The notes: generated by a model from the sequence alone, not told the origin. DNA of 64,000 bases from Clostridia bacterium (GCA_050950825.1 JBMNIH010000003.1:384001-448000), one strand, 5' to 3'. Numbered from the stretch's first letter, positions 1 to 64,000 are shown. Translations and numbers: made by a program.

Positions 1-804
1 TCGACCGATAATCTGTGATATGGGAAAATCGCTTCCCCATAAAAGTCGTGTCGGTCCGAATTCCTGCAAGATCGCCATAATCGGAGAAGCTTCGCAAATG
101 CCGGACATATCAAACCAAACGTTTTGTATTCCTCTTAAAAAAGTAACTCCTTTACGGGTGTTAGGAGAATGAAATCCTCTTCCTGCATGGGCTAATATGA
201 GTTTTACATGGGGATAACGGCGGCATATATCTTGAATCATAGAAAGATTTTCATCATCCGCCAAGGCTTTGTCCTTAACGATATGAAGCGTTACAACAAA
301 ATTTTTACGATTCGCTTCTTCCCATACCCACTCCGGTACAAATGAATTTATAGATCCTTGGTCCTTCGGCTCATGATTCCCGTAGAAATAATAGGGTTTA
401 AAGCCGCGAATACAAGGATGATCAAGATACTTTTCTATATACTCGGGCATTTCTTCGGTCATGGGAACCAACAGCAAGCCTCTGCTGTCCGGATTATCGT
501 TTAACTCTTTGATAAGAAATTCATTGGCTTCCTCGATATCCGAAACCGGATAAGGCATGAAAAGCCCGCCTTGAAGATTTTTTCCGAATACGGATTTCAT
601 GCAGGATTGCCATATGGCGATACCGGTGTTTTCGGGACACCCGGCTAAAAAAATCGATTCGGGTACGGAATCAATGGAACGGCGGTACACATGGGCATGT
701 ACGTCAAAGATTTTTGCAGGAAAAAAGTCGATTAGATCTTCCAAAATCGCTTGGGGGTGAGGGTTACCGATACTTTCGGGATAAAAGCTGCATAGATTTT
801 TCAT
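1..804 (-). CDS. Amidohydrolase family protein (Amidohydro_2-like), 3' end runs off the window
   Basis: Not in the ORF track; translated by hand from ATG at 804 (SD AGGAGA): MKNLCSFYPE...IFDVHAHVY...LILAHAGRG...WFDMSG...RLLWGSDFP. These are the HxH, H and GSD motifs of the amidohydrolase TIM barrel. Confidence 0.85.
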   Translation of the reverse strand, partial: MKNLCSFYPESIGNPHPQAILEDLIDFFPAKIFDVHAHVYRRSIDSVPESIFLAGCPENTGIAIWQSCMKSVFGKNLQGGLFMPYPVSDIEEANEFLIKELNDNPDSRGLLLVPMTEEMPEYIEKYLDHPCIRGFKPYYFYGNHEPKDQGSINSFVPEWVWEEANRKNFVVTLHIVKDKALADDENLSMIQDICRRYPHVKLILAHAGRGFHSPNTRKGVTFLRGIQNVWFDMSGICEASPIMAILQEFGPTRLLWGSDFPISQIIGR

Positions 805-865
805 AAACCTATCTCCTAACCGTCGAAGTAAGTTCATAAGACAATATCGACATCTCTATCTTTCC

Positions 866-904
866 AAGAAGTCCGTTTCGTTGTCAAGACGAAACGGACT
901 TCTT
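866..904 (-). terminator. Hairpin, likely terminator or mRNA stabiliser after the SBP gene
   Basis: Perfect 16-bp inverted repeat AAGAAGTCCGTTTCGT / ACGAAACGGACTTCTT with a 7-nt loop. Confidence 0.7.
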
Positions 905-938
905 TTACAACTTTATTTTACATCTGTCTAAATTGTAA

Positions 939-2771
939 CTAATTTGCGTCTCTGTATTCTTTAAACGTTTTTATATCGCTGCCGTTCCAAATCTCAACCC
1001 ATTCCTCCAATCCTGCAGCATAAAGCCGGTCGATATATTGCTCCCATTCGGTGTTGATATTGGCAATTTGTCCGCTCCATACCCTGGATGAGAATTCGTT
1101 ATGAACGGTTGATATTTGATCAATGGTTTCTTCTCGCAGTTCTTTGAATTCTTCATATCGATCCGCAGGCATGGTAAAGGCGTTATAGAACTTCTCCGGT
1201 CGCAGCCACAGCTTCTCGTTGTAATACCCTCCGTGTTTTTCCCAGTAGTCGATGAATTGAACACAATGAGCATCGAAGTTGTAAACGACCTTGATATCGG
1301 TTATAAAATTGTTGTTGCCGAATTGGCCGAAGGTTTTCGTGCCCTTACCTGCATATTTTGCAGGTATCTTATCGGCTTCCGTAAAAATAACCGGGCTTTT
1401 AAAGGGCTCGCTGTACCATTTGTAGTGAACGCCTTCGATTCCCCATTTATACCGCAGCCAATCTTCACCAAAGTACGCATACTCCAGTAATTGGAACAAA
1501 CGAATCATTTTTTCATCCGAGATATTGCCTACTGTATAACACCTCTCATCCCAATTAAAGGGAGTGTAAGGTAAGTATTTGCCGCTGCCCGGACAGGGGG
1601 TAATAACAAAGGTCGCATCCGGATCGGTATTGTCAAGAATATTTGCCGGCGGCCATTGGTCCCCGTCTCCGTATCCCAAACCTAAGACTCTAGGAGCGCC
1701 TAATGTGTTCATAAAACCGGTTTTTGCCGTATTCCATATACCTCGAAGCTCCAGCCAATAATCCATTTCGCCCGGCACAAACCGCATATATCCTTTGTCA
1801 ATCATCTCGGTTAAAAAGACCAAGCTGTCACGATACGGAGCGTATGCTATGTAGGGAACATAATCTCCGGTAATTGGATCCTTGTAAAAATGGTTCATGT
1901 CTTTTGTAAAACCGAACATAACGTAAGAAAGATAGCAGTCATACCACGAGTTGGCAAAACCGGATCCGAACGTATCGTCTACCCCGTTTCCGTCGGGATC
2001 GTCCTCCGTAAAGCCTCTTAAAATTTCTCGTACGTCATCTTCCGTAAACACGGTGGTAGAGTAATATACTCTTTCATTCCATGCCTCGGGTTTAATAACG
2101 CTGATCATAGGCTCCAGGTTCTCGAGTGTGTAGCCGAGAGTTTCCAGCCAATCCAAACGCCACATCGGTACGAAACCGTCTACATACGCCGAGCTTGTAT
2201 TCATACTTATGCCGTAATACTCGTCTTCCGTTCCTTCTACCAAGTTAAACTTAAAACCTAAAGGCTCGTCCACAAGCATTTTGTAATAACTTGGTAAATA
2301 CTGTCGAATCATGTCCAAAGGTATGGTTCGTCCAAGTCCGTTTTCATACAAGTATTTTCCCGAGGTATAGTAGAACCCCCAGTCCGGAACGTCTCCTGCG
2401 GCCAGCATCATCTGTACTTGCTCCATGTTGCTCGAATCAATCAGGATGTTCCACATTTTCAAGTCCACATTGAACTTTTCTTCGAGCTCCAACTCATCCC
2501 ATCGGCCTTCCTCATACAGATGGGATGAATAGGTACCTACCAGCCAGTTAATTACCATTTTTTCTGCAAAAGGATTGGCATCCGCCGTCGTTGTTTCCGC
2601 TTTTGTCGTTGTTGTCTGCGCCTTTGTTGTTGTCTGCTTTGCGGAAGCGGTTGTTACGACCGTATCTTCCGGCGATGTTTCAACAACCTCGGAGGTTCCG
2701 GAGCATGCCGCCATACTGAAAATGATGGCAAGCAACAGTAAGAACGATAAAGACTTCTTAACCGAATTCAT
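939..2771 (-). CDS. ABC transporter carbohydrate-binding lipoprotein (large family-1/LplA-like SBP)
   Basis: Lipobox FSMAAC, Thr-rich linker, MLAAGDVPD, WRLDWLETLG, FTEDDPDGNG, WGIEGVHY and C-terminal WEQYIDRLYAAGLEE. Start moved to ATG 2771, 8 nt after a GGGGG SD. Confidence 0.85.
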   Translation of the reverse strand: MNSVKKSLSFLLLLAIIFSMAACSGTSEVVETSPEDTVVTTASAKQTTTKAQTTTTKAETTTADANPFAEKMVINWLVGTYSSHLYEEGRWDELELEEKFNVDLKMWNILIDSSNMEQVQMMLAAGDVPDWGFYYTSGKYLYENGLGRTIPLDMIRQYLPSYYKMLVDEPLGFKFNLVEGTEDEYYGISMNTSSAYVDGFVPMWRLDWLETLGYTLENLEPMISVIKPEAWNERVYYSTTVFTEDDVREILRGFTEDDPDGNGVDDTFGSGFANSWYDCYLSYVMFGFTKDMNHFYKDPITGDYVPYIAYAPYRDSLVFLTEMIDKGYMRFVPGEMDYWLELRGIWNTAKTGFMNTLGAPRVLGLGYGDGDQWPPANILDNTDPDATFVITPCPGSGKYLPYTPFNWDERCYTVGNISDEKMIRLFQLLEYAYFGEDWLRYKWGIEGVHYKWYSEPFKSPVIFTEADKIPAKYAGKGTKTFGQFGNNNFITDIKVVYNFDAHCVQFIDYWEKHGGYYNEKLWLRPEKFYNAFTMPADRYEEFKELREETIDQISTVHNEFSSRVWSGQIANINTEWEQYIDRLYAAGLEEWVEIWNGSDIKTFKEYRDAN

Positions 2772-2992
2772 CTTCATTTCCCCCTTTTTAAACAAACAAC
2801 CTATTTTGAATATTTTGCTTTTCTTATACTGTAATTGATTAAAGCTCATTATGAAATGGTAGAATAAGACAGTTTATTCAGATTCATGTCCTATTTTAAC
2901 TAAATTATTAATGTTATATATTTTTACTATTTGCTATTTATGATAAAATAATATTGCCTGTTAGCGAAGAAAGAAGGGACGGATTCCAAATC

Positions 2993-3250
2993 ATGATTAT
3001 CAATGGAAATCCAATCATTTCGGATTCTATCTTAAAATTTTCGGATAGCGAAATTCATGTGGATATCGAGGGAATTCGTTTTTATATACTTTTAGACAGA
3101 AATTTTTTCAGCAGAAAACACATTTTATCCTTCCTTCGGCACAAGCACGGAGCTATTGAAATCTTCTTTGTTCGCGACGGTCAAGGGGAAATGAGCATCG
3201 GTAATAAAACATATGAGCTGTCGAAAAATAGAATCTATATCGTCAATAAG
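2993..3250 (+). pseudogene. AraC family regulator, N-terminal cupin fragment interrupted by a transposon
   Basis: HKHGAIEIFFVRDGQG cupin motif. The frame continues at 6413 once the element and one target-site copy are removed. Confidence 0.85.
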
Positions 3251-3405
3251 TGTTTACGCTGAGTTAAAATGTCCAAAAACTGATGGAATTGCCTGTCCAG
3301 ATATTGCTGGTATATAATGGCCATATACATTCTATAGAAAGAAAAAAGCGTCCTTGTTTCAATGTGATACTGTTACAGCAGTAGCACCAAGGACGTCCCC
3401 AAACT

Positions 3406-3935
3406 ATGATCATTATATCAAAATATGAACTAGAAGAAAAGGCAGAAGAACAAGTTTTTATGTAAGAAGTTTGGAGCAGTTTCTATGTCCCTGCTGCAGG
3501 AGTAACCGTATGAAGGTTGTAGGGAGCAGGCCCAGGAAGTACCTGCAGGAGGATGCCTCGCAAGTGATATTGATAATACGCAGGCTGCGCTGCCTGGAAT
3601 GTAACAAGATACATCACGAATTGCCCGATATACTGGTTCCATACAAACGGTACAAAAGCGAATGCATAGAGACAGTTGTAGCAGAAGATAACAACACTCC
3701 GCTAGCAATAGCATGTGATGAATCTACGCTATACCGGTGGAAAAAGTGGTTTAACTCTTTAAGCAGGTATTTTGCAGGTTGCTTGCAGTCCATAGCAATA
3801 CAGCTGGGAAGAGAAACTGAAGAAGCTTCAGGACCAATATCCGTCCTCCATAGGATATGGTTTTATGTTATCGCCACTGCTGGCCGAGGGCCTGGATCCT
3901 GCAAAAGCGAAAGAGATCAAAGCCCGTATATGTGA
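3406..3935 (+). CDS. DUF6431-like Cys-rich (zinc-ribbon/HTH) transposon protein, apparently frameshifted near its 5' end
   Basis: CPCC...RRLRCLECNKIHHELPDILVPYKRY...CDESTLYRWKKWF. The ATG 3406 frame (MIIISKYELEEK...) stops at about 3463-3465, while the -1 frame reads FYVRSLEQFLCPCC. Confidence 0.7.
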
Positions 3936-5172
3936 ACAAACCGGTATATCAGAGCGTACTCTCCGAAGATATGTGGCACAATACCGGGAAGCCGGATTCG
4001 ACGGTTTAAAGCCTAAAGGAAAGAGCCAAAGAAAAACAGAGGATGCCATACCATCCCATGTATTGGAGCAGGCTATTCTTCTGCGCAGGCAGGTTCCAAG
4101 CCGTAGCGTATCACAGTTGATAAACATCCTGGAGTGGGAAGGAATTGTAGAGCCGGGCCGGATAAAGCGCAGCACACTGCAGGAGCAATTGGCAAACCGG
4201 GGGTACAGTGCAAGACAGATGAAAATGTACACATCAACGGGAGTAGCAGCGCGCAGGTTCCAACATCGGTATCGCAATAAGCTCTGGCATTCGGACATCA
4301 AGTATGGCCCTTATCTTCCTATCGGCAGGGATGGAGAAAAAAAGCAGGTGTTTTTGGTTCTCTTCGTGGATGATGCTACCAGATACGTTCTTCATGGAGA
4401 ATTTTATCCCACCCTGGATAAAGTCATCGTAGAGGATTGCTTCCGGAAGTCCATTCTTAAGCATGGTGTGCCCGAAGCCGTATTTTTTGATAACGGCAGC
4501 CAATACAGGAACAAGTGGATGACACGGGCATGTGCAAAAATGGGCATTCGTCTGCTCTATGCCCGCCCCTACTCGCCGGAAGCAACCGGCAAAGTTGAGA
4601 GGCTGAACCGGGTAGTGGATTCCTTTCTTACAGAGGCCGCTTTGGAGAAACCACAGACCCTGGAAAGGTTGAACGAGCTGTTCCAGGTATGGCTTACCGA
4701 ATGCTATCAGAACAGGCCCCATTCCGCCCTGGTGAATCACATGAGTCCGGAGGTTGCATACCGAAGTGATACGAAACCCCAAAGGTTTATTGACCCGGAC
4801 GTCCTGGCTCAGGCGTTTTTGCATTTTGAGGAACGCAAGGTGGATAAAGCAGGCTGTATCAGCTTCAACGGCCAAAAGTATGAGGTTGGCCTTCCCTTTA
4901 TTGGCTGCACCGTAGATGTGATCTATGATCCGGCATACACCGACGAGCTTACCATTGAGTATGAAGGCCATAGCCCATGGAAGGCTAAGAAGCTGGTAAT
5001 AGGTGAACGATCCGGTCGACGGCCTGATTTACCGGAATATCTTACCACCGAAAAAGCGGAGGCATCCCGCTTGCTAAGAGCAGCCAAAAAGAAGAACGAG
5101 CAGCGCATAGAACAGTACATGCCTGCCGTCTCTTACAGAAACGTGGCCAAGGGTGGTGAGCAGAATGTTTGA
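3865..5172 (+). CDS. DDE transposase (HTH + integrase core + Mu-transposase C-terminal domain)
   Basis: HTH (ISERTLRRY), DDE triad WHSD / FFDNGSQY / GKVERLN, C-terminal RKVDKAGCISFNGQKYEV. Confidence 0.92.
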   Translation: MLSPLLAEGLDPAKAKEIKARICEQTGISERTLRRYVAQYREAGFDGLKPKGKSQRKTEDAIPSHVLEQAILLRRQVPSRSVSQLINILEWEGIVEPGRIKRSTLQEQLANRGYSARQMKMYTSTGVAARRFQHRYRNKLWHSDIKYGPYLPIGRDGEKKQVFLVLFVDDATRYVLHGEFYPTLDKVIVEDCFRKSILKHGVPEAVFFDNGSQYRNKWMTRACAKMGIRLLYARPYSPEATGKVERLNRVVDSFLTEAALEKPQTLERLNELFQVWLTECYQNRPHSALVNHMSPEVAYRSDTKPQRFIDPDVLAQAFLHFEERKVDKAGCISFNGQKYEVGLPFIGCTVDVIYDPAYTDELTIEYEGHSPWKAKKLVIGERSGRRPDLPEYLTTEKAEASRLLRAAKKKNEQRIEQYMPAVSYRNVAKGGEQNV

Positions 5173-5965
5173 AGCCTTTTATGGGTTTAAACGCACACCC
5201 TTCACACGTGATATTCCTACTGACCAGCTTTATCAGCCCATCATACCGGAAGAGACATTAGGGCGCCTGCAATATGCTGCAGATCGTCAGTTGTTCGCTG
5301 TTGTTACCGGGGACTGCGGTACCGGCAAAACCACAGCTATCCGCCGTTTCCGGGATATTCTGGACTCTTCACGATTTCATGTTATGTACCTTGCCGATTC
5401 CAAACTGACGCCCAGGCATTTCTACAAGGGTTTACTGGAGCAGCTGGGGTGTGAGGCAAAATTCTACCGTGGAGATGCCAAACGCCAGCTGCACCGGGAA
5501 ATTGAGCTTATGAAGGGAATCCATAAACTGCAGCCTGTTGTCATAGTTGATGAAGCTCATCTTTTAGACCGAGAGATGCTGGAAGAGGTTCGTTTCCTGC
5601 TGAATTTCAAGATGGACTCAGAAAGCCCAATGGCTTTAATTCTGGTGGGACAGTCAGAGTTGTGGGATAAATTCCAGCTCCAGGCATATGCCGCCATCAA
5701 GCAACGTATTGATATTCAGTGCAAACTGAATCATTATGATCGGGCTCAGGTGGGTGAATACGTACATAGACATTTAGAGTATGCAGCTTGCGACAGGGAA
5801 ATTTTCTCTGAAGCGGCGTTGGATGAGATATTTAAGTATTCCAGCGGCTCTGCCAGGCTCATAAACAAGCTTTGCACCCATTGCCTGCTGTTCGGTGCTC
5901 AAAATGGCCGCAAAATCATTGATGACCATATGGTAAAGCTCGTGATACAGGGGGAATTGGCGTGA
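5165..5965 (+). CDS. ExeA-family AAA+ ATPase (transposition helper, TnsC/IstB/MuB-like role)
   Basis: Walker A GDCGTGKT, Walker B VIVDEAH, LILVGQ, SGSARLINKLC; ATG overlaps the transposase stop. Confidence 0.9.
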   Translation: MFEAFYGFKRTPFTRDIPTDQLYQPIIPEETLGRLQYAADRQLFAVVTGDCGTGKTTAIRRFRDILDSSRFHVMYLADSKLTPRHFYKGLLEQLGCEAKFYRGDAKRQLHREIELMKGIHKLQPVVIVDEAHLLDREMLEEVRFLLNFKMDSESPMALILVGQSELWDKFQLQAYAAIKQRIDIQCKLNHYDRAQVGEYVHRHLEYAACDREIFSEAALDEIFKYSSGSARLINKLCTHCLLFGAQNGRKIIDDHMVKLVIQGELA

Positions 5966-6288
5966 TACAATTCCACTGTTCTTATCAATGGGATGATGGT
6001 AGTAAAGACATATGGCATGGTACTGTTAGCCAGGTTATTAATTTCGGCAGCCACTATGAGATTTTCATTTTAAGCCGGAGCAGCTTGCGGGTACTGGTTG
6101 GTCAATCAACCTCAGGGTTGTTTGCCTGTCTTCCTGATTGTAGCGCAGGGTGCCATTTGAGTACCCTTAATGATACTTTCTACAACAGTGAGAAGTTGAT
6201 TTATGCTTTAGGAAATGTTGTAGACGGTATGACAATAGCTTATGCTTTCAAAGCATTGGAACCATTTTTAAACTTCAATAACGACTAA
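5962..6288 (+). CDS. Small hypothetical transposon accessory protein (possibly DUF6618-like)
   Basis: GTG start overlaps the ATPase stop (GTGA); lies inside the element ends; followed by a hairpin. Confidence 0.65.
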   Translation: MIQFHCSYQWDDGSKDIWHGTVSQVINFGSHYEIFILSRSSLRVLVGQSTSGLFACLPDCSAGCHLSTLNDTFYNSEKLIYALGNVVDGMTIAYAFKALEPFLNFNND

Positions 6289-6294
6289 ATACAT

Positions 6295-6320
6295 AGCGGA
6301 TAACCTTTTAGTTATCCGCT
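6295..6320 (+). terminator. Hairpin at the end of the transposon operon
   Basis: Perfect 10-bp stem AGCGGATAAC / GTTATCCGCT. Confidence 0.55.
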
Positions 6321-6412
6321 CATGCCTTCGCTTTATTGGCAGTTATACCGTCAACTTTTGGTCAATTAACAACATCTATTTCGGGACAATTTGAGCTAGC
6401 ATTAACAATAAA

Positions 6413-7060
6413 GGATCGTATCATTGCCAATCAATCCATAATACGATCGAAGGATACTCCTTTCAGTTTCGTTATGAAGTACAAAAGCCTGCGGAATCCG
6501 TCTTCGCTCACAGCGAGCGCAATCTTTTTCTTGAAAGATTAAACCGACTCCGGGACTGCGTCCTTGAGGATGAATACGACTGCTGCGATACCATCGAAAA
6601 AATTCATCAAGAGATGAGAGAAATGAAATTCGGGTTTTATAACAAGATCCAGACGTATTTTGCACAAATGATCATTCATATATTGCGGATGTATCAACCG
6701 AAAAATCCGGAGAAAATCGAGCTTGAGAAAAAGAGCCCGGAGCAGTCACGGACGGAAATCATCGACAACTTCTTCTATGACAATTTTGATAAGCGATGCG
6801 GTATAGATGATCCGGCATCCCTAGTAGGCGTGAGCAGCAGACAATTAAACCGAATCCTTAAAGAAGAATACGGTTATAGCTTTAAGCAAATCATCATGGA
6901 AATGCGAGTGGAAGTGGCAAAAGATTATCTAATCCAAACGGACGTCACCGTATCCGACATCTCCTACATCGTCGGATATACCGAACCAAGCAACTTTTGC
7001 GCCGTATTCAGAAAAGCGACAGGCAAATCTCCCGGCGCCTATAGGAAACACCGTAGATAA
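6413..7060 (+). pseudogene. AraC family regulator, C-terminal fragment with double HTH
   Basis: Open frame from GGA 6413 (GSYHCQSIH...) runs into track ORF 6614-7060, which has the AraC signature ISYIVGYTEPSNFCAVFRKATGKSPGAYR. Confidence 0.88.
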
Positions 7061-7092
7061 CGGTATTGACAGTTCTACAATGATGTTTCGAT

Positions 7093-7130
7093 AAAAAAAT
7101 AAAACCCACGGAAACATGTTCCGTAGGATT
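7093..7130 (-). terminator. Intrinsic terminator of the tRNA operon
   Basis: Minus strand reads CCTACGGAA-CATGT-TTCCGTGGG followed by TTTTATTTTTTT. Confidence 0.75.
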
Positions 7131-7205
<75 letters not shown>

Positions 7206-7206
7206 G

Positions 7207-7281
7207 TGGAGCGGGTTACGAGATTCGAACTCGCGACTTTCACCTTGGCAAGGTGACACTCTACCGCTGAGTTAAACCCGC
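7207..7281 (-). tRNA. tRNA-Gly(GCC)
   Basis: GCGGGTTTAACTCAGCGGTAGAG...TTGCCAA...GTTCGAATC...CCA. Confidence 0.95.
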
Positions 7282-7284
7282 AAG

Positions 7285-7360
<76 letters not shown>

Positions 7361-7363
7361 AAA

Positions 7364-7440
7364 TGGCGACCCGGAAGGGACTCGAACCCTCGACCTCTAG
7401 CGTGACAGGCTAGCATTCTAACCGACTGAACTACCGGGCC
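7364..7440 (-). tRNA. tRNA-Asp(GTC)
   Basis: GGCCCGGTAGTTCAGTCGGTTAGAATG...CTGTCAC...GGTTCGAGTC...CCA. Confidence 0.95.
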
Positions 7441-7444
7441 ATAT

Positions 7445-7520
7445 TGGTGGGCGCTACAGGGATCGAACCTATGACCCCCTGCTTGTAAGGCAGGTGCTCT
7501 CCCGGCTGAGCTAAGCGCCC
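7445..7520 (-). tRNA. tRNA-Val(TAC)
   Basis: GGGCGCTTAGCTCAGCCGGGAGAGC...CTTACAA...GGTTCGATCC...CCA. Confidence 0.95.
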
Positions 7521-7549
7521 TCGGTACTGTCCTCAAAAGGACAATTCCA

Positions 7550-7578
7550 AGTATACAAGAAATGATATTTAATGTCAA
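7550..7578 (-). promoter_or_regulatory. SigA promoter of the tRNA operon
   Basis: TTGACA-17 nt-TATACT about 30 nt upstream of tRNA-Val. Confidence 0.8.
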
Positions 7579-7606
7579 CTGCAAAATTTTGAATTTTTCT
7601 TGTCAC

Positions 7607-8482
7607 CTAATGCTTTATAATATCCAGCAGCTCTTCTTTTGTAAATTGGTACTTCTTGTTACAGAAGTTACATTGGGTCTCAACTATATCTTGCGTATCT
7701 ATTATATCCATAATCTCTTCTTTGCCAAGAGCCAATATGTTGGTTTCCATCCGGAATCGAGAGCAAGTGCAGCGATATTCTACAGGACTTGTATCAATGA
7801 TCTTCATGTCTAACGAACCTAAGATCATTTGCAAGACATTTTCGATAGTATCCCCTCCGGATAGCAGTTCCGAAACGGCCGGATAAGTATAAATCTTCTG
7901 TTCAATCAAGGAAAGGGTTTCCTCCGTTGCTCCCGGCATCAATTGAATAATATACCCTCCGCAGGAGGTAAAGGTACCTTTTTTATCGATGGTCTCTCCC
8001 AAACTGAAGGCCGTGGGAATTTGCTCGGAGGTTACAAAATACGAAGCCAAATCATCGGCAATCTCTCCGGAGACCAAATCCACATAACCGGTATAGGGTT
8101 CCTTTAACCCGATGTCTTTTACAACATACAAAAACCCGGTATCTCCCACGATTTTCGACATATCGATCTTTCCGTTGGGCTTATGATACAACGGCACATT
8201 GGGATTTCCTACGTACCCTCGTACGGCATCTCTTGTATCCGAAACCACCACAATACCGTCGATAGGCCCGTTGCCTCGTACTTGTAGGGTCAACTTATCT
8301 TTTTCATTTTCCATCATCTTCGTCATTAAAGCCGTTGCGGTTAAAGCTCTGCCTAAAGCCGCAGCGGATGCCGGCGACAAATGATGAATATCCATCGCTT
8401 TTTGTACCGTATGCAAAGTCGTAGCACCGTATGCCCGAACCGTGGCATCCGCTGCAAGCACTCTTACGATATAATCTTTCAT
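7607..8482 (-). CDS. hslO: Hsp33 redox-regulated chaperone
   Basis: ALGRALTA, SGEIADDLASYFVTSEQ and the C-terminal zinc motif CTCS...CNFC. Confidence 0.95.
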   Translation of the reverse strand: MKDYIVRVLAADATVRAYGATTLHTVQKAMDIHHLSPASAAALGRALTATALMTKMMENEKDKLTLQVRGNGPIDGIVVVSDTRDAVRGYVGNPNVPLYHKPNGKIDMSKIVGDTGFLYVVKDIGLKEPYTGYVDLVSGEIADDLASYFVTSEQIPTAFSLGETIDKKGTFTSCGGYIIQLMPGATEETLSLIEQKIYTYPAVSELLSGGDTIENVLQMILGSLDMKIIDTSPVEYRCTCSRFRMETNILALGKEEIMDIIDTQDIVETQCNFCNKKYQFTKEELLDIIKH

Positions 8483-9231
8483 TTGTTTTTCTCTCCACTC
8501 TTTCTGACAATATAAAATACTCTTTCGCTATTCTCGGTATAAGGGTTAAATGTAAATTCGTCGAACATCCCTTCGCAAACAAACCCCGCTTTCGTGCAGG
8601 CTTCCTTCAAATCCTCAAGATCAAAAGCGGTTTCGATTATCGTGTCCTCAAACTTTTGATATAAATCGTTTAATTTTTGAAACAACACGATATCAATGAA
8701 GGATCTTCTTTCATTCGGATCGTATTCACACTGCCAAATGCATGTGAAATCTTCTTCATCTACATAGAAGACATTGTCGCCGTAAATGTTCTCCAGCTTG
8801 TGCAGGGTATTCACGTCGAAAATCAAAAGTCCCCCCGGATCCAAATAATTATAACATAAACGCAGCATTTTCTTAACATCTTCCATATCCTGAAGATGAT
8901 TGACACTGTCCAACAAACAAACAATAGCGCCTACCGTTCCGTAAAGCTCGAAGGAAGTCATATCCTGCTGCAAGAACAGTATGTTTTGCCCTGCGGCTTC
9001 CGCTTTTTGTCCGGCTTCCGTCAGCATTTCCTCCGAGATATCCACGCAAATCATTTCGTACCCTTTTTTAGACATGATAATAGCAAAAGAACCGGTACCG
9101 CAAGCAAGCTCCAATACCAAATCGGGCTTACATCCGTATTTGTTGAAAAGCCGTGTCACATAATCCGCCCATTTTTCATAATCCACGTCTTCATTAAGCC
9201 GATCATAAACTCTTGCAATTCCGGTATACAT
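8479..9231 (-). CDS. Class I SAM-dependent methyltransferase (YqeM-like)
   Basis: VLELACGTG motif I, VDISEEML, CLLDSVNHL, PGGLLIFD. Confidence 0.88.
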   Translation of the reverse strand: MYTGIARVYDRLNEDVDYEKWADYVTRLFNKYGCKPDLVLELACGTGSFAIIMSKKGYEMICVDISEEMLTEAGQKAEAAGQNILFLQQDMTSFELYGTVGAIVCLLDSVNHLQDMEDVKKMLRLCYNYLDPGGLLIFDVNTLHKLENIYGDNVFYVDEEDFTCIWQCEYDPNERRSFIDIVLFQKLNDLYQKFEDTIIETAFDLEDLKEACTKAGFVCEGMFDEFTFNPYTENSERVFYIVRKSGEKNK

Positions 9232-9262
9232 AATGCGTATTTTTTACCTCGTCTTATGCTTT

Positions 9263-9418
9263 TTATCCTTTGAATCTTCTGCTAATAATCCCGCCGATTC
9301 TTCCGGATTCTTTTGCGGTAAGGCTATCCCAACCGCTTTTTTCTACCTTCTCTAACAAGCCAAGCTCTTGGGCTACCTTGTATTTCATGGAGGAACGATC
9401 CTCCTTCTTTTTCTTCAT
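9263..9418 (-). CDS. Small acid-soluble spore protein, alpha/beta type (51 aa)
   Basis: Below the ORF-track cutoff: MKKKKEDRSSMKYKVAQELGLLEKVEKSGWDSLTAKESGRIGGIISRRFKG, with the KYxVAxELG and G(W)xxLTAKExGxIGG motifs and SD GGAGGTGAGG. Confidence 0.88.
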   Translation of the reverse strand: MKKKKEDRSSMKYKVAQELGLLEKVEKSGWDSLTAKESGRIGGIISRRFKG

Positions 9419-9437
9419 TTTTCCTCACCTCCAAAGC

Positions 9438-9467
9438 TAATATGTGCCGGTCGAACAACAATTATAC
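9438..9467 (-). promoter_or_regulatory. SigG-type forespore promoter for the SASP gene
   Basis: GTATA-18 nt-CATATTA, matching the SigG consensus GNATR-N18-CATNNTA. Confidence 0.7.
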
Positions 9468-9492
9468 TTAAAAGGCGAGTACATACATTCTT

Positions 9493-10719
9493 TTAAGGTG
9501 CCAGCTTCCCTTTCATGATTTCCACCGCCGCATGGAACTGGAGATCCTCCTGTCGAGGGATGGAAGAGATGGGGCTGTCTTTATACGTTCCTTGAATTTC
9601 CACCTTATGGTCCGGTGTAATGCCTACGTCCTGAACGACATTTCCTTTGGGCGTATAATAGCCTGCTATGGTCACTCGAAGCCCCGAGCCGTCTTTCGTA
9701 GGAATAATCGCTTGAACGACACCTTTACCGTAGGTTTGGGTACCTACAATAGTCGCTCTTCCGTTGTCCTGGAATGCGCCGGCCAATACCTCCGAAGCAC
9801 TGGCACTTCTTTCGTTCACCAATACCACAAGAGGGATGTCGATATGGGCTGCGTTGGACCTTTCATACTCCCGATTGCCGTCTTTATCTTCGGTGTAAAG
9901 AATGATTGCTTCCGGCAAGAACATATCGGCAATGCTCACCACTTGGTCGTAGCTTCCGCCGGGGTTATCCCGTACATCTATAATCAACCCTTTAATGCCC
10001 TTTTTAAGCAGCAAATTAAGCTCGTTATAAAAATCCATGGCAACCATGGTATCAAACATGGTAATTCGAATATACCCTATCAGGTTATCAATAATCTCGG
10101 ATTTTACACTGGGAATATGGACCTTTTTCCTTACCATCTTAAAATCCAAATATTGAAATTCCGAAGGTCTGTAAACGGTAACGACAACCTCCGTACCTTC
10201 TTCTCCTTTAATCAGATTCACTACAAAATCGGCTTCTTCCTCGGTAACGTCGTCGCCGTTGACCTTAACGATCAAATCGCCTTCTTTGATTCCCGCCGCT
10301 TTTGCAGGACCGCCGCCTACCGCTTCAATAACCTCCAAGATGCCGTCTTTGGTTTCGGAAACGATCAGTCCTACACCTACATAGCTGCTGGAGGAATACT
10401 CGCGCAATTGCTTCATTTGCTCTTTGGTATAGTAGATGGTATACGGATCCTTTAATCCTGCCGCTAATCCGGCAATGGCTCCTTCGAACATTTCCCTTTC
10501 ATCGATATCATAGTAAAAGTTTTCCTTAAGCAAGTTCCAAACCTCGGAAAACTTAGCGACATCCGACTTTGTCAATTCGTCTTTATTAAAATATAAAACA
10601 TATTCGTTCCGAGGATTATACAAGCTTCTCGTATACGAATATGTCAGCGCCGAAGAAATCAGTGCCGTCGCAAGAACGAGCACAAGGACGAGTGCCCATC
10701 TGGGTTTATTGTTCAACAT
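9493..10719 (-). CDS. ctpA: C-terminal processing protease, S41 family with PDZ domain
   Basis: DPYT, PDZ (GIKEGDLI), IGYIRI, DVRDNPGG, SASASE (catalytic Ser), TYGKG (Lys). Confidence 0.92.
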   Translation of the reverse strand: MLNNKPRWALVLVLVLATALISSALTYSYTRSLYNPRNEYVLYFNKDELTKSDVAKFSEVWNLLKENFYYDIDEREMFEGAIAGLAAGLKDPYTIYYTKEQMKQLREYSSSSYVGVGLIVSETKDGILEVIEAVGGGPAKAAGIKEGDLIVKVNGDDVTEEEADFVVNLIKGEEGTEVVVTVYRPSEFQYLDFKMVRKKVHIPSVKSEIIDNLIGYIRITMFDTMVAMDFYNELNLLLKKGIKGLIIDVRDNPGGSYDQVVSIADMFLPEAIILYTEDKDGNREYERSNAAHIDIPLVVLVNERSASASEVLAGAFQDNGRATIVGTQTYGKGVVQAIIPTKDGSGLRVTIAGYYTPKGNVVQDVGITPDHKVEIQGTYKDSPISSIPRQEDLQFHAAVEIMKGKLAP

Positions 10720-10823
10720 TATGCCTCCAAATGCTTTTAATTGATAAATACATTATACGCTATTTTATTGTCAAAAAAAACAGTTCATGCCTAAATTTCG
10801 AACCGGGCACCTTGAAACATAAT

Positions 10824-10859
10824 AAAAATCCCCTGTTCGTTTCGGATACAAGGGATTTT
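10824..10859 (-). terminator. Intrinsic terminator after the M23 gene
   Basis: AAAATCCC...GGGATTTT inverted repeat, U-rich on the minus strand. Confidence 0.65.
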
Positions 10860-10886
10860 GTCTACCGCAGTTATATAACAATCGAT

Positions 10887-12014
10887 TTATTGCTTCTTGA
10901 AATAGTTCATCGGATCGACAGGATCTCCGTTAATTCGAACTTCAAAATGGAGATGAGGTCCTGTAGCTACACCGGTACTGCCTACAAGAGCGATGGTTTG
11001 CCCTTTTTGAACATATGTACCTTTGCTTACCAGCAATTTGCTGCTATGGCCGTACAAGGTGGAGTATCCGCCGCCGTGGTCGATGATGATATAATACCCG
11101 TATCCGGATCCGTATCCGGAGAAAATTACGGTTCCGCTGTTAGCTGCAACGATAGCGGCTCCGTAGGGACCTCCGATATCCACTCCGGTGTGCATCCTGT
11201 AATCGCCGTATACGGGATGGCGTCTCCATCCGAACTTCGAATGAACGGTGTAGTCCGAAGGCAACGGCCATGTGAATGTTCCTCCCACATATTTGCCGCT
11301 TGTCTGCATGTTCTTGATTTGGGCCGCCAAGTTGCGAGACTCTTGTTCCAGCTGGTCTTCTTGAGAAGACAGCGATCTTATTTGTTCTTGTGCTTTGCTG
11401 ATGTTTTCCAGCAATTCCGCTCTTGTAATTCGTAAATTATCCAAATCCTCTTTGGTTTTATTGATGTCAGCAACCAGTTGGGTATAGTCCCCGTCCAACA
11501 TGGCTCTTTTTATTTCCAACTCTTTTCGAGCGACATCCAATTCCATGATCACTTCATTGTCTTTTTGAGCAATCCATTTATAAAGCTCAAGCTTTTCAAA
11601 AAACTCCGACAGATTTCCGGACTCCGCCAGCAAATCGAATATGGTTTTATTGGAGTTTTCATACATGACTCGCAGTCGTTCAACCGCTTCCTCTTCCCGT
11701 TGCTTCAGGTTTTCTTCCGCTTCGGCTATACTTGCCTGTACCTCGTTGAGATATGCAATGATATTTTGCAAATCTTGAGTCAGTTCATCCAACTGTTTCT
11801 CTTTCTCATCCACGTTGCCCTTTAATTCTTCCGCTTCTCCCAGCAATTCTTGGGCTTTTTGTTGCTGCTGCGCTTTCTGCTGTCGTATGGTTTGGATTCT
11901 GTTGTCTACGTTTGCCTTGCTGTTTTCCAAATCTTTGACAGTGGCACCCAGTGCAGTCATCGTATGTACTATTAAAATTAAGAAGGTAATCACAATCGTA
12001 TATACTTTTTTCAT
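10887..12014 (-). CDS. FtsEX-associated murein hydrolase (coiled coil + M23 peptidase; EnvC/CwlO-like architecture)
   Basis: Signal peptide, long coiled coil, HTGVD and TGPHLHFE zinc motifs intact; directly downstream of ftsEX. Confidence 0.9.
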   Translation of the reverse strand: MKKVYTIVITFLILIVHTMTALGATVKDLENSKANVDNRIQTIRQQKAQQQQKAQELLGEAEELKGNVDEKEKQLDELTQDLQNIIAYLNEVQASIAEAEENLKQREEEAVERLRVMYENSNKTIFDLLAESGNLSEFFEKLELYKWIAQKDNEVIMELDVARKELEIKRAMLDGDYTQLVADINKTKEDLDNLRITRAELLENISKAQEQIRSLSSQEDQLEQESRNLAAQIKNMQTSGKYVGGTFTWPLPSDYTVHSKFGWRRHPVYGDYRMHTGVDIGGPYGAAIVAANSGTVIFSGYGSGYGYYIIIDHGGGYSTLYGHSSKLLVSKGTYVQKGQTIALVGSTGVATGPHLHFEVRINGDPVDPMNYFKKQ

Positions 12015-12028
12015 TTTTATTTCCCTTT

Positions 12029-12925
12029 CTATAATTTTAAGTATTTACTCATCGATACCATACTGCCGAACACACCGATACCCACACCGAAAAAGGTGAA
12101 GATAACCGATAAAACCATGCTTATATCCGAGATCTTAACAAACTTGAACATGTTAAAAAAGGTGCTGCCTTGCGAATAGTAGTAGATCAAAAATTGTTCG
12201 TACAAATACAACACCAAAAATATGGATAAAATCGCTCCAATAACACCCAAAATCATTCCTTCCAAAATAAACGGCCATCGAATGAAATCTTCCGTGGCTC
12301 CTACGTATTTCATAATGGCGATTTCATTCTTTCGAGCCATTACCGTAAGCTTCACCGTGTTGGATATGATGGTGATTGCAATGAAAGAAAGCAAAAGAGA
12401 CAAGGCAACCGTCACCACTTTCATCCAACCGCTAATTTTCGATATGACGCTGACCATCTCTTGAGAATAGTCGGCCTTATATATGCCCGGTATCTCCCTG
12501 GCCTTTCTGCTAATCTCGTCCGAAAAGGAAGCGTCCTCTAAAGACAAAACAAAGGACACGGGAAATATTTCTTCCCCGAACCCTTGCAATAACCGATCAT
12601 CGTTTCCCAACATTTCGACCGCTCTTTGGTAGGCTTCCGCTTTGGTTACTACCGTTACGCCGGTAACCCCCTCTATTCCCCGAATACTTTCATAGGCCGA
12701 GTCGATTTCTTCCTGTGACATATCGGGATCGCAATAGGCTACGATTTCCGGCAAACTCTTCATTTGTTCGCTGTTATAGCGAAGATTCACCACGACAGCT
12801 GCCGATAAACCGGCCAACACCAGCGTGATTAATATCATCATTAACGAAATGCCTGACATGATTTTATTTTTCAAAATGTTACTAAATCCTTCTTTGAAAA
12901 CGATCCATATCATGTTAAGCTTCAT
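12029..12925 (-). CDS. ftsX: Cell division permease FtsX
   Basis: Four TM segments, ISNTVKLTVMARKNEIAIMKYVGAT..FIRWPF..EG. Confidence 0.93.
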   Translation of the reverse strand: MKLNMIWIVFKEGFSNILKNKIMSGISLMMILITLVLAGLSAAVVVNLRYNSEQMKSLPEIVAYCDPDMSQEEIDSAYESIRGIEGVTGVTVVTKAEAYQRAVEMLGNDDRLLQGFGEEIFPVSFVLSLEDASFSDEISRKAREIPGIYKADYSQEMVSVISKISGWMKVVTVALSLLLSFIAITIISNTVKLTVMARKNEIAIMKYVGATEDFIRWPFILEGMILGVIGAILSIFLVLYLYEQFLIYYYSQGSTFFNMFKFVKISDISMVLSVIFTFFGVGIGVFGSMVSMSKYLKL

Positions 12926-13601
12926 TTTTGTAAAACCCTCTTAAATCGTCTCGAACGATTCGGCCCTGCGAAAGCTCGATGACTCTTTTGTTCATTTTAT
13001 TCACCATATTCGTATCGTGGGTGGCAACAAGGACGGTAGTTCCACCCTCGTTGATTCTGTCCAATAAATACATAATGTGCTCCGATGTATTCGGGTCCAA
13101 ATTCCCCGTAGGCTCGTCGCAAATTAATAATTGAGGCTTGTTTACAATGGCTCGAGCCAACGCCGCCCTCTGTTGCTCTCCTCCGGACAGCTGCCAAGGG
13201 TAGCAGTCCATTTTATCTTCCAGCCCCACCATTTTCAGCACAACCGGAACCCTCTTTACGATATCCCTTCTGTATGCTCCGATTATCTCCATGGCAAAAG
13301 CCACGTTATCGAATAAAGTCTTCTTTTCCAATAGCCTGAAGTCTTGAAATACCACGCCGGTACTTCTTCTTAAGTAAGGAATCTCGCTTCGAAACATGGA
13401 GGTCACGTCTTTGTTGTTTACAAAAACATCTCCGCTTGTAACCTTGATTTCACGTATCAGTATCTTTATCAGGGTAGACTTACCGGACCCGCTGGGACCG
13501 ATTAAGAAAACGAATTCTCCGGGCTTAACCGTCAACGAAACGTTATCGAGGGCTACCGCGCCGTTCGTATAAATTTTTGTAACATTATGCATCTCTATCA
13601 T
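12915..13601 (-). CDS. ftsE: Cell division ATPase FtsE
   Basis: GPSGSGKST, VVFQDFRLL, LSGGEQQR, DEPTGNLD; adjacent to ftsX. Confidence 0.95.
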   Translation of the reverse strand: MIEMHNVTKIYTNGAVALDNVSLTVKPGEFVFLIGPSGSGKSTLIKILIREIKVTSGDVFVNNKDVTSMFRSEIPYLRRSTGVVFQDFRLLEKKTLFDNVAFAMEIIGAYRRDIVKRVPVVLKMVGLEDKMDCYPWQLSGGEQQRAALARAIVNKPQLLICDEPTGNLDPNTSEHIMYLLDRINEGGTTVLVATHDTNMVNKMNKRVIELSQGRIVRDDLRGFYKNEA

Positions 13602-13727
13602 CTGTAATCTCTATCCCTGACATTCACTTTAATATAGGCTTTATACAAAGCCTTTCTATGTTTTTCTATCTATACCACAAAAAATATATTTGACATAAAA
13701 ATAATTTCAAAAAATTTCAATGGTATC

Positions 13728-13756
13728 ATTATACACATTTTCAACCGCTACATCAA
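13728..13756 (-). promoter_or_regulatory. Putative SigA promoter for ftsEX
   Basis: TTGATG-17 nt-TATAAT. Confidence 0.5.
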
Positions 13757-13789
13757 TAAAGTTCAGGGGATTGTTACATAAATGTTAAA

Positions 13790-14884
13790 TTAGTCGACTT
13801 TTTTCTGCTTGTCGATATAGGATAAATACTTGGATACCAGCATGGCGATTTTAAAAATCACCGCATCGTTAAAATTCCGTACATCCAAACCGGTGATTTT
13901 CTGTATCTTTTGGATTCGATATATGACGGAATTTCTATGCACGAACAGCATCTCTGCCGTCTTGCTGATATTAAAGTTGCATTCAAACAACCCCTCAATG
14001 GTTTTAAACATTTCTTCGTCAAAGGTTTTGTATGTTTCTCCCGGAAAGACCTCCTCCAAAAAGATTCGGCAGGACTCTTCCGGCAGCTTGTATATCAAGC
14101 GTCCGATCCCTAATTTGTTGTAATCGGCGATCTTTTCTTTTCCTTCGAAAATTCGACCCGTAATGTCCGCCATAACGGCGTTTTGGTAGGACTTTTTCAA
14201 ATCCGTTAAGGAGACGGACTCGGTTCCTATGGCCACTCTCGTATCCGCCATTAATTCCGAACTGACGTTGTCTTTAATCATGTAGGCGATATCCGTTACG
14301 TGTCTATGCTTGCTTGTGGATTTTAACGAGTGGACCAGAATATAGTTGCTTGAATTCACGATAAAAACACTGCTGTTGGACCGGTCCGGAAACATGTTTT
14401 TTAACACGCTTAAACAAGCGCTGTCGTCCGCCCCGGGAACCGAAATGTGAAACACGATACGGCGCATTTCCACAGGGATACGAAGCTCTCGGGCTCGATT
14501 GATGATTTCATGCTCGGAAAGATTCTCCATGATAATGCTTCGAAAAAAAGAAGATCGATCCAATCGTGAAAGACAGAATTGGTAATAATTCAGCACGCTG
14601 ATAGAGAACAGATTCAGAAGCTTTTCCGCCGTTTCCGAAACGGAATAGATATAGGTCAGAACAATGATTTTTCGCCCCGAATAAACCTTGCAAAATGTAA
14701 TACCGCCGACGGTAACCGTTTTATCTGCGTTTTTCAGGATCTCTTTTAAAATGGTATCCGGAAGATTGCTTCCTACCTTGCCGGAATCGGAACAAGCTAA
14801 AACCGTTCCGTCCGGATCCACAACCCCGATTTCATCCTCCACAATTTCCATTACTTCGTGTACTAAGTCCTGATACGATTGCAT
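13790..14884 (-). CDS. CdaR/PucR family transcriptional regulator
   Basis: C-terminal NISKTAEMLFVHRNSVIYRIQKIQKITGLD HTH and a GGDEF-like middle domain. Start set at ATG 14884. Confidence 0.88.
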   Translation of the reverse strand: MQSYQDLVHEVMEIVEDEIGVVDPDGTVLACSDSGKVGSNLPDTILKEILKNADKTVTVGGITFCKVYSGRKIIVLTYIYSVSETAEKLLNLFSISVLNYYQFCLSRLDRSSFFRSIIMENLSEHEIINRARELRIPVEMRRIVFHISVPGADDSACLSVLKNMFPDRSNSSVFIVNSSNYILVHSLKSTSKHRHVTDIAYMIKDNVSSELMADTRVAIGTESVSLTDLKKSYQNAVMADITGRIFEGKEKIADYNKLGIGRLIYKLPEESCRIFLEEVFPGETYKTFDEEMFKTIEGLFECNFNISKTAEMLFVHRNSVIYRIQKIQKITGLDVRNFNDAVIFKIAMLVSKYLSYIDKQKKVD

Positions 14885-14932
14885 ACTAAAACCTTTCGAA
14901 TTTATGATACCGTATATTATATCACATACAAC

Positions 14933-14970
14933 AAAGACACACAAAAGGCATACTCTTGTGTGTCTTTTTT
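14933..14970 (-). terminator. Hairpin terminator after msmX
   Basis: AAAGACACACAA / TTGTGTGTCTTT inverted repeat. Confidence 0.6.
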
Positions 14971-15007
14971 GATAATGAATGAAATTTTTCCTACCTTGTT
15001 CTACATG

Positions 15008-16189
15008 TTATACCGGCAGAACTTTTTCGGTTTTTGCGTCAAAGATGTGCAATCTTATAGGATCGAATACCATCTTGACTTCATCGTCCGGCTTAAACTT
15101 GTTCGAAGGATCGACGCGGGCCGTAAAGTCTACGTCGCTGATCTTCAAGTAAAGCAATGTTTCGGCACCTAACGCTTCTCTAACGTCTACAACGCCTTCC
15201 ACTACCGCATCCGGGAACTGCTGGAAGAAACGAGGATCGTCTTTAATGTTTTCGGGACGAATACCCATGATAACTTCCTTGTCGATATAGCCTAATTCTT
15301 CGATCTTGGATGCTCTTTCAGGCGGCAAATAGATCATGGTCGGCTTCACTAATTTTTGTTCCGCTGCTTGTGCTCTGCTCTGCAGTACGGAGCCTTCCGC
15401 TTCTCCGAAAATTAAGAATACGCCTTTTTCATCTTTGCGAACGCGGGTCTTAACAAAGTTCATGGGAGGGCTTCCGATGAATCCGCCGACGAATACGTTA
15501 ACCGGCTTTTCGTACAGTACTTGAGGGCTGTCTACCTGTTGAATGAATCCGTCTTTCATAACAACGATACGAGTACCCATGGTCATAGCTTCCGTTTGGT
15601 CGTGGGTAACGTAGATGATGGTGGTCTTTAATTTTTGATGCAGACGGGTAATTTCAACACGCATTTGGACTCTCAATTTTGCGTCCAAGTTGGAAAGAGG
15701 TTCGTCCATTAAGAATACTTTCGGTTCACGAACGATGGCACGACCTAAAGCAACACGCTGACGTTGACCACCGGACAGAGCCTTGGGCTTTCTGTCTAAC
15801 AGATGTTCAATTTCAAGAATTCTTGCAGCTTCATAAACCTTCTTCTTTATTTCATGCTTCGGTGTTTTTCTCAATTTCAAACCGAAAGCCATATTGTCGA
15901 ATACAGTCATATGAGGATACAGAGCATAGTTTTGGAAAACCATTGCGATATCTCTATCTTTGGGTTGAACATCATTAATCAGTTTATCCCCTATATAGAT
16001 TTCACCGGCTGTAATTTCTTCAAGACCGGCAATCATTCTCAACGTTGTGGTTTTTCCGCATCCTGACGGTCCTACCAAAATCAAAAATTCTTTGTCGTCG
16101 ATATCGAGATTGAAATCGTTAACGGCCATAACACCGCCGTGTGCGGATTCGTATTTCTTGTAGACGTTTTTTAGCTTAACACTTGCCAT
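15008..16189 (-). CDS. msmX: Multiple-sugar ABC transporter ATPase (MsmX/MalK/UgpC family)
   Basis: GPSGCGKTT, VFQNYALYPH, LSGGQRQR, DEPLSNLD, FIGSP, GIRPE and a TOBE C-terminus; SD GGAGG. Confidence 0.92.
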   Translation of the reverse strand: MASVKLKNVYKKYESAHGGVMAVNDFNLDIDDKEFLILVGPSGCGKTTTLRMIAGLEEITAGEIYIGDKLINDVQPKDRDIAMVFQNYALYPHMTVFDNMAFGLKLRKTPKHEIKKKVYEAARILEIEHLLDRKPKALSGGQRQRVALGRAIVREPKVFLMDEPLSNLDAKLRVQMRVEITRLHQKLKTTIIYVTHDQTEAMTMGTRIVVMKDGFIQQVDSPQVLYEKPVNVFVGGFIGSPPMNFVKTRVRKDEKGVFLIFGEAEGSVLQSRAQAAEQKLVKPTMIYLPPERASKIEELGYIDKEVIMGIRPENIKDDPRFFQQFPDAVVEGVVDVREALGAETLLYLKISDVDFTARVDPSNKFKPDDEVKMVFDPIRLHIFDAKTEKVLPV

Positions 16190-16540
16190 TATGTACCTCC
16201 TGTACAAATAAATTAAGATTAGCCTGACTATGACACTATACTACAAATCCATATCAATAACCGGTATAAAACTTAACAAAAAAGGTCACTGTCATTTAGA
16301 TAATATGCATAATATTTTCGTATTTTCATGCAAAACGACCGGTTTGCGCCCGTTTTTACGCAGGTACCGGTTGTTTTTTCACACGGTTTTTACATTCTTT
16401 TTCCACTTCCCTTTTATTCCCTTCCTCATGAAAGCGTACCGATTATGTAGAGTTCATATCCCGCAAATCCGTATTTGCACCCCCTATCCCGTATGATATA
16501 ATATCGATAAATATTGCAAAAGAAGGTATATAAGAAGTTC

Positions 16541-18799
16541 ATGAAAGTACTTCATATCATCGGAGGGGGAGACATTGGCGGGGCGAAGGCCCATGTTCTT
16601 TCTCTGGTAAAAGAATTAGGCAAACAAATCGATGTCAAATTGATCAGCTTACGTCACGGCCCTTTTGCCGACGATGCCCGAAAAATGGGCATCAACGTGC
16701 AGGTGGTAAAGACGGGAAATATTTTCCGTGACCTTCGCATTGTGCAAAAAATCATCGAGGAGGAAGGGTACGAAATCCTTCATTCTCACGGCGCAAAGGC
16801 CAATATGTTTTCCGTTATTCTAAAAAGAAGAACCGGAATAACCACCATTACCACCGTGCATAGCGATTATCGTTTGGACTATTTGCACAGTTTTTGGAAA
16901 CGAATCACTTACGGCACCGTGAATGCCATCGCCCTGCGTCGTATCGATTTTCATATAGGCGTATCCAATCAATTTAAAAAGATGCTGATTGAGCGCAATT
17001 TTGACCCGGAACGCATATACACCGTGTATAACGGGATCGACTTTGATATACCGAAAAAGCATTATGAACGAAAAGACTTAATTGAAAGCTTCCGGTTGCC
17101 TTTAACCGACGACGACATTATTGTGGGAATTGCCGCAAGGTTGGAGCCGGTGAAGGGAATCGACACGTTGATTCAAGCCGCCGCTATCGTGAAAAAGCAA
17201 AATCCTCGGGTAAAAATCCTTATCGGAGGAGACGGGGACCAGCGAAAATACCTTCGTTCGCTTGCGGAATCCTTAAATCTTTCGGATACGGTTTTCTTTT
17301 TAGGCTGGCTGAACGACCCTTACCGGTTGATTGCCGTCGCCGACATCAGCGTTTTGACATCCATCAGCGAAAGCTTTCCCTATTCCATTTTGGAAGGCGT
17401 TCGCTACGAAAAACCCACCGTAAGCTCCGCCGTAGGAGGAATCCCGGATTTAATCGACCACGGAGAAAACGGCTTCTTGTTTACTCCTCGGAATGCGGAG
17501 GAATTGGCACAACATTTGCTGCGCCTTTCGGGGGACGAAGGCTTACGAAAAGAAATGGGGCATAGAATCTATGAAAAGGCCTCGCTTCATTTTTCATTGA
17601 AAAATATGTGCCGCACCCAAATTGACATCTACGAAAAAATACTTCGTTCCGACAAAAAGGCTTTTGTAAATAAAAAGGCAAAGGATTTCGACTGCATTCT
17701 TTTAGGCTACTACGGATACAACAACATCGGTGACGACGCTCTTTTGTCTTCCATATGCAGCAATCTAAAACGCTTAAAACCGGATATCAACATTTTGGCG
17801 TTGTCGAAAAGTCCGTCTCAAACCCAAAAAATCAATCAAATCAACGCCATATACCGCTTTAACATGTTCAAGGTGTTGAAAGCCATGAAAAACACAAAGC
17901 TCTTTGCATACGGAGGCGGTACCCTGATTCAAGACAGCACCAGCACCCGTTCCTTGTTGTACTACTTGGCCTTGATGTATGCCGCCAAAAAAATGAATTT
18001 AAAAACCATGCTTTATGCCAACGGTATCGAACCGATTAACAAGAACATCAACAAGAAGCTTACGGGAAATATATTGAACAACGTGGACATTATTTCCCTT
18101 CGGGAAGAAACTTCTTTGAAAGAGCTGCAAAAACTGAACATCACCAATCCGAAAATCGTGGTAACGGCGGATCCGGCCATTACCTGTTCCGGTATTCCGA
18201 AAAACGAAATACCGAAGATCTTTAAAAGAGAAGGTATTCCTACCGATCAACGATACGCAGGCTTTTCCATTCGCTACTGGAAAGGATACGGTAAGAAGCA
18301 TATCGTCATGATGGCTCGGCTGGCGGACTTCCTGTACGAGAAATACGGCCTTTTGCCGGTATTCATTCCCATGCAGCATAAGTATGTAGACGATTGCAAA
18401 ATCAGCCGTGAAATTATCTCCAAAATGAAAAATCCGGGCTATATCGTAAGCAGCCGTTATTCCGTATCGGAAACCATCGGCATCATATCCGCCATGGATT
18501 TGGTCGTCGGTATGAGGCTCCATTCCCTCATATTTGCGGCAGCTCAAAAGGTCCCCATGATCGGCATCGCCTATGAACCGAAGGTGGATTGGTTCTTAAA
18601 GTACATCGGCTTGGAGGAATACAGCGCAGGTCCGGCTTCTAAAGCCGATATAGATAAGCTGCTTTCCCTCAGCAGCAAAGCTTTGGAAAACAGGCAAAAA
18701 ATCATAGATACATTGGAACAGGTAACACGGCAATTGTACGACAAATGCTTATACAATGCCGAGTTGGCTATCGAGCTTATGGAGGATGATTCTATTTGA
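16541..18799 (+). CDS. csaB: GT4 glycosyltransferase fused to polysaccharide pyruvyltransferase CsaB
   Basis: N-half GT4 (ARLEPVKG, SESFPYSILE); C-half CsaB (GYYGYNNIGDDALL, GGGTLIQDSTSTRSLLYY, GMRLHSLIFA, YEPKV). Confidence 0.9.
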   Translation: MKVLHIIGGGDIGGAKAHVLSLVKELGKQIDVKLISLRHGPFADDARKMGINVQVVKTGNIFRDLRIVQKIIEEEGYEILHSHGAKANMFSVILKRRTGITTITTVHSDYRLDYLHSFWKRITYGTVNAIALRRIDFHIGVSNQFKKMLIERNFDPERIYTVYNGIDFDIPKKHYERKDLIESFRLPLTDDDIIVGIAARLEPVKGIDTLIQAAAIVKKQNPRVKILIGGDGDQRKYLRSLAESLNLSDTVFFLGWLNDPYRLIAVADISVLTSISESFPYSILEGVRYEKPTVSSAVGGIPDLIDHGENGFLFTPRNAEELAQHLLRLSGDEGLRKEMGHRIYEKASLHFSLKNMCRTQIDIYEKILRSDKKAFVNKKAKDFDCILLGYYGYNNIGDDALLSSICSNLKRLKPDINILALSKSPSQTQKINQINAIYRFNMFKVLKAMKNTKLFAYGGGTLIQDSTSTRSLLYYLALMYAAKKMNLKTMLYANGIEPINKNINKKLTGNILNNVDIISLREETSLKELQKLNITNPKIVVTADPAITCSGIPKNEIPKIFKREGIPTDQRYAGFSIRYWKGYGKKHIVMMARLADFLYEKYGLLPVFIPMQHKYVDDCKISREIISKMKNPGYIVSSRYSVSETIGIISAMDLVVGMRLHSLIFAAAQKVPMIGIAYEPKVDWFLKYIGLEEYSAGPASKADIDKLLSLSSKALENRQKIIDTLEQVTRQLYDKCLYNAELAIELMEDDSI

Positions 18800-19524
18800 A
18801 AAAAGACATTTTAGGGCTAAATATTGACGACGTGACCATGGAGGAAGCATTACAAATCGCATTGTCTTTTACCGAATCGGATTCCGCCAAAACCGTTTAT
18901 ACTCCCAATGCGGAAATCGCCATGGCCGCTTTAAGAGACAGCGAGTTTTTGGAAATTTTAAATCGGGGAGATCTGGTTATTCCGGACGGTGCCGGAGTCG
19001 TGCTGGCCTCTAAAATCATCAACAATCCACTAAAGCAAAAGGTAGCCGGTTTCGATTTGGCTTCGGCCATGTTGAAGAATCCCGAATTTTACGACAAAAC
19101 CTTTTTCTTCTTTGGCGCCAAACCGGGCGTAGCGGAAAAAGCCGTCGAAAAAACCAAAGCCGTAAACCCGCATTTGAAAGTAGCGGGAGTGCAGCACGGC
19201 TATTTCAAGGAAGAGGAAACGCAAGAAATCATCGATAGAATAAACCTGCTCAAGCCGGATGTCCTTTTTGTAGGTTTGGGTGCTCCAAGACAGGAAAAGT
19301 GGATTCATGCCCACAAAGATCGGTTAAAGGTGAAGCTGATCATGGGAGTAGGGGGAACCATCGACGGTTTGGCAGGAGAAGTGAAGCGGGCACCGGCATT
19401 TTTCATAGATCACCATCTGGAATGGCTGTACCGATTGATCAAGCAGCCCAAAAGATTCATAAGAATGCTGAACATTCCCGCATTTTTATGGGAAGCGGTA
19501 AAATACCGCGGGAAAACACGATAA
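18796..19524 (+). CDS. tagA: WecB/TagA/CpsF family N-acetylmannosaminyltransferase
   Basis: TPNAE, PDGAG, GLGAPRQEKW, GVGGTID, RAP, LEWLYRL..QP.R. Confidence 0.9.
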   Translation: MKKDILGLNIDDVTMEEALQIALSFTESDSAKTVYTPNAEIAMAALRDSEFLEILNRGDLVIPDGAGVVLASKIINNPLKQKVAGFDLASAMLKNPEFYDKTFFFFGAKPGVAEKAVEKTKAVNPHLKVAGVQHGYFKEEETQEIIDRINLLKPDVLFVGLGAPRQEKWIHAHKDRLKVKLIMGVGGTIDGLAGEVKRAPAFFIDHHLEWLYRLIKQPKRFIRMLNIPAFLWEAVKYRGKTR

Positions 19525-19549
19525 GCATGGAAACGGAAAGGAAAAATAC

Positions 19550-19855
19550 ATGGCAAATACAATCAAAACGAAGATAAGGCAGCCTCTAAAAAAGGATATA
19601 CTTGATGCGATTCGGAACAAGTTTTCCGAACTCTCCGTGGAAGAAGACGGTATATATGCAATCACAAGAGGGTCTTCTTTGCATGATTATCTTCTAAAGC
19701 TTACAAAGGAGACAAACGAGGAGATTATTGCCGAACATTCATCGAGTACGGATCGATATAGTACGATCTATGTAGAAAAATACAAAAACGGCGAAAGCGA
19801 AACCGTGGAAACAAAAACAGCCGATATTACATATCACGACATTTCAGAATCATAA
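19550..19855 (+). CDS. Hypothetical protein (101 aa)
   Basis: ATG with SD GAAAGGA, co-oriented after tagA and followed by a terminator; no recognised motif. Confidence 0.6.
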   Translation: MANTIKTKIRQPLKKDILDAIRNKFSELSVEEDGIYAITRGSSLHDYLLKLTKETNEEIIAEHSSSTDRYSTIYVEKYKNGESETVETKTADITYHDISES

Positions 19856-19881
19856 AGAATTTTTATACAAGGTCAAACCGT

Positions 19882-19920
19882 AAAAAAATCGATGCAAGAG
19901 CACGACTTGCATCGATTTTT
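19882..19920. terminator. Bidirectional intrinsic terminator
   Basis: AAAAATCGATGCAAG / CTTGCATCGATTTTT perfect stem with A/T tails, between convergent operons. Confidence 0.85.
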
Positions 19921-19946
19921 GATTTATCTATTTTATTTTTATCTTC

Positions 19947-20771
19947 TTATGCTTCCTTTCGGTCGCATTCTCCAAAATGGATAATTTCGATGGTATTGAT
20001 CGGACACTCTTCCACGCATTTGCCGCAGTTTTGGCACTTATACGGGTCGATAACCGCTAAGCTGCCGGACATGCTGATAGCGTTGTATTCGCACACTTTT
20101 GAGCATCTTCCGCAGCCGATGCAGCCGTGACGACATATCTGCCGAACGGCAGCTCCTTTGTCTCCGTTGGAGCATGTTACGGAAACCGTGTTATCGGCAG
20201 GCAGCAAACGAATAATCTTTTTGGGGCAGGTTTCTACACACAAATTGCAGCCGGAACAGATGGTTTCGATAACCACCGCCACGCCTTTGTGAATCTTTAT
20301 TGCATTCAAGGGACAAACCTTTGCACAATCTCCGAATCCCAAACAGCCGTATCTGCAAGAGGAGTCGCCTGCATGAAGCTGGGAGGCGGATATGCAGGAG
20401 GGTACGCCTTCGTACTCGTACTTTTTCGTGGTAATTCCCTCAAAGCCTGCGCACATAACCCTTGCCACCTTCTTTTCCATCGCTTCCGCTTCCACGCCCA
20501 TAATTTCGGATATTTTCTTAACGACGGCATCCTTTCCTACCGTGCATAAATTTGTTTTCGCGCCCTCGTTAACCACCGCCGTAGCGTATGCAACGCACCC
20601 GGTATATCCGCAAGCGCCGCAATTGGCACCCGGCAGTACATCTATAATTTGTTCGATTCTTTCATCATTGGCAGCCAAAGCAAACTTTTTGGAAACCGCG
20701 GCCAAGCCTATGCCGAAAACCAATCCCAATCCGCCTACAATCGCCGCAGGTACTAAAATATTTACAAACAT
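19947..20771 (-). CDS. rnfB: Rnf complex subunit B (polyferredoxin)
   Basis: LPGANCGACGYTGC and multiple CxxCxxCxxxCP motifs. Confidence 0.95.
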   Translation of the reverse strand: MFVNILVPAAIVGGLGLVFGIGLAAVSKKFALAANDERIEQIIDVLPGANCGACGYTGCVAYATAVVNEGAKTNLCTVGKDAVVKKISEIMGVEAEAMEKKVARVMCAGFEGITTKKYEYEGVPSCISASQLHAGDSSCRYGCLGFGDCAKVCPLNAIKIHKGVAVVIETICSGCNLCVETCPKKIIRLLPADNTVSVTCSNGDKGAAVRQICRHGCIGCGRCSKVCEYNAISMSGSLAVIDPYKCQNCGKCVEECPINTIEIIHFGECDRKEA

Positions 20772-20795
20772 CAAGTTTATACAAACCTCCTTTCA

Positions 20796-21377
20796 TCAAC
20801 CGGCAAACAATCCGCTAAAGCCCATAAAGGCCAAAGACACAAAGGCTGCCGCTACCAAAGATATGGGAAAACCTTTAAAGCATTCCGGTACATCGCATAA
20901 TTCCAAACGTTCTCGAACCCCTGCAAATATCAATATGGCCACCATATAGCTGACCCCGGCGGAAAATCCGAAAACAATGGACTTGATAAACGTATAATCC
21001 CTTTGGATGTTCAAAATGGATACGGCCAAAACGGCGCAGTTGGTGGTAATAAGGGGAAGGTAAATCCCCAATGCTTTATACAGCCGTGGCAGCGTCTTTT
21101 TCATCACAATTTCCACCAATTGAACCAATGCGGCAATAACCAATATAAAGGTAATGGTTTGAAGGAACATCATATCTAAGGGTGCCAGTATATAAGTATA
21201 AACCAGCCAAGTAACGGCGGAGGCTACGGTCATAACAAAGATGACCGCACCGCTCATCCCTACGGAGTTGGACAAATCCTTCGAAACACCCAAGAAGGAA
21301 CACACGCCTAAAAATTTGCTCAATACAAAGTTTTCAACAAATATTGTGGCGAATATGATAATCAATATTTCTTTCAT
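20796..21377 (-). CDS. rnfA: Rnf complex subunit A
   Basis: NFVLSKFLGVCSFLGVS, LGIYLPLITTNCAV. Confidence 0.95.
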   Translation of the reverse strand: MKEILIIIFATIFVENFVLSKFLGVCSFLGVSKDLSNSVGMSGAVIFVMTVASAVTWLVYTYILAPLDMMFLQTITFILVIAALVQLVEIVMKKTLPRLYKALGIYLPLITTNCAVLAVSILNIQRDYTFIKSIVFGFSAGVSYMVAILIFAGVRERLELCDVPECFKGFPISLVAAAFVSLAFMGFSGLFAG

Positions 21378-22039
21378 GCTACACTCTCCTTCTCACAGCT
21401 TCTTCCTACACAGTTCATAGGACAAGAGCCGCAATGACGTATAGGGGTGGTTCGATTGGTAATTTTATTAATTAAAGCCATTAAGAACCCGAGAATCATA
21501 AACCCTCCCGGCGGCAGCAAGAAAATAAGTATGGGCTTCATTTCGCCGGTAAGGAAGGATTTACCGAAAATCGATCCGGCTCCCAATATTTCTCTGACAG
21601 ACCCTATTAACACCAGCGATACGGTAAAACCGATTCCCATGCCTATCCCGTCTAAAATGGAATCCCAAACCGGATTCCGGTTTGCAAAGGATTCCGCCCG
21701 AGCCATGATAATGCAGTTTACCACGATCAAGGGTATGAACAAACCTAACGATTCGTCCAATGCAGGGAAAAAGGCTTTTAAAATCAATTCGATAATGGTC
21801 ACAAATCCTGCTATGACCGTGATGTATGCGGGAATTCGGACCTTATCGGGTATGATCCTCCTTAATAACGATATGATCATATTGGATCCTACCAAACAAA
21901 ACGTAGTTGCCAAGCCCATACCCAAACCGTTTTCCGCCGATGTGGTGACGGCTAACGTAGGACACATTCCCAATACCATTCGGAATATGGGGTTTTCATT
22001 TAATATTCCGTTCTTTATAATCTTAAATCCTTTCATCAT
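21374..22039 (-). CDS. rnfE: Rnf complex subunit E
   Basis: ENP..LGMCPTLAVT, LGLFIPLIVVNCII, LPPGGF. Confidence 0.95.
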   Translation of the reverse strand: MMKGFKIIKNGILNENPIFRMVLGMCPTLAVTTSAENGLGMGLATTFCLVGSNMIISLLRRIIPDKVRIPAYITVIAGFVTIIELILKAFFPALDESLGLFIPLIVVNCIIMARAESFANRNPVWDSILDGIGMGIGFTVSLVLIGSVREILGAGSIFGKSFLTGEMKPILIFLLPPGGFMILGFLMALINKITNRTTPIRHCGSCPMNCVGRSCEKESVA

Positions 22040-22605
22040 CAAACCCCCTTTTCGATATAATGATTCAATGCCGCATTGACGGCTCTCGTCAAAGCATTGG
22101 ACGTAACGGTGGCGCCGCTTAACGCATCGATTTCATTCGCTGCGTTACCGCCTTTTTTCGTAACCTTCAAATTGGCTTCTCGAGCACCGATAAACCGGTT
22201 TACAAAGTCGGGCTTTGCCGCTTCTCTTCCTACACCGGGGGTTTCGTTGTTGTCTCCCACCACAACGCCGCTTACCGCACCGGATTTGTCGATACCCACG
22301 ACTACGACGATATCTCCGCCGTAACCGGATGTTTTCACAAGATATACGCATCCCGCAACCTCTTGGCCTTTAAAGCCTTTATTGACTTCAAGAACGGTTG
22401 CTTGGAATTTTGCATCTTTTTCATTCAGTACTGTCGTTTCAAAGGAATCCGCAGCCGGCAAAACCTTTGCCATATATTCTTGTTTCGCCTCTTCTTCCAA
22501 AGCGGCAATGCGATCCTTCGTTATATCATTGACGGCGGATACGATCCCTACCGTCACAAAGCATACGGCTAATAAAACGATTGCAGGTTTTAAAAATTCT
22601 TTCAT
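22039..22605 (-). CDS. rnfG: Rnf complex subunit G
   Basis: GYGGDI, ETPG, FMN-attachment motif SGATVTS. Confidence 0.95.
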   Translation of the reverse strand: MKEFLKPAIVLLAVCFVTVGIVSAVNDITKDRIAALEEEAKQEYMAKVLPAADSFETTVLNEKDAKFQATVLEVNKGFKGQEVAGCVYLVKTSGYGGDIVVVVGIDKSGAVSGVVVGDNNETPGVGREAAKPDFVNRFIGAREANLKVTKKGGNAANEIDALSGATVTSNALTRAVNAALNHYIEKGV

Positions 22606-22607
22606 CT

Positions 22608-23564
22608 TTATCGACCTCCGAAATTTTTCGGTATGGTATAACGATCAATCAGCGGAACCAGCATATTCATAAACAGGATGGAGAAAGCCACACCTTCCGG
22701 CAAAGCGCCGTACAGCCGAATAACCGATGTCACCAAACCGCACCCTACGGCAAAGATTATGGCACCTTTTTTCGTCATAGGCGAAGTCGTGTAATCCGTT
22801 GCCATAAAGATGGCACCTAACAGCAAACCGCCTGCGATCAAATGCGTGAACGGATCTCCCGTAAATAAACCGTTCCCTCCCAGCATCCATGTTAAAAAGG
22901 CCACGGTACCCAAATAGAAGACCGGAATGTGCCATGTTATAACGGTTCTGGCCAGTAAATAGATTCCGCCTAAAATCAGCGCAATCGCCGATGTTTCACC
23001 GATACATCCGCCGATGTTGCCTAAAAACATATCCAAAAAATCCGGCATTGCCGACACGGCCTCCGCATCCTTCATAATGGCTAAGGGCGTAGCCGTAGAG
23101 ATAACGTCCGTTCCGGGCTCCACCCAGGTGGTCATTGCTTGGGCAAAGGAAACGGTTAAAAATACTCTTGCACCTACGGCGGGATTGACAAAATTTTGCC
23201 CGATTCCGCCGAACAACTGCTTAATGATGACAATGGCGATAAAACATCCGAGTACAGCCATCCATACGGGTAAACCCGGCGGCAGGCTCATGGCCAACAG
23301 CAATCCGGTAACGATGGCGGAGCAGTCGCCAATGGAAGCCGGTTTTTTACGAATTCGAACCGCAATATATTCAAATAAAACACAAGAAACGATGCATACG
23401 GCTATTAACAATGCCGCCCTAAGACCGTGGTAATAAATACCCAATAACGCGGCAGGCGCCAATGCGATAACCACATCCAGCATGATTCTTCGTGTAGAAA
23501 TGTGATCCCTTATGTGGGGAGATGCCGAAACGAGCAACTTCTTTTCCATGTTTATTTTTTCCAT
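22608..23564 (-). CDS. rnfD: Rnf complex subunit D
   Basis: KQLFGGIGQNFVNPA, STATPL (FMN site), GETS, FMATDYTTSP. Confidence 0.95.
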   Translation of the reverse strand: MEKINMEKKLLVSASPHIRDHISTRRIMLDVVIALAPAALLGIYYHGLRAALLIAVCIVSCVLFEYIAVRIRKKPASIGDCSAIVTGLLLAMSLPPGLPVWMAVLGCFIAIVIIKQLFGGIGQNFVNPAVGARVFLTVSFAQAMTTWVEPGTDVISTATPLAIMKDAEAVSAMPDFLDMFLGNIGGCIGETSAIALILGGIYLLARTVITWHIPVFYLGTVAFLTWMLGGNGLFTGDPFTHLIAGGLLLGAIFMATDYTTSPMTKKGAIIFAVGCGLVTSVIRLYGALPEGVAFSILFMNMLVPLIDRYTIPKNFGGR

Positions 23565-23566
23565 GT

Positions 23567-24886
23567 TTATTTTCCCCCTTTCACCTTCGGCTGCTGTCTG
23601 ATCAAAGTCTTGCCCATACGTATGGATTGCACCAGGTATCGCTTAGCCGGGCAATTGTACGTGCAGCTGCCGCATTCGATGCAGTCCATAATATGGTATC
23701 GGTTCAGCATTTCCAAGTCACGTCTTCTTGAGAAAAGATCCAGATTCACCGGCATCAAGGACATAGGACAGCGGCTCACACAGCGTCCGCAGCGAATACA
23801 CGGGGTTTCGTTAGGCGGGTCTCCCAATTCTTTTCCGAGAGCCAATATGGCGTTGTTTTGCTTTAATATGGGTTGATCGATGTTGTAGTTGGCTATACCC
23901 ATCATCGGACCGCCCATAATAACCTTTTTGATTTCCTCCGTTATTCCGCCGCAAAAAGCAAGCAGTTCGCGTATGGAGGTACCCACCACCACTTCCACGT
24001 TTCCGGGATTTTTCACCGCCGTACCGTCCACGGTCACTCTTCTTTTCACCAAAGGCATGCCGGTTTCCAAGTACTTGGAGATAAAGGATACGGTGGTAAT
24101 ATTTAATACGATGGTTCCTACATCGGAAGGAAGCCCTCCTGAAGGAACTTTTCTTCCGGTCAACGCGGAAATCAGCATTTTCTCGGCTCCTTGCGGATAC
24201 CTCGTAATTAAAGGCTGAACTTGAATTTTCGTACCCTTTGCCGCTTGGCTTAAAATCTCAATGGATTCGGGCTTATTGTCTTCCACGCCGATAATGAGAT
24301 TGGGAATTTTCAAAAATTCCCCGATGATCTCCGTCCCTCGAATCACATGCTCCGTATGCTCTAACGCTTCTCGGAAGTCCGACGTGATATACGGTTCACA
24401 CTCTACGGCGTTCACAATCAACGTATCAATATCCGCCTCGTTGGGCAGATTCAGCTTCACGTGGGTAGGAAAACCGGCTCCGCCTAGTCCAACCAAGCCG
24501 GAGGCGCGGATAGCCTTGACAAATTCATTCAAATTTCCTACCTTCGGAGGCTTTACATCCTCGTGTATTTCGTTCTCACCGTCCGATTCAATAATCATAA
24601 CCGGAACGTTTCTGCCGTCGTAAGTCAATATGATATCCATCTTCGCAACCTTCCCGGAAACACCGGAATGGATCGGCGCGGAAACATATTGATCCGAATC
24701 TCCGATAACCTGACCGACCTTTACTCGATCGCCTTTTTGTAGTACAGGCTTACAAGGCGCTCCAATATGCTGCTGCATAGGAACTGTGATCGTTTCAGGA
24801 GCCGGCATCACGACGGTCGGGCTATGAGCGGTATTCTTAATGTGAGGAAGCGTAGCACCCTGTTTAAATGTCTTCTTTCTTTTCAT
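23567..24886 (-). CDS. rnfC: Rnf complex subunit C
   Basis: QHIGAP, GLGGAGFPTHVK, ECEPYITSD, YPQGAEK, GGPMMG and two 4Fe-4S motifs. Confidence 0.95.
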   Translation of the reverse strand: MKRKKTFKQGATLPHIKNTAHSPTVVMPAPETITVPMQQHIGAPCKPVLQKGDRVKVGQVIGDSDQYVSAPIHSGVSGKVAKMDIILTYDGRNVPVMIIESDGENEIHEDVKPPKVGNLNEFVKAIRASGLVGLGGAGFPTHVKLNLPNEADIDTLIVNAVECEPYITSDFREALEHTEHVIRGTEIIGEFLKIPNLIIGVEDNKPESIEILSQAAKGTKIQVQPLITRYPQGAEKMLISALTGRKVPSGGLPSDVGTIVLNITTVSFISKYLETGMPLVKRRVTVDGTAVKNPGNVEVVVGTSIRELLAFCGGITEEIKKVIMGGPMMGIANYNIDQPILKQNNAILALGKELGDPPNETPCIRCGRCVSRCPMSLMPVNLDLFSRRRDLEMLNRYHIMDCIECGSCTYNCPAKRYLVQSIRMGKTLIRQQPKVKGGK

Positions 24887-24992
24887 TCCGATACCTCTTT
24901 CCTAAAACAATTGAAATAAAATTGGTTATACTGTATACATTGTACATTCGCTTTTAAAAAAAATAAAAACGCCTGTTTGTGAAAAATTCGTC

Positions 24993-25025
24993 AAAAAAAA
25001 GTGCTTCCCTTGCAGGTTGCACTTC
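24993..25025 (-). terminator. Probable terminator upstream of the rnf promoter region
   Basis: Minus strand GAAGTGC...GCACTT followed by a T run. Confidence 0.55.
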
Positions 25026-25061
25026 CGATGGTCTTACAAATTCGAACTTTTTTCTTCATCA

Positions 25062-25433
25062 TCATCTTATCCCCATAGGTCTTGCGAGATATACGACCTT
25101 GTCACCGTCGCATATGTCTTCGATAATAGGCAAACCCTTATAACGAACCAACATAACCGTATAGCCACGGGATCTTAAACCGTCCCAATGGTAAATAACA
25201 AGGTTTCTGTTGACACCATGTCGTCTTATAAAATACCTTAAATCCTTCGCGGAATTTACATCGGATACATCTATAATTTCAGAGAACAACCTCTTAATAC
25301 AATCATTTTCTCTGTTTGGCATATATTCTTCACCGGATATCAAAGCTTCTATTTTCTCCGGGGAATAATCCTTAACGGCTATAATATAAGTATCCTTATA
25401 CTTCTTCTGTTTTTGTTTCAGCCAAAATCCCAT
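25062..25433 (-). CDS. Hypothetical protein (123 aa)
   Basis: ATG with a GGGGG SD; no recognised motif. Confidence 0.55.
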   Translation of the reverse strand: MGFWLKQKQKKYKDTYIIAVKDYSPEKIEALISGEEYMPNRENDCIKRLFSEIIDVSDVNSAKDLRYFIRRHGVNRNLVIYHWDGLRSRGYTVMLVRYKGLPIIEDICDGDKVVYLARPMGIR

Positions 25434-25585
25434 TACGCTACCCCCAAATTATAGTTTTGAACTCACCACAATGGATATATATATTTACACACAAATCATT
25501 ATAGTACATCCGGTTCCATTTCGCAATATGTAAAATACGTAAAATCGATAAAATACTTGGCAATTCTGCTTTACGGCGGACAAAT

Positions 25586-26368
25586 CTATCGTTTATCCAG
25601 CCATGCATTCCAAAACTCCAACCGACCCAAGCGAATCTTTTTAAATCCGATCTTTTGATATATACGCTTCGCCTGCTCGTTGTATGCATAAAGAAAAACC
25701 AAAGAATCCGAGCGGAACCGATGCTCCTTCAAAGCATGCCGAATAACGGCAGTGGCATAGCCCTTGTTGCGGTACTCGGGTACGGTATATACATTATCAA
25801 TTACGGCCGTGTTAAATTCATTCATGACAACAAAGGATGCCGCCGATACCGGCTTTCCGCGAACACAATACACCCATAAATCGTATCCCGGCTTCGAGGA
25901 AAGCTTTTCTACTACCATTCGGTTGTATCGTCCCTCGTCGTCGTCGGAGAACATGGACAAAATTTCTTTTCCCGGCCTTCGGACTCTTTCTACGTTGCTT
26001 GAATAGGAGCCTTCCGGGCGAACATTTTTCGGGTAATAGAAAAACGATCCGTCCGGATATCTGCCTATCGCATACCCTCTGCTTTTCAAGGGCTCCGCCA
26101 AAACATCGTAAGCCTTTCGATGAAAGGATGTGTAAAGAACCGGCATTAAGCCCCTGCCCGTATAAAATGCGGTGATATCTTCGATGATCTTTCCCAAATC
26201 TCCCGAGTGGTCTGTTATCACCGCATGGTTGCACATATGGGAGCTCGGGTAGTCTTCATCGTGGTAAAGCAAACCGTAAGGCCGCCGAACCGTTTTGGAA
26301 ATCAGCGCCGGGTAATAAATATGGCTTGATGCGATTTTTGAAGCAAGAGTATTTGTAAACAAAACCAT
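25586..26368 (-). CDS. GNAT family N-acetyltransferase
   Basis: VYTVPEYRNKGYA acetyl-CoA motif A, AKRIYQKIGF. Confidence 0.85.
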   Translation of the reverse strand: MVLFTNTLASKIASSHIYYPALISKTVRRPYGLLYHDEDYPSSHMCNHAVITDHSGDLGKIIEDITAFYTGRGLMPVLYTSFHRKAYDVLAEPLKSRGYAIGRYPDGSFFYYPKNVRPEGSYSSNVERVRRPGKEILSMFSDDDEGRYNRMVVEKLSSKPGYDLWVYCVRGKPVSAASFVVMNEFNTAVIDNVYTVPEYRNKGYATAVIRHALKEHRFRSDSLVFLYAYNEQAKRIYQKIGFKKIRLGRLEFWNAWLDKR

Positions 26369-26383
26369 ATACGCAAAACCTAT

Positions 26384-27211
26384 TTAAGGAAGCTCGAATA
26401 TTTCGCACAGCTCTTCCTGTGTAACGTAAGCGCCGTATTCGGATACTTCGAAGGCCTCAAAGCTGATCAATTTTTCTTTCGCCTTATCGCCGTAAATCTT
26501 TTGATATGTCTTCATGATTTCCGGATTCATAAGGTTTTTGGATCGATTCAAAAGCCACTGCCTGCACCACTGCAGCCGTCCCTTTTCGTCTTTAGGAACC
26601 TGATCCAATTCTCCGTCTAACCAAGGCAGCCATTCGAAAAACTGGGATTCGTGGCAGTACAGCATCTTTGCTTTTTCATCCAAATATTCTTCCGTGTCTA
26701 TAACCACGTCCGGCTTGAACGGAAGAGGCTTTTTAAATCCGTCAGCCATATATAAAATGACGGGTTCATATTCCAATGCCGGAACGTCGGGAACCGTCAA
26801 AGGCACTCTCAACAAAAAAGAGGCGTCTTGCACCAAAAGCCCCGTATTACGGTGGTCCGTATGGTAGTCATTGGTCCGGTGGGTGACAATGATATCCGGC
26901 TTGAATGAACGAATCAGGCCGATTAATCGATTTCTATTTTCCAAGGTGTTTTGCAAATCACCGTCGTTGTTGTCCATAACATGATATTGGATACCGAATT
27001 CTTCCGCTACTTTTCTTGTTTCCAAAAAGCGTCTTTGCTTTAATTCGTCTCTTTTCATTACATGATGCCCGGCGTTCCCGTTTGTAGCGGAAACATACAG
27101 AACGCTTCCTCCTTTACGGAGAATTCTTACGGCGATCCCTCCGGTTTTGCTTTCGCAATCGTCCGGATGGGCCCCGATAACCATTAAACGAATGCCTTGC
27201 TCCTTGATCAT
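26384..27211 (-). CDS. PIG-L/LmbE family deacetylase
   Basis: GAHPDD, TNGNAG, DYHTDH, HESQ; start at ATG 27211 with SD GGAGG. Confidence 0.9.
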   Translation of the reverse strand: MIKEQGIRLMVIGAHPDDCESKTGGIAVRILRKGGSVLYVSATNGNAGHHVMKRDELKQRRFLETRKVAEEFGIQYHVMDNNDGDLQNTLENRNRLIGLIRSFKPDIIVTHRTNDYHTDHRNTGLLVQDASFLLRVPLTVPDVPALEYEPVILYMADGFKKPLPFKPDVVIDTEEYLDEKAKMLYCHESQFFEWLPWLDGELDQVPKDEKGRLQWCRQWLLNRSKNLMNPEIMKTYQKIYGDKAKEKLISFEAFEVSEYGAYVTQEELCEIFELP

Positions 27212-27407
27212 ATTAACCCTCCAATAAAACTTAAGCGGTAAAGTATTTGCGATTATTATAGCACACGTATCCGGTGTTTTCCGAAGGTTTTTTGCTTTCG
27301 AGAATTCCTGCCTTTTTAACATATTTACAAGAAATATAAAATAATGTTTGAGTAAAACCCGTTCAACCGGTACAATGATTTAAAAGAAGTTTTTCGGAGG
27401 AATTGCA

Positions 27408-27866
27408 ATGGAAAACAACGAAATCACGAATTATGAAGGATTCGGCGGCACGAATACCGGTTTTACCGATATTCGGTGCAGCGTTCCGACCGGTGAATTG
27501 ATCCAATTGGCAAACTGGGCAAAATTTCGCGGTATCTTGGACATTATAATGGGAGCCTTATGCTGCTTGGGTATCGTAACGGCCGTTTTCGGAATTCCTC
27601 TTCTTATAGGCGGTATTAAAGTACTCGATTCCGTTTCGGCACTGAAGCAAGCCATAAAAACCGACAACCATGAAAAAATGACGGATTTTTTCATGAATCA
27701 AAAAAAGTTTTTCGTATTTAACGGTGTCTCCAATATTATTTATATTGCTCTGTCCCTATTGGCGCTTATCATATCTCTTGGAATCTTTGCGATGTTTTTA
27801 CGTGAATTTATTACCGATCCTAAAATAACCGATTTTTTTAATCCGGAATACTTTTCTTCTTTTTAA
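27408..27866 (+). CDS. Small membrane protein (DUF5362-like)
   Basis: WAKF.GI..II.G..C...FGIP hydrophobic hairpin plus a C-terminal TM; SD GGAGG. Confidence 0.65.
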   Translation: MENNEITNYEGFGGTNTGFTDIRCSVPTGELIQLANWAKFRGILDIIMGALCCLGIVTAVFGIPLLIGGIKVLDSVSALKQAIKTDNHEKMTDFFMNQKKFFVFNGVSNIIYIALSLLALIISLGIFAMFLREFITDPKITDFFNPEYFSSF

Positions 27867-28024
27867 GATAAATCACGGTTTTGCTTTATTATCAACGATT
27901 TTTACTGTATAATGGTACATAAAGAGCAAAAAGGGTAATAAATCGAGGTTAAGGGTGACAATCACATTTTGTGATTCGATTTACATAAGGTCATTCAAGT
28001 GTGATGGAAAACAGGGGTGATAAA

Positions 28025-29314
28025 ATGGAGTTTAAAATGGAACTAAATCAAGATGAAAGAGACATTCTGGAAGGCAAGCAAGGTGAAACGCTACAGAAAA
28101 TAATGAAAACCGTCGTGGAATACGGGGAAATGTTCGGCGCAAAAAGATTAGTCCCGCTGACGGGAGCGTCTCATTTGGTTACGTCATACGGTATGCCGCA
28201 GTTAGAAGCCATGTATGACATTATGGACGAAATGATCAAAAACGGTATCAAAGCAAAAGTGCCTTTTACCGTCGGCCCGAGGCCTTTTGATCATGAACGA
28301 GTGAAAACGGATGGCGGAGAAAAACGCTCTCTCAAACAATTATACGGAAAACAAAAGGAATTGGAAGAAAAATTAAAGGCTTTAGGCTTAAGAGACGACA
28401 AAGCCTTTACCAACACGCCCTATGTTCCGGAAGTTAATAACAAACCGAAAGAAGGGGACATATTGGCATGGTCGGATCCTTCCGCCGTAACGTTTGTCAA
28501 TTCGGTATTCGGTGCACGAACCAATCTGAATCCTCCTTTAATCGATCTGTTCTGTGCCGTATTGGGAAAAGCGCCGGAGTACGGATTGTTGACCGACGAA
28601 GGCCGAAAAGCCACATGGAACGTTGTTATCAATACCAGGAAGGCTCCCAATCCTCAAATATTGGGACATGCAATCGGTATGAAAGCCCAAGGGCAAATAC
28701 CTTACATACAAGGTGTTGACACCTTCTTCGGAAGAAAGATCGAAGAAGACTTGTACGACTTTATTCAAGAATTGAGCGGTGTGCTGGCTCAATTCGGAAT
28801 CCATCAGTTCCATATCGACCACACCACGCCGGAAGCGATAAACCAAGGCAAGAATTTAATGGCGGAAAATCCGCAAGTCTACATTGTTGACGATGAAGAG
28901 CTGGCCGATTTGGCATTGTCTTATCCTTCTCCTTGGAGAAAGCAAAAAGTAAAACCGGCCATGTGCATCATCGGTTATCCCCAATTGAACTTGCATCAAG
29001 TCGAATATTGGACCACCGTTATTTTCCGCGGCATGAAAATGCACGGCAAGCATAAGATTAACACTCCTACTTACCTATGCGTTGCTCCGGAGGTTTTGGC
29101 AAAATTCCAAACCAACTATACGTTAAAAACCCAAGTGGAAGAAGCGGGAATCCAATTTACCACCATGTGTCCGCTGGCATTCTTGAAAAATGCCAAGACA
29201 GCGAAGAAGCCCGTGGTGACGAATTCTAACGTATTGCGTATGAACGCAAACGTAAAATATTACGACGTATCCGAATTGACAAGTATCATTGCAACCGGGA
29301 GGTGTCAAGAATGA
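28025..29314 (+). CDS. Aconitase X large/catalytic-domain homolog (DUF521), degenerate active site
   Basis: ILEGKQGE..QKIMK, NSVFGARTN, YGLLTDEGRKA and VVTNS match AcnX; the Cys motifs are altered (TNTPY, GYPQ). Confidence 0.8.
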   Translation: MEFKMELNQDERDILEGKQGETLQKIMKTVVEYGEMFGAKRLVPLTGASHLVTSYGMPQLEAMYDIMDEMIKNGIKAKVPFTVGPRPFDHERVKTDGGEKRSLKQLYGKQKELEEKLKALGLRDDKAFTNTPYVPEVNNKPKEGDILAWSDPSAVTFVNSVFGARTNLNPPLIDLFCAVLGKAPEYGLLTDEGRKATWNVVINTRKAPNPQILGHAIGMKAQGQIPYIQGVDTFFGRKIEEDLYDFIQELSGVLAQFGIHQFHIDHTTPEAINQGKNLMAENPQVYIVDDEELADLALSYPSPWRKQKVKPAMCIIGYPQLNLHQVEYWTTVIFRGMKMHGKHKINTPTYLCVAPEVLAKFQTNYTLKTQVEEAGIQFTTMCPLAFLKNAKTAKKPVVTNSNVLRMNANVKYYDVSELTSIIATGRCQE

Positions 29315-29703
29315 GTAAAAAATTTCAAGGTAGGGTAATAGCAAAGGGCAATCTTACCGGTTCCGCCGTCGTTTCCGAGGATTTGTTGAATTTAATGGCG
29401 ATTGTAGACAACGCAGTGATTCAACATGACGTAAAAGGCAATATTCTTTGCTTGCCGAAGGCCGGGTTTACAAAATTCGGCGGCATGTTTCTTTTAACCG
29501 CATGCAAAAAAGGTTTTGCGCCTTCCGCAATGCTGTTCTCCGAAACCGTCGACGAAGAATCCGCTTCCGCCATCGTAGCGGCAAGCAATTGGCTAGGCTA
29601 TAGCCTTATTGCCATTGACCGGCTGGGAAATGAATTCCTCGACATGGTGAAAAACGACACGAAAATTGAAATCAAGGATACGGGAGAAGTCACCATACTG
29701 TAG
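29311..29703 (+). CDS. Aconitase X swivel/small subunit homolog (DUF126)
   Basis: FQGRVIAKG...G.A.VS, GNILCLP, APSAMLFSE; overlaps the stop of the DUF521 gene. Confidence 0.75.
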   Translation: MSKKFQGRVIAKGNLTGSAVVSEDLLNLMAIVDNAVIQHDVKGNILCLPKAGFTKFGGMFLLTACKKGFAPSAMLFSETVDEESASAIVAASNWLGYSLIAIDRLGNEFLDMVKNDTKIEIKDTGEVTIL

Positions 29704-29737
29704 CCGAAAATAAAAACGAAGCAAATATCACGGATAA

Positions 29738-29769
29738 ATAAAAAACCTTCAATTTTGAAGGTTTTTTAT
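29738..29769. terminator. Bidirectional intrinsic terminator
   Basis: ATAAAAAACCTTCAA / TTGAAGGTTTTTTAT palindrome between convergent genes. Confidence 0.8.
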
Positions 29770-29777
29770 ATTCCCAT

Positions 29778-30698
29778 TTATAGCTTTTCCGGATACTTGC
29801 CTTCCCTCACCATTTTGAGTATGGCTTCTTTTACTCGCGGCTTGTCTTCGGCATACGTGACTCCGTACCATAAGTCCTTGGATTTTAGCACTCTTACCTT
29901 CGCCGTACCGGAGGACAGCAACTCGTCCACCGCAAAGGGCAAGTAAAACTCGGCGGTTTCAAGGTTTCGGTCTTCGTCCGATAAGAACAAAACGAATTGC
30001 TCCTTCAGTTTATCAAAGAACTCCGGAGTAAATCCCCACATATTCATGGATACTATGGACATGGGATCTACTTCCGTCCAGTCGGAGGTTTTTTCGTCGT
30101 AATACTTGGTACCGTCGTAAAAGACTTGGATTTTCGTTCTTTCAACGATTCGGGTAAGATAACCGGATTCGTTGATGGTACAGATCCCTCTTGCCACATG
30201 ACCGTGTTCGGTCAGGGTATTTTTCAAAATATACCCTACCATACAGTAGCGATACGGTTCTTTTTGCTCGGACAAATAGTCGTGTATCAATTGAAAGGCT
30301 TCTTTGCCGTAATAATCGTCCGCATTAATAACGCAAAAAGGGTTTTTGACCGCGTTTCTTGCCGAATAGACGGCATGCCCTGTACCCCAAGGCTTGATAC
30401 GGTTTTCCGGTACCTGAAATCCTGCAGGGATATCGTGAATATCTTGAAAAACATATTGAACCGCCATTCTTTCCTCTATTTTACGGCCGATCTTTTCTTT
30501 AAAAAGCTCTTCGTGTTCTTTTTTAATAATAAATACGACCTCATCGAATCCGGCCAATTTGGCATCGTAAATGGAATATTCCAATATACTTTCGCCGCCG
30601 GGTCCGAAGGAGTCCATTTGCTTTAATCCGCCGTACCTGCTTCCCATCCCTGCCGCCATAACAACTAAAGTTGTTTTCAAACCATTCTCCTCCTTCAT
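29778..30698 (-). CDS. Sugar-phosphate nucleotidyltransferase family protein
   Basis: MAAGMGSRYGGLKQ, KPWGTGHA, INADDYYG, WYGVTY.ED. Confidence 0.88.
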   Translation of the reverse strand: MKEENGLKTTLVVMAAGMGSRYGGLKQMDSFGPGGESILEYSIYDAKLAGFDEVVFIIKKEHEELFKEKIGRKIEERMAVQYVFQDIHDIPAGFQVPENRIKPWGTGHAVYSARNAVKNPFCVINADDYYGKEAFQLIHDYLSEQKEPYRYCMVGYILKNTLTEHGHVARGICTINESGYLTRIVERTKIQVFYDGTKYYDEKTSDWTEVDPMSIVSMNMWGFTPEFFDKLKEQFVLFLSDEDRNLETAEFYLPFAVDELLSSGTAKVRVLKSKDLWYGVTYAEDKPRVKEAILKMVREGKYPEKL

Positions 30699-30736
30699 TC
30701 GCCGAGATCAAACTTGTCTTCATTATTGTACACCCA

Positions 30737-31525
30737 TTAAGAATGTAAATCAATGGAAACCTTTCGCTTCATAAACCATCGTACCGTTTCTTCGTATGAC
30801 ATGGGACCGCCGAAAATATCCAAAGCACTTCCGATGGTGGCGTTGATTTTCCCTTTTCCGGCCTGTGCGAACTCCTCCAGGTCCAAAAGCCCGGAAATCC
30901 CGCCGGCGTAGGTAACCGGAATCCTTGCGCAGCGAGCCAAAAGAAGGGTAAGGTCTTTGTCGAAGCCAAGCTTCTTTCCTTCCACATCCACGCCGTGGAC
31001 CAAAAACTCGCTGCAGTATTCTTCCAATAGCCGTATGTTTTGCTCCGACAGCTCGAAATCGGTAAAACGCTGCCAGCGGTCCGTCACCACATAGTAACGG
31101 CCTTCTTTCTTTCTACAGCTTAAATCCAGAACCAAACGATCTTTGCCGACAAGATCGACCATTTCTTTCAATCGTTCAAAATCCAACCGCCCGTCGCGGA
31201 AGATATAGGAGGTGACGATGACGTGAGATGCGCCCTTCGAAAGATAAAACAAAGCGTTGTCCGGCGTGATGCCTCCCCCGATTTGAAGGCCTCCGGGAAA
31301 GGCGGCAAGCGCACGAAAGGCCGCTTCTTCGTTTCCTTTGCCCAGCATGATGATGTGCCCTCCGTACAAGCCGTCCTTTTGAAACAAACGGGCATAGTAT
31401 TCCGGGGGCTTTTCGGAAACAAAGTTTTCCGTCGGCTTTTCTCGGTCATCCAATGTGCTTCCTACAATTTGTTTGACTTTTCCTTCGTGCAAATCGATAC
31501 AAGGTCGAAACTCCAAAAAAGTCAC
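30737..31525 (-). CDS. hisA: ProFAR isomerase, His6/eukaryote-type HisA
   Basis: FRPCIDLHEGKVKQIVG, GGHIIML, LQIGGGI, ASHVIVTS, DLSCR, HGVDVEG, TIGSALDIFGG. Confidence 0.9.
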   Translation of the reverse strand: MTFLEFRPCIDLHEGKVKQIVGSTLDDREKPTENFVSEKPPEYYARLFQKDGLYGGHIIMLGKGNEEAAFRALAAFPGGLQIGGGITPDNALFYLSKGASHVIVTSYIFRDGRLDFERLKEMVDLVGKDRLVLDLSCRKKEGRYYVVTDRWQRFTDFELSEQNIRLLEEYCSEFLVHGVDVEGKKLGFDKDLTLLLARCARIPVTYAGGISGLLDLEEFAQAGKGKINATIGSALDIFGGPMSYEETVRWFMKRKVSIDLHS

Positions 31526-31552
31526 CTCCGCATTTTTTCTATATCTGATATA

Positions 31553-33442
31553 TTACAATTCTTCATAAAGCTTTTCCAACTCTTTTTGCAGCATTCCGTA
31601 TTCCGCAAACAATTCCGGGTTGTACTCCTTGTTCATCATCTCTTCCAGCTCCTGCAGCCGATTCTCTTTTTCCGTAATCAAGACTTCCATTTTCCGAAAC
31701 CTTTGCTGCTCCGGATCCGGCTCTTCCTGCCGGTCTTTTTTGCTGTCGGCAGAGTCCGTCTTTTTATTTTTCGAAGAGCTTTCTTTTTGAGGCTTTGAAT
31801 CCTGCCCGTTTTCCGTCCTTCTTTTTCTTTCGGCGCTGTATTGTTCATAACCGTCCGGGTAAGATACGAATCGATAATCTTTAATTTCCAAAATTCGATT
31901 CATACAATGGGATAGGAAATACCGATCATGGGATACGGCAATCACCGTTCCTTTGTAGTCGGCAATCATTTCTTCCAAACGATCCCGGGAATCCGCATCC
32001 AAATGGTTCGTCGGTTCGTCCATAATCAAGCAAAAAGGATCATTCATCAAAAGCAATGCCAATTTCAAACGAACTTTTTCTCCTCCGCTTAAAATACGAA
32101 TGCTTTTGTCCGCCTCGTTGCCGAAAAAGCCGTAATCCGAAAGAATATGCAAGGCTTCTTTTCGGTCCAAATCGAATGTTTTTGCCACCTCTTCCCATAC
32201 GGCGGCATCTTCGTTTTGAAATTCCACCGTCTGGCCTAAGTAAGCGTATTTCACCCAATCTCCTAAAACCGCCGTTCCTTGGTAATCCTTATCGATACCG
32301 ATCAAAATGTTGATCAACGTGGTTTTTCCGCAGCCGTTAGGTCCTACAATGCCCACCTTCTCTCCGCCCCGTATTAAAAATTCCGCTCGATCAAAAATCT
32401 TTACGGGACCATAGGATTTGGATAAATTTTTCGCGTAGGCAATCTCGGCACTGACATGGACGTTTTCAACTTCCTTCAGTTTGAGGCCGGGACCGTCCTT
32501 TAAGGGCCCTTGTCCCGAAACTTCCGATATTTGCTCCAAAGACCGGGTCAAGCGTTCCAGCGTTTTTTCACGGCTGTGATATGCCCCTATTTGGTTGCGG
32601 CTTTTTAAATCTTGAATCAGCTTTTGCGTTTCTTTTATTTCCCGAACCAGTTTTTTTCTTTCCTTTTGGTAAAACTCTTGCTGCGATCTTTTTTGGTTAA
32701 GGTAAGAAGTATAGGAGGAGGCTTTGCTTTCCGCCGCCATACCGCCTCTTAATTCGACGATTCGGGTAGTCACACGGTCTAAAAAGTATCGGTCGTGGGA
32801 TACCAGCAAAACACCGCCGCCGTAGGATAAAAGAAAGTTTTCCAACCACTCCACCGCATCGATATCCAAATGGTTGGTAGGCTCGTCCAAAAGGAGCAAT
32901 TCGGGGCTCTCCAGCAAGATCCAAGCCAAAGCAACCCGAATTTTTTCACCGCCGCTTAAATTGGCCAAAGGAATACGAAGCACTTCTTTTTTTAAACCCA
33001 ATCCGTTTAATATTTTCATCAAAGACGCTTCCGTTTTGTGGCCGTCCAAGCTTTGGAACAAATCCAAAGCCTTTTGGTATTCGGAAAGCAAACGCTTGTA
33101 TTCTTCTTCGCTTTGCTCTTGGCTCATTCGGTGTTCCAATTCTTCAATTCGTTTTTCCACCCGCAGAATTTTCTCGTATTCCAATGCGGTATGGCGAGAA
33201 AAGATCTCGTCCGTATCGGCGCTTTGAGACAAATATCCGGTTTTTATGCCGTGGGCTTTTATTACCGTACCGGAATCCGGTACTTCCGTTCCGTTGATAA
33301 TTTTCAAAAGGGTGGTTTTGCCGGCACCGTTAGGACCGATTAATGCGACCCGGTCCCCTTTTTGCACCGTTAAACTCACGTTATTTAAAACGACTCGATT
33401 TCTATATTCTTTTATAATATTCGTAACAGCTAATAAACTCAT
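31553..33442 (-). CDS. ABC-F family ribosome-associated ATPase (possible ribosomal protection protein)
   Basis: Two NBDs (GPNGAGKT/LSGGE/DEPTNHLD and GPNGCGKT/LSGGE/DEPTNHLD), no TM segments, helical linker and C-terminal coiled coil. Confidence 0.9.
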   Translation of the reverse strand: MSLLAVTNIIKEYRNRVVLNNVSLTVQKGDRVALIGPNGAGKTTLLKIINGTEVPDSGTVIKAHGIKTGYLSQSADTDEIFSRHTALEYEKILRVEKRIEELEHRMSQEQSEEEYKRLLSEYQKALDLFQSLDGHKTEASLMKILNGLGLKKEVLRIPLANLSGGEKIRVALAWILLESPELLLLDEPTNHLDIDAVEWLENFLLSYGGGVLLVSHDRYFLDRVTTRIVELRGGMAAESKASSYTSYLNQKRSQQEFYQKERKKLVREIKETQKLIQDLKSRNQIGAYHSREKTLERLTRSLEQISEVSGQGPLKDGPGLKLKEVENVHVSAEIAYAKNLSKSYGPVKIFDRAEFLIRGGEKVGIVGPNGCGKTTLINILIGIDKDYQGTAVLGDWVKYAYLGQTVEFQNEDAAVWEEVAKTFDLDRKEALHILSDYGFFGNEADKSIRILSGGEKVRLKLALLLMNDPFCLIMDEPTNHLDADSRDRLEEMIADYKGTVIAVSHDRYFLSHCMNRILEIKDYRFVSYPDGYEQYSAERKRRTENGQDSKPQKESSSKNKKTDSADSKKDRQEEPDPEQQRFRKMEVLITEKENRLQELEEMMNKEYNPELFAEYGMLQKELEKLYEEL

Positions 33443-33445
33443 TGA

Positions 33446-33509
33446 TAAACCTCCATTAAAAAAACGTACAAACGACCCTAAAAAGTCGTATTCACCGTAA
33501 TGGAGTTTA
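33446..33509 (-). promoter_or_regulatory. Attenuator hairpin: SD-occluding stem with nested terminator-like stem and U7
   Basis: In the mRNA UAAACUCCAUUA pairs with UAAUGGAGGUUUA (the ABC-F SD); an inner ACGAC/GUCGU stem is followed by UUUUUUU. Confidence 0.65.
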
Positions 33510-33643
33510 CAAGGGGTAGATTATGAATGGAAAACAGGAAATAAGGACGCGGCAAAGGGACAATAGAAAGCTTCTTTCTATCGTTTCAACCTTTTCCGGC
33601 TACCCGCTGTAAAATCCGCTTCGTGCAATCGGGAGCCTGAAAA

Positions 33644-33706
33644 TCAGAATTGCCCGAAGCGAATGCCGAAGTAGCAAACTCTTGCCGCATAAGAAATGTT
33701 CAGCAT
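33644..33706 (-). CDS. Putative leader peptide (uORF) MLNISYAARVCYFGIRFGQF
   Basis: AGGAAGGA SD 8 nt before ATG 33706, TGA at 33644-33646, inside the ABC-F 5' leader. Confidence 0.6.
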   Translation of the reverse strand: MLNISYAARVCYFGIRFGQF

Positions 33707-33754
33707 TACAAAAATCCTTCCTGTAAAGGTACAAAACCTTTCGATACTTCTTTT

Positions 33755-33783
33755 ATTATACTCTTAAACCGAAAAGAAGTCAA
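33755..33783 (-). promoter_or_regulatory. SigA promoter for the ABC-F leader
   Basis: TTGACT-17 nt-TATAAT overlapping the helD stop codon. Confidence 0.7.
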
Positions 33784-35972
33784 TCTTCCAAGTATTCGAT
33801 GTTCTTTCCCTCGGGATATAATACGTACAGCCGGTGAAGAGCCCTGCTGCAGGCGGTATAAAACAATTTGCGTTCTCCTTCACCGCTAAACATATCCTCG
33901 GGAGTGGCAACCACAATCACCGTGTCAAATTCCAGTCCCTTTGCCAAATAAGATGGGATGGCCGATATTCCGTGATAAAATTCCACGCCACGGCTGTCGA
34001 TAAGGCGCATAGGCCAATGACGGCTCAGTGTAACATACAAATCCGTAGACGTTTTTTTGCTTCGTCCGATCAACGCGACGGACCTTCGTTCCCCGCTGTG
34101 CTCCTTGATGAGCCCCGACAATTGCTCCGCCAGCTGCTCCGGACTCTCGTAAGGAATTACTTGGGGCTTCGGACCGTGGCGGTTCACCGCTTCCTGCTCA
34201 TCGATTTTTAAGCCTACCAGCCGATTGCAAAATTCCGTGATCTCGAAAGTGGACCGATACGACTTCGGCATATGAATATGATTAAATTCCTCTTCCTCCG
34301 TCAGTTCTTTGATAACCTCCATACTCCCCACATTACTTAAGGGATTGATGGCTTGGTTGATATCCCCTAACAGCGTCAAATCCGCTTGCCTATAATAAGC
34401 CCTTACCGCCATAATCTGCAACGGTGAATAATCCTGAACCTCGTCGATAACCGTATGCTTTATTTTTCTTCGGTCCTCGTCTTCTTTCGTGATCCGTGAA
34501 TGGATGTATAAAATAGGGGCTATATCTTCAAAAGGCACGATACGGTTTTTTAAATTTCTTAAGGTGATACGAATTCCGCTTATCTTCTTTTGCTCGGTAA
34601 CCTTTTTCAAAAACGAGGCATACATATTCACCGGCTCGGCGGAAAGCAATTGGGAAACGGCCGCCACAATATCGATGAACTTTTCATTGATTTGCATACG
34701 AGCCACCGCTTTGGCTTCTTTTTCATCCGTATATTCGCCGGTCTCCCAAAGACGATCGGCGGCTTGGTTAATCATCTCTTTTTTTACCTTGCTTAAAACG
34801 GTTTCGATGTAGGTCTTTACTCGTTCCATTCGGTAAGAATATTGCAGGTATTTGGCCGATGCGTAAAGCTCTCGAAGCTTGGATTTCGTGATTATCACTT
34901 GACCGTCGATTTCAATATCGTCAAAATCGGGACCCGAATCGATATATCGGTTCACGTGGTCTTCCAAAAGCCGAGCGAATTCAAGGGAATTTTTCCAACG
35001 AATAAGCTCGTGTATATTCGATACGTTTTTTGTTTTTAAGTAGCGTTCCATCAGCTCGCCTTGGGACAGCACCTTGAACTCCGGTCCCAATACGATCCTG
35101 CCTAAATCCGTAAAGGTTTTCATGACCACATTTTGCTCCCCTAAGTCCGGAAGCACGTCGGAAATGTAGTCGTTGAATATTTTGTTGGGGGTCAGCGCAA
35201 CAATTTGATCCGCCTTTATTCGATCCCTGTTCTTGTACAACAGCCATGCGATTCGGTGAAGAGCCACCGATGTTTTACCGGACCCTGCAGGACCGGTTAC
35301 CAACAACACCTTTGATCTGCGGTCGCGAATCGCCTTATTTTGCTCTTGCTGAATGGTACGTACGATAACGGACATTTTCTCATCGGTGTTCTTCGATAGA
35401 ATTTCTTGGAGTATTTCGTCATCGATCTTGACGGTGGTGTCAAAAGCACCGACGATTTTATCTTTCTCAATTTTATACTGCCTCTTCAAGGTCAATTCCG
35501 TTAGAACCGTTCCCCCGGGACTTTCGTATGTTAAAGTTCCCAATCGATCTTCATAAAACAAAGAGCAGATATCCGCTCTCCAATCGCAGATTAATATCTC
35601 TCGGTCCTTTTCCAGCGTCGATGTTCCGATATAGATGGTTTCGGTTTCATTATCCGGGTATCGAAGATCAATCCGTCCGAAATAGGGGGTTTTTCTTAGC
35701 AAAAGCAAATTGTAGTAGATTCGCTTGGCATTTTCCGCACCGGTCAATGTGGTCTTGATCATTTGAATATATTGGTTATATTGCAAATGCTGCTGCACAT
35801 CCCCGGGGATGAATGCGCCTACATCCTCCCATAATTCTTTATTCAATTCTCGGTATTCTTTATTCAGCTTCTCCCTGATCTCGGTGTACTCGCCGATTTT
35901 TTCTTCTAACACCTCGATAATATAGTCAAGATGTTTTTGTTCCAGTTCCATTTCCCTTGCAGGTATTGCCAT
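33780..35972 (-). CDS. helD: RNA polymerase recycling motor HelD (SF1 helicase-like)
   Basis: PYFGRID, IYIG, DWRA, IVRTIQQEQN..IR, GPAGSGKTSVALHRIAWLLY, IDEVQD, LGD.NQ, SYRST, KGLEFD, YTACSRALH. Confidence 0.92.
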   Translation of the reverse strand: MAIPAREMELEQKHLDYIIEVLEEKIGEYTEIREKLNKEYRELNKELWEDVGAFIPGDVQQHLQYNQYIQMIKTTLTGAENAKRIYYNLLLLRKTPYFGRIDLRYPDNETETIYIGTSTLEKDREILICDWRADICSLFYEDRLGTLTYESPGGTVLTELTLKRQYKIEKDKIVGAFDTTVKIDDEILQEILSKNTDEKMSVIVRTIQQEQNKAIRDRRSKVLLVTGPAGSGKTSVALHRIAWLLYKNRDRIKADQIVALTPNKIFNDYISDVLPDLGEQNVVMKTFTDLGRIVLGPEFKVLSQGELMERYLKTKNVSNIHELIRWKNSLEFARLLEDHVNRYIDSGPDFDDIEIDGQVIITKSKLRELYASAKYLQYSYRMERVKTYIETVLSKVKKEMINQAADRLWETGEYTDEKEAKAVARMQINEKFIDIVAAVSQLLSAEPVNMYASFLKKVTEQKKISGIRITLRNLKNRIVPFEDIAPILYIHSRITKEDEDRRKIKHTVIDEVQDYSPLQIMAVRAYYRQADLTLLGDINQAINPLSNVGSMEVIKELTEEEEFNHIHMPKSYRSTFEITEFCNRLVGLKIDEQEAVNRHGPKPQVIPYESPEQLAEQLSGLIKEHSGERRSVALIGRSKKTSTDLYVTLSRHWPMRLIDSRGVEFYHGISAIPSYLAKGLEFDTVIVVATPEDMFSGEGERKLFYTACSRALHRLYVLYPEGKNIEYLED

Positions 35973-36012
35973 CTTAACCCTCCGTTCTAGAAAAGGAAAA
36001 AATCATTTATCT

Positions 36013-36041
36013 ATTGTATCAACTGTGTAAATTTATGTCAA
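36013..36041 (-). promoter_or_regulatory. SigA promoter for helD
   Basis: TTGACA-17 nt-TACAAT. Confidence 0.7.
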
Positions 36042-36104
36042 CCTATTAAAAAGTTCCGTTCACAGTATTAAGATGTCCCGCATCGTTCTTTTGACAACCG
36101 GAAA

Positions 36105-37223
36105 TTATCGGTTTTTGCGAACAATCCAAAGCACGACAAAGCATACGGTGATGACCGATCCTAAAAAACCGAATACCGGATAGATTGCGGCGATTAAAGA
36201 ATCGAACCCTAAAGGCAGCGCCAAAACGGATAGCAAGCTCAAAAGCAAAAGGGTTGTTTCCTTTTTTAAGGGAAGCTTTTTTACGGCCCGTTCCGTTACG
36301 ATCATGCCGGAATTAAAACCGGTGTATAAAATGCACAGCAAAAGAACCGCGGCAAAAAAGATTCGAACAATTTGAAAATTTTCTTCCGTCATGTCCAATA
36401 AGGGAAAGCTGTGGGTTCCCCGATACCAAAACCATAATACCAAGTGGATTAAAAACGACAAAACAAACAATACGGCTCCTCCTGCAATGCTTCCGGCGAC
36501 GGCGCTTTTTTCCGACGAGGCGGAGTTACACGCTTTGCAAAGCAAATCCGCCGACACAAAGGAGTTGTATCCCACGTAAAACACCGCCGAAAGAAACCAA
36601 GAGCCAAAGCCTTGGACAAAATAGGCTGAAAACACCTTGATAAGCCTTCCCGCTACAATGGCAAACAATACCGTTCCGGTTCCGCACAGCATGAGAAGCC
36701 GCATCCAACCGGCGAAGGGTTTGCTTTGAATATCGAATATACAGTAAAGATAAAACAACAGCACGTACAAAGCGTATGCATAAAGAGGCGGAACAAAAAC
36801 GATTTCGTTCCATATTTTCGTCCAAGCGCTCAACATCAGCACAAACAAGCAAAAGGAAAAAAGAGTTCCCGTTACATGGGCAAAACCGGCAAAATATTGG
36901 CCGCCTGCGGCTTTGTATAAATCGATCAGCCGATCGGCTCCGGTTTTATACACCGTTCGAACCACGGCGTAGCCGAAAAACGAATACAAAACGGAAGCCG
37001 CAACAATTCCGTAAAAACCCTTCATTCCGTAAGAGGTAAAAAAATGAAGAACCTCGTTTCCCGAGGCAAAGCCCACGCCCATTACGGAACAAGCATAGAT
37101 CAGACCGATAGCGGCTCCGGTAAGATTTTTCCTTCGGTAAGGGGCTAAAGTCCGTTTTTTTGTATTGTACTTTTCCAAATCGTATTTTTTGTTCTCGGTG
37201 ATAACAAGGGCTCTTTCATCCAT
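36105..37223 (-). CDS. YkvI-family membrane protein
   Basis: GVGFASGNEVLHFF..YG..G, YVGYN, IYPVFGFLG; about ten TM segments. Confidence 0.8.
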   Translation of the reverse strand: MDERALVITENKKYDLEKYNTKKRTLAPYRRKNLTGAAIGLIYACSVMGVGFASGNEVLHFFTSYGMKGFYGIVAASVLYSFFGYAVVRTVYKTGADRLIDLYKAAGGQYFAGFAHVTGTLFSFCLFVLMLSAWTKIWNEIVFVPPLYAYALYVLLFYLYCIFDIQSKPFAGWMRLLMLCGTGTVLFAIVAGRLIKVFSAYFVQGFGSWFLSAVFYVGYNSFVSADLLCKACNSASSEKSAVAGSIAGGAVLFVLSFLIHLVLWFWYRGTHSFPLLDMTEENFQIVRIFFAAVLLLCILYTGFNSGMIVTERAVKKLPLKKETTLLLLSLLSVLALPLGFDSLIAAIYPVFGFLGSVITVCFVVLWIVRKNR

Positions 37224-37267
37224 AAAAAAATCGACCTCCGTATAATCATCTTTATTCGGAGGTCGAT
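37224..37267 (-). terminator. Terminator of the Gld-like operon, abutting the ykvI start codon
   Basis: ATCGACCTCCG / CGGAGGTCGAT stem followed by a T run directly before ATG. Confidence 0.7.
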
Positions 37268-37292
37268 AGGAACATTCCGGTATTTCTATTCG

Positions 37293-38762
37293 TTATTCAT
37301 TCGCTACATTGACATGGTTCATGAGATTTTCGAACATTTCCATGAGTCCTTGTTTACCGTAGAATTCTCTGCGGTTGACAATCATACCCGTGTACTCGCC
37401 GTTCTTCATGCACCAGTAATTTTGTCCGTCCGGCATGGGGATATAATCCATGACTACGGTTCCGGTTCCGTCATTCAATTCGAAGATGTAAGTCACCTCA
37501 GGCTCGCCCTGCGGCTGTGCCGCCGTATCGATCTTCGACAGAAGCGTACCTATGACGGCTTGGTAATACAGTCTCCATACTTGGTGACCTTCCTCGTCCT
37601 TCATCACCGCTTCTCTTCCGTTGATGTAGAATACATCCTTCGAAGGATCGCTTTCGTGAGGTTGAATGATGGACACTTGGTCCGGTTGGCCTTTTACCTT
37701 CACCGTCAATTTGTCTACTTTCTTGTAGTTAACAATGTAAGTAAACAGCTGCATGATTTCGGTCAAGGGCTTGTCGATATAGGTCAACGTAGCGGAAGGA
37801 ACCTTAAACACTTCGTTGCTGTCGTCAAATCTTGCATAGAAGGTGCTGTCGGATTTGTTCTCTTTGCCTAAATAAACCTGCCTTTTTACGCCTTTAATCG
37901 TTTCGAGCTCGAATTCGTAATGAGGCTCATCCAAATGATACTTGGCCAAATCCTTGGGATTCTCTTCTACGAAGGTATGCCTGAACAAAGAGATCAGCGA
38001 TTCGATCAGTGTGTTTATGGTATCGCTGTTGGTATCCGCAGGAATCGGATAGTCCAGCAACCAAATGTCGTCCTCGCTTCTTCGAGCGGAAAACAGCTTA
38101 TCTCCGTCTCTTCCCATGGACAAGGCCACAACTTCGGTAGCCGGGAAGTCAAAAATGGCGGTGGTTCTCAGCTCATTGATAAAGGGTACGATCTTCCCCG
38201 CATTATAGGACTTCACGGTATAGACCGTAGGATCGTCGCCAACCTGAACATAACGAGCGGCAACCAAAGGCGCTTTGTCTCCCACCTTCACCGTCATCTT
38301 TTCCCCGTTTGTCAAAGTGACCGTAATGGTGCTGGGGTTATCCAAACCGTATTTCGACAAGTTCTCAGGCTCTCTTTCGATAATCTTCGTCGATTCCAAG
38401 CTTGAAAAATGGGTCGGAATACCGCGAATCAGCAGCTGGTCCAAATCGTTGTAGCCTTCCGGCTGAACCAAATTCCATATATAGGTTTCATACTCGGTGC
38501 CGTCGCTGTTGTAGCCCTTGGTAGGAACGTATTCCAGCTCGATAACCTGCTCTTTGTTATTGATTAATATATGCTGTATGCTGTACTGATCAACATCGAT
38601 AAGCCTTACGACTTCCGGATTGGTCTCATCCCCGTTTTGTTCTTGGCCGGCTTGGATCAAGGGCAAAAGCCATACATAGGACGCCGCAAGAACCAGCACC
38701 AATCCCACGAGTATAATCGTACCGCGATATTTTTTGAGGAAATTTTTCTTTTTTGCACTCAT
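37293..38762 (-). CDS. DUF4340 domain membrane-anchored protein
   Basis: N-terminal TM and repeated LSKYGLDNP / LAKYHLDEP motifs; last gene of a GldAFG-type operon. Confidence 0.8.
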   Translation of the reverse strand: MSAKKKNFLKKYRGTIILVGLVLVLAASYVWLLPLIQAGQEQNGDETNPEVVRLIDVDQYSIQHILINNKEQVIELEYVPTKGYNSDGTEYETYIWNLVQPEGYNDLDQLLIRGIPTHFSSLESTKIIEREPENLSKYGLDNPSTITVTLTNGEKMTVKVGDKAPLVAARYVQVGDDPTVYTVKSYNAGKIVPFINELRTTAIFDFPATEVVALSMGRDGDKLFSARRSEDDIWLLDYPIPADTNSDTINTLIESLISLFRHTFVEENPKDLAKYHLDEPHYEFELETIKGVKRQVYLGKENKSDSTFYARFDDSNEVFKVPSATLTYIDKPLTEIMQLFTYIVNYKKVDKLTVKVKGQPDQVSIIQPHESDPSKDVFYINGREAVMKDEEGHQVWRLYYQAVIGTLLSKIDTAAQPQGEPEVTYIFELNDGTGTVVMDYIPMPDGQNYWCMKNGEYTGMIVNRREFYGKQGLMEMFENLMNHVNVANE

Positions 38763-40222
38763 AAATGACGCCTCCTAAGGAATACGATAAATCCGGCCCC
38801 TAAGATTATCAGGGGTAAACCGACGATTGATACAATTCCGATGGTTTTCGCCTGTTGCTGTGTCAACGTCAGCTTCGCAATTTCGTATGACTTCGGAGCA
38901 ATATAAATGGTGTCGGCATCGTCTCTCATCCAGAACAGTACGTTAGCAAAGAAGTAGAATGCATTGATGGAATACTGCTGGTAAGCGTAGATATAGTTGT
39001 CCGTTATATAGTTGGCGTTACCCATTGCCACAACCTTTGCCGGTTTGTAGCCTCCTTGGAAATCCACCGCTACGGCAAGGTTCAAGGGCCCTTCGACTTC
39101 TCTTCTTCCCGAAGATATGGGTTCACCGATTGCGCTATTGCTGGTTGTCAGCAAGGGTATGGTGGTTACATAATCCTTTACGTTCTTCAAAATTTCAATG
39201 CTTCTGGATTTCGGCATAATCATGGTGAAGGATTTGGGATTCAAGGGCGAGTTGATGGTATTGTCCGCAACAATCGGTACGATGGTATACTGGCTGCTCG
39301 GCAAATACCTGCCGGTGTCAAACTCCCTTACTTGGTTGTACTGAACCGCCAAGTTAAAGATCGCAAGCAATTCATTTAGTTCGGTGAATTCCGGGTCGTC
39401 GCTTAACGCATCTACCATGACCATGAAGTTACCGCCGTTGACAATGTATTCTTCAATCAAAACGCGTTCGTCGTCGGTGATATCCTTCTTGGGAGATGCC
39501 ATAATCAAGATTTCCGTTTCTTCCGGAATCTGAGGGTCGGTCAACAAGTTCAATGTTCCCACCAGATAGTTATTGTTTTCTAATGTTTCTTTTAAAACGG
39601 TCAGGTCGCTGTTGATATCGTATTCACCGTGTCCCGTTGTAAAGTAGATGTATGGCGTTTTTTCCGCCGTTACAAAGCGAATGGCGCCGGTGAACTTTTC
39701 TTCCGCTTGGGATCCGGTTATCACCGTTTGGAAGGTTTGGTAGTTGAACTCCGATTTATACAGAGAATTGTATTCAATTTTCTTCGTCTTGCCGCCGCTT
39801 TTAACCACGAAGTCGTTTGCCCTTAATTCCATCAAGTTGTTCGGGTCCAATGTCTTAGTCAACGAGGGATCTCTTTCCGGGTCCACATAGATTAAGGATA
39901 TGTGGTCGTATTTTGCATAGCGCTCCAACATCTCCAATATGGATTTGTCTCTGTCGTTTTGTCTGAACTTCGTTTCATCAAACAACCCGTAAATCTCAAC
40001 GTCGGTTTGCAGGTTCTGCAATACTTCAACGGTTCTTTTGTGCAAAGAATATAGCTTATTCGGTGTCAAGTCCGCTTTTAATCCGAAGCTGTCTACCAAC
40101 ACATTCAGTAAAACGGCTACGGTAATAACCGCTACGATTAATATGGTGGCATTGGTACCGTATTTAAAATTGGTTTTTTTGATCCACAATGAAAATTTGT
40201 TTTTATTACTCATATTACTCAT
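38759..40222 (-). CDS. GldG-family ABC transporter auxiliary component
   Basis: DLTPNKLYSL, YFTTGHGE, N- and C-terminal TM ending FLRRR. Confidence 0.85.
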   Translation of the reverse strand: MSNMSNKNKFSLWIKKTNFKYGTNATILIVAVITVAVLLNVLVDSFGLKADLTPNKLYSLHKRTVEVLQNLQTDVEIYGLFDETKFRQNDRDKSILEMLERYAKYDHISLIYVDPERDPSLTKTLDPNNLMELRANDFVVKSGGKTKKIEYNSLYKSEFNYQTFQTVITGSQAEEKFTGAIRFVTAEKTPYIYFTTGHGEYDINSDLTVLKETLENNNYLVGTLNLLTDPQIPEETEILIMASPKKDITDDERVLIEEYIVNGGNFMVMVDALSDDPEFTELNELLAIFNLAVQYNQVREFDTGRYLPSSQYTIVPIVADNTINSPLNPKSFTMIMPKSRSIEILKNVKDYVTTIPLLTTSNSAIGEPISSGRREVEGPLNLAVAVDFQGGYKPAKVVAMGNANYITDNYIYAYQQYSINAFYFFANVLFWMRDDADTIYIAPKSYEIAKLTLTQQQAKTIGIVSIVGLPLIILGAGFIVFLRRRHL

Positions 40223-40226
40223 ATCA

Positions 40227-40931
40227 TCACCCCTGACTCCAGCGTCTTCTCTCTATGACTCGTACGGTCAAGAAAATAAACACACCGGTAAATGACAAAT
40301 AGTATACTACCGGTCCCAATCCTAAAATGCCGTTATAGAAGTCGTTGTACCGGGTCAATAATGAAAGCCAACCCAATACCTTGCCGAGAAATCCTCCTAC
40401 AACCGGTGCAAGAGCATCCGCCAACCACATAATCAATAGGCCGACAAAACCGATAACGGCAGCTATGATTTGGTTTTCAGTCAGGGAAGAGGAAAATACC
40501 CCGAATGCGATAAAAGCGGCTCCCAGCAACAAAAAGCCGAAATAAGCGCCGACCACTTGCGGTGTAATCGGACCGCCGTAAAAGCTTAAAATGATCGGGA
40601 AAACAAAGGTTATTGCAGTCATTACAAAGAATACGGTGTAGGCTGCAAAGAATTTACCCAAGATGATTTTCGGCAAGCTCGTAGGAGACGTAAGCAGCAA
40701 CACTTCCGTTCCGTTCTTTCTGTCCTCTGCAAGAATTCGCATGGTTAAAATGGGGACGATAAACAACAATATAAATCCCATGGTGCTCAAGACCGGAGTA
40801 AAGTCTCCGTACAACGCCATTACATACGGATAAAAGAATATGGCGGTCAGCAATACAAAGAACCCGATCAGCACATACGCAATGGGAGAGTGAAAGTATG
40901 AGTTTAATTCTTTTCGATACACAGCCCACAT
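40227..40931 (-). CDS. ABC-2 permease (GldF-like)
   Basis: KELNSYFHSPIAY, PILTMR..AED...GT..LLLTSP, SSLTENQIIAA. Confidence 0.88.
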   Translation of the reverse strand: MWAVYRKELNSYFHSPIAYVLIGFFVLLTAIFFYPYVMALYGDFTPVLSTMGFILLFIVPILTMRILAEDRKNGTEVLLLTSPTSLPKIILGKFFAAYTVFFVMTAITFVFPIILSFYGGPITPQVVGAYFGFLLLGAAFIAFGVFSSSLTENQIIAAVIGFVGLLIMWLADALAPVVGGFLGKVLGWLSLLTRYNDFYNGILGLGPVVYYLSFTGVFIFLTVRVIERRRWSQG

Positions 40932-40932
40932 A

Positions 40933-41880
40933 TTAATGTACCTCCTCTTCCACCGTAATAACTTTCAAGAATATATCTTCCAAGGTCATGTCCATAGACT
41001 TTAGCTCGATTATGGGATAACCGGCTTTAGCCATCGCAAAGAACAAAGGTCTTCTTATGTCGATATCCTTGTCCGCTTCAATCACATAAGTGACGGTGTC
41101 TTTGCCGGGCTTCGACAATACGTCGCTGTACTTAACGCCGTAGATGTCGTTGATTAATTTCGACACCTGGTTTTGAGGTCCTGCAATGGTAGCCGTCAAT
41201 TTAGCGGCACGGTTCAAACCTTTCGACAGGTTTTCCGGCGTATCGATGGCGGCAATTTCACCTTTGTTGATAATGACAACCCGTTCACATATTGCCTGAA
41301 CCTCCGGCAATATATGGGAGCTTAAAATGATGGTGTGGTTTTTCCCTAACGATTTGATCAGGTTACGAATTTCAATGATTTGTCGGGGGTCCAACCCTAC
41401 CGTCGGTTCGTCCAAAATCAATACCTGCGGATTTCCGATCAAGGATTGGGCCAAACCTACTCTTTGCTTGTACCCTTTGGACAAGTTGTTGATCAGACGG
41501 TTGCGGTGGTCCGTTATTCCGCACAATTCCATAATGTCATCCAATTGGCTCTTTTGCTTGTTTTTCGGCACGTATTTGAGATCGCTTACAAATCGTAAAT
41601 ACTCCCAAACCGTCATGTCTTTGAAAACCGGAGGCTGTTCCGGCATAAAGCCGATTCTTTTTTTCACTTCTTCCGGTTCTTCCAAAATGTCAAACCCTGC
41701 AACCTTAACACTACCTTCCGTCGCCGGCAGATATCCCGTTATGATGTTCATCGTAGTCGATTTACCGGCACCGTTCGGCCCTAGAAAACCGAGGATTTCG
41801 CCCTCATGCACCGCAAAACTAATGTTTTTAACGGCTTCTATTTGGCCATATCGCTTGGTTAATTTATTTATCTCTATCAA
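40933..41880 (-). CDS. ABC-2 ATP-binding protein (GldA-like)
   Basis: GPNGAGKST, LSKGYKQRVGLAQ, DEPTVGLDP, SSHILPEV. Confidence 0.9.
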   Translation of the reverse strand: MIEINKLTKRYGQIEAVKNISFAVHEGEILGFLGPNGAGKSTTMNIITGYLPATEGSVKVAGFDILEEPEEVKKRIGFMPEQPPVFKDMTVWEYLRFVSDLKYVPKNKQKSQLDDIMELCGITDHRNRLINNLSKGYKQRVGLAQSLIGNPQVLILDEPTVGLDPRQIIEIRNLIKSLGKNHTIILSSHILPEVQAICERVVIINKGEIAAIDTPENLSKGLNRAAKLTATIAGPQNQVSKLINDIYGVKYSDVLSKPGKDTVTYVIEADKDIDIRRPLFFAMAKAGYPIIELKSMDMTLEDIFLKVITVEEEVH

Positions 41881-42034
41881 TCACGTTTCCCCCTCTCCAT
41901 GGAGTCATATTTCAATTCTTAATTTTTCATAGAATTGAGCACAGCGGGACAACTAAAGTATGTAACAAACCTTTTAATAAATTATGAATAAATTGTGAAT
42001 AATGACGTTCCGAAAATCCTCTTGTTCCCTTGTT

Positions 42035-43105
42035 TTAACCGAATCGTCCGATCTTTTTAGCCGGCTCTACAATCTCTTTGTACTCGTCCAGGCTAATTGA
42101 TGAAGGTACCGAATGGTCCGAGGAGAAAACATATCCCCCGTTTTCCATCATGACAGGAACGACTCTCTTCATTTCTTCTTTCACCTTTTCCGCATCCTCC
42201 CAAAGAAGAATGTCAATACCGCCGTGAAGCAACAGCTTGTCCCCGTATGTTTTTTTCATCCAAATCGGGTCCATGCCGGCCTTGACCTCCAAGGGATTCA
42301 AGCCATCCAAGCCGAAATCTAAAAATTCCGGTATTAAGGGCTTAATATTACCGCAAGAATGCAGCAAAGGTTTTATACCCTTTTTATGTGCCCACTCCAC
42401 CGCTTTGGCATGTACCGGCTTCAAAAGCTCTCGGTAGGTATCTACCGAGAAAAATTGGCTGTGCTTAAAGCCCATATCGTCCGGCCAGCGAATGCAATCG
42501 AATTCATATCCGGCATTCCATATTTCATCGAAATATTTCAAGTTCAGCTCCAAGAACGTGTTAAACATGTCCATACACCATTCCGGCTGCTCCACCATGG
42601 CAATCAGCAGCCGCTCGGTTCCTACAAACCAAGAATGAGTGACATCAAATCCGAACCAAAAGCCGGCCTGAATCCAGTATCCTTCTTTTCGCCAGCGAGG
42701 ATAATGTTCTTTTAAAAACCGCCAATTAATGCGGTCATCGCCCTTTTGCATTAATTCCTTCGCCTTCAGCCGGTCCTCATAGCATTTCACCTTAAAATCC
42801 AAGAAGGCCGGCGTCGAAGAAGCTTTTTTCCATTCTTTTTGGGTCGCACCCCAGCGGGTTGTGCGTATAATGTATTCTTCCGTTTCTTCCGTCACGGACT
42901 CCGGGAATCTCGGCGATATGTCCACACCGATGGTAGCGATTTTATCCAAACCGAAATAATCCTGAATGCTGACATCCTTCGGCATCCCTTCGCGGTGCCA
43001 CCTTGCTATGGTTGCCGTCCAGAAGGTATCCGTTACGGGAATACGGTCCGCCTCACGATGGCTAAACATCGCCTCCATTCGCTTTTTTGTCGTCCATTCC
43101 GCCAT
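42035..43105 (-). CDS. Uroporphyrinogen decarboxylase/MtaA-CmuA superfamily protein
   Basis: EADRIP, DDMG, LHSCGNI, LNPLE, GGID, GGYVFSSDHSV. Confidence 0.82.
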   Translation of the reverse strand: MAEWTTKKRMEAMFSHREADRIPVTDTFWTATIARWHREGMPKDVSIQDYFGLDKIATIGVDISPRFPESVTEETEEYIIRTTRWGATQKEWKKASSTPAFLDFKVKCYEDRLKAKELMQKGDDRINWRFLKEHYPRWRKEGYWIQAGFWFGFDVTHSWFVGTERLLIAMVEQPEWCMDMFNTFLELNLKYFDEIWNAGYEFDCIRWPDDMGFKHSQFFSVDTYRELLKPVHAKAVEWAHKKGIKPLLHSCGNIKPLIPEFLDFGLDGLNPLEVKAGMDPIWMKKTYGDKLLLHGGIDILLWEDAEKVKEEMKRVVPVMMENGGYVFSSDHSVPSSISLDEYKEIVEPAKKIGRFG

Positions 43106-43129
43106 AAATTTCCTACTTTCTTTATAATT

Positions 43130-43160
43130 TTGAAAACCTCCGGAGACCGGAGGTTTTCAA
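43130..43160. terminator. Perfect 14-bp hairpin between the Gfo/Idh/MocA and UroD-like genes
   Basis: TTGAAAACCTCCGG-AGA-CCGGAGGTTTTCAA. Confidence 0.6.
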
Positions 43161-43186
43161 TGATTTATCCTCTATATGATTGATAA

Positions 43187-44272
43187 CTATTTGAAGAAAA
43201 TTTGTTTTCCCGTTTTGGCCGATTCGTAAATCGCTTCCAGGATTTGAGAAACCACCAACGCCTGCTCCGGCAATACGGTAGGATCCTTATCGTATAAAAT
43301 GCTGTCGATCCATTGGCGAGCTTCGTAGTGGGACGGATCCATCACACCGTGACCTTCGTAGAAAGCGGCTCCTCCCGCTTTAAAGTCCGGCTTGGTTACA
43401 TACAAGCGGCTGTATTTTTCGCCGTTGATTCGCAAGCCTTCATCCATATCGGCTCCGGCCTTCGTACCGCATAAGGTGCAGCAAGATTCCTTTACGTCCA
43501 ATATATTGATAGCCCAAGATGCATCCAATTCAATGGTAGCGCCGTTTTTCATCTTGATGAATCCGAATGCCGAATCTTCTACGGTAAACTTCTTCGGATC
43601 CCAGGATCCCCATGCGTTCGCCGCATTTTCCGTATCCGCAAGCTTACGGTACACGCTTCCGACTACGCTTTCCACTTCATAGTTGTTCATCATCCACAAG
43701 GTCAAATCCAAGGCATGGGTACCGATGTCAATGAGGGGGCCTCCTCCTTGTTCCTCTTCGTTCAGGAAAACTCCCCATGTAGGAACGGCACGACGTCTTA
43801 CGGCGTGGGCTTTGGCAAAATAAATATCGCCTAATTCCCCTGCATCGCACAGCTTCTTCAAGTACAGGCTTTCGGCACGATAACGGCCTTGGTATCCGAT
43901 GGTGAGTTTCTTACCGGACGCCTTATACGCGTCGTACATTCTTTTTGCATCGGCGGCGGTTTTTGCCATGGGTTTTTCGCACATAACATGCTTTCCGGAG
44001 TTTAACATGTCGATGGTGATGTTCGCATGGGATTTGTTGGGTGTGCAAACATGAACCGCATCGATGGACGAATCCTTTACGATTTCCTTGTAATCCGTGC
44101 AAATGTACGCATCGGCGGTACCGTATTTTGCTTTCGCTTCTTGTGCTTTCGATTCCACGATGTCACAAAAAGCAACCATTTCCACTTCCGGAATTTTCGC
44201 CAGAGACGGCATATGCTTTCCGTTTGCGATTCCTCCGCAACCTACGATAGCGACTCTTAATTTTTTAGCCAT
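43187..44272 (-). CDS. Gfo/Idh/MocA family NAD(P)-dependent sugar oxidoreductase
   Basis: IVGCGGIA, CTPN..H, CEKPMA, GGGPLIDIGTH, VEDSA. Confidence 0.92.
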   Translation of the reverse strand: MAKKLRVAIVGCGGIANGKHMPSLAKIPEVEMVAFCDIVESKAQEAKAKYGTADAYICTDYKEIVKDSSIDAVHVCTPNKSHANITIDMLNSGKHVMCEKPMAKTAADAKRMYDAYKASGKKLTIGYQGRYRAESLYLKKLCDAGELGDIYFAKAHAVRRRAVPTWGVFLNEEEQGGGPLIDIGTHALDLTLWMMNNYEVESVVGSVYRKLADTENAANAWGSWDPKKFTVEDSAFGFIKMKNGATIELDASWAINILDVKESCCTLCGTKAGADMDEGLRINGEKYSRLYVTKPDFKAGGAAFYEGHGVMDPSHYEARQWIDSILYDKDPTVLPEQALVVSQILEAIYESAKTGKQIFFK

Positions 44273-44296
44273 ATCCTGTTCCTCCCAAAACAAAAA

Positions 44297-45022
44297 TTAA
44301 ATTTTTTCAATGGGTGTCGGTACGTGTATTCCCCCTAAAAGCTCTCTTTTCATGACGGGACGAGCCCACCGTACCGCATTACCGATAATCAAGCGAATTT
44401 CATCTTGATAATAGACGGGATAGGTTTCATGACCGGGTTGGAAGTAGAAAACCTTTCCGTAGCCTCGACGGTAACAGCAGCCGCTTCTGAAAACGTCTCC
44501 CCCTTTGAACCATCCGATAAACACCAATTCGTCCGGAACGGGGATATCGAAGCGTTCTCCGTACATTTCATCCGCCGGGATTTCCACACATTCTCCTAAC
44601 CCTTGGGCTATAGGATGCGTCGGCTCGATAACCCATAGGCGTTCATTTTCCCCTATTTCTCTCCATCTTAGCCCGCATGTGGTTCCCATCAGACGTTTGA
44701 AGGGCTTCGAGAAATGAGCGGAATGCAGGGCGATGAATCCCATCCCCTTCATAACTCTTTCATACACTCTTTCCACATACTCGTCCTTGACTTTGTTATG
44801 AGCCGCATGCCCCCACCAGATCAACACGTCCGTGTCATCCAACAGTTCATTGCTCAAGCCCTGTTCTTCATCATCCAACGTGGCCGTTCTTACTATCATA
44901 TCCTCTTGCGTCTTCAAATATTCCGCAATGGCATTATGTATGCCGTCAGGATATACCTCTTTCACTCTTTCGTTGTGCTTTTCATGTACAAATTCGTTCC
45001 ACACCGTGACCTTAATGCTCAT
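44297..45022 (-). CDS. thuA: Trehalose utilisation protein ThuA
   Basis: [55 protein letters not shown]. Confidence 0.92.
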
Positions 45023-45102
45023 AACTTCTCCGGATTAAGCATATAGCAAAACCCGTGATTTTCACCTCTTTTCGTGAATAGTGAAGTGCGTTGGTTACAT
45101 TC

Positions 45103-45131
45103 ATTATAGTTTATCCAAAATTCAAAATCAA
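45103..45131 (-). promoter_or_regulatory. SigA promoter for the thuA operon
   Basis: TTGATT-17 nt-TATAAT. Confidence 0.6.
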
Positions 45132-45168
45132 GGGAATCTCCGTAAGCCATGATAAATGGAATACGAGT

Positions 45169-45195
45169 AAAAAAGCCGGCGAACCGGCTTTTTTT
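45169..45195 (-). terminator. Intrinsic terminator after the second SBP gene
   Basis: AAAAAAGCCGG-CGAA-CCGGCTTTTTT. Confidence 0.85.
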
Positions 45196-45203
45196 ATTCT
45201 TCT

Positions 45204-47066
45204 TTATTCTCTTAAAATGAACTTCTGTCCGGGGTCATAATCCTTAAATTCAGGATTATTAAATATTTTTTCTATGATCTCTTCCAATCCTGCACTGTAT
45301 AATTGCTCGATATATTGCTGCCATTCCGTATTAAAATTATCGATCATTCCTTCCAAGGCGCGGTTGATGAAATCATTTACAACGGTATTGATCTCGGGAT
45401 ATTTTGTGACCAAATCCGTATACTCTTTATACAGCTCGATTCCCATATACACATCACTTATATATTTTGCAGGACTTATAACGTGTTTGTTTAGCAAATC
45501 GTTTACGTACATCCAAGATCGATAATGCCAGTCGTTGTATATTGTAGCATCACGTATAAATTGATTGATGGGAGATTGGGATATAATGAAAGTAAATACA
45601 CTGGTGTTTCCTCTGTATTCCGGAGGAAGCTCCGCTGCAGGAGTTACGATCATATTGCTCAGATAAGGATCTCCCGCCCATTTAAAATGAATGCCTTCCA
45701 GTCCGCTTGTGTATCTTATATAGTTTTCATAACTGCTGAAAAGCGTATACTGCAATATTTGGCATATCCTTTGAAGCTTCGCGTCGGAAACTTGTTCTCC
45801 GATCATATAGACTCTCCAGCTACCTGTACCAAAGGGGTCGATATTGTACGTCTTATTCACCGCATAGCCTTCGGGGCCTCGGAACATGATACCTACTACA
45901 AAACGTGCATTGGGATCTCCGTTGATCAAATAATTCATCGGCGGGTATTGGTGGTTGGTTTCATTATTCATTTGGGTTACCACTACACCGCAGGTAGACA
46001 TGATACCGTATTTACCCGTACCCGACATGGAGGAGTAGGAGGTGGTCCAAGTGCCCGTTCTAGGAAGGGATACCATATAGCCTTTAGTCAATGACTCGGA
46101 AATCCATTTATAGTAATCACGATAGGGAGTGTATGCATATTTCGGTACGATATCTCCGCTTATGGGATCTTTATATAAATAACTGTTTTCGTTAACAAAT
46201 CCGAAAAGGCCATACTGGGTTTGGTTCACCCAAGACTCGTTCACATTTGGAGGCATATACAGCATACCGTAGGTATCATCGATTCCGTTGCCGTCAGGAT
46301 CGTCCTCGGTAAATTTTCTCATAATATCGTTCATTTCTTCAAAAGAAAAATTTCCTTCACCGAAAAAGATGTTGTCGTTATACTGAGCATAGCTTTCGGA
46401 GGCTTGGGTCGCCGGTTGTAAATTGTCTATACCGTAGCCGACGGCCTCCAACCAATCGAGATTGATGCAGGTGGCATCGTAAAAATACTGACATCCTCTC
46501 ATGTCTACTTGGGTGAATCCCAAATATTCGTCCGTTTTCCCCGGAACCAGGTTATATGAAAAACCGATGGGGAACTTCTCTAATAGTTCATAATACCCGG
46601 GTATGTAGTTTTTAAAGAAACTCAGCGGTATAGAACGTATTAATTTCTCATTATACATGTCGGCCGGCTGTCTCGGAGCTCCCGGCATAAAAAAATAATC
46701 GGGGATATCGCCGGCTGCAACTAATGCCGCCATCTGTTCCCCTTGTCTTGAATCCATTGCCCATACTTGCAGGTCCACATTAAACAATTCTTCCAACTCC
46801 AGTTCATCCCATCGACCTTCTTGGTAATCTGCATTCAGCTGGGTAAGCCAAGTAATCTCCATGAATTCCTCGAAGGGATTTTCTTCCTTTACCGTTGTTG
46901 TTTCTTGCTTTGAAGTACTTGTTGTGGTAGTGACGGCATTTGTAGTTGTCACCGGGGCGGTGTTACCGGTTGTCGTAACTTCCGTATCTTCTTCCGAAAC
47001 ACTTTTGCATGAAGCAAAAGACATCATCAATAGGATGACAAGAATTAACGAGACCGTCTTTTTCAT
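45204..47066 (-). CDS. ABC transporter carbohydrate-binding lipoprotein, paralog of 939..2771
   Basis: Lipobox SFASC, Thr-rich linker, EGRWDELELEE, AAGDIPD, FTEDDPDGNG, NTEWQQYIEQLYSAGLEE. Confidence 0.85.
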   Translation of the reverse strand: MKKTVSLILVILLMMSFASCKSVSEEDTEVTTTGNTAPVTTTNAVTTTTSTSKQETTTVKEENPFEEFMEITWLTQLNADYQEGRWDELELEELFNVDLQVWAMDSRQGEQMAALVAAGDIPDYFFMPGAPRQPADMYNEKLIRSIPLSFFKNYIPGYYELLEKFPIGFSYNLVPGKTDEYLGFTQVDMRGCQYFYDATCINLDWLEAVGYGIDNLQPATQASESYAQYNDNIFFGEGNFSFEEMNDIMRKFTEDDPDGNGIDDTYGMLYMPPNVNESWVNQTQYGLFGFVNENSYLYKDPISGDIVPKYAYTPYRDYYKWISESLTKGYMVSLPRTGTWTTSYSSMSGTGKYGIMSTCGVVVTQMNNETNHQYPPMNYLINGDPNARFVVGIMFRGPEGYAVNKTYNIDPFGTGSWRVYMIGEQVSDAKLQRICQILQYTLFSSYENYIRYTSGLEGIHFKWAGDPYLSNMIVTPAAELPPEYRGNTSVFTFIISQSPINQFIRDATIYNDWHYRSWMYVNDLLNKHVISPAKYISDVYMGIELYKEYTDLVTKYPEINTVVNDFINRALEGMIDNFNTEWQQYIEQLYSAGLEEIIEKIFNNPEFKDYDPGQKFILRE

Positions 47067-47110
47067 AAATTACACCTCTCTATGAAATATATGTTATATT
47101 TATACTATAT

Positions 47111-47139
47111 ATTGTAATAATTTTCCTGCTATAAGTCAA
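47111..47139 (-). promoter_or_regulatory. SigA promoter for the second SBP gene
   Basis: TTGACT-17 nt-TACAAT. Confidence 0.6.
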
Positions 47140-47260
47140 TGTTTCCGGCGAACTATTTCTTAAATATTGGGTTGCTGAATCTTACGCAGCGGTACTCCTT
47201 GCATCCCCTTCTTTTAAATGATATATTCTATACGAAAAAACTTAAGAGGAGTTATATACC

Positions 47261-48142
47261 GTGCAAAACCCTGTTGTCATTACCATTTTGGCGATTATCC
47301 TATCTTCTTTGCTTATCGCTTACATAAGGAGAGTAACCAAAGACCGTTGCTTGAAGGCCTTTCAAAACGATTACGTAACCTTGCTGCTGTCTGACCAAAG
47401 GGAAATCAGCGGAAGGCTGGTCGTGGAAAGCACCGGTATCGAAGTGGTGTACGACATTCAAGAATTTGAAGATGAACCCAAGCAAGAGGGAGACGTGTTC
47501 GTTCCGGAGCTGCATCACGCCAGCTTTATTCTGTTTAAAACCGAATTCGGGCAGCTGACCGCCATTTTAAGAAGACACGACGATTTAAGTGATATTGCCA
47601 AAGAAAAGCGAAAAAAAGAAGTGCAAGCCGCCTATCATCCCCGCTTCTTTCGCCGATTAGGTCGAAAAATTCGAAATTTTATCAGCACCATTAAAGACTC
47701 CTTAATGGAAATCGTAACGATCCTTTCCGGGCAATTCGAGGCCGCCCGCCCCGACTCCATCTTAGTCTCCCAAAAGGCGCAGAGGAGCAAAGTGGAAAAA
47801 GAAGTGATCGGCACCATCAGCTATTCTTTCGATGCTTTGTTGGAAAAATACATCGGGAATTTGGTGGTATGCGAGTTTAACATGAACGGTATTAAAACCA
47901 AAGTAACCGGTATCTTGAAAGACTATACCGCCAATTACGTTGAAATTTTAAATGTTCAAATTAAAACCCCCAATGACAAGGAATACAAAGTTGCGGATTT
48001 GATTCTACCGAGAACGCTAGCCACGGTACGGCATGCGGGAGAAGGCACGAATAAGAAAGGCATTTTCAAGAAAGAATTCAGTATTCAGCAGTACAAGAAG
48101 CTGTTGAAAAAAAGATTACATGGCGACGAAGAAAATCAGTGA
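47261..48142 (+). CDS. Membrane-anchored hypothetical protein (possible tandem Sm-like domains)
   Basis: GTG start with SD GAGGAG, N-terminal TM helix, 293 aa. Confidence 0.7.
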   Translation: MQNPVVITILAIILSSLLIAYIRRVTKDRCLKAFQNDYVTLLLSDQREISGRLVVESTGIEVVYDIQEFEDEPKQEGDVFVPELHHASFILFKTEFGQLTAILRRHDDLSDIAKEKRKKEVQAAYHPRFFRRLGRKIRNFISTIKDSLMEIVTILSGQFEAARPDSILVSQKAQRSKVEKEVIGTISYSFDALLEKYIGNLVVCEFNMNGIKTKVTGILKDYTANYVEILNVQIKTPNDKEYKVADLILPRTLATVRHAGEGTNKKGIFKKEFSIQQYKKLLKKRLHGDEENQ

Positions 48143-48405
48143 TCCATTTCAATCACAAAGGAATCGAAATTGACTTTTTCCATAAACTGCTCCGATGTAA
48201 AGATGGTTTTTTTGAATCGGACAAATTCCTTCGTGTTTTTCTTCATCCAAATGGGAATGGGTATATTGAGATTTTTACATATTTCGAGAAGGCATGCTTC
48301 CAATTGGCGGGTCATGTTTAAGCTTGCATCTTCGTTTACCGCCGTTTCCATGGAAATGATTTTATTGTTTTTTAATAACTTCCCCGTTACATTCATTTTT
48401 GACAT
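48136..48405 (-). CDS. Small conserved clostridial hypothetical protein
   Basis: Coupled to the divIC stop; C..L.IP.PIW..KN..EF...F.E...FD pattern recalled from clostridial hypotheticals. Confidence 0.65.
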   Translation of the reverse strand: MSKMNVTGKLLKNNKIISMETAVNEDASLNMTRQLEACLLEICKNLNIPIPIWMKKNTKEFVRFKKTIFTSEQFMEKVNFDSFVIEMDH

Positions 48406-48683
48406 CAATCTTTCAATTCAATGAAAATCTTTTCTCCCGGCATGATGAGTCCCAATCTTTCTCGTGCCACTTTTTCCACATAGGCATCGCTTTCCACAAG
48501 CAGCAGCTGTTCCCGAAGGTCCAGATTTTTCTGTTGGGCTTCCTCCAAGAGGGTTTTTATTTCATTGAGTTGTTTGGTTTTCGCTTGCATTATAGGTTGC
48601 TGAACCGTCATCACGTATGTTACGTAGAAAATGAAACATAACACGATGAGCCTAAATAAAATCCCCCATAGTCTTTTTTTCAT
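48405..48683 (-). CDS. divIC: Septum formation initiator DivIC/FtsB
   Basis: N-terminal TM, coiled coil, YVEKVARERLGLIMPGE; downstream of yabPQ. Confidence 0.88.
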   Translation of the reverse strand: MKKRLWGILFRLIVLCFIFYVTYVMTVQQPIMQAKTKQLNEIKTLLEEAQQKNLDLREQLLLVESDAYVEKVARERLGLIMPGEKIFIELKD

Positions 48684-48746
48684 TTATAACCACTCACCAC
48701 CGCGATTTGCCGTTACCTTCCAACGCATTTCGCATTTATTAAGCCC

Positions 48747-48775
48747 ATTGTATAGAGTTTAAAAGGTCTTGTCAA
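48747..48775 (-). promoter_or_regulatory. SigA promoter for divIC
   Basis: TTGACA-17 nt-TACAAT. Confidence 0.7.
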
Positions 48776-48874
48776 ACTATATTTTCCATTGCTCCTTAAA
48801 AAATTTTACCAAATAACACACGATGTAGATATGCATGAAATTCCATATACCGGGCATAGTGTAACGGCTCTCTG

Positions 48875-49384
48875 TCATTTTTTGAAAAAAATTATTCTGA
48901 ATTTTCGAAGAACTTTAAATAAATCAAATTCCACTTTTCTCGCCGCTTTCCCGGATAGAACGGACAAGACTTTGAAAATACCGTTTAAAATTTTGGCAAT
49001 AAAAAACCAAGCCAATACAAGAGGTTTGGTCAAAACCTTGAAAACGGCGATGAAGACTCTTTTTACCGTAAGGACAAGGGGCACGGAAAAATCCATTACG
49101 GCTTTGCTGAATAAAAGGGAATACAAAACAAGACCGGTGAATATGCCTAAGGCCAAATACCCGCGAAACTCTCCGTAGTGGACAGCATATACCGTGACGG
49201 GTACAAGGACGGCGCAAATCAGCCAAAACAACAAATCCTCGATATGAACAAAAAAACCCGCCAACTTAAAAGCCCGTCTTCGGATGCGAAACAAATCGTA
49301 CAGAAAGGAAATGATCATTCCCAAGGCAATAAAAATTAAAAAGACCGTCAACTGTTCGGTGGCGCTGAAAAGAACACCTTTCAT
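48875..49384 (-). CDS. yabQ: Spore cortex biosynthesis protein YabQ
   Basis: G....LYDLFRI.R, EDLLFW, GEFRGY; follows yabP. Confidence 0.88.
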   Translation of the reverse strand: MKGVLFSATEQLTVFLIFIALGMIISFLYDLFRIRRRAFKLAGFFVHIEDLLFWLICAVLVPVTVYAVHYGEFRGYLALGIFTGLVLYSLLFSKAVMDFSVPLVLTVKRVFIAVFKVLTKPLVLAWFFIAKILNGIFKVLSVLSGKAARKVEFDLFKVLRKFRIIFFKK

Positions 49385-49390
49385 ACCGAT

Positions 49391-49675
49391 TTATTTACCC
49401 CACACGCTTTTGGGCTTTTTCTTTACGGATTTGTCATCGTAGACAAGGGCGGTAATATCACCTTCAATGGTCAGCTTTTTGTTCTCCACGTCCAGCTTGA
49501 CGATCCTTAAGGAGGATCCTCGGATTTCCATATAGCCGAACTCGGTGGAAAGCAGTATGTAGTCCTCGTTAAAATGGTCCACATCGACCACTCCGGTCAT
49601 ATCCACCTTTTTTCGGTTACTCAATATTAAATTATGGGATCCTCTCGTTTCATTGACGGTTTTCGGATCAGCCAC
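49391..49675 (-). CDS. yabP: Sporulation protein YabP
   Basis: HNLILSNRK...TGV.DV..F.E..I.L.T..G...I.G..L.I..LD. Confidence 0.88.
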   Translation of the reverse strand: MADPKTVNETRGSHNLILSNRKKVDMTGVVDVDHFNEDYILLSTEFGYMEIRGSSLRIVKLDVENKKLTIEGDITALVYDDKSVKKKPKSVWGK

Positions 49676-49716
49676 GACAATCTCCCTCCCCTATATTAAT
49701 ACCGGTACGGTATTAA

Positions 49717-49725
49717 ATATATATG
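49717..49725 (-). promoter_or_regulatory. Candidate SigE -10 element for yabPQ
   Basis: CATATATAT upstream of yabP; yabPQ is SigE-dependent in Bacillus subtilis. The -35 element is not clear. Confidence 0.4.
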
Positions 49726-49744
49726 AGAGGAAACCGCCGTTCAT

Positions 49745-49987
49745 TCATGAAATGATCTCGTACATTTCTTTGGATTCGTTTTTCTTTACATTCTCGGCTA
49801 CATACAGAATTTTCGCTTTTACCGTTTTGTCACCGAAGGTGATTTCCAATATGTCTCCTTCTTTGACCGGGGTAGAAGGCTTCGCCGTTTTGCCGTTCAG
49901 CGTAACTCTGCCGTTGTCGCAGGCTTCGTTGGCTACCGTCCTTCTTTTAATAATCCTTGACACTTTAAGAAACTTATCCAATCTCAT
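49745..49987 (-). CDS. yabO: S4-domain RNA-binding protein YabO/RqcP (Hsp15-like)
   Basis: MRLDKFLKVSRIIKRRTVANEAC..GRV..NG..AKP. Confidence 0.93.
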   Translation of the reverse strand: MRLDKFLKVSRIIKRRTVANEACDNGRVTLNGKTAKPSTPVKEGDILEITFGDKTVKAKILYVAENVKKNESKEMYEIIS

Positions 49988-49989
49988 TT

Positions 49990-50676
49990 TTACTCATTCT
50001 CTCCTTTTTGAGAAAACCCGTTTACAAACCTCTTTACGGTTTTGCTCACGGCAATTTCCGGATCAATTTTAAAGAAGCGGCATACGTTGACGACGGAAAA
50101 GAGCAATTCTCCAAACAATTGCTCAAGGTCGGCCTTATTCGTATGATCGATCCCTTCCTTCAACCGGTTCGATTTTTCTTCCCACAAAGCAACGGCTTCG
50201 GAAAGATTTTTGCTGCCGTATCCCGCCGAGGCGGCTTTTTCTTGCACCTTGAAGCTTTTCATCAGCCCGGGAAAGGATGCGGGAACAGCTTCCATGGCTT
50301 CGGATAAGGATCGATTTCCTTTTTCGGTTTCTTTGTTCTTTCGCCACAGCTTTAAAACTTCCTCCGCGTTTTCAGCCGTATCGTTGCCGAATATATGGGA
50401 GTGGCGCGATACGAGCTTGTCGCAGATCCTTTTTTCCACCTGCTCGTAATCAAATCGGTTCTCTTCTTGGGCGATGACGCAGTGAAAGGCAATTTGCAAA
50501 AGCAAATCTCCCAATTCTTCGCACAATGCGGAATCGTCTTTTGACTCGATGGCATCCACGACTTCGTAAGCTTCTTCTATTACATTGGTCCTTAAGCTTT
50601 CGTGGGTTTGCTCGCGATCCCAAGGACAGCCGTTAGGACCTCTCAACCTTTTCATGATCTTTAATAAATCTTCCAT
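49990..50676 (-). CDS. mazG: MazG nucleoside triphosphate pyrophosphohydrolase (short form)
   Basis: GCPWDREQTHESL, EEAYEV, EELGDLLLQ; second domain degenerate (LFGELLFSVVN). Confidence 0.88.
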   Translation of the reverse strand: MEDLLKIMKRLRGPNGCPWDREQTHESLRTNVIEEAYEVVDAIESKDDSALCEELGDLLLQIAFHCVIAQEENRFDYEQVEKRICDKLVSRHSHIFGNDTAENAEEVLKLWRKNKETEKGNRSLSEAMEAVPASFPGLMKSFKVQEKAASAGYGSKNLSEAVALWEEKSNRLKEGIDHTNKADLEQLFGELLFSVVNVCRFFKIDPEIAVSKTVKRFVNGFSQKGENE

Positions 50677-50697
50677 CCTATGCCTCCCGGTTTTCTG

Positions 50698-51561
50698 TTA
50701 CTCATTCATCCTTCCGGAAACAACCCTTTCGATACCGTTATAATCCTTTGTGATTTCCAAGAAAGTAAAGCCCTCCTCTTCCATGATACGGTAAACGGAT
50801 CTTGCTTGGTCGTATCCCGTCTCAAATAGCAAAAAGCCGCCGTCGTTTAAAAAACTTTTTGCTTCCTTTGCAATTCTTCGATAAAAAGCCAAGCCTTCCT
50901 CGTCGGCTACCAAAGCAAGGACCGGCTCATGGCACCTTACTTCCTTTTGCAGGGTCAAAAATTCCGAAGGTTTTATGTAGGGCGGATTGGAGACAATCAT
51001 GTCGTACTTATCGGACAAGCCGGAAAAAAGATCCGATTCGATGAATCGAACACGCTTTTCCGCTCCGTTTAATAAAGCGTTTTTTCGAGCAACCGCCAGA
51101 GCCTCCTTGCTGATATCCGTTGCATCCACCGTACAAGCGGGATTTAACAAAGCGATGCTTACCGCAATGCATCCGCTCCCTGTCCCTATATCCAAAACCT
51201 TGGCTTTCGGATTGTCTTTCAAAAAATCCAAAGCCTTTTGAACCAAAACCTCCGTATCCTGCCTTGGGATTAAAACGTTTTCGTCCACATAAAACTCAAA
51301 ATCCATAAAATAGGCTTTACGTGTCAAATACCGGGAAGGCACCCCTTCCTTTCTTTTCTCCGTCAAAGCCATGGCTTTTTGAACGTCCTCTTCGCTTACC
51401 GGTTTTTCCGGCTTCATATATACAAAAAAGGGCTCTTCCTTTAAAACGTAAGACAAAAGGATCCGGCTTTCCAAATCGAAATCCTCGATCCCCGAAGCCT
51501 TCAATTGATTCTTCATGTATCGATACAATTGGGCTGCGGTCTTGATCTCTTCCATTACCAC
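50698..51561 (-). CDS. prmC: Release factor glutamine methyltransferase PrmC
   Basis: VLIPRQDTE, LDIGTGSGCIA, SNPPYI, EP..AL. Confidence 0.93.
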   Translation of the reverse strand: MVMEEIKTAAQLYRYMKNQLKASGIEDFDLESRILLSYVLKEEPFFVYMKPEKPVSEEDVQKAMALTEKRKEGVPSRYLTRKAYFMDFEFYVDENVLIPRQDTEVLVQKALDFLKDNPKAKVLDIGTGSGCIAVSIALLNPACTVDATDISKEALAVARKNALLNGAEKRVRFIESDLFSGLSDKYDMIVSNPPYIKPSEFLTLQKEVRCHEPVLALVADEEGLAFYRRIAKEAKSFLNDGGFLLFETGYDQARSVYRIMEEEGFTFLEITKDYNGIERVVSGRMNE

Positions 51562-52514
51562 TTATCCTCGTCCCCGTCGGTTTTTACCTTGTTAAACGCC
51601 GTGATGGCCACTTCCAGCATGGAATCGTCCGGCTCATCGGTGGTAAACCTTTGCAAAAACATTCCCGGAGCACTGACGATGCGTGTAAGCAAGTTGTCGT
51701 ATTTTCCGGCAAGTCTTAAAAGCTCGTAAGAGAGGCCGGCTACCAAAGGAATCAAGGCAATACGAACCGCCATATTTAAGAGTCTGGAATGCCATCCTAC
51801 AAGAGAAAACAAAAGGATGCTTACGATCATCACGATAAACAAAAAGGAGGTTCCGCATCGGGGATTGTGCGTTGACATCTTCCGAGCATTTTCGACGGTG
51901 ATTTCCAATCCGGCTTCGTAACAATTAATGGTTTTGTGTTCCGCTCCGTGATACTTCCACACCCTTTGTATATCCTCCAGCTTGGTGGCCAATATGATGT
52001 ACGCAAAGAAGATGGTGATACGCAGCACGCCTTCAATAATATTATTCAAAACGTTGCTTTTAATACCCAAAAAGCCGGTTAACAGGTTGGGCAGCAGTAT
52101 GAACAAACCGACGGAAAGGCAAACGGACAAAAACACGGCAAAATAGATGGCCGCATCCTTCGCTTTGTCTCCCAATTTATCTTCCAAAAACTTTTCGAAT
52201 TTCGAGGGTTCTTCCTCAATGTCCTCTTCGATATCCACAAAATCCGCGGAAAACATCAAGGACTTGATTCCCAAAACCATCTGGCGTATTAAATTGTATC
52301 CCCCTCGGACAACGGGAATTTTCGTCCACACGGTTTTTTTAGGCATGGGCTTTACCGAAACTTCCATTCCTCCGTCCGGTTTTCGAACCACAACAGCGTA
52401 TTTTTTCGGCCCGATCATCATGATACCTTCGATTAAGGCCATTCCCCCTATGGAAGTCTTTTTTACAACACAGCTTTCTTCTTTCTTTTGTAATTGATCC
52501 GAAGATGTCATCAT
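51555..52514 (-). CDS. DUF1385 (YqhQ-like) membrane metal-binding protein
   Basis: IGGMALIEGIMM, YHGAEHK, PRCGTSF, LQRFTT.EPD. Confidence 0.88.
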   Translation of the reverse strand: MMTSSDQLQKKEESCVVKKTSIGGMALIEGIMMIGPKKYAVVVRKPDGGMEVSVKPMPKKTVWTKIPVVRGGYNLIRQMVLGIKSLMFSADFVDIEEDIEEEPSKFEKFLEDKLGDKAKDAAIYFAVFLSVCLSVGLFILLPNLLTGFLGIKSNVLNNIIEGVLRITIFFAYIILATKLEDIQRVWKYHGAEHKTINCYEAGLEITVENARKMSTHNPRCGTSFLFIVMIVSILLFSLVGWHSRLLNMAVRIALIPLVAGLSYELLRLAGKYDNLLTRIVSAPGMFLQRFTTDEPDDSMLEVAITAFNKVKTDGDEDKW

Positions 52515-52582
52515 TCTTCTATTTTACCCTTTCGAATTTATTTCGATTTGCCGTTTTATTATATCACACAAAAATCAATGCA

Positions 52583-52615
52583 AAAAGAAAAAGCATCGTC
52601 ATTCGAGATGCTTCA
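52583..52615 (-). terminator. Terminator after rpmE
   Basis: Minus strand AAGCATC...GATGCTT followed by TTTCTTTT. Confidence 0.6.
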
Positions 52616-52647
52616 TCTTTCATCCAATATATAAGCGCTTTGAAACC

Positions 52648-52851
52648 TTATTTTTTAAATCCGTACTTTTTATTAAACTTATCAACCCGTCCGCCGGAAT
52701 CCACAAGCTTTTGTTTTCCCGTAAAGAAAGGATGACATTTCGAACATATATCCACTCTCAATTCTTCCACCGTGGAATTGGTTTCAAACTGTTCTCCGCA
52801 AGCACATTTGACGATTGTCTTTCCGTATTTCGGATGTATACCTTTTTTCAT
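52648..52851 (-). CDS. rpmE: 50S ribosomal protein L31 (zinc-binding type)
   Basis: MKKGIHP.Y...CACG...[22 protein letters not shown]. Confidence 0.97.
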
Positions 52852-52960
52852 AATCTATTTCACCTCTCTCACCTGAATAAAGGGACGAATCCCGTGAAAA
52901 TCTCGTACATAAAGCCGGTTTATCCCGCATGGACATAAACCTTTTAAGCAAGCAAATAAG

Positions 52961-52989
52961 ATGATAACATACTGCATGAAAATATGCAA
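52961..52989 (-). promoter_or_regulatory. SigA promoter for rpmE (about 100-nt leader)
   Basis: TTGCAT-17 nt-TATCAT with TG at the extended -10 position. Confidence 0.6.
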
Positions 52990-53039
52990 GAGTTTCGTTT
53001 TGTAATTACTTAAGTTTTTACAAGGGTTTTTACAAGCAA

Positions 53040-54830
53040 TTACAAGGGCTTGTTGTTTTCTAAAAAGCTTTTATCAAACAAATTGGTATTGATGGATGAC
53101 AAAAACTCGGCATTGTTCTTTGTTTTTTGCAATTTATTAAGCAAAAATTCGGTCACTTCGGCGGTCCCCAAATTGCTCATGGCCTTGCGAATGGTCCAAA
53201 CGCTTTCCAATTCCTTCTTCGACAGCAGCAATTCTTCACGTCGGGTACCGGACTTGTTGACATCAATAGCCGGGAAAATACGTTTTTCGGACAATTTACG
53301 ATCCAAATGAAGCTCCATATTACCGGTTCCTTTAAATTCTTCATATATAACGTCGTCCATTCGGCTGCCGGTGTCCACCAATGCGGTGGCAATAACGGTC
53401 AAGCTTCCTCCGTTTTCGATGTTTCTCGCGGCACCGAAGAATCGCTTCGGACTATGCAGCGCACCGGGGTCCAAGCCTCCGGACAAGGTCCTGCCGGTAG
53501 GAGGAATCGTCAAGTTGTAGGCTCGCGCCAATCTTGTAATACTGTCTAAAAGAATCACTACGTCTTTTTTATGCTCAACCAAACGCTCCGCTCTTTTCAG
53601 GACCATTTCCGCAACCTTAATGTGATTTTCAGGCAACTGATCGAATGTGGAATACAAGATTTCTCCTTGAATGGACCTTTGCATATCCGTCACTTCTTCC
53701 GGACGCTCGTCGATCAATAACACAATCAAGTGAACATCGCTGTAGTTTTTGGTTATGGAATTTGCAATCTTCTTTAAAAGCATGGTTTTACCGGCCTTCG
53801 GCGGAGATACGATCATACCGCGCTGGCCTTTTCCGATGGGAGCAATAATATCGATTAAACGGGTAGACAAATCCTTGTCGTCCGTTTCCAACGTCAATCT
53901 TTCATTGGGGAAAATCGGTGTCAAATCCTTAAACGGAATTCGATTGATCGCCACTTCGGGGTCATCGCCGTTAACGGAAAGGACATGAAGTAACGCTTGG
54001 AATTTCTCGCCGGATTTCGGCGTCCTTCCTTTACCTACGATATAGTCTCCGGTTTTTAAATTCATTTTACGTATTTGAGACGGGGAAACATAGATATCGT
54101 TGGGGCCGGATAAATAATTGGCCGATCGTAAAAATCCGTAGCCGTCGGGCAATACCTCCAATACGCCTTCCACCTGTTCGTCGTCATCTTCGTATTTATC
54201 TTCGATTTGGTCCTTCTGGTCCTCTTCCGATTGGCGGCCGGCGTCGGCGTTTACCTTCTTGATTTTGTAATCGTTTTTCGCTTGCGGCTTGCCTTTTGAT
54301 TTTCCTCGTTCAACGATATTCAAGGACTCTTCCGGCGCTTGAGGTATTCTTCCGCCGGTGACTCGTTTCATTTTGACGGGCGAATCCTCCGATTCTTGCG
54401 CCTCTTGCCGGTACAAGGAACCGGACAATTTTTCTCCGTGTACGGAAGTATACGGTTCTTTTTTCTCTTCGACTTCTTTTTTCTCTTCGGATACGACTTC
54501 TTCCGTTTCCGCTTTCGGAACATCGGATTCGGTAATTTTCTTTTCTTCTTCTATGGTCTCGGGGGTTTGTTCAAGCCGGTCGGCTTCTTGCTCTTCCGGC
54601 TCTTGATCATCCACAATATCCGTTTCCGCGTCAATAAACGCCGTATCTTGGATCTGTTCATCCGACTCGGCTTCTTTTGCCTTCGCTTCCTCTTGATAGG
54701 TCTTCGCCTTTTCTAATATTTTGTCCACCAGCTCGTTTTTTCTGTATCGAGTAATACTTTTTATCTCCATCATTTTTGCAATATATCGCAAATCTTCAAG
54801 TTTCTTCTTTAACAAGTCACTTTTTTGCAT
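53040..54830 (-). CDS. rho: Transcription termination factor Rho with a long N-terminal insertion
   Basis: [53 protein letters not shown]. Confidence 0.97.
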
Positions 54831-55220
54831 ACGACACCACCTTAATCCGGTTTTTTTCTTTAATTTTTTGCTCTATCATGAAACTATACTTTGAAATTAC
54901 AGCGTAAAAGTATGATTACAATAGCCAAGAATGAACGATATCCAATGTGAAGTCTTATAAGTACCTTTAAACGATTTTTAACGACAATCGCATTCACGAA
55001 AATCTTTTAGTTGTAAAATCGGGTATGGATTTTCTTATGGAGGTCAAACATTTAGACGACTTCACAATGACTCTATCAATCAAAGGCAGCAAATTGCTCT
55101 AGATTCCCATTCATCAGTCCTATTGTATCATATGGATTGTCAATTGTACATATACCAATTATACTATATTACCGAGAATTTATACAATTATCTAAAAATT
55201 TTCTTGGCTTTTTCTAAAAC

Positions 55221-56255
55221 TTATCCCCCTGCTTGTTTTAACCTGTAGCGCTCGATCTCCCAACCGTATATAAAGTTCTTTTGCTCTTGGGTCAATACCG
55301 AAAGACTTAAGTGCAATCGCTTAACGGTATCCAAAACGTAAAGATATGCCGCTAACGTATCTTCAATACCGGATGCTTCTCGTTCTCCTGCATTATACAG
55401 TACCTTTCCGTTTTGTTCAACCGATATTTTTCCGGTATTGAGCGCAAATGCTTTATTCAAATACACCAATTGGTCCGGGTATAAAGCGTATCGATCCAAG
55501 AATTCAAAATTGGCTTTCGAAGAATCAAACAATGAAAGGACAATTTCCCCCGTGCTTTCATAGACGTTGTCATCCGTTTTTCGTATTCCGGGCGTCGGAT
55601 AGGGCTGCGGCAGACCGAAATATTCAATGATTCGACGGTTCACCTGAAGGTGAAGATCTATACAGGCGTCCGGTGTCGCTTCGGAAACAATCAATCCGTG
55701 GTTTTGCATGAAAATGACTTTCGGGAAAATACCGGTTTTGTCCAACCTCTCCCGGATCCCTTTCCTTATTTCCCAAGAAAGAGTAAAGCCCGGATTCACA
55801 TAGGGAACCCAAAGGAACAGCTCCGAAGGAAAAATTTCGGACGCAAGGGATTCTCCTTCCTTCGAGCAGCAAAGAATGTTGGCATAAACCGAATGAGAGT
55901 GGATTACCACCTTATCTAAAAAAGAATGAAAAGGAGCCTCAACGGAAGGGCGCATTTTTTCGAGTCCCGGAATATCCGTAATATTCCGGTTAACAAAAGA
56001 TACCATGTCGCTTTCGTAATCGATACCCGACGAAAAATCCACCTTGTCAAAATAGTCGAGTATGGCTTTCCGGTTCACAACGACAAAGCCTTTGCTCGGC
56101 GTCATTTCGTTTAACCGTAAGCCGCTGGCCTTGATGGCCATGAATTCATCCCCGAACTTAACGGAGGTGTTGCCGCCTCCGCTTTGAATCAAATCCGGTT
56201 CTTTACCTACCGCAACCGATATGCGGGCTAAATCTTCAAAATGTTCGGAATACAT
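55221..56255 (-). CDS. Class II aldolase/adducin family protein (RhaD-like ketose-1-phosphate aldolase)
   Basis: GGGNTSVK, KASG, RPSVE, H...HSH, MQNHG zinc ligands, PDQLVY. Confidence 0.85.
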   Translation of the reverse strand: MYSEHFEDLARISVAVGKEPDLIQSGGGNTSVKFGDEFMAIKASGLRLNEMTPSKGFVVVNRKAILDYFDKVDFSSGIDYESDMVSFVNRNITDIPGLEKMRPSVEAPFHSFLDKVVIHSHSVYANILCCSKEGESLASEIFPSELFLWVPYVNPGFTLSWEIRKGIRERLDKTGIFPKVIFMQNHGLIVSEATPDACIDLHLQVNRRIIEYFGLPQPYPTPGIRKTDDNVYESTGEIVLSLFDSSKANFEFLDRYALYPDQLVYLNKAFALNTGKISVEQNGKVLYNAGEREASGIEDTLAAYLYVLDTVKRLHLSLSVLTQEQKNFIYGWEIERYRLKQAGG

Positions 56256-56270
56256 ACATTCTATCCTTCC

Positions 56271-56642
56271 TTACAAGGGATACGCGATGGTCGTCATGAG
56301 AGCCATTTCCGCCTGGGTGGTATCCATACGGCTGTATTGGACCACAATCTCTACGTTGCTTTCCACCAAAATAGCGTAAGGTACTCCTCTCGGGACGCCT
56401 ATGCCTTCTTCGTTTCGAATTTTATCCATACGGATATGGTTCGTCCGTTCCGCTTTGCAAACGGCCTTGAAACCGCCCATCTTTTCCCGGTCCTCAAAAT
56501 ACAGGGTCATGGTGATTTCGGCATCCTGATCGCTCGTATTCAACACGCAAACGGCGTCATGACTGTGAAACTTTCCGCTGCTTTCTTTCGGATAATACGC
56601 ATCCGGAATGAGCCAAACCTTGCTTCCAATTTTCTTATCCAT
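56271..56642 (-). CDS. ASRT (Anabaena sensory rhodopsin transducer) family protein
   Basis: G.KVWLIPDAYYP, SHDAVCVLN, YFEDRE, ERTNHIR, VVQYSRMDTTQAE.ALMTTIAY. Confidence 0.85.
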   Translation of the reverse strand: MDKKIGSKVWLIPDAYYPKESSGKFHSHDAVCVLNTSDQDAEITMTLYFEDREKMGGFKAVCKAERTNHIRMDKIRNEEGIGVPRGVPYAILVESNVEIVVQYSRMDTTQAEMALMTTIAYPL

Positions 56643-56645
56643 CTT

Positions 56646-58130
56646 TTAAGCCTCCTTGTCTAAACCGGTAACTTTTAAAAATGTATCGTATGCATCATCC
56701 CAAGCTTGGGTATCGATAGGTTCCATAATTTTCGGTTCAAAAGAGCGGCGAATCAACTCTCTTGCTTGAGGAATGTCCTTTAATTCTCCCAAACAAATCA
56801 GCTGTCCCGCTATGTTCCCCGCGGAAGTGGCCTCAACCGGTCCTGCGATTACCGGTTTTCCTATGGCGGATGCGGTAAAGCGTAAGAGCAAATCGTTTTT
56901 GCTTCCTCCTCCCACCACATGAAGCTCTTCAAAGGTGACACCACGGATCTTTTCCAATGCCGTTATGGCGTATCGGTATTTCATGGCCAAGCTTTCCAAA
57001 ATACAGCGGGTAATCTGTCCTCGGGTTTCGGGAATTTTCTGCCCGGTGTTTTTGCAATACTCTCGGATGCGAGAAGGCATATCGCCGGGTTCGTAGAATA
57101 CACCGTCGTCCGGATCGATAAATGCCAAGAAAGCTTCCGCTTCCTCCGCCCATTTATCCAGCCGGTCGTATTGAATGGGACCTGTTTCCAATTCCCATTG
57201 GCGTTTGCTTTCTTGCAAAATCCACAATCCCATAATGTTTTTTAACAATCGAATCCTGCCGCCAAAGCCCCCCTCGTTGGTGTAGTTTAAGCGGAAGGTA
57301 TGTTCATTGATCACCGGCTCCGGACATTCGGTGCCCAACAGCGACCACGTTCCGGAACTGATATACGCAAAGTCCTTTTTGGAAGACGGTACCGCCAAAA
57401 CGGCGCTTGCCGTATCGTGTCCGGCGGTTGCAATGATTTTCACGTCTCGTAAGCCGGTGGCTTGGCACATGTCTTTCGTCAGTTTTCCCGCCGGGGTACC
57501 GGAAGGAACCGGATCTTTTAATAAATCGTCTCGAATGTTCAGTTTCTTTAATATGGCCTTGTCCCATTCCTTGGTTCGTGCATTGAGCAATTGAGACGTA
57601 CTGGCGATAGAATATTCACAGAGCATTTCACCGGATAAGTAATAGTTGAATAAATCCGGCATAAATAACAGGGTATCGGCAAGGTCCAAAAGCTCCTTTT
57701 GGATTTTGCTTAATGCCAGCAGCTGGTACACCGTATTCAGCTTCATAAATTGAATGCCGGTGCTGTTGTAAAATTCTTCATCGCTGACGTACTTTGCCGC
57801 TTCCTCCTGCATACCGTCCGTTCTTTTATCCCTGTAGTGCACCGGATTGGCGATGAGTTGGCCGTTTTTGTCCAAAAGCCCGAAGTCCACTCCCCAAGTA
57901 TCGGAGGAGGCGGAGGCCAGGTCCTGATGTCCTTCTTGATAGCACCTTATCAAGGTGTGTTTCATTTCGTTCATCAGCCTTAATATATCCCAATACAAGG
58001 TTCCGTTAAACATGACGGGATCGTTTGAGAAACGATGGATTTCGCGGAGTGAAATTTTTTCCCCGTCAAATTCCGACAAAATGGCTTTGCCGCTGCTTGC
58101 TCCAAAATCAAAAGCCAAGGATTTTAACAT
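56646..58130 (-). CDS. Rhamnulokinase-like FGGY carbohydrate kinase
   Basis: DFGASSG, DTWGVDFGL, YRD.RT, GHDTASAV, SSGTWSL.G.E, NE.G, KNIMGLW, VGGGS.N, GPVEAT. Confidence 0.9.
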   Translation of the reverse strand: MLKSLAFDFGASSGKAILSEFDGEKISLREIHRFSNDPVMFNGTLYWDILRLMNEMKHTLIRCYQEGHQDLASASSDTWGVDFGLLDKNGQLIANPVHYRDKRTDGMQEEAAKYVSDEEFYNSTGIQFMKLNTVYQLLALSKIQKELLDLADTLLFMPDLFNYYLSGEMLCEYSIASTSQLLNARTKEWDKAILKKLNIRDDLLKDPVPSGTPAGKLTKDMCQATGLRDVKIIATAGHDTASAVLAVPSSKKDFAYISSGTWSLLGTECPEPVINEHTFRLNYTNEGGFGGRIRLLKNIMGLWILQESKRQWELETGPIQYDRLDKWAEEAEAFLAFIDPDDGVFYEPGDMPSRIREYCKNTGQKIPETRGQITRCILESLAMKYRYAITALEKIRGVTFEELHVVGGGSKNDLLLRFTASAIGKPVIAGPVEATSAGNIAGQLICLGELKDIPQARELIRRSFEPKIMEPIDTQAWDDAYDTFLKVTGLDKEA

Positions 58131-59425
58131 AACGTACCTCCTTTTTTATGCCGGTCTAAAAATTGTCGGGCATACAATCGGATTCTTTGATTCAAATCAG
58201 GATATTTTGCTATTGTTTCGGTCGAAAAAAGAGCCAAGGTCCTGTCCTGTGCGGCTGCATATTCATGTTGAATCAAAGCATAGGTGGAATACACAAGATT
58301 TTGCAGCTCGGAGCTTCTCAAGGCTTCGCATATAAAGTTCTGTCTCGGCGAGTTAATATCCTCCCCGCTAATTTCCATAAAATCGAAGGCATTACACAAA
58401 ATTTTTATTCTTTGAAGCTGCAAAGGAGTGTTTCGGGAGGGCATATATGTGACGGCACGAAATCCTAACCGTTTCAGCTCTCCGAACAATTCGTTCAAGT
58501 AATCGTCTTCAAACTTCTGCGCTTTCTTATCCCCGGTTATCGAATCGTAAACGTCTCCAAGATAGGCATAAGCGGATATGGCACCGATTCGCTCGGCCAA
58601 ATCGATGACGGCGGCAACGTCCGGGCATTCGTTTTCGTCCGCAGGTATATAAAATTTTTCAACCAGATCGCTTTTTAAAGCTCCCAGCAAATCGTACGGG
58701 TAATAGGGATTGTCCGGATCTTCCAAATAGGCGGTGTTTTTGCGGCTGACCGGAATTTTTAACGTGTCCGTTAAGAAACGAAGAGTATTTTTACCTCTCC
58801 CGTAAACGGAAAGGATTCTTTCGGATAGGGCAAACAATAGATGCCTTTCCGTAACGCTTCCCCCTTCACGAGCCTTCGATAAAGGAAGCACATCCTTGTC
58901 ATAATCCAAAGGGCCTACATGCTTCGCCGTCAATTCATTAATTCTCTCCGTCATACGGCGGTTACGAATTTCCCGGTGTCGAGATACGGTCCGGCAGAAT
59001 TGCTCCGCATCGGAAAGCCGGTCATAAGGAATACCGTGAAGGGCGATATAGGCGATATCGTCTTGGTCCGGATTGTTGATTCTCCTTCCGGAAACGGAGG
59101 TATTCTTCATACTGACCCGAAGCTCCACGCCGGAGGTTACCGGAAAATCCGCAATACGGCCGGCTTGTATAAACTCCTTTACCCCCGCAACGGAATCATG
59201 ATCCATGATTCCGGCAGTACCCAGCCCGGCTCTTATGGCCATGGCAACAGCCTTTGTCGGCGAATACGGGGAAAAGGAATACCAGGTGTGAATATGATTG
59301 TTCACATCGGAAAAGGAGGTACTCGAAGAATTCAAGCTCTTGTTATCAACCAGCATCTCCAATTCTTTTAAACGAACCTCTTGATTCGGATGATTCAATT
59401 GTTCAAATAGTCGCAAATTATCCAT
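58124..59425 (-). CDS. PHP domain protein (metal-dependent phosphoesterase fold)
   Basis: NNHIHT.YS, GIMDHDSV, GVE, ISGEDINSPRQ. Confidence 0.8.
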   Translation of the reverse strand: MDNLRLFEQLNHPNQEVRLKELEMLVDNKSLNSSSTSFSDVNNHIHTWYSFSPYSPTKAVAMAIRAGLGTAGIMDHDSVAGVKEFIQAGRIADFPVTSGVELRVSMKNTSVSGRRINNPDQDDIAYIALHGIPYDRLSDAEQFCRTVSRHREIRNRRMTERINELTAKHVGPLDYDKDVLPLSKAREGGSVTERHLLFALSERILSVYGRGKNTLRFLTDTLKIPVSRKNTAYLEDPDNPYYPYDLLGALKSDLVEKFYIPADENECPDVAAVIDLAERIGAISAYAYLGDVYDSITGDKKAQKFEDDYLNELFGELKRLGFRAVTYMPSRNTPLQLQRIKILCNAFDFMEISGEDINSPRQNFICEALRSSELQNLVYSTYALIQHEYAAAQDRTLALFSTETIAKYPDLNQRIRLYARQFLDRHKKGGTLC

Positions 59426-59431
59426 GACCTG

Positions 59432-60199
59432 CTATCTCATTTCCTGTCCGCCGGTTACGTTAATGGCTTGTCCGGTCATATACGAGGACTGATCGGATGC
59501 TAAAAATACCATAACGTTGGCAACGTCTTCGTACTCACAGGATCTTTTCAAAGGGACTTGGTTTAAATATTTTTCACGAACTTGCTCTTTAGTAATGCCT
59601 TGGTTTCTTGCATATTGTTCGAACAAACTGTCTCTCCATAAAGGAGAATTTAAAAGATTTCCCGGGCAAATGGCGTTGACACGAATATTGTATTCCGCCA
59701 GCTCCAAAGCCAAGCTTTGGGTCAGGCCGATTCCACCGAACTTCGATGACGCATATGCGGAGTTTTTATAGGAACCTTTTTTCCCGGATTTACTGTTAAT
59801 CTGGATAATGCAGCCGCTTCTCTGCTTGATCATGTAAGGCACTACCGCTTTTGCACTGAGAAAATAGCCGGTTAAGTTGACATCGATCATTTTCCGCCAT
59901 TCCTCCGGTGTAAATTCCGTGATAGCCTTTGCAATCAAAATAGCCGCATTGGAAACTAAAATATCGATCCTTCCGAATTTTTCGACGGTCCGGTTAGCGG
60001 CTTCCTCCAGCTGTTCGAATTTCGTGACATCAGTTTTTATGGCTATGGACTCTTTTAATAACGAAGCCGTTTCCTTTACCGCATCTTCGTTGATGTCCAA
60101 TACCGCCACCTTACAGCCTTCATTGCTCAAACGTTCGGCCAAATGCCTTCCTAAGCCTTGTCCTGCACCGGTCACCATTGCAACTTTGTCTTTTAACAT
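59432..60199 (-). CDS. SDR oxidoreductase, sorbitol-6-phosphate dehydrogenase (SrlD)-like
   Basis: TGAGQGLG, INSKSGKKGS.KNSAYASSKFGGIGLTQSLA, GNLL.SP, TGQAINVTGGQ. Confidence 0.85.
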   Translation of the reverse strand: MLKDKVAMVTGAGQGLGRHLAERLSNEGCKVAVLDINEDAVKETASLLKESIAIKTDVTKFEQLEEAANRTVEKFGRIDILVSNAAILIAKAITEFTPEEWRKMIDVNLTGYFLSAKAVVPYMIKQRSGCIIQINSKSGKKGSYKNSAYASSKFGGIGLTQSLALELAEYNIRVNAICPGNLLNSPLWRDSLFEQYARNQGITKEQVREKYLNQVPLKRSCEYEDVANVMVFLASDQSSYMTGQAINVTGGQEMR

Positions 60200-60472
60200 T
60201 CTTACCCTCCAAACCAATGCTTACCGATATGGTATCACAGATACAATCAATGTAGAAGATGATTTCCATCGTTTTCATGTACTTTCGTATAAGCGGAACG
60301 TAAAACAAACGAGCAAGAGAATCTTAAAAAATCCAAACAAGGAAACATAAACAATAACATAAGCATTATTCAGCTAATTACCGCGTAATAAAGAAAGGAT
60401 TCCCTTGCCGCAAACAAGTATATCAAAAAACTATGGAGAAGAAAAGCGGTTTTAAGCTGCCGTTTCCCGGAA

Positions 60473-61288
60473 TTACAACATAATCACACGGCTTTCCGAA
60501 AAAGCCTTTCTCGTATCTTCGTCTAAAAGCAAAGGATCTTCGCAAATGAAGCAGTCCACATCCTCCAAGCTTGCGAATGTAAAGGCCAAATCCTTGTTGA
60601 ATTTACCGGTATCCATAAGCAAAAACACCTTTTTCGCTTTTTGAACCACATGCTTTTTTAAAGCGCATTCGTTCATATTGGAGACCGTAAATCCGCGATC
60701 GACGGAAAACCCGGAAGCCGACATAAAGGCCAAATCGATATTGACTTGGGATAAAACATCCAAAGAGGTCGGTCCCGAACAGGACAATGTATTGGCATTT
60801 ACATTTCCCCCCGGTAAAAACACCGAGATGCGAGTCTTCTTCACCAACTCCAAGGCCGTGTTCACCGCGCTGGTAATAACGGTATAGCTGTCGTCTTTTA
60901 ACAAGCGGGCCAGCTGCATAATGGTGGAGCCGGCATCCAAATACACGGATCGTCCCTTTTCCACGTAAGGCAGCGCTTTTTTGGCAATGACGGCCTTCGC
61001 TTCCCTGTTTTCTCTCGCACGCATGGAGTATGCATCTTCTTCCCCTTCCGTTCGGAGCTTGTCTCGACTGACGGCTCCGCCGTGGGTTCGAATCAAATAA
61101 CCCTTTTCTTCCAGATATGTCAGGTCCCTTCTTAAGGTCATGACGGAATATTCGGGAAATTCTTTGCTTAACCCTTTTAATTGAATTTCACCATGCCGGT
61201 TGAGTAAGTTTAAAATTTGCTTTTGCCTGTCGTTCAGTTCAACCACCCTCTCCGGAGTATACCGGAAGAAAGGTGACATGAAAGCCAC
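60473..61288 (-). CDS. DeoR/GlpR family transcriptional regulator (start uncertain)
   Basis: SVMTLRRDL..LE..G...RTHGGA, LDAGST, DLAFMSASG. Confidence 0.9.
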   Translation of the reverse strand: MAFMSPFFRYTPERVVELNDRQKQILNLLNRHGEIQLKGLSKEFPEYSVMTLRRDLTYLEEKGYLIRTHGGAVSRDKLRTEGEEDAYSMRARENREAKAVIAKKALPYVEKGRSVYLDAGSTIMQLARLLKDDSYTVITSAVNTALELVKKTRISVFLPGGNVNANTLSCSGPTSLDVLSQVNIDLAFMSASGFSVDRGFTVSNMNECALKKHVVQKAKKVFLLMDTGKFNKDLAFTFASLEDVDCFICEDPLLLDEDTRKAFSESRVIML

Positions 61289-61304
61289 CTTTCTTATTCT
61301 TTCC

Positions 61305-63776
61305 TTATACCCCTTCTTTATTTCGTCTCATCAATTCCACGTCCGTAAAATTGTTGGTAGGAACGTGACCTTTTAAAGGTAATATTTTTTCGTGAATGGC
61401 ATCAATAATCCAAGACGCTTGCGGGAAGAATTCTTCTTCGTACTCGTGAGCCGGCGTGATCCAGTTTCTTGCGCCTACTACTACGGGAGGAGCATCCAAG
61501 TAATCAAACGCCAATTCGCTGATGGTTTGGGCCAAGTCCTTCAAGTGGGATCCTCTGTCGCAGGCATCTCCGGCTAACAAGATGCGCCCCGTCTTCTTCA
61601 CCGATTCGATGACCTTTTCATAATTGAACGGAACAAGGCTTCTTGCATCGATTAATTCGACGGAAAGTCCGTACTTGTCCTTGAGGATTTTCGCCGCATC
61701 CCATGCTCTGTAAAGAGTAGCTCCTACGGTTAATATGGTAATGTCATTTCCCTGCAATTTTACATCCGGTTCTCCGATGGGGATTTCATAATATCCTTCC
61801 GGAACACCTTCTTCTCGGAACCATTCGCCGTAATCGTAAACTCTCTGGCTTTCAAAGAATATAACCGGGTCGGTTCCGGCCAAAGCGCTGTTCATTAACC
61901 CCTTGGCATCGTAGGGGGTTACCGGGAATACCACCTTCAAGCCCGGAATATGAGCCGTAAGAGAAGTCCAGTCTTGGGAGTGCTGCGCACCGTATTTGGA
62001 TCCTACGGAAATACGAAGAACAACCGGCATTTTCAACTGCCCTGCGCTCATAGCCTGCCATTTGGAAAGCTGGTTAAACACTTCGTCTCCGGCACGGCCT
62101 AAAAAGTCGCTGTACATCAATTCCACAATGGCACGGCCGCCGCACATGGCGTACCCTACCGCCGATCCTACAATGGCACCCTCGGATATGGGAGAGTTGA
62201 ACAAACGATGGTAAGGCAGCGATTCCGTCAAGCCTCTATACACGGCAAAAGCGCCGCCCCAGTCGCGGTTTTCTTCCCCGTAAGCCACCAAGGTCGGATC
62301 CGTATAGAATTTATCCAAAATCGCTTCGAAAATGGCGTCGCGAACTTGAAATACCTTGTTTTTCGAAACCGGTTTTCCGTCTTGGAATCCGAAGCGTACT
62401 TTGCTTGCAATCTGCTTCACACGAGGATTTTCTTCCTTCGGAATCAACACGTCGCAGGGACGGTCTTCCATCTTCTCGATCTTTTGGTTGGAGAACATCA
62501 ATTTTTCAATGGCTCTCGGATCGGCTTTTAAGTCCATATAGGGGGAGATGCCCTTGTCAACGGTGAATCGGCAAATGTCGGTTATCAATTTTTGAGTATA
62601 TTCCAAAATGCCGTCAAATTCACTGTCGGGAGCCACATTGGCTTCCGCCAATTTGGTACGGTATTCGATCAAAGAATCGTGCTTCTGCCAAGCTTCGACT
62701 TCTTCCTTCGTCCGATAAGAAGAAGCGTCGGAAGGAGAATGGCCGGAGAAACGATAAGTAACAACGTCCAACAAAACGGGACCTTTTTTGGCAAGGAGCA
62801 GTTCCTTTTTACGCTTGATCGCATCGGCAACCGCCAACGGATTGTAGCCGTCCACACGTTCGGCGTGCATTTGCTCCGGATTCACCCCGGCTCCGATACG
62901 GGCTAGCATTTCGTATCCCATGGTTTCTCCCACGGTTTGTCCGCCCATGCCGTATTGGTTGTTCATGATGTTGAATATGATGGGCAAGCCTCCTTTATGC
63001 TCGCCTTCCCACAAGGTTTTGTATTGGTCCATTGCGGCAAAGCTTAAGGCTTCCCAAACCGGACCGCATCCTAAAGAAGCGTCTCCGATATTGGCGATAA
63101 CGATACCGTCTTTTAGGTTCACTTTTTTGTACAAAGCCGCACCGGTGGCGATGTCCGCAGAGCCTCCCACGATAGCGTTATTCGGATATATGCCGAAAGG
63201 CAGGAAGAAAGCATGCATGGATCCGCCTAAGCCTCTTGTAAAGCCGGTTTCGCGGGCAAAGATTTCCGCCATGGTTCCGTATATCAAAAAGGCAATGGCC
63301 AATTCTTTTACGGAGCCCGCGTTTTTATAGTTTAGTTCCACAACCTTCAAAACGACGCCGTCTCGATAGGTTTCCATGATATTCATTAATTCCGAATCGG
63401 AAAGCTTTTGTATCGCCGAAAGCCCTTTTGCCAGGATTTCGCCGTGGCTTCTATGGGAACCGAAGATGAAATCGTTGGTATCCAAATAGTAGGCCTGCCC
63501 TACGGCTGCGGCTTCTTGGCCGATACTCAAGTGCGCCGGACCCGGATGGTTGTATTCGATGCCGTTATACTGGCCGGTGGTTTTGATGGCGTTCATCATG
63601 GTTTCAAATTCCCGAATAATCGCCATGTCACGGTAAATTCTCAAGAAGTCTTCTTTTGTATAGTTTTCTTTTTCCTGCTCCACGGTCTTATCGTATTGAT
63701 TGACCGGGATATCGGTGAACCGAATAAAGCTCTTCGCTCTCATTTTATCGGGGTCTATATTTAAAATTTTGGTCAT
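61305..63776 (-). CDS. Fused E1 alpha/beta ThDP-dependent 2-oxoacid/acetoin-type dehydrogenase
   Basis: [22 protein letters not shown]...NNQYG ThDP motif, [10 protein letters not shown]; beta half GEE..WGGAF, PISE, QHSQ, PYDAKG. Confidence 0.9.
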
Positions 63777-63795
63777 TTTATACACTCCTTTTTAT

Positions 63796-64000
63796 TTAAA
63801 ATTCAAAGATTCCCTCACGAATGATTTCGCTAACGGTAGGATGAGGGAATATGATTTGCTTAATATCTTCTAATCTCATTTCGCATTCGATCATAGGCGC
63901 TACGCCGTATATAATTTCGGAGGCATAGCTTCCGATCATGTGAACTCCGATTAATCTTTGGTTCTTTTTATCGACAATCAGCTTGCATATGCCGTTGCCC
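63796..64000 (-). CDS. lpdA: Dihydrolipoyl dehydrogenase (E3), C-terminal part
   Basis: Hand translation: ...GICKLIVD...LIGVHMIGSYASEII...IFPHPTVSEIIRE (HPTxSE motif); directly upstream of E1. Confidence 0.85.
   Translation of the reverse strand, partial: GNGICKLIVDKKNQRLIGVHMIGSYASEIIYGVAPMIECEMRLEDIKQIIFPHPTVSEIIREGIFEF

What the first reader, a model, noticed from the sequence alone, without database searches (positions are those of the whole stretch)
55221..64000. Uncharacterised sugar/polyol catabolic locus coupled to a dedicated fused-E1 dehydrogenase complex
Seen: co-oriented lpdA, fused E1 alpha/beta and DeoR, then a tightly coupled run of SrlD-like SDR, PHP, rhamnulokinase-like kinase, ASRT and class II aldolase. 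Known: an FGGY kinase plus RhaD-like aldolase splits a ketose-1-P into DHAP and an aldehyde, and canonical rhamnose/fucose pathways add an isomerase, which is absent from the visible part of this locus. Inference: an oxidative entry (polyol or polyol-P to ketose via the SDR, perhaps with PHP as phosphatase), then phosphorylation and aldol cleavage. The ThDP/lipoamide complex would then oxidise the fragment, or a ketose directly, to an acyl-CoA. I know of no characterised pathway with this gene set.
Basis: partly seen in the sequence, partly recalled or inferred. Interest (0 to 1): 0.75.

Follow-up and report, generated by a model that had tools for sequence, protein, structure and literature searches.

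The report
Deoxy-sugar operon with dehydrogenase-complex module
A Clostridia gene cluster for breaking down the deoxy-sugars rhamnose and fucose is joined to a widely conserved but untested enzyme set (a pyruvate-dehydrogenase-like complex, two alcohol dehydrogenases, a metal phosphatase-like protein) that seems to replace the protein microcompartment other Clostridia use for this.

Summary
The genes are there as described, all on the minus strand. E2 lies just beyond the window. It is not an isomerase-less polyol pathway: the genome has RhaA and FucI elsewhere, and relatives have them beside the same kinase and aldolase. The aldolase is the RhaE type, and the 'SrlD-like' SDR is 41-45% identical to the SDR domain of clostridial RhaEW-like fusions. 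So the locus is an L-rhamnose/L-fucose operon with a split RhaEW.

The fused-E1/E2/E3 complex is linked to these genes across Clostridia, together with the 430-aa PHP protein and a 422-aa Zn-ADH-like protein. In about 300 genomes of the class:
- 52 of 55 PHP-bearing genomes carry the E1 orthologue.
- 55 of 55 carry the kinase.
- 53 of 55 carry the MDR.
- 40 of 45 RhaE-type aldolase genomes carry PHP.
- Only 2 of 55 carry microcompartment shell genes, against 76 of 107 kinase-bearing genomes without PHP.

The link between complex and rhamnose is already in print for Caldicellulosiruptor (rhamnose-induced cluster; predicted lactaldehyde step) but has not been tested.

Best reading: a microcompartment-independent module for the lactaldehyde branch. 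The substrates of E1 and PHP remain open.

The parts
63796..64000 (-). 3' part of E3, dihydrolipoyl dehydrogenase (lpdA; whole gene 63796-65160). The E2 gene follows upstream at 65180-66520, outside the window.
   Evidence: TIGR01350 487.6 bits (cut-off 408.8). E2 has Biotin_lipoyl + E3_binding + 2-oxoacid_dh.
61305..63785 (-). Fused E1 alpha/beta, the ThDP component of a 2-oxoacid/acetoin-type dehydrogenase complex. It is the only such E1 found in the genome.
   Evidence: No substrate-specific NCBIfam model reaches its cut-off. Homologues are 76-86% identical in many Clostridia.
60473..61288 (-). DeoR-family regulator, 16 nt after E1.
   Evidence: Homologues 56-60% identical sit in the same module in 8 of 80 loci. 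RNA-library contigs bridge the E1-DeoR junction.
60218..60472 (-). Intergenic region upstream of the SDR. Possible start of the SDR-to-aldolase transcript near 60357-60396.
   Evidence: RNA-library contigs of three runs end at 60357, 60392 and 60396. This is a weak hint only.
59432..60217 (-). SrlD-like short-chain dehydrogenase, the stand-alone counterpart of the RhaW-like SDR domain of RhaEW-type fusions.
   Evidence: best solved match 5o3z SrlD, 224 bits; 41-45% identity to SDR domains of 430-678-aa proteins, two of them RhaEW-like fusions.
58124..59425 (-). 430-aa PHP-family metal-dependent phosphoesterase-like protein. Substrate unknown.
   Evidence: PHP-type His/Asp/Glu columns invariant; fold nearest BAD_1165, RNase AM and the Cv1693 pAp phosphatase.
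56646..58130 (-). FGGY kinase of the rhamnulokinase type. It is the only such kinase in the genome and probably acts on L-rhamnulose and L-fuculose.
   Evidence: Homologues lie next to RhaA or FucI in related loci.
56271..56642 (-). ASRT-family small beta-sandwich protein, a predicted sugar binder.
   Evidence: W10 and S27-H28-D29..C32..N35, matching the signature described in PMC2739507.
55221..56255 (-). RhaE-type class II aldolase, stand-alone, 344 aa. It is the only class II aldolase found in the genome.
   Evidence: matches only the aldolase part of the bifunctional aldolase/SDR models; HSH, E and H motifs; assigning them as metal ligands is recalled.

Best explanation
The locus is the L-rhamnose/L-fucose catabolic operon of an anaerobic-digester Clostridium, joined to a conserved clostridial accessory module.

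The sugar steps are inferred from homology and context:
1. RhaA or FucI, encoded elsewhere in the genome, makes the ketose.
2. The single rhamnulokinase-type FGGY kinase makes the ketose-1-phosphate.
3. The RhaE-type class II aldolase splits it into DHAP and L-lactaldehyde. It probably works together with the adjacent SDR, as in fused RhaEW enzymes.

What is shown here is a distribution. E2-E3-fused E1, the SDR, the PHP protein and a 422-aa Zn-ADH-like protein (unlinked in this genome) are inherited together with this kinase and this aldolase type. They almost never coexist with microcompartment shell genes, and in other Clostridia the same kinase sits next to shell genes.

The rest is inferred. 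The module is a microcompartment-independent way of disposing of the reactive C3 aldehyde branch. The alcohol dehydrogenases would reduce lactaldehyde to 1,2-propanediol or oxidise it. The ThDP/lipoamide complex would convert lactaldehyde, or an oxo compound derived from it, to an acyl-CoA plus NADH when hydrogen is kept low.

The PHP protein is most likely a phosphoesterase acting on a phosphorylated intermediate or cofactor of this route. Its substrate is unknown. The ASRT protein is a sugar-binding accessory.
For: **Gene content**
-.
- Isomerases elsewhere in the genome.
- The genome holds one kinase, one aldolase and one E1/E2/E3 set.

**80 loci around PHP homologues**
- A gene of the complex in 31 of 80.
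- MDR422 in 24.
- SDR at 60% identity or more in 26.
- Kinase in 21; aldolase in 10.
- RhaA in 5; FucI in 3.
- Complex and deoxy-sugar genes together in 17.

**Class sample, 300-301 genomes** (scripts 58, 84, 92)
- PHP in 55.
- Of these 55: E1 orthologue in 52, kinase in 55, MDR422 in 53, aldolase in 40.
- 40 of 45 aldolase genomes have PHP.
- Among 162 kinase genomes: PHP+BMC+ 2, PHP+BMC- 53, PHP-BMC+ 76, PHP-BMC- 31.
- Within four families (f7, f10, f17, f37) the 9 PHP+ genomes are all BMC-, and 29 of the 30 PHP- genomes are BMC+.
- The kinase lies within 8 kb of PHP in 19 genomes.
- It lies within 8 kb of a shell gene in at least 12 PHP- genomes (rows).

**SDR**: 41-45% identical to the SDR domains of RhaEW-like proteins.

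**Other routes in this genome**
- No equivalog-level FucO or AldA, and no shell genes.
- Two full-length PFORs, so a plain PDH would be redundant.

**Literature**
- A Caldicellulosiruptor cluster with E1, E2 and E3 is upregulated on rhamnose (PMC4187192 section 4.2; PMC3561251).
- Lactaldehyde step predicted for the complex (PMC8579813).
- RhaEW needs its SDR activity for turnover (PMC3870299).

**Expression**: RNA-library contigs from four biogas-fermenter metatranscriptomes cover the locus and bridge its gene junctions.
Against: - No enzyme of the module has been assayed anywhere that I could find.
- C. saccharolyticus turns rhamnose into 1,2-propanediol, acetate, H2 and CO2 at 1:1:1:1. That leaves little lactaldehyde for an oxidising complex under those conditions.
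- I know of no E1 shown to take an aldehyde as its donor (recalled, not searched exhaustively).
- Downstream of the aldolase the only phosphorylated compound is DHAP, so the canonical scheme gives the PHP protein no job.
- E1 is unusually conserved (76-86% identity among the 120 homologues listed), which would also fit a central substrate such as pyruvate.
- 7 of 63 E1-bearing genomes showed no kinase, and 11 of 63 no PHP.
- PHP also sits in housekeeping neighbourhoods: parE/parC in 6 of 80 loci, YceG/O-methyltransferase in 6 of 80.
- Shell genes also serve ethanolamine and choline use, and related genomes are not independent, so the exclusion pattern overstates the case.
- Orthology to the Caldicellulosiruptor genes rests on the papers' descriptions, not on sequences.
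- RNA-library contigs do not prove transcription.
Confidence: 0.55

Rival explanations
1. The complex is a pyruvate dehydrogenase that completes an oxidative branch. The RhaW-like SDR oxidises lactaldehyde to L-lactate as in RhaEW, another dehydrogenase makes pyruvate, and E1/E2/E3 makes acetyl-CoA.
For: - RhaEW yields L-lactate, and some RhaEW regulons include lactate dehydrogenases (PMC3870299).
- The best NCBIfam and PDB matches of E1 and E2 are PDH and BCKDH components.
- E1 is highly conserved.
Against: - No PDH model reaches its cut-off.
- The genome already has two full-length PFORs.
- Three NADH per lactaldehyde is a heavy load for a fermenter.
- MDR422 resembles polyol dehydrogenases, not lactate dehydrogenases.
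- PHP is left unexplained.
Confidence: 0.15
2. The two dehydrogenases oxidise the CH3-CHOH end of the 6-deoxyketose-1-phosphate to an acetoin-like methyl ketone. E1 then cleaves it to acetyl-CoA and a phosphorylated C4 aldehyde, which the PHP protein and the aldolase-like protein process. This would be a new route that makes no lactaldehyde.
For: - SrlD, mannitol-1-P and galactitol-1-P dehydrogenases oxidise the penultimate carbon distal to the phosphate (established knowledge).
- PHP is associated with an SrlD-like SDR and a polyol-type MDR, and in one protein is fused to a Mannitol_dh domain.
- Acetoin-type E1s cleave methyl ketols (established knowledge).
- This scheme would give PHP a phosphorylated substrate.
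Against: - 1,2-Propanediol is made 1:1 from rhamnose in C. saccharolyticus, which requires lactaldehyde.
- No known fate exists for the C4 product.
- The RhaE active-site motifs are intact.
Confidence: 0.1
3. One reading: an unknown polyol or polyol-phosphate enters through the SDR, with PHP as phosphatase. It is then phosphorylated and cleaved, and the complex oxidises the fragment.
For: - The SDR passes the sorbitol-6-P dehydrogenase cut-off.
- The PHP fold is that of phosphoesterases.
- One Mannitol_dh-PHP fusion exists.
- The locus has no isomerase.
Against: - RhaA and FucI are in the genome and adjacent in relatives.
- The SDR is homologous to RhaW-like domains.
- The kinase homologues sit beside fucose/rhamnose-type microcompartment genes in other Clostridia.
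Confidence: 0.08
4. The adjacency means nothing. The complex is a housekeeping 2-oxoacid or acetoin dehydrogenase that merely lies next to a sugar operon.
For: - In this window the complex and the sugar genes appear to be separate transcription units (255-nt gap, weak hint).
- 7 of 63 E1-bearing genomes showed no kinase.
- Lipoate ligase genes are frequent neighbours.
Against: - Co-occurrence: 52 of 55 and 55 of 55.
- Repeated adjacency in different gene orders.
- Near-exclusion of shell genes.
- Rhamnose induction reported for Caldicellulosiruptor.
Confidence: 0.08

Closest known systems
Caldicellulosiruptor rhamnose cluster (Csac_0865-0876 with E1/E2/E3 Csac_0874-0872; C. bescii Athe_0702-4 in the RhaR2 cluster)
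   Same: A three-gene E1/E2/E3 set (so E1 is one gene), 'homologous to acetoin dehydrogenase', sits in a DeoR-regulated rhamnose locus of an anaerobic member of the Clostridia. The cluster is upregulated on rhamnose and the function is called unclear or predicted.
   Different: - I could not compare sequences, so orthology is inferred.
- The passages I saw do not mention a PHP protein ('PHP' occurs 0 times in PMC8579813), the MDR, or the microcompartment exclusion.
- Here the isomerases are unlinked and an ASRT gene is present.
RhaEW bifunctional L-rhamnulose-1-P aldolase / L-lactaldehyde dehydrogenase (Chloroflexus aurantiacus Caur_2283; B. subtilis YuxG)
   Same: The aldolase matches only the aldolase part of these models. 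The SDR is 41-45% identical to the SDR domains of clostridial RhaEW-like proteins. Both lie with a rhamnulokinase under a DeoR-family regulator.
   Different: - Here there are two separate genes, with PHP, kinase and ASRT between them.
- Even the fused clostridial forms score about 295 bits against a cut-off of 568.
- I know of no E1 complex, PHP or MDR partner in the characterised systems (recalled).
Microcompartment-dependent fucose/rhamnose fermentation (Clostridium phytofermentans type)
   Same: Homologous kinase type and the same sugars. The kinase is adjacent to shell genes in at least 12 sampled genomes.
   Different: The window genome has no shell genes, and the two solutions almost never co-occur. 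For that system I saw only the search listing and abstract (PMC3557285). Its steps are recalled.
Acetoin dehydrogenase enzyme system AcoABCL
   Same: A ThDP E1, a lipoyl E2 and an E3, accompanied by butanediol-dehydrogenase-like SDR and MDR relatives. One source names the Thermoclostridium homologue an acetoin:DCPIP oxidoreductase subunit.
   Different: - E1 is fused.
- The acetoin E2 model matches only the lipoyl part (65.9 bits, cut-off 307).
- The context is deoxy-sugar genes, not acetoin genes.
cog0613-type PHP phosphoesterases (BAD_1165, RNase AM/TrpH, Cv1693 3',5'-nucleotide bisphosphate phosphatase)
   Same: Nearest sequence and fold matches, with TM-score normalised to the target of 0.67-0.71. 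The PHP-type His/Asp/Glu motifs are invariant.
   Different: - About 140 residues longer, with a helical insertion.
- 13-19% identity.
- A distinct, large family: 896 representative clusters.
- Sugar-catabolic context.
ASRT / TM1070 family
   Same: Full-length Pfam match and the signature residues. Neighbourhoods with isomerase, aldolase and kinase genes, and with 'pyruvate decarboxylase/oxidase' genes, were described in 2009.
   Different: ASRT is rare in this module: 1 of the 80 related loci, plus this window.

Membership tests
Phosphorylated L-rhamnose/L-fucose pathway (isomerase, kinase, aldolase) | An aldose-ketose isomerase for the sugar is present | tested here: met
   RhaA (PF06134, 713.7 bits) on contig C2 and FucI (three Fucose_iso domains) on C7, neither in the locus.
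Phosphorylated L-rhamnose/L-fucose pathway (isomerase, kinase, aldolase) | Rhamnulokinase or fuculokinase at equivalog level | tested here: inconclusive
   TIGR02627 494 bits against a cut-off of 528; fuculokinase model 141 bits against 471. Homologues lie beside RhaA or FucI.
Phosphorylated L-rhamnose/L-fucose pathway (isomerase, kinase, aldolase) | Ketose-1-phosphate aldolase with class II metal site | tested here: met
   PF00596 61.7 bits. HSH, Glu and His motifs are present; which residues bind the metal is recalled from FucA.
Phosphorylated L-rhamnose/L-fucose pathway (isomerase, kinase, aldolase) | Induction by, and growth on, rhamnose or fucose | not testable with these tools
   Only metatranscriptome contigs from digesters are available.
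RhaEW bifunctional aldolase/SDR | Aldolase and SDR in one polypeptide | tested here: not met
   Separate genes at 55221-56255 and 59432-60217.
RhaEW bifunctional aldolase/SDR | Both halves homologous to the RhaE and RhaW domains | tested here: met
   The aldolase matches profile positions 16-219 of 689. The SDR is 43% identical to the SDR domains of two 661- and 678-aa RhaEW-like proteins.
2-oxoacid dehydrogenase complex | E1 (ThDP), E2 with lipoyl domain, and E3 encoded together | tested here: met
Pyruvate / 2-oxoglutarate / branched-chain / acetoin dehydrogenase (by substrate) | E1 or E2 reaches a substrate-specific curated cut-off | tested here: not met
   E1: best 239.5 bits against 321 and 198.7 against 393.85. 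E2: 273.3 against 445; acetoin E2 65.9 against 307.
PHP metal-dependent phosphoesterases | PHP motifs and fold | tested here: met
   PF02811 28 bits (cut-off 26.4). Invariant H44, H46, D75, H76, E101, H130, H195, D291, H387. Model pLDDT 89, with top fold matches to PHP enzymes.
PHP metal-dependent phosphoesterases | Phosphoester hydrolysis | not testable with these tools
ASRT family | Full-length domain with the conserved W and the SH[ED]..C..N strand | tested here: met
   PF07100 161 bits over positions 1-119 of 119. W10 and S27-H28-D29-A-V-C32-V-L-N35 (signature from PMC2739507).
Caldicellulosiruptor-type rhamnose cluster | Sequence orthology to Csac_0872-0874 / Athe_0702-4 | not tested
   No named sequences could be fetched. 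The match is by described architecture only.

The most novel reading that the evidence does not exclude
The fused-E1/E2/E3 complex is not a 2-oxoacid dehydrogenase. It would be a ThDP/lipoamide enzyme that takes a deoxy-sugar-derived carbonyl compound straight to an acyl-CoA. Candidates are L-lactaldehyde, methylglyoxal hydrate, or a 5-oxo-6-deoxyketose-1-phosphate. The PHP protein would have a new, dedicated activity in the same route, for example on an acyl-phosphate, on CoA's 3'-phospho-ADP moiety, or on a deoxy-sugar phosphate. Together they would form an unrecognised, microcompartment-free branch of rhamnose and fucose fermentation, common in digester and gut Clostridia.
Probability: 0.25. 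Interest if true: 0.8.

Novelty: new variant of a known kind. Interest (0 to 1): 0.6.

Why it matters
Rhamnose and fucose are major deoxy-sugars of pectin, mucin and algal polymers. Their fermentation products (1,2-propanediol, propionate, propanol, acetate) shape digester and gut chemistry.

In the sampled class, about a third of the genomes that carry the kinase (59 of 162) have the PHP gene or the E1 orthologue, and all but three of those lack shell genes. So a large part of clostridial deoxy-sugar metabolism runs through enzymes nobody has assayed.

The distribution data turn a 2008-2021 puzzle (why is a keto-acid dehydrogenase induced by rhamnose?) into a defined, testable six-gene module. 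They add two unnoticed members, PHP and MDR422. They also name cultured organisms in which to test it, by the names that sources give the homologues: Thermoclostridium stercorarium, Petroclostridium and Anaerobacterium, with Caldicellulosiruptor from the literature.

Tried and rejected
- **DeoR operator search.** Seeds of 14 nt from the two upstream regions, up to 3 mismatches, over 44 upstream regions. Only AT-rich, promoter-like words recurred, so no regulon could be drawn.
- **Promoter and terminator scan of 54700-64000.** Counts were close to those of the shuffled controls: 15 against 14.9 expected, and 16 against 11.3 expected (sd 3.5).
- **A supposed MDR422-PHP fusion in G062** (879-aa open frame). 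The two genes are in different frames, so they are adjacent, not fused.
- **PHP as a replacement isomerase.** Fold matches to L-rhamnose isomerases were weak (E 0.03-0.07, TM 0.22), and RhaA and FucI exist in the genome.
- **Literature searches that gave nothing relevant:**
  - ASRT + rhamnose.
  - lactaldehyde / lactyl-CoA / dehydrogenase complex / lipoamide.
  - rhamnose / 2-oxoacid dehydrogenase / dihydrolipoamide / upregulated / Clostridi.
  
  My statement that the module is unassayed rests on these searches and only. Supplementary tables of PMC8579813 and PMC3870299, which may list the neighbouring genes, were not seen.
- **van de Werken 2008**, the primary transcriptome paper, is not held.
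- **RNA data.** Contigs cannot give levels, strands or true ends. Parts without cover in run X18 mean nothing.
- **No complex prediction was run**, because I claim no protein-protein binding.

Full report
**Observation**

- E3 (63796 onward)
- a fused E1 alpha/beta of 826 aa (61305-63785)
- a DeoR regulator 16 nt downstream (60473-61288)
- a 255-nt gap
- SDR (59432-60217), PHP (58124-59425), an FGGY kinase (56646-58130), ASRT (56271-56642) and a class II aldolase (55221-56255), separated by 6, -7, 3 and 15 nt

Reading 16 kb beyond the window shows E2 directly upstream of E3. Its neighbours are an anaerobic ribonucleotide-reductase activase and unrelated genes. The next gene downstream is rho. 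Neither the rest of the window (48 ORFs) nor the extension holds an isomerase or a sugar transporter.

**What the sugar genes are**

- The kinase scores 494 bits on the rhamnulokinase model, just under its cut-off of 528.
- The aldolase matches only the N-terminal aldolase part of the 'bifunctional aldolase/short-chain dehydrogenase' (RhaEW) models. It keeps the HSH, Glu and His motifs.
- The SDR passes the sorbitol-6-P dehydrogenase cut-off (354.6 against 307), and its best solved relative is SrlD.
- The SDR is also 41-45% identical to the SDR domains of 430-678-aa proteins found near PHP genes in other Clostridia. Two of these are RhaEW-like fusions.

In characterised RhaEW enzymes the SDR domain oxidises the lactaldehyde released by the aldolase domain, and no DHAP appears without NAD+ (PMC3870299, passages). 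So the aldolase and SDR here read as a split RhaEW.

In the whole genome (97% complete) the kinase, aldolase, PHP, ASRT and E1/E2/E3 are each single-copy. RhaA and FucI are present on other contigs. In related loci RhaA or FucI lies beside the kinase and aldolase. The 'missing isomerase' is therefore a matter of gene scattering, not of pathway design.

**Is the complex really coupled?**

Yes. I fetched 80 loci around PHP homologues, labelled their ORFs with the window's proteins, and clustered the rest. My ORF caller recovered the PHP gene in 70 of the 80. Many loci are cut by contig ends.

| Feature | Loci of 80 |
|---|---|
| At least one gene of the complex | 31 |
| E1 | 27 |
| 422-aa Zn-ADH-like protein (MDR422) | 24 |
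| SDR, 60% identity or more | 26 |
| SDR, lower identity | 14 |
| Kinase | 21 |
| Aldolase | 10 |
| Lipoate-protein ligase (plus catalytic-domain-only form) | 8 (+5) |
| RhaA | 5 |
| FucI | 3 |
| ASRT | 1 |
| Complex genes and deoxy-sugar genes together | 17 |

PHP also occurs beside parE/parC (6 loci) and beside YceG/O-methyltransferase (6 loci).

**Co-occurrence in an even sample of the class**

The sample is 301 genomes. One of them, G106, was not scored in five of the six searches.

| Gene | Genomes | Threshold |
|---|---|---|
| PHP | 55 | E <= 1e-30 |
| Any E1 match | 89 | E <= 1e-30 |
| Kinase | 162 | E <= 1e-60 |
| RhaE-type aldolase | 45 | E <= 1e-20 |
| MDR422 | 75 | E <= 1e-60 |
| Shell protein (PF00936) | 105 | E <= 0.001 |

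Of the 89 genomes with an E1 match, I kept as orthologues the 63 with a hit of at least 55% identity. I dropped the 26 whose only hits were E1-like matches at 33-44% identity.

Overlaps (scripts 58, 84):
- Of the 55 PHP genomes, 52 have the E1 orthologue, 55 the kinase, 53 MDR422 and 40 the aldolase.
- 40 of the 45 aldolase genomes have PHP.
- PHP lies within 12 kb of E1 in 15 genomes and within 8 kb of the kinase in 19.
- MDR422 is adjacent to PHP or to the kinase in a dozen genomes.

**Exclusion of microcompartments**

Among the 162 kinase-bearing genomes:

| | Shell genes present | Shell genes not found |
|---|---|---|
| PHP present | 2 | 53 |
| PHP not found | 76 | 31 |

The pattern holds inside families. 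In f7, f10, f17 and f37 together, the 9 PHP+ genomes all lack shell genes, and 29 of the 30 PHP- genomes have them. In at least 12 PHP- genomes the kinase lies within 8 kb of a shell gene (rows).

So homologous kinases are attached either to a microcompartment or to the PHP/E1/MDR/SDR set with a RhaE-type aldolase. Related genomes are not independent, and shell genes serve other substrates too. The pattern is therefore strong but not proof.

**What is in print**

- ASRT genes next to isomerase, aldolase and kinase genes, and next to 'pyruvate decarboxylase/oxidase' genes, were described in 2009 (PMC2739507, read in two of three parts).
[quoted passage not shown] Rhamnose gives 1,2-propanediol, acetate, H2 and CO2 at 1:1:1:1 (PMC4187192, section 4.2).
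- Csac_0874-0872 are the E1, E2 and E3 of a 'keto-acid dehydrogenase' (PMC3561251, passages).
- For C. bescii, Athe_0702-4 is called a novel three-subunit dehydrogenase homologous to acetoin dehydrogenase in the RhaR2 (DeoR) cluster. It is 'likely' to perform the final lactaldehyde step, because FucO and AldA are missing (PMC8579813, passages).

So the link between rhamnose and the complex is known as an unexplained observation and a prediction. I found no assay. I could not compare sequences with those genes.

**The PHP protein**

- It belongs to a large family named only 'PHP domain-containing protein'. One search found 896 representative clusters.
- The His/Asp/Glu columns typical of PHP metal sites are invariant in 18 sequences.
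- A confident model (pLDDT 89) is closest to BAD_1165, RNase AM and the Cv1693 3',5'-nucleotide bisphosphate phosphatase. The same relatives appear by sequence profile.
- Occasional fusions join it to a Mannitol_dh domain (1 protein), to LPG_synthase_TM domains (6), and to methyltransferase, GNAT or PALP domains (14 proteins scanned).
- Nothing identifies its substrate.

**MDR422**

It is only distantly related to sorbitol, xylitol, butanediol and threonine dehydrogenases.

**This genome**

- No RhaM, FucU or shell genes were found.
- No equivalog-level FucO or AldA was found.
- It has two full-length PFORs and an Rnf complex.

**Expression**

The DNA is found in anaerobic-digester and bioreactor metagenomes. 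Four biogas-fermenter RNA libraries hold 56-94% of the sampled words of the locus.

Their contigs bridge the aldolase-ASRT-kinase-PHP junctions, the kinase-PHP-SDR junctions and the E1-DeoR junction. Three contigs end at 60357-60396, upstream of the SDR. This is compatible with two transcription units. Contigs from RNA libraries do not prove transcription.

**Reading**

Shown:
- gene identities
- the split-RhaEW relationship
- scattered isomerases
- the co-inheritance of kinase, RhaE-type aldolase, SDR, PHP, MDR422 and E1/E2/E3
- their near-exclusion of shell genes

Inferred: the module handles the lactaldehyde branch without a microcompartment. The dehydrogenases would reduce or oxidise the aldehyde, and the complex would yield an acyl-CoA.

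Weak points:
- the 1:1 propanediol yield in C. saccharolyticus
- the lack of precedent for an aldehyde-oxidising E1
- an idle PHP in the canonical scheme
- the very high conservation of E1

Noticed in passing
L082:7567-8109 (G000 contig C2, next to RhaA at L082:8143-9414): A DJ-1 family glyoxalase III (TIGR01383, 173 bits, above its cut-off of 131) sits directly downstream of RhaA. The cluster also holds an MGH1-like glycoside hydrolase, a sulfatase and an MFS transporter. This hints that methylglyoxal may arise during rhamnose use.
   Followed up: partly
window 56271-56642: The genome shows no RhaM or FucU mutarotase, while an ASRT sugar-binding protein sits between the kinase and the aldolase. 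ASRT might stand in for a mutarotase or act as a sugar sensor. It is rare in the module (1 of 80 related loci).
   Followed up: partly
window 53040-54830: Rho factor of 596 aa. The NCBIfam Rho models of 413-415 positions span residues 1-581, which implies an insertion of roughly 170 residues between the N-terminal and RNA-binding domains.
   Followed up: no
window 3865-5965: An integrase-core (rve) ORF followed by an AAA_22 ORF, which looks like an IS21-type insertion sequence (type recalled). ORFs nearby have no family match.
   Followed up: no
window 19947-24886: A six-gene Rnf-type ferredoxin:NAD+ oxidoreductase operon. This is relevant to how NADH from a lipoamide complex could be balanced.
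   Followed up: no
P0132, P0156, P0172, P0174, P0194, P0201, P0229: Distant members of the PHP family are fused to a mannitol-dehydrogenase domain (1 protein) or to a lysyl-phosphatidylglycerol-synthase-type membrane domain (6 proteins). This suggests polyol-phosphate or lipid-headgroup substrates in other branches of the family.
   Followed up: partly
L087:465-7088 (G033 contig C49): PHP and MDR422 lie here between a 602-aa protein and a fructose-6-phosphate aldolase (TIGR00875, above its cut-off) plus type III pantothenate kinase. The 602-aa protein has an SDR C-terminus and an unrecognised N-terminal 330 residues. LplA and E1-E3 lie on the other strand.
   Followed up: no
L001:5445-7697 (window coordinates 67444-69696, outside the window): A 750-aa ORF with no Pfam or NCBIfam match lies beside the E2 operon's divergent neighbour.
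   Followed up: no
L084:4862-5719 (G000 contig C10): A second, 285-aa PHP/CehA-McbA-like metallohydrolase lies 2.5 kb from the unlinked MDR422 gene, next to a DUF6062 protein.
   Followed up: no
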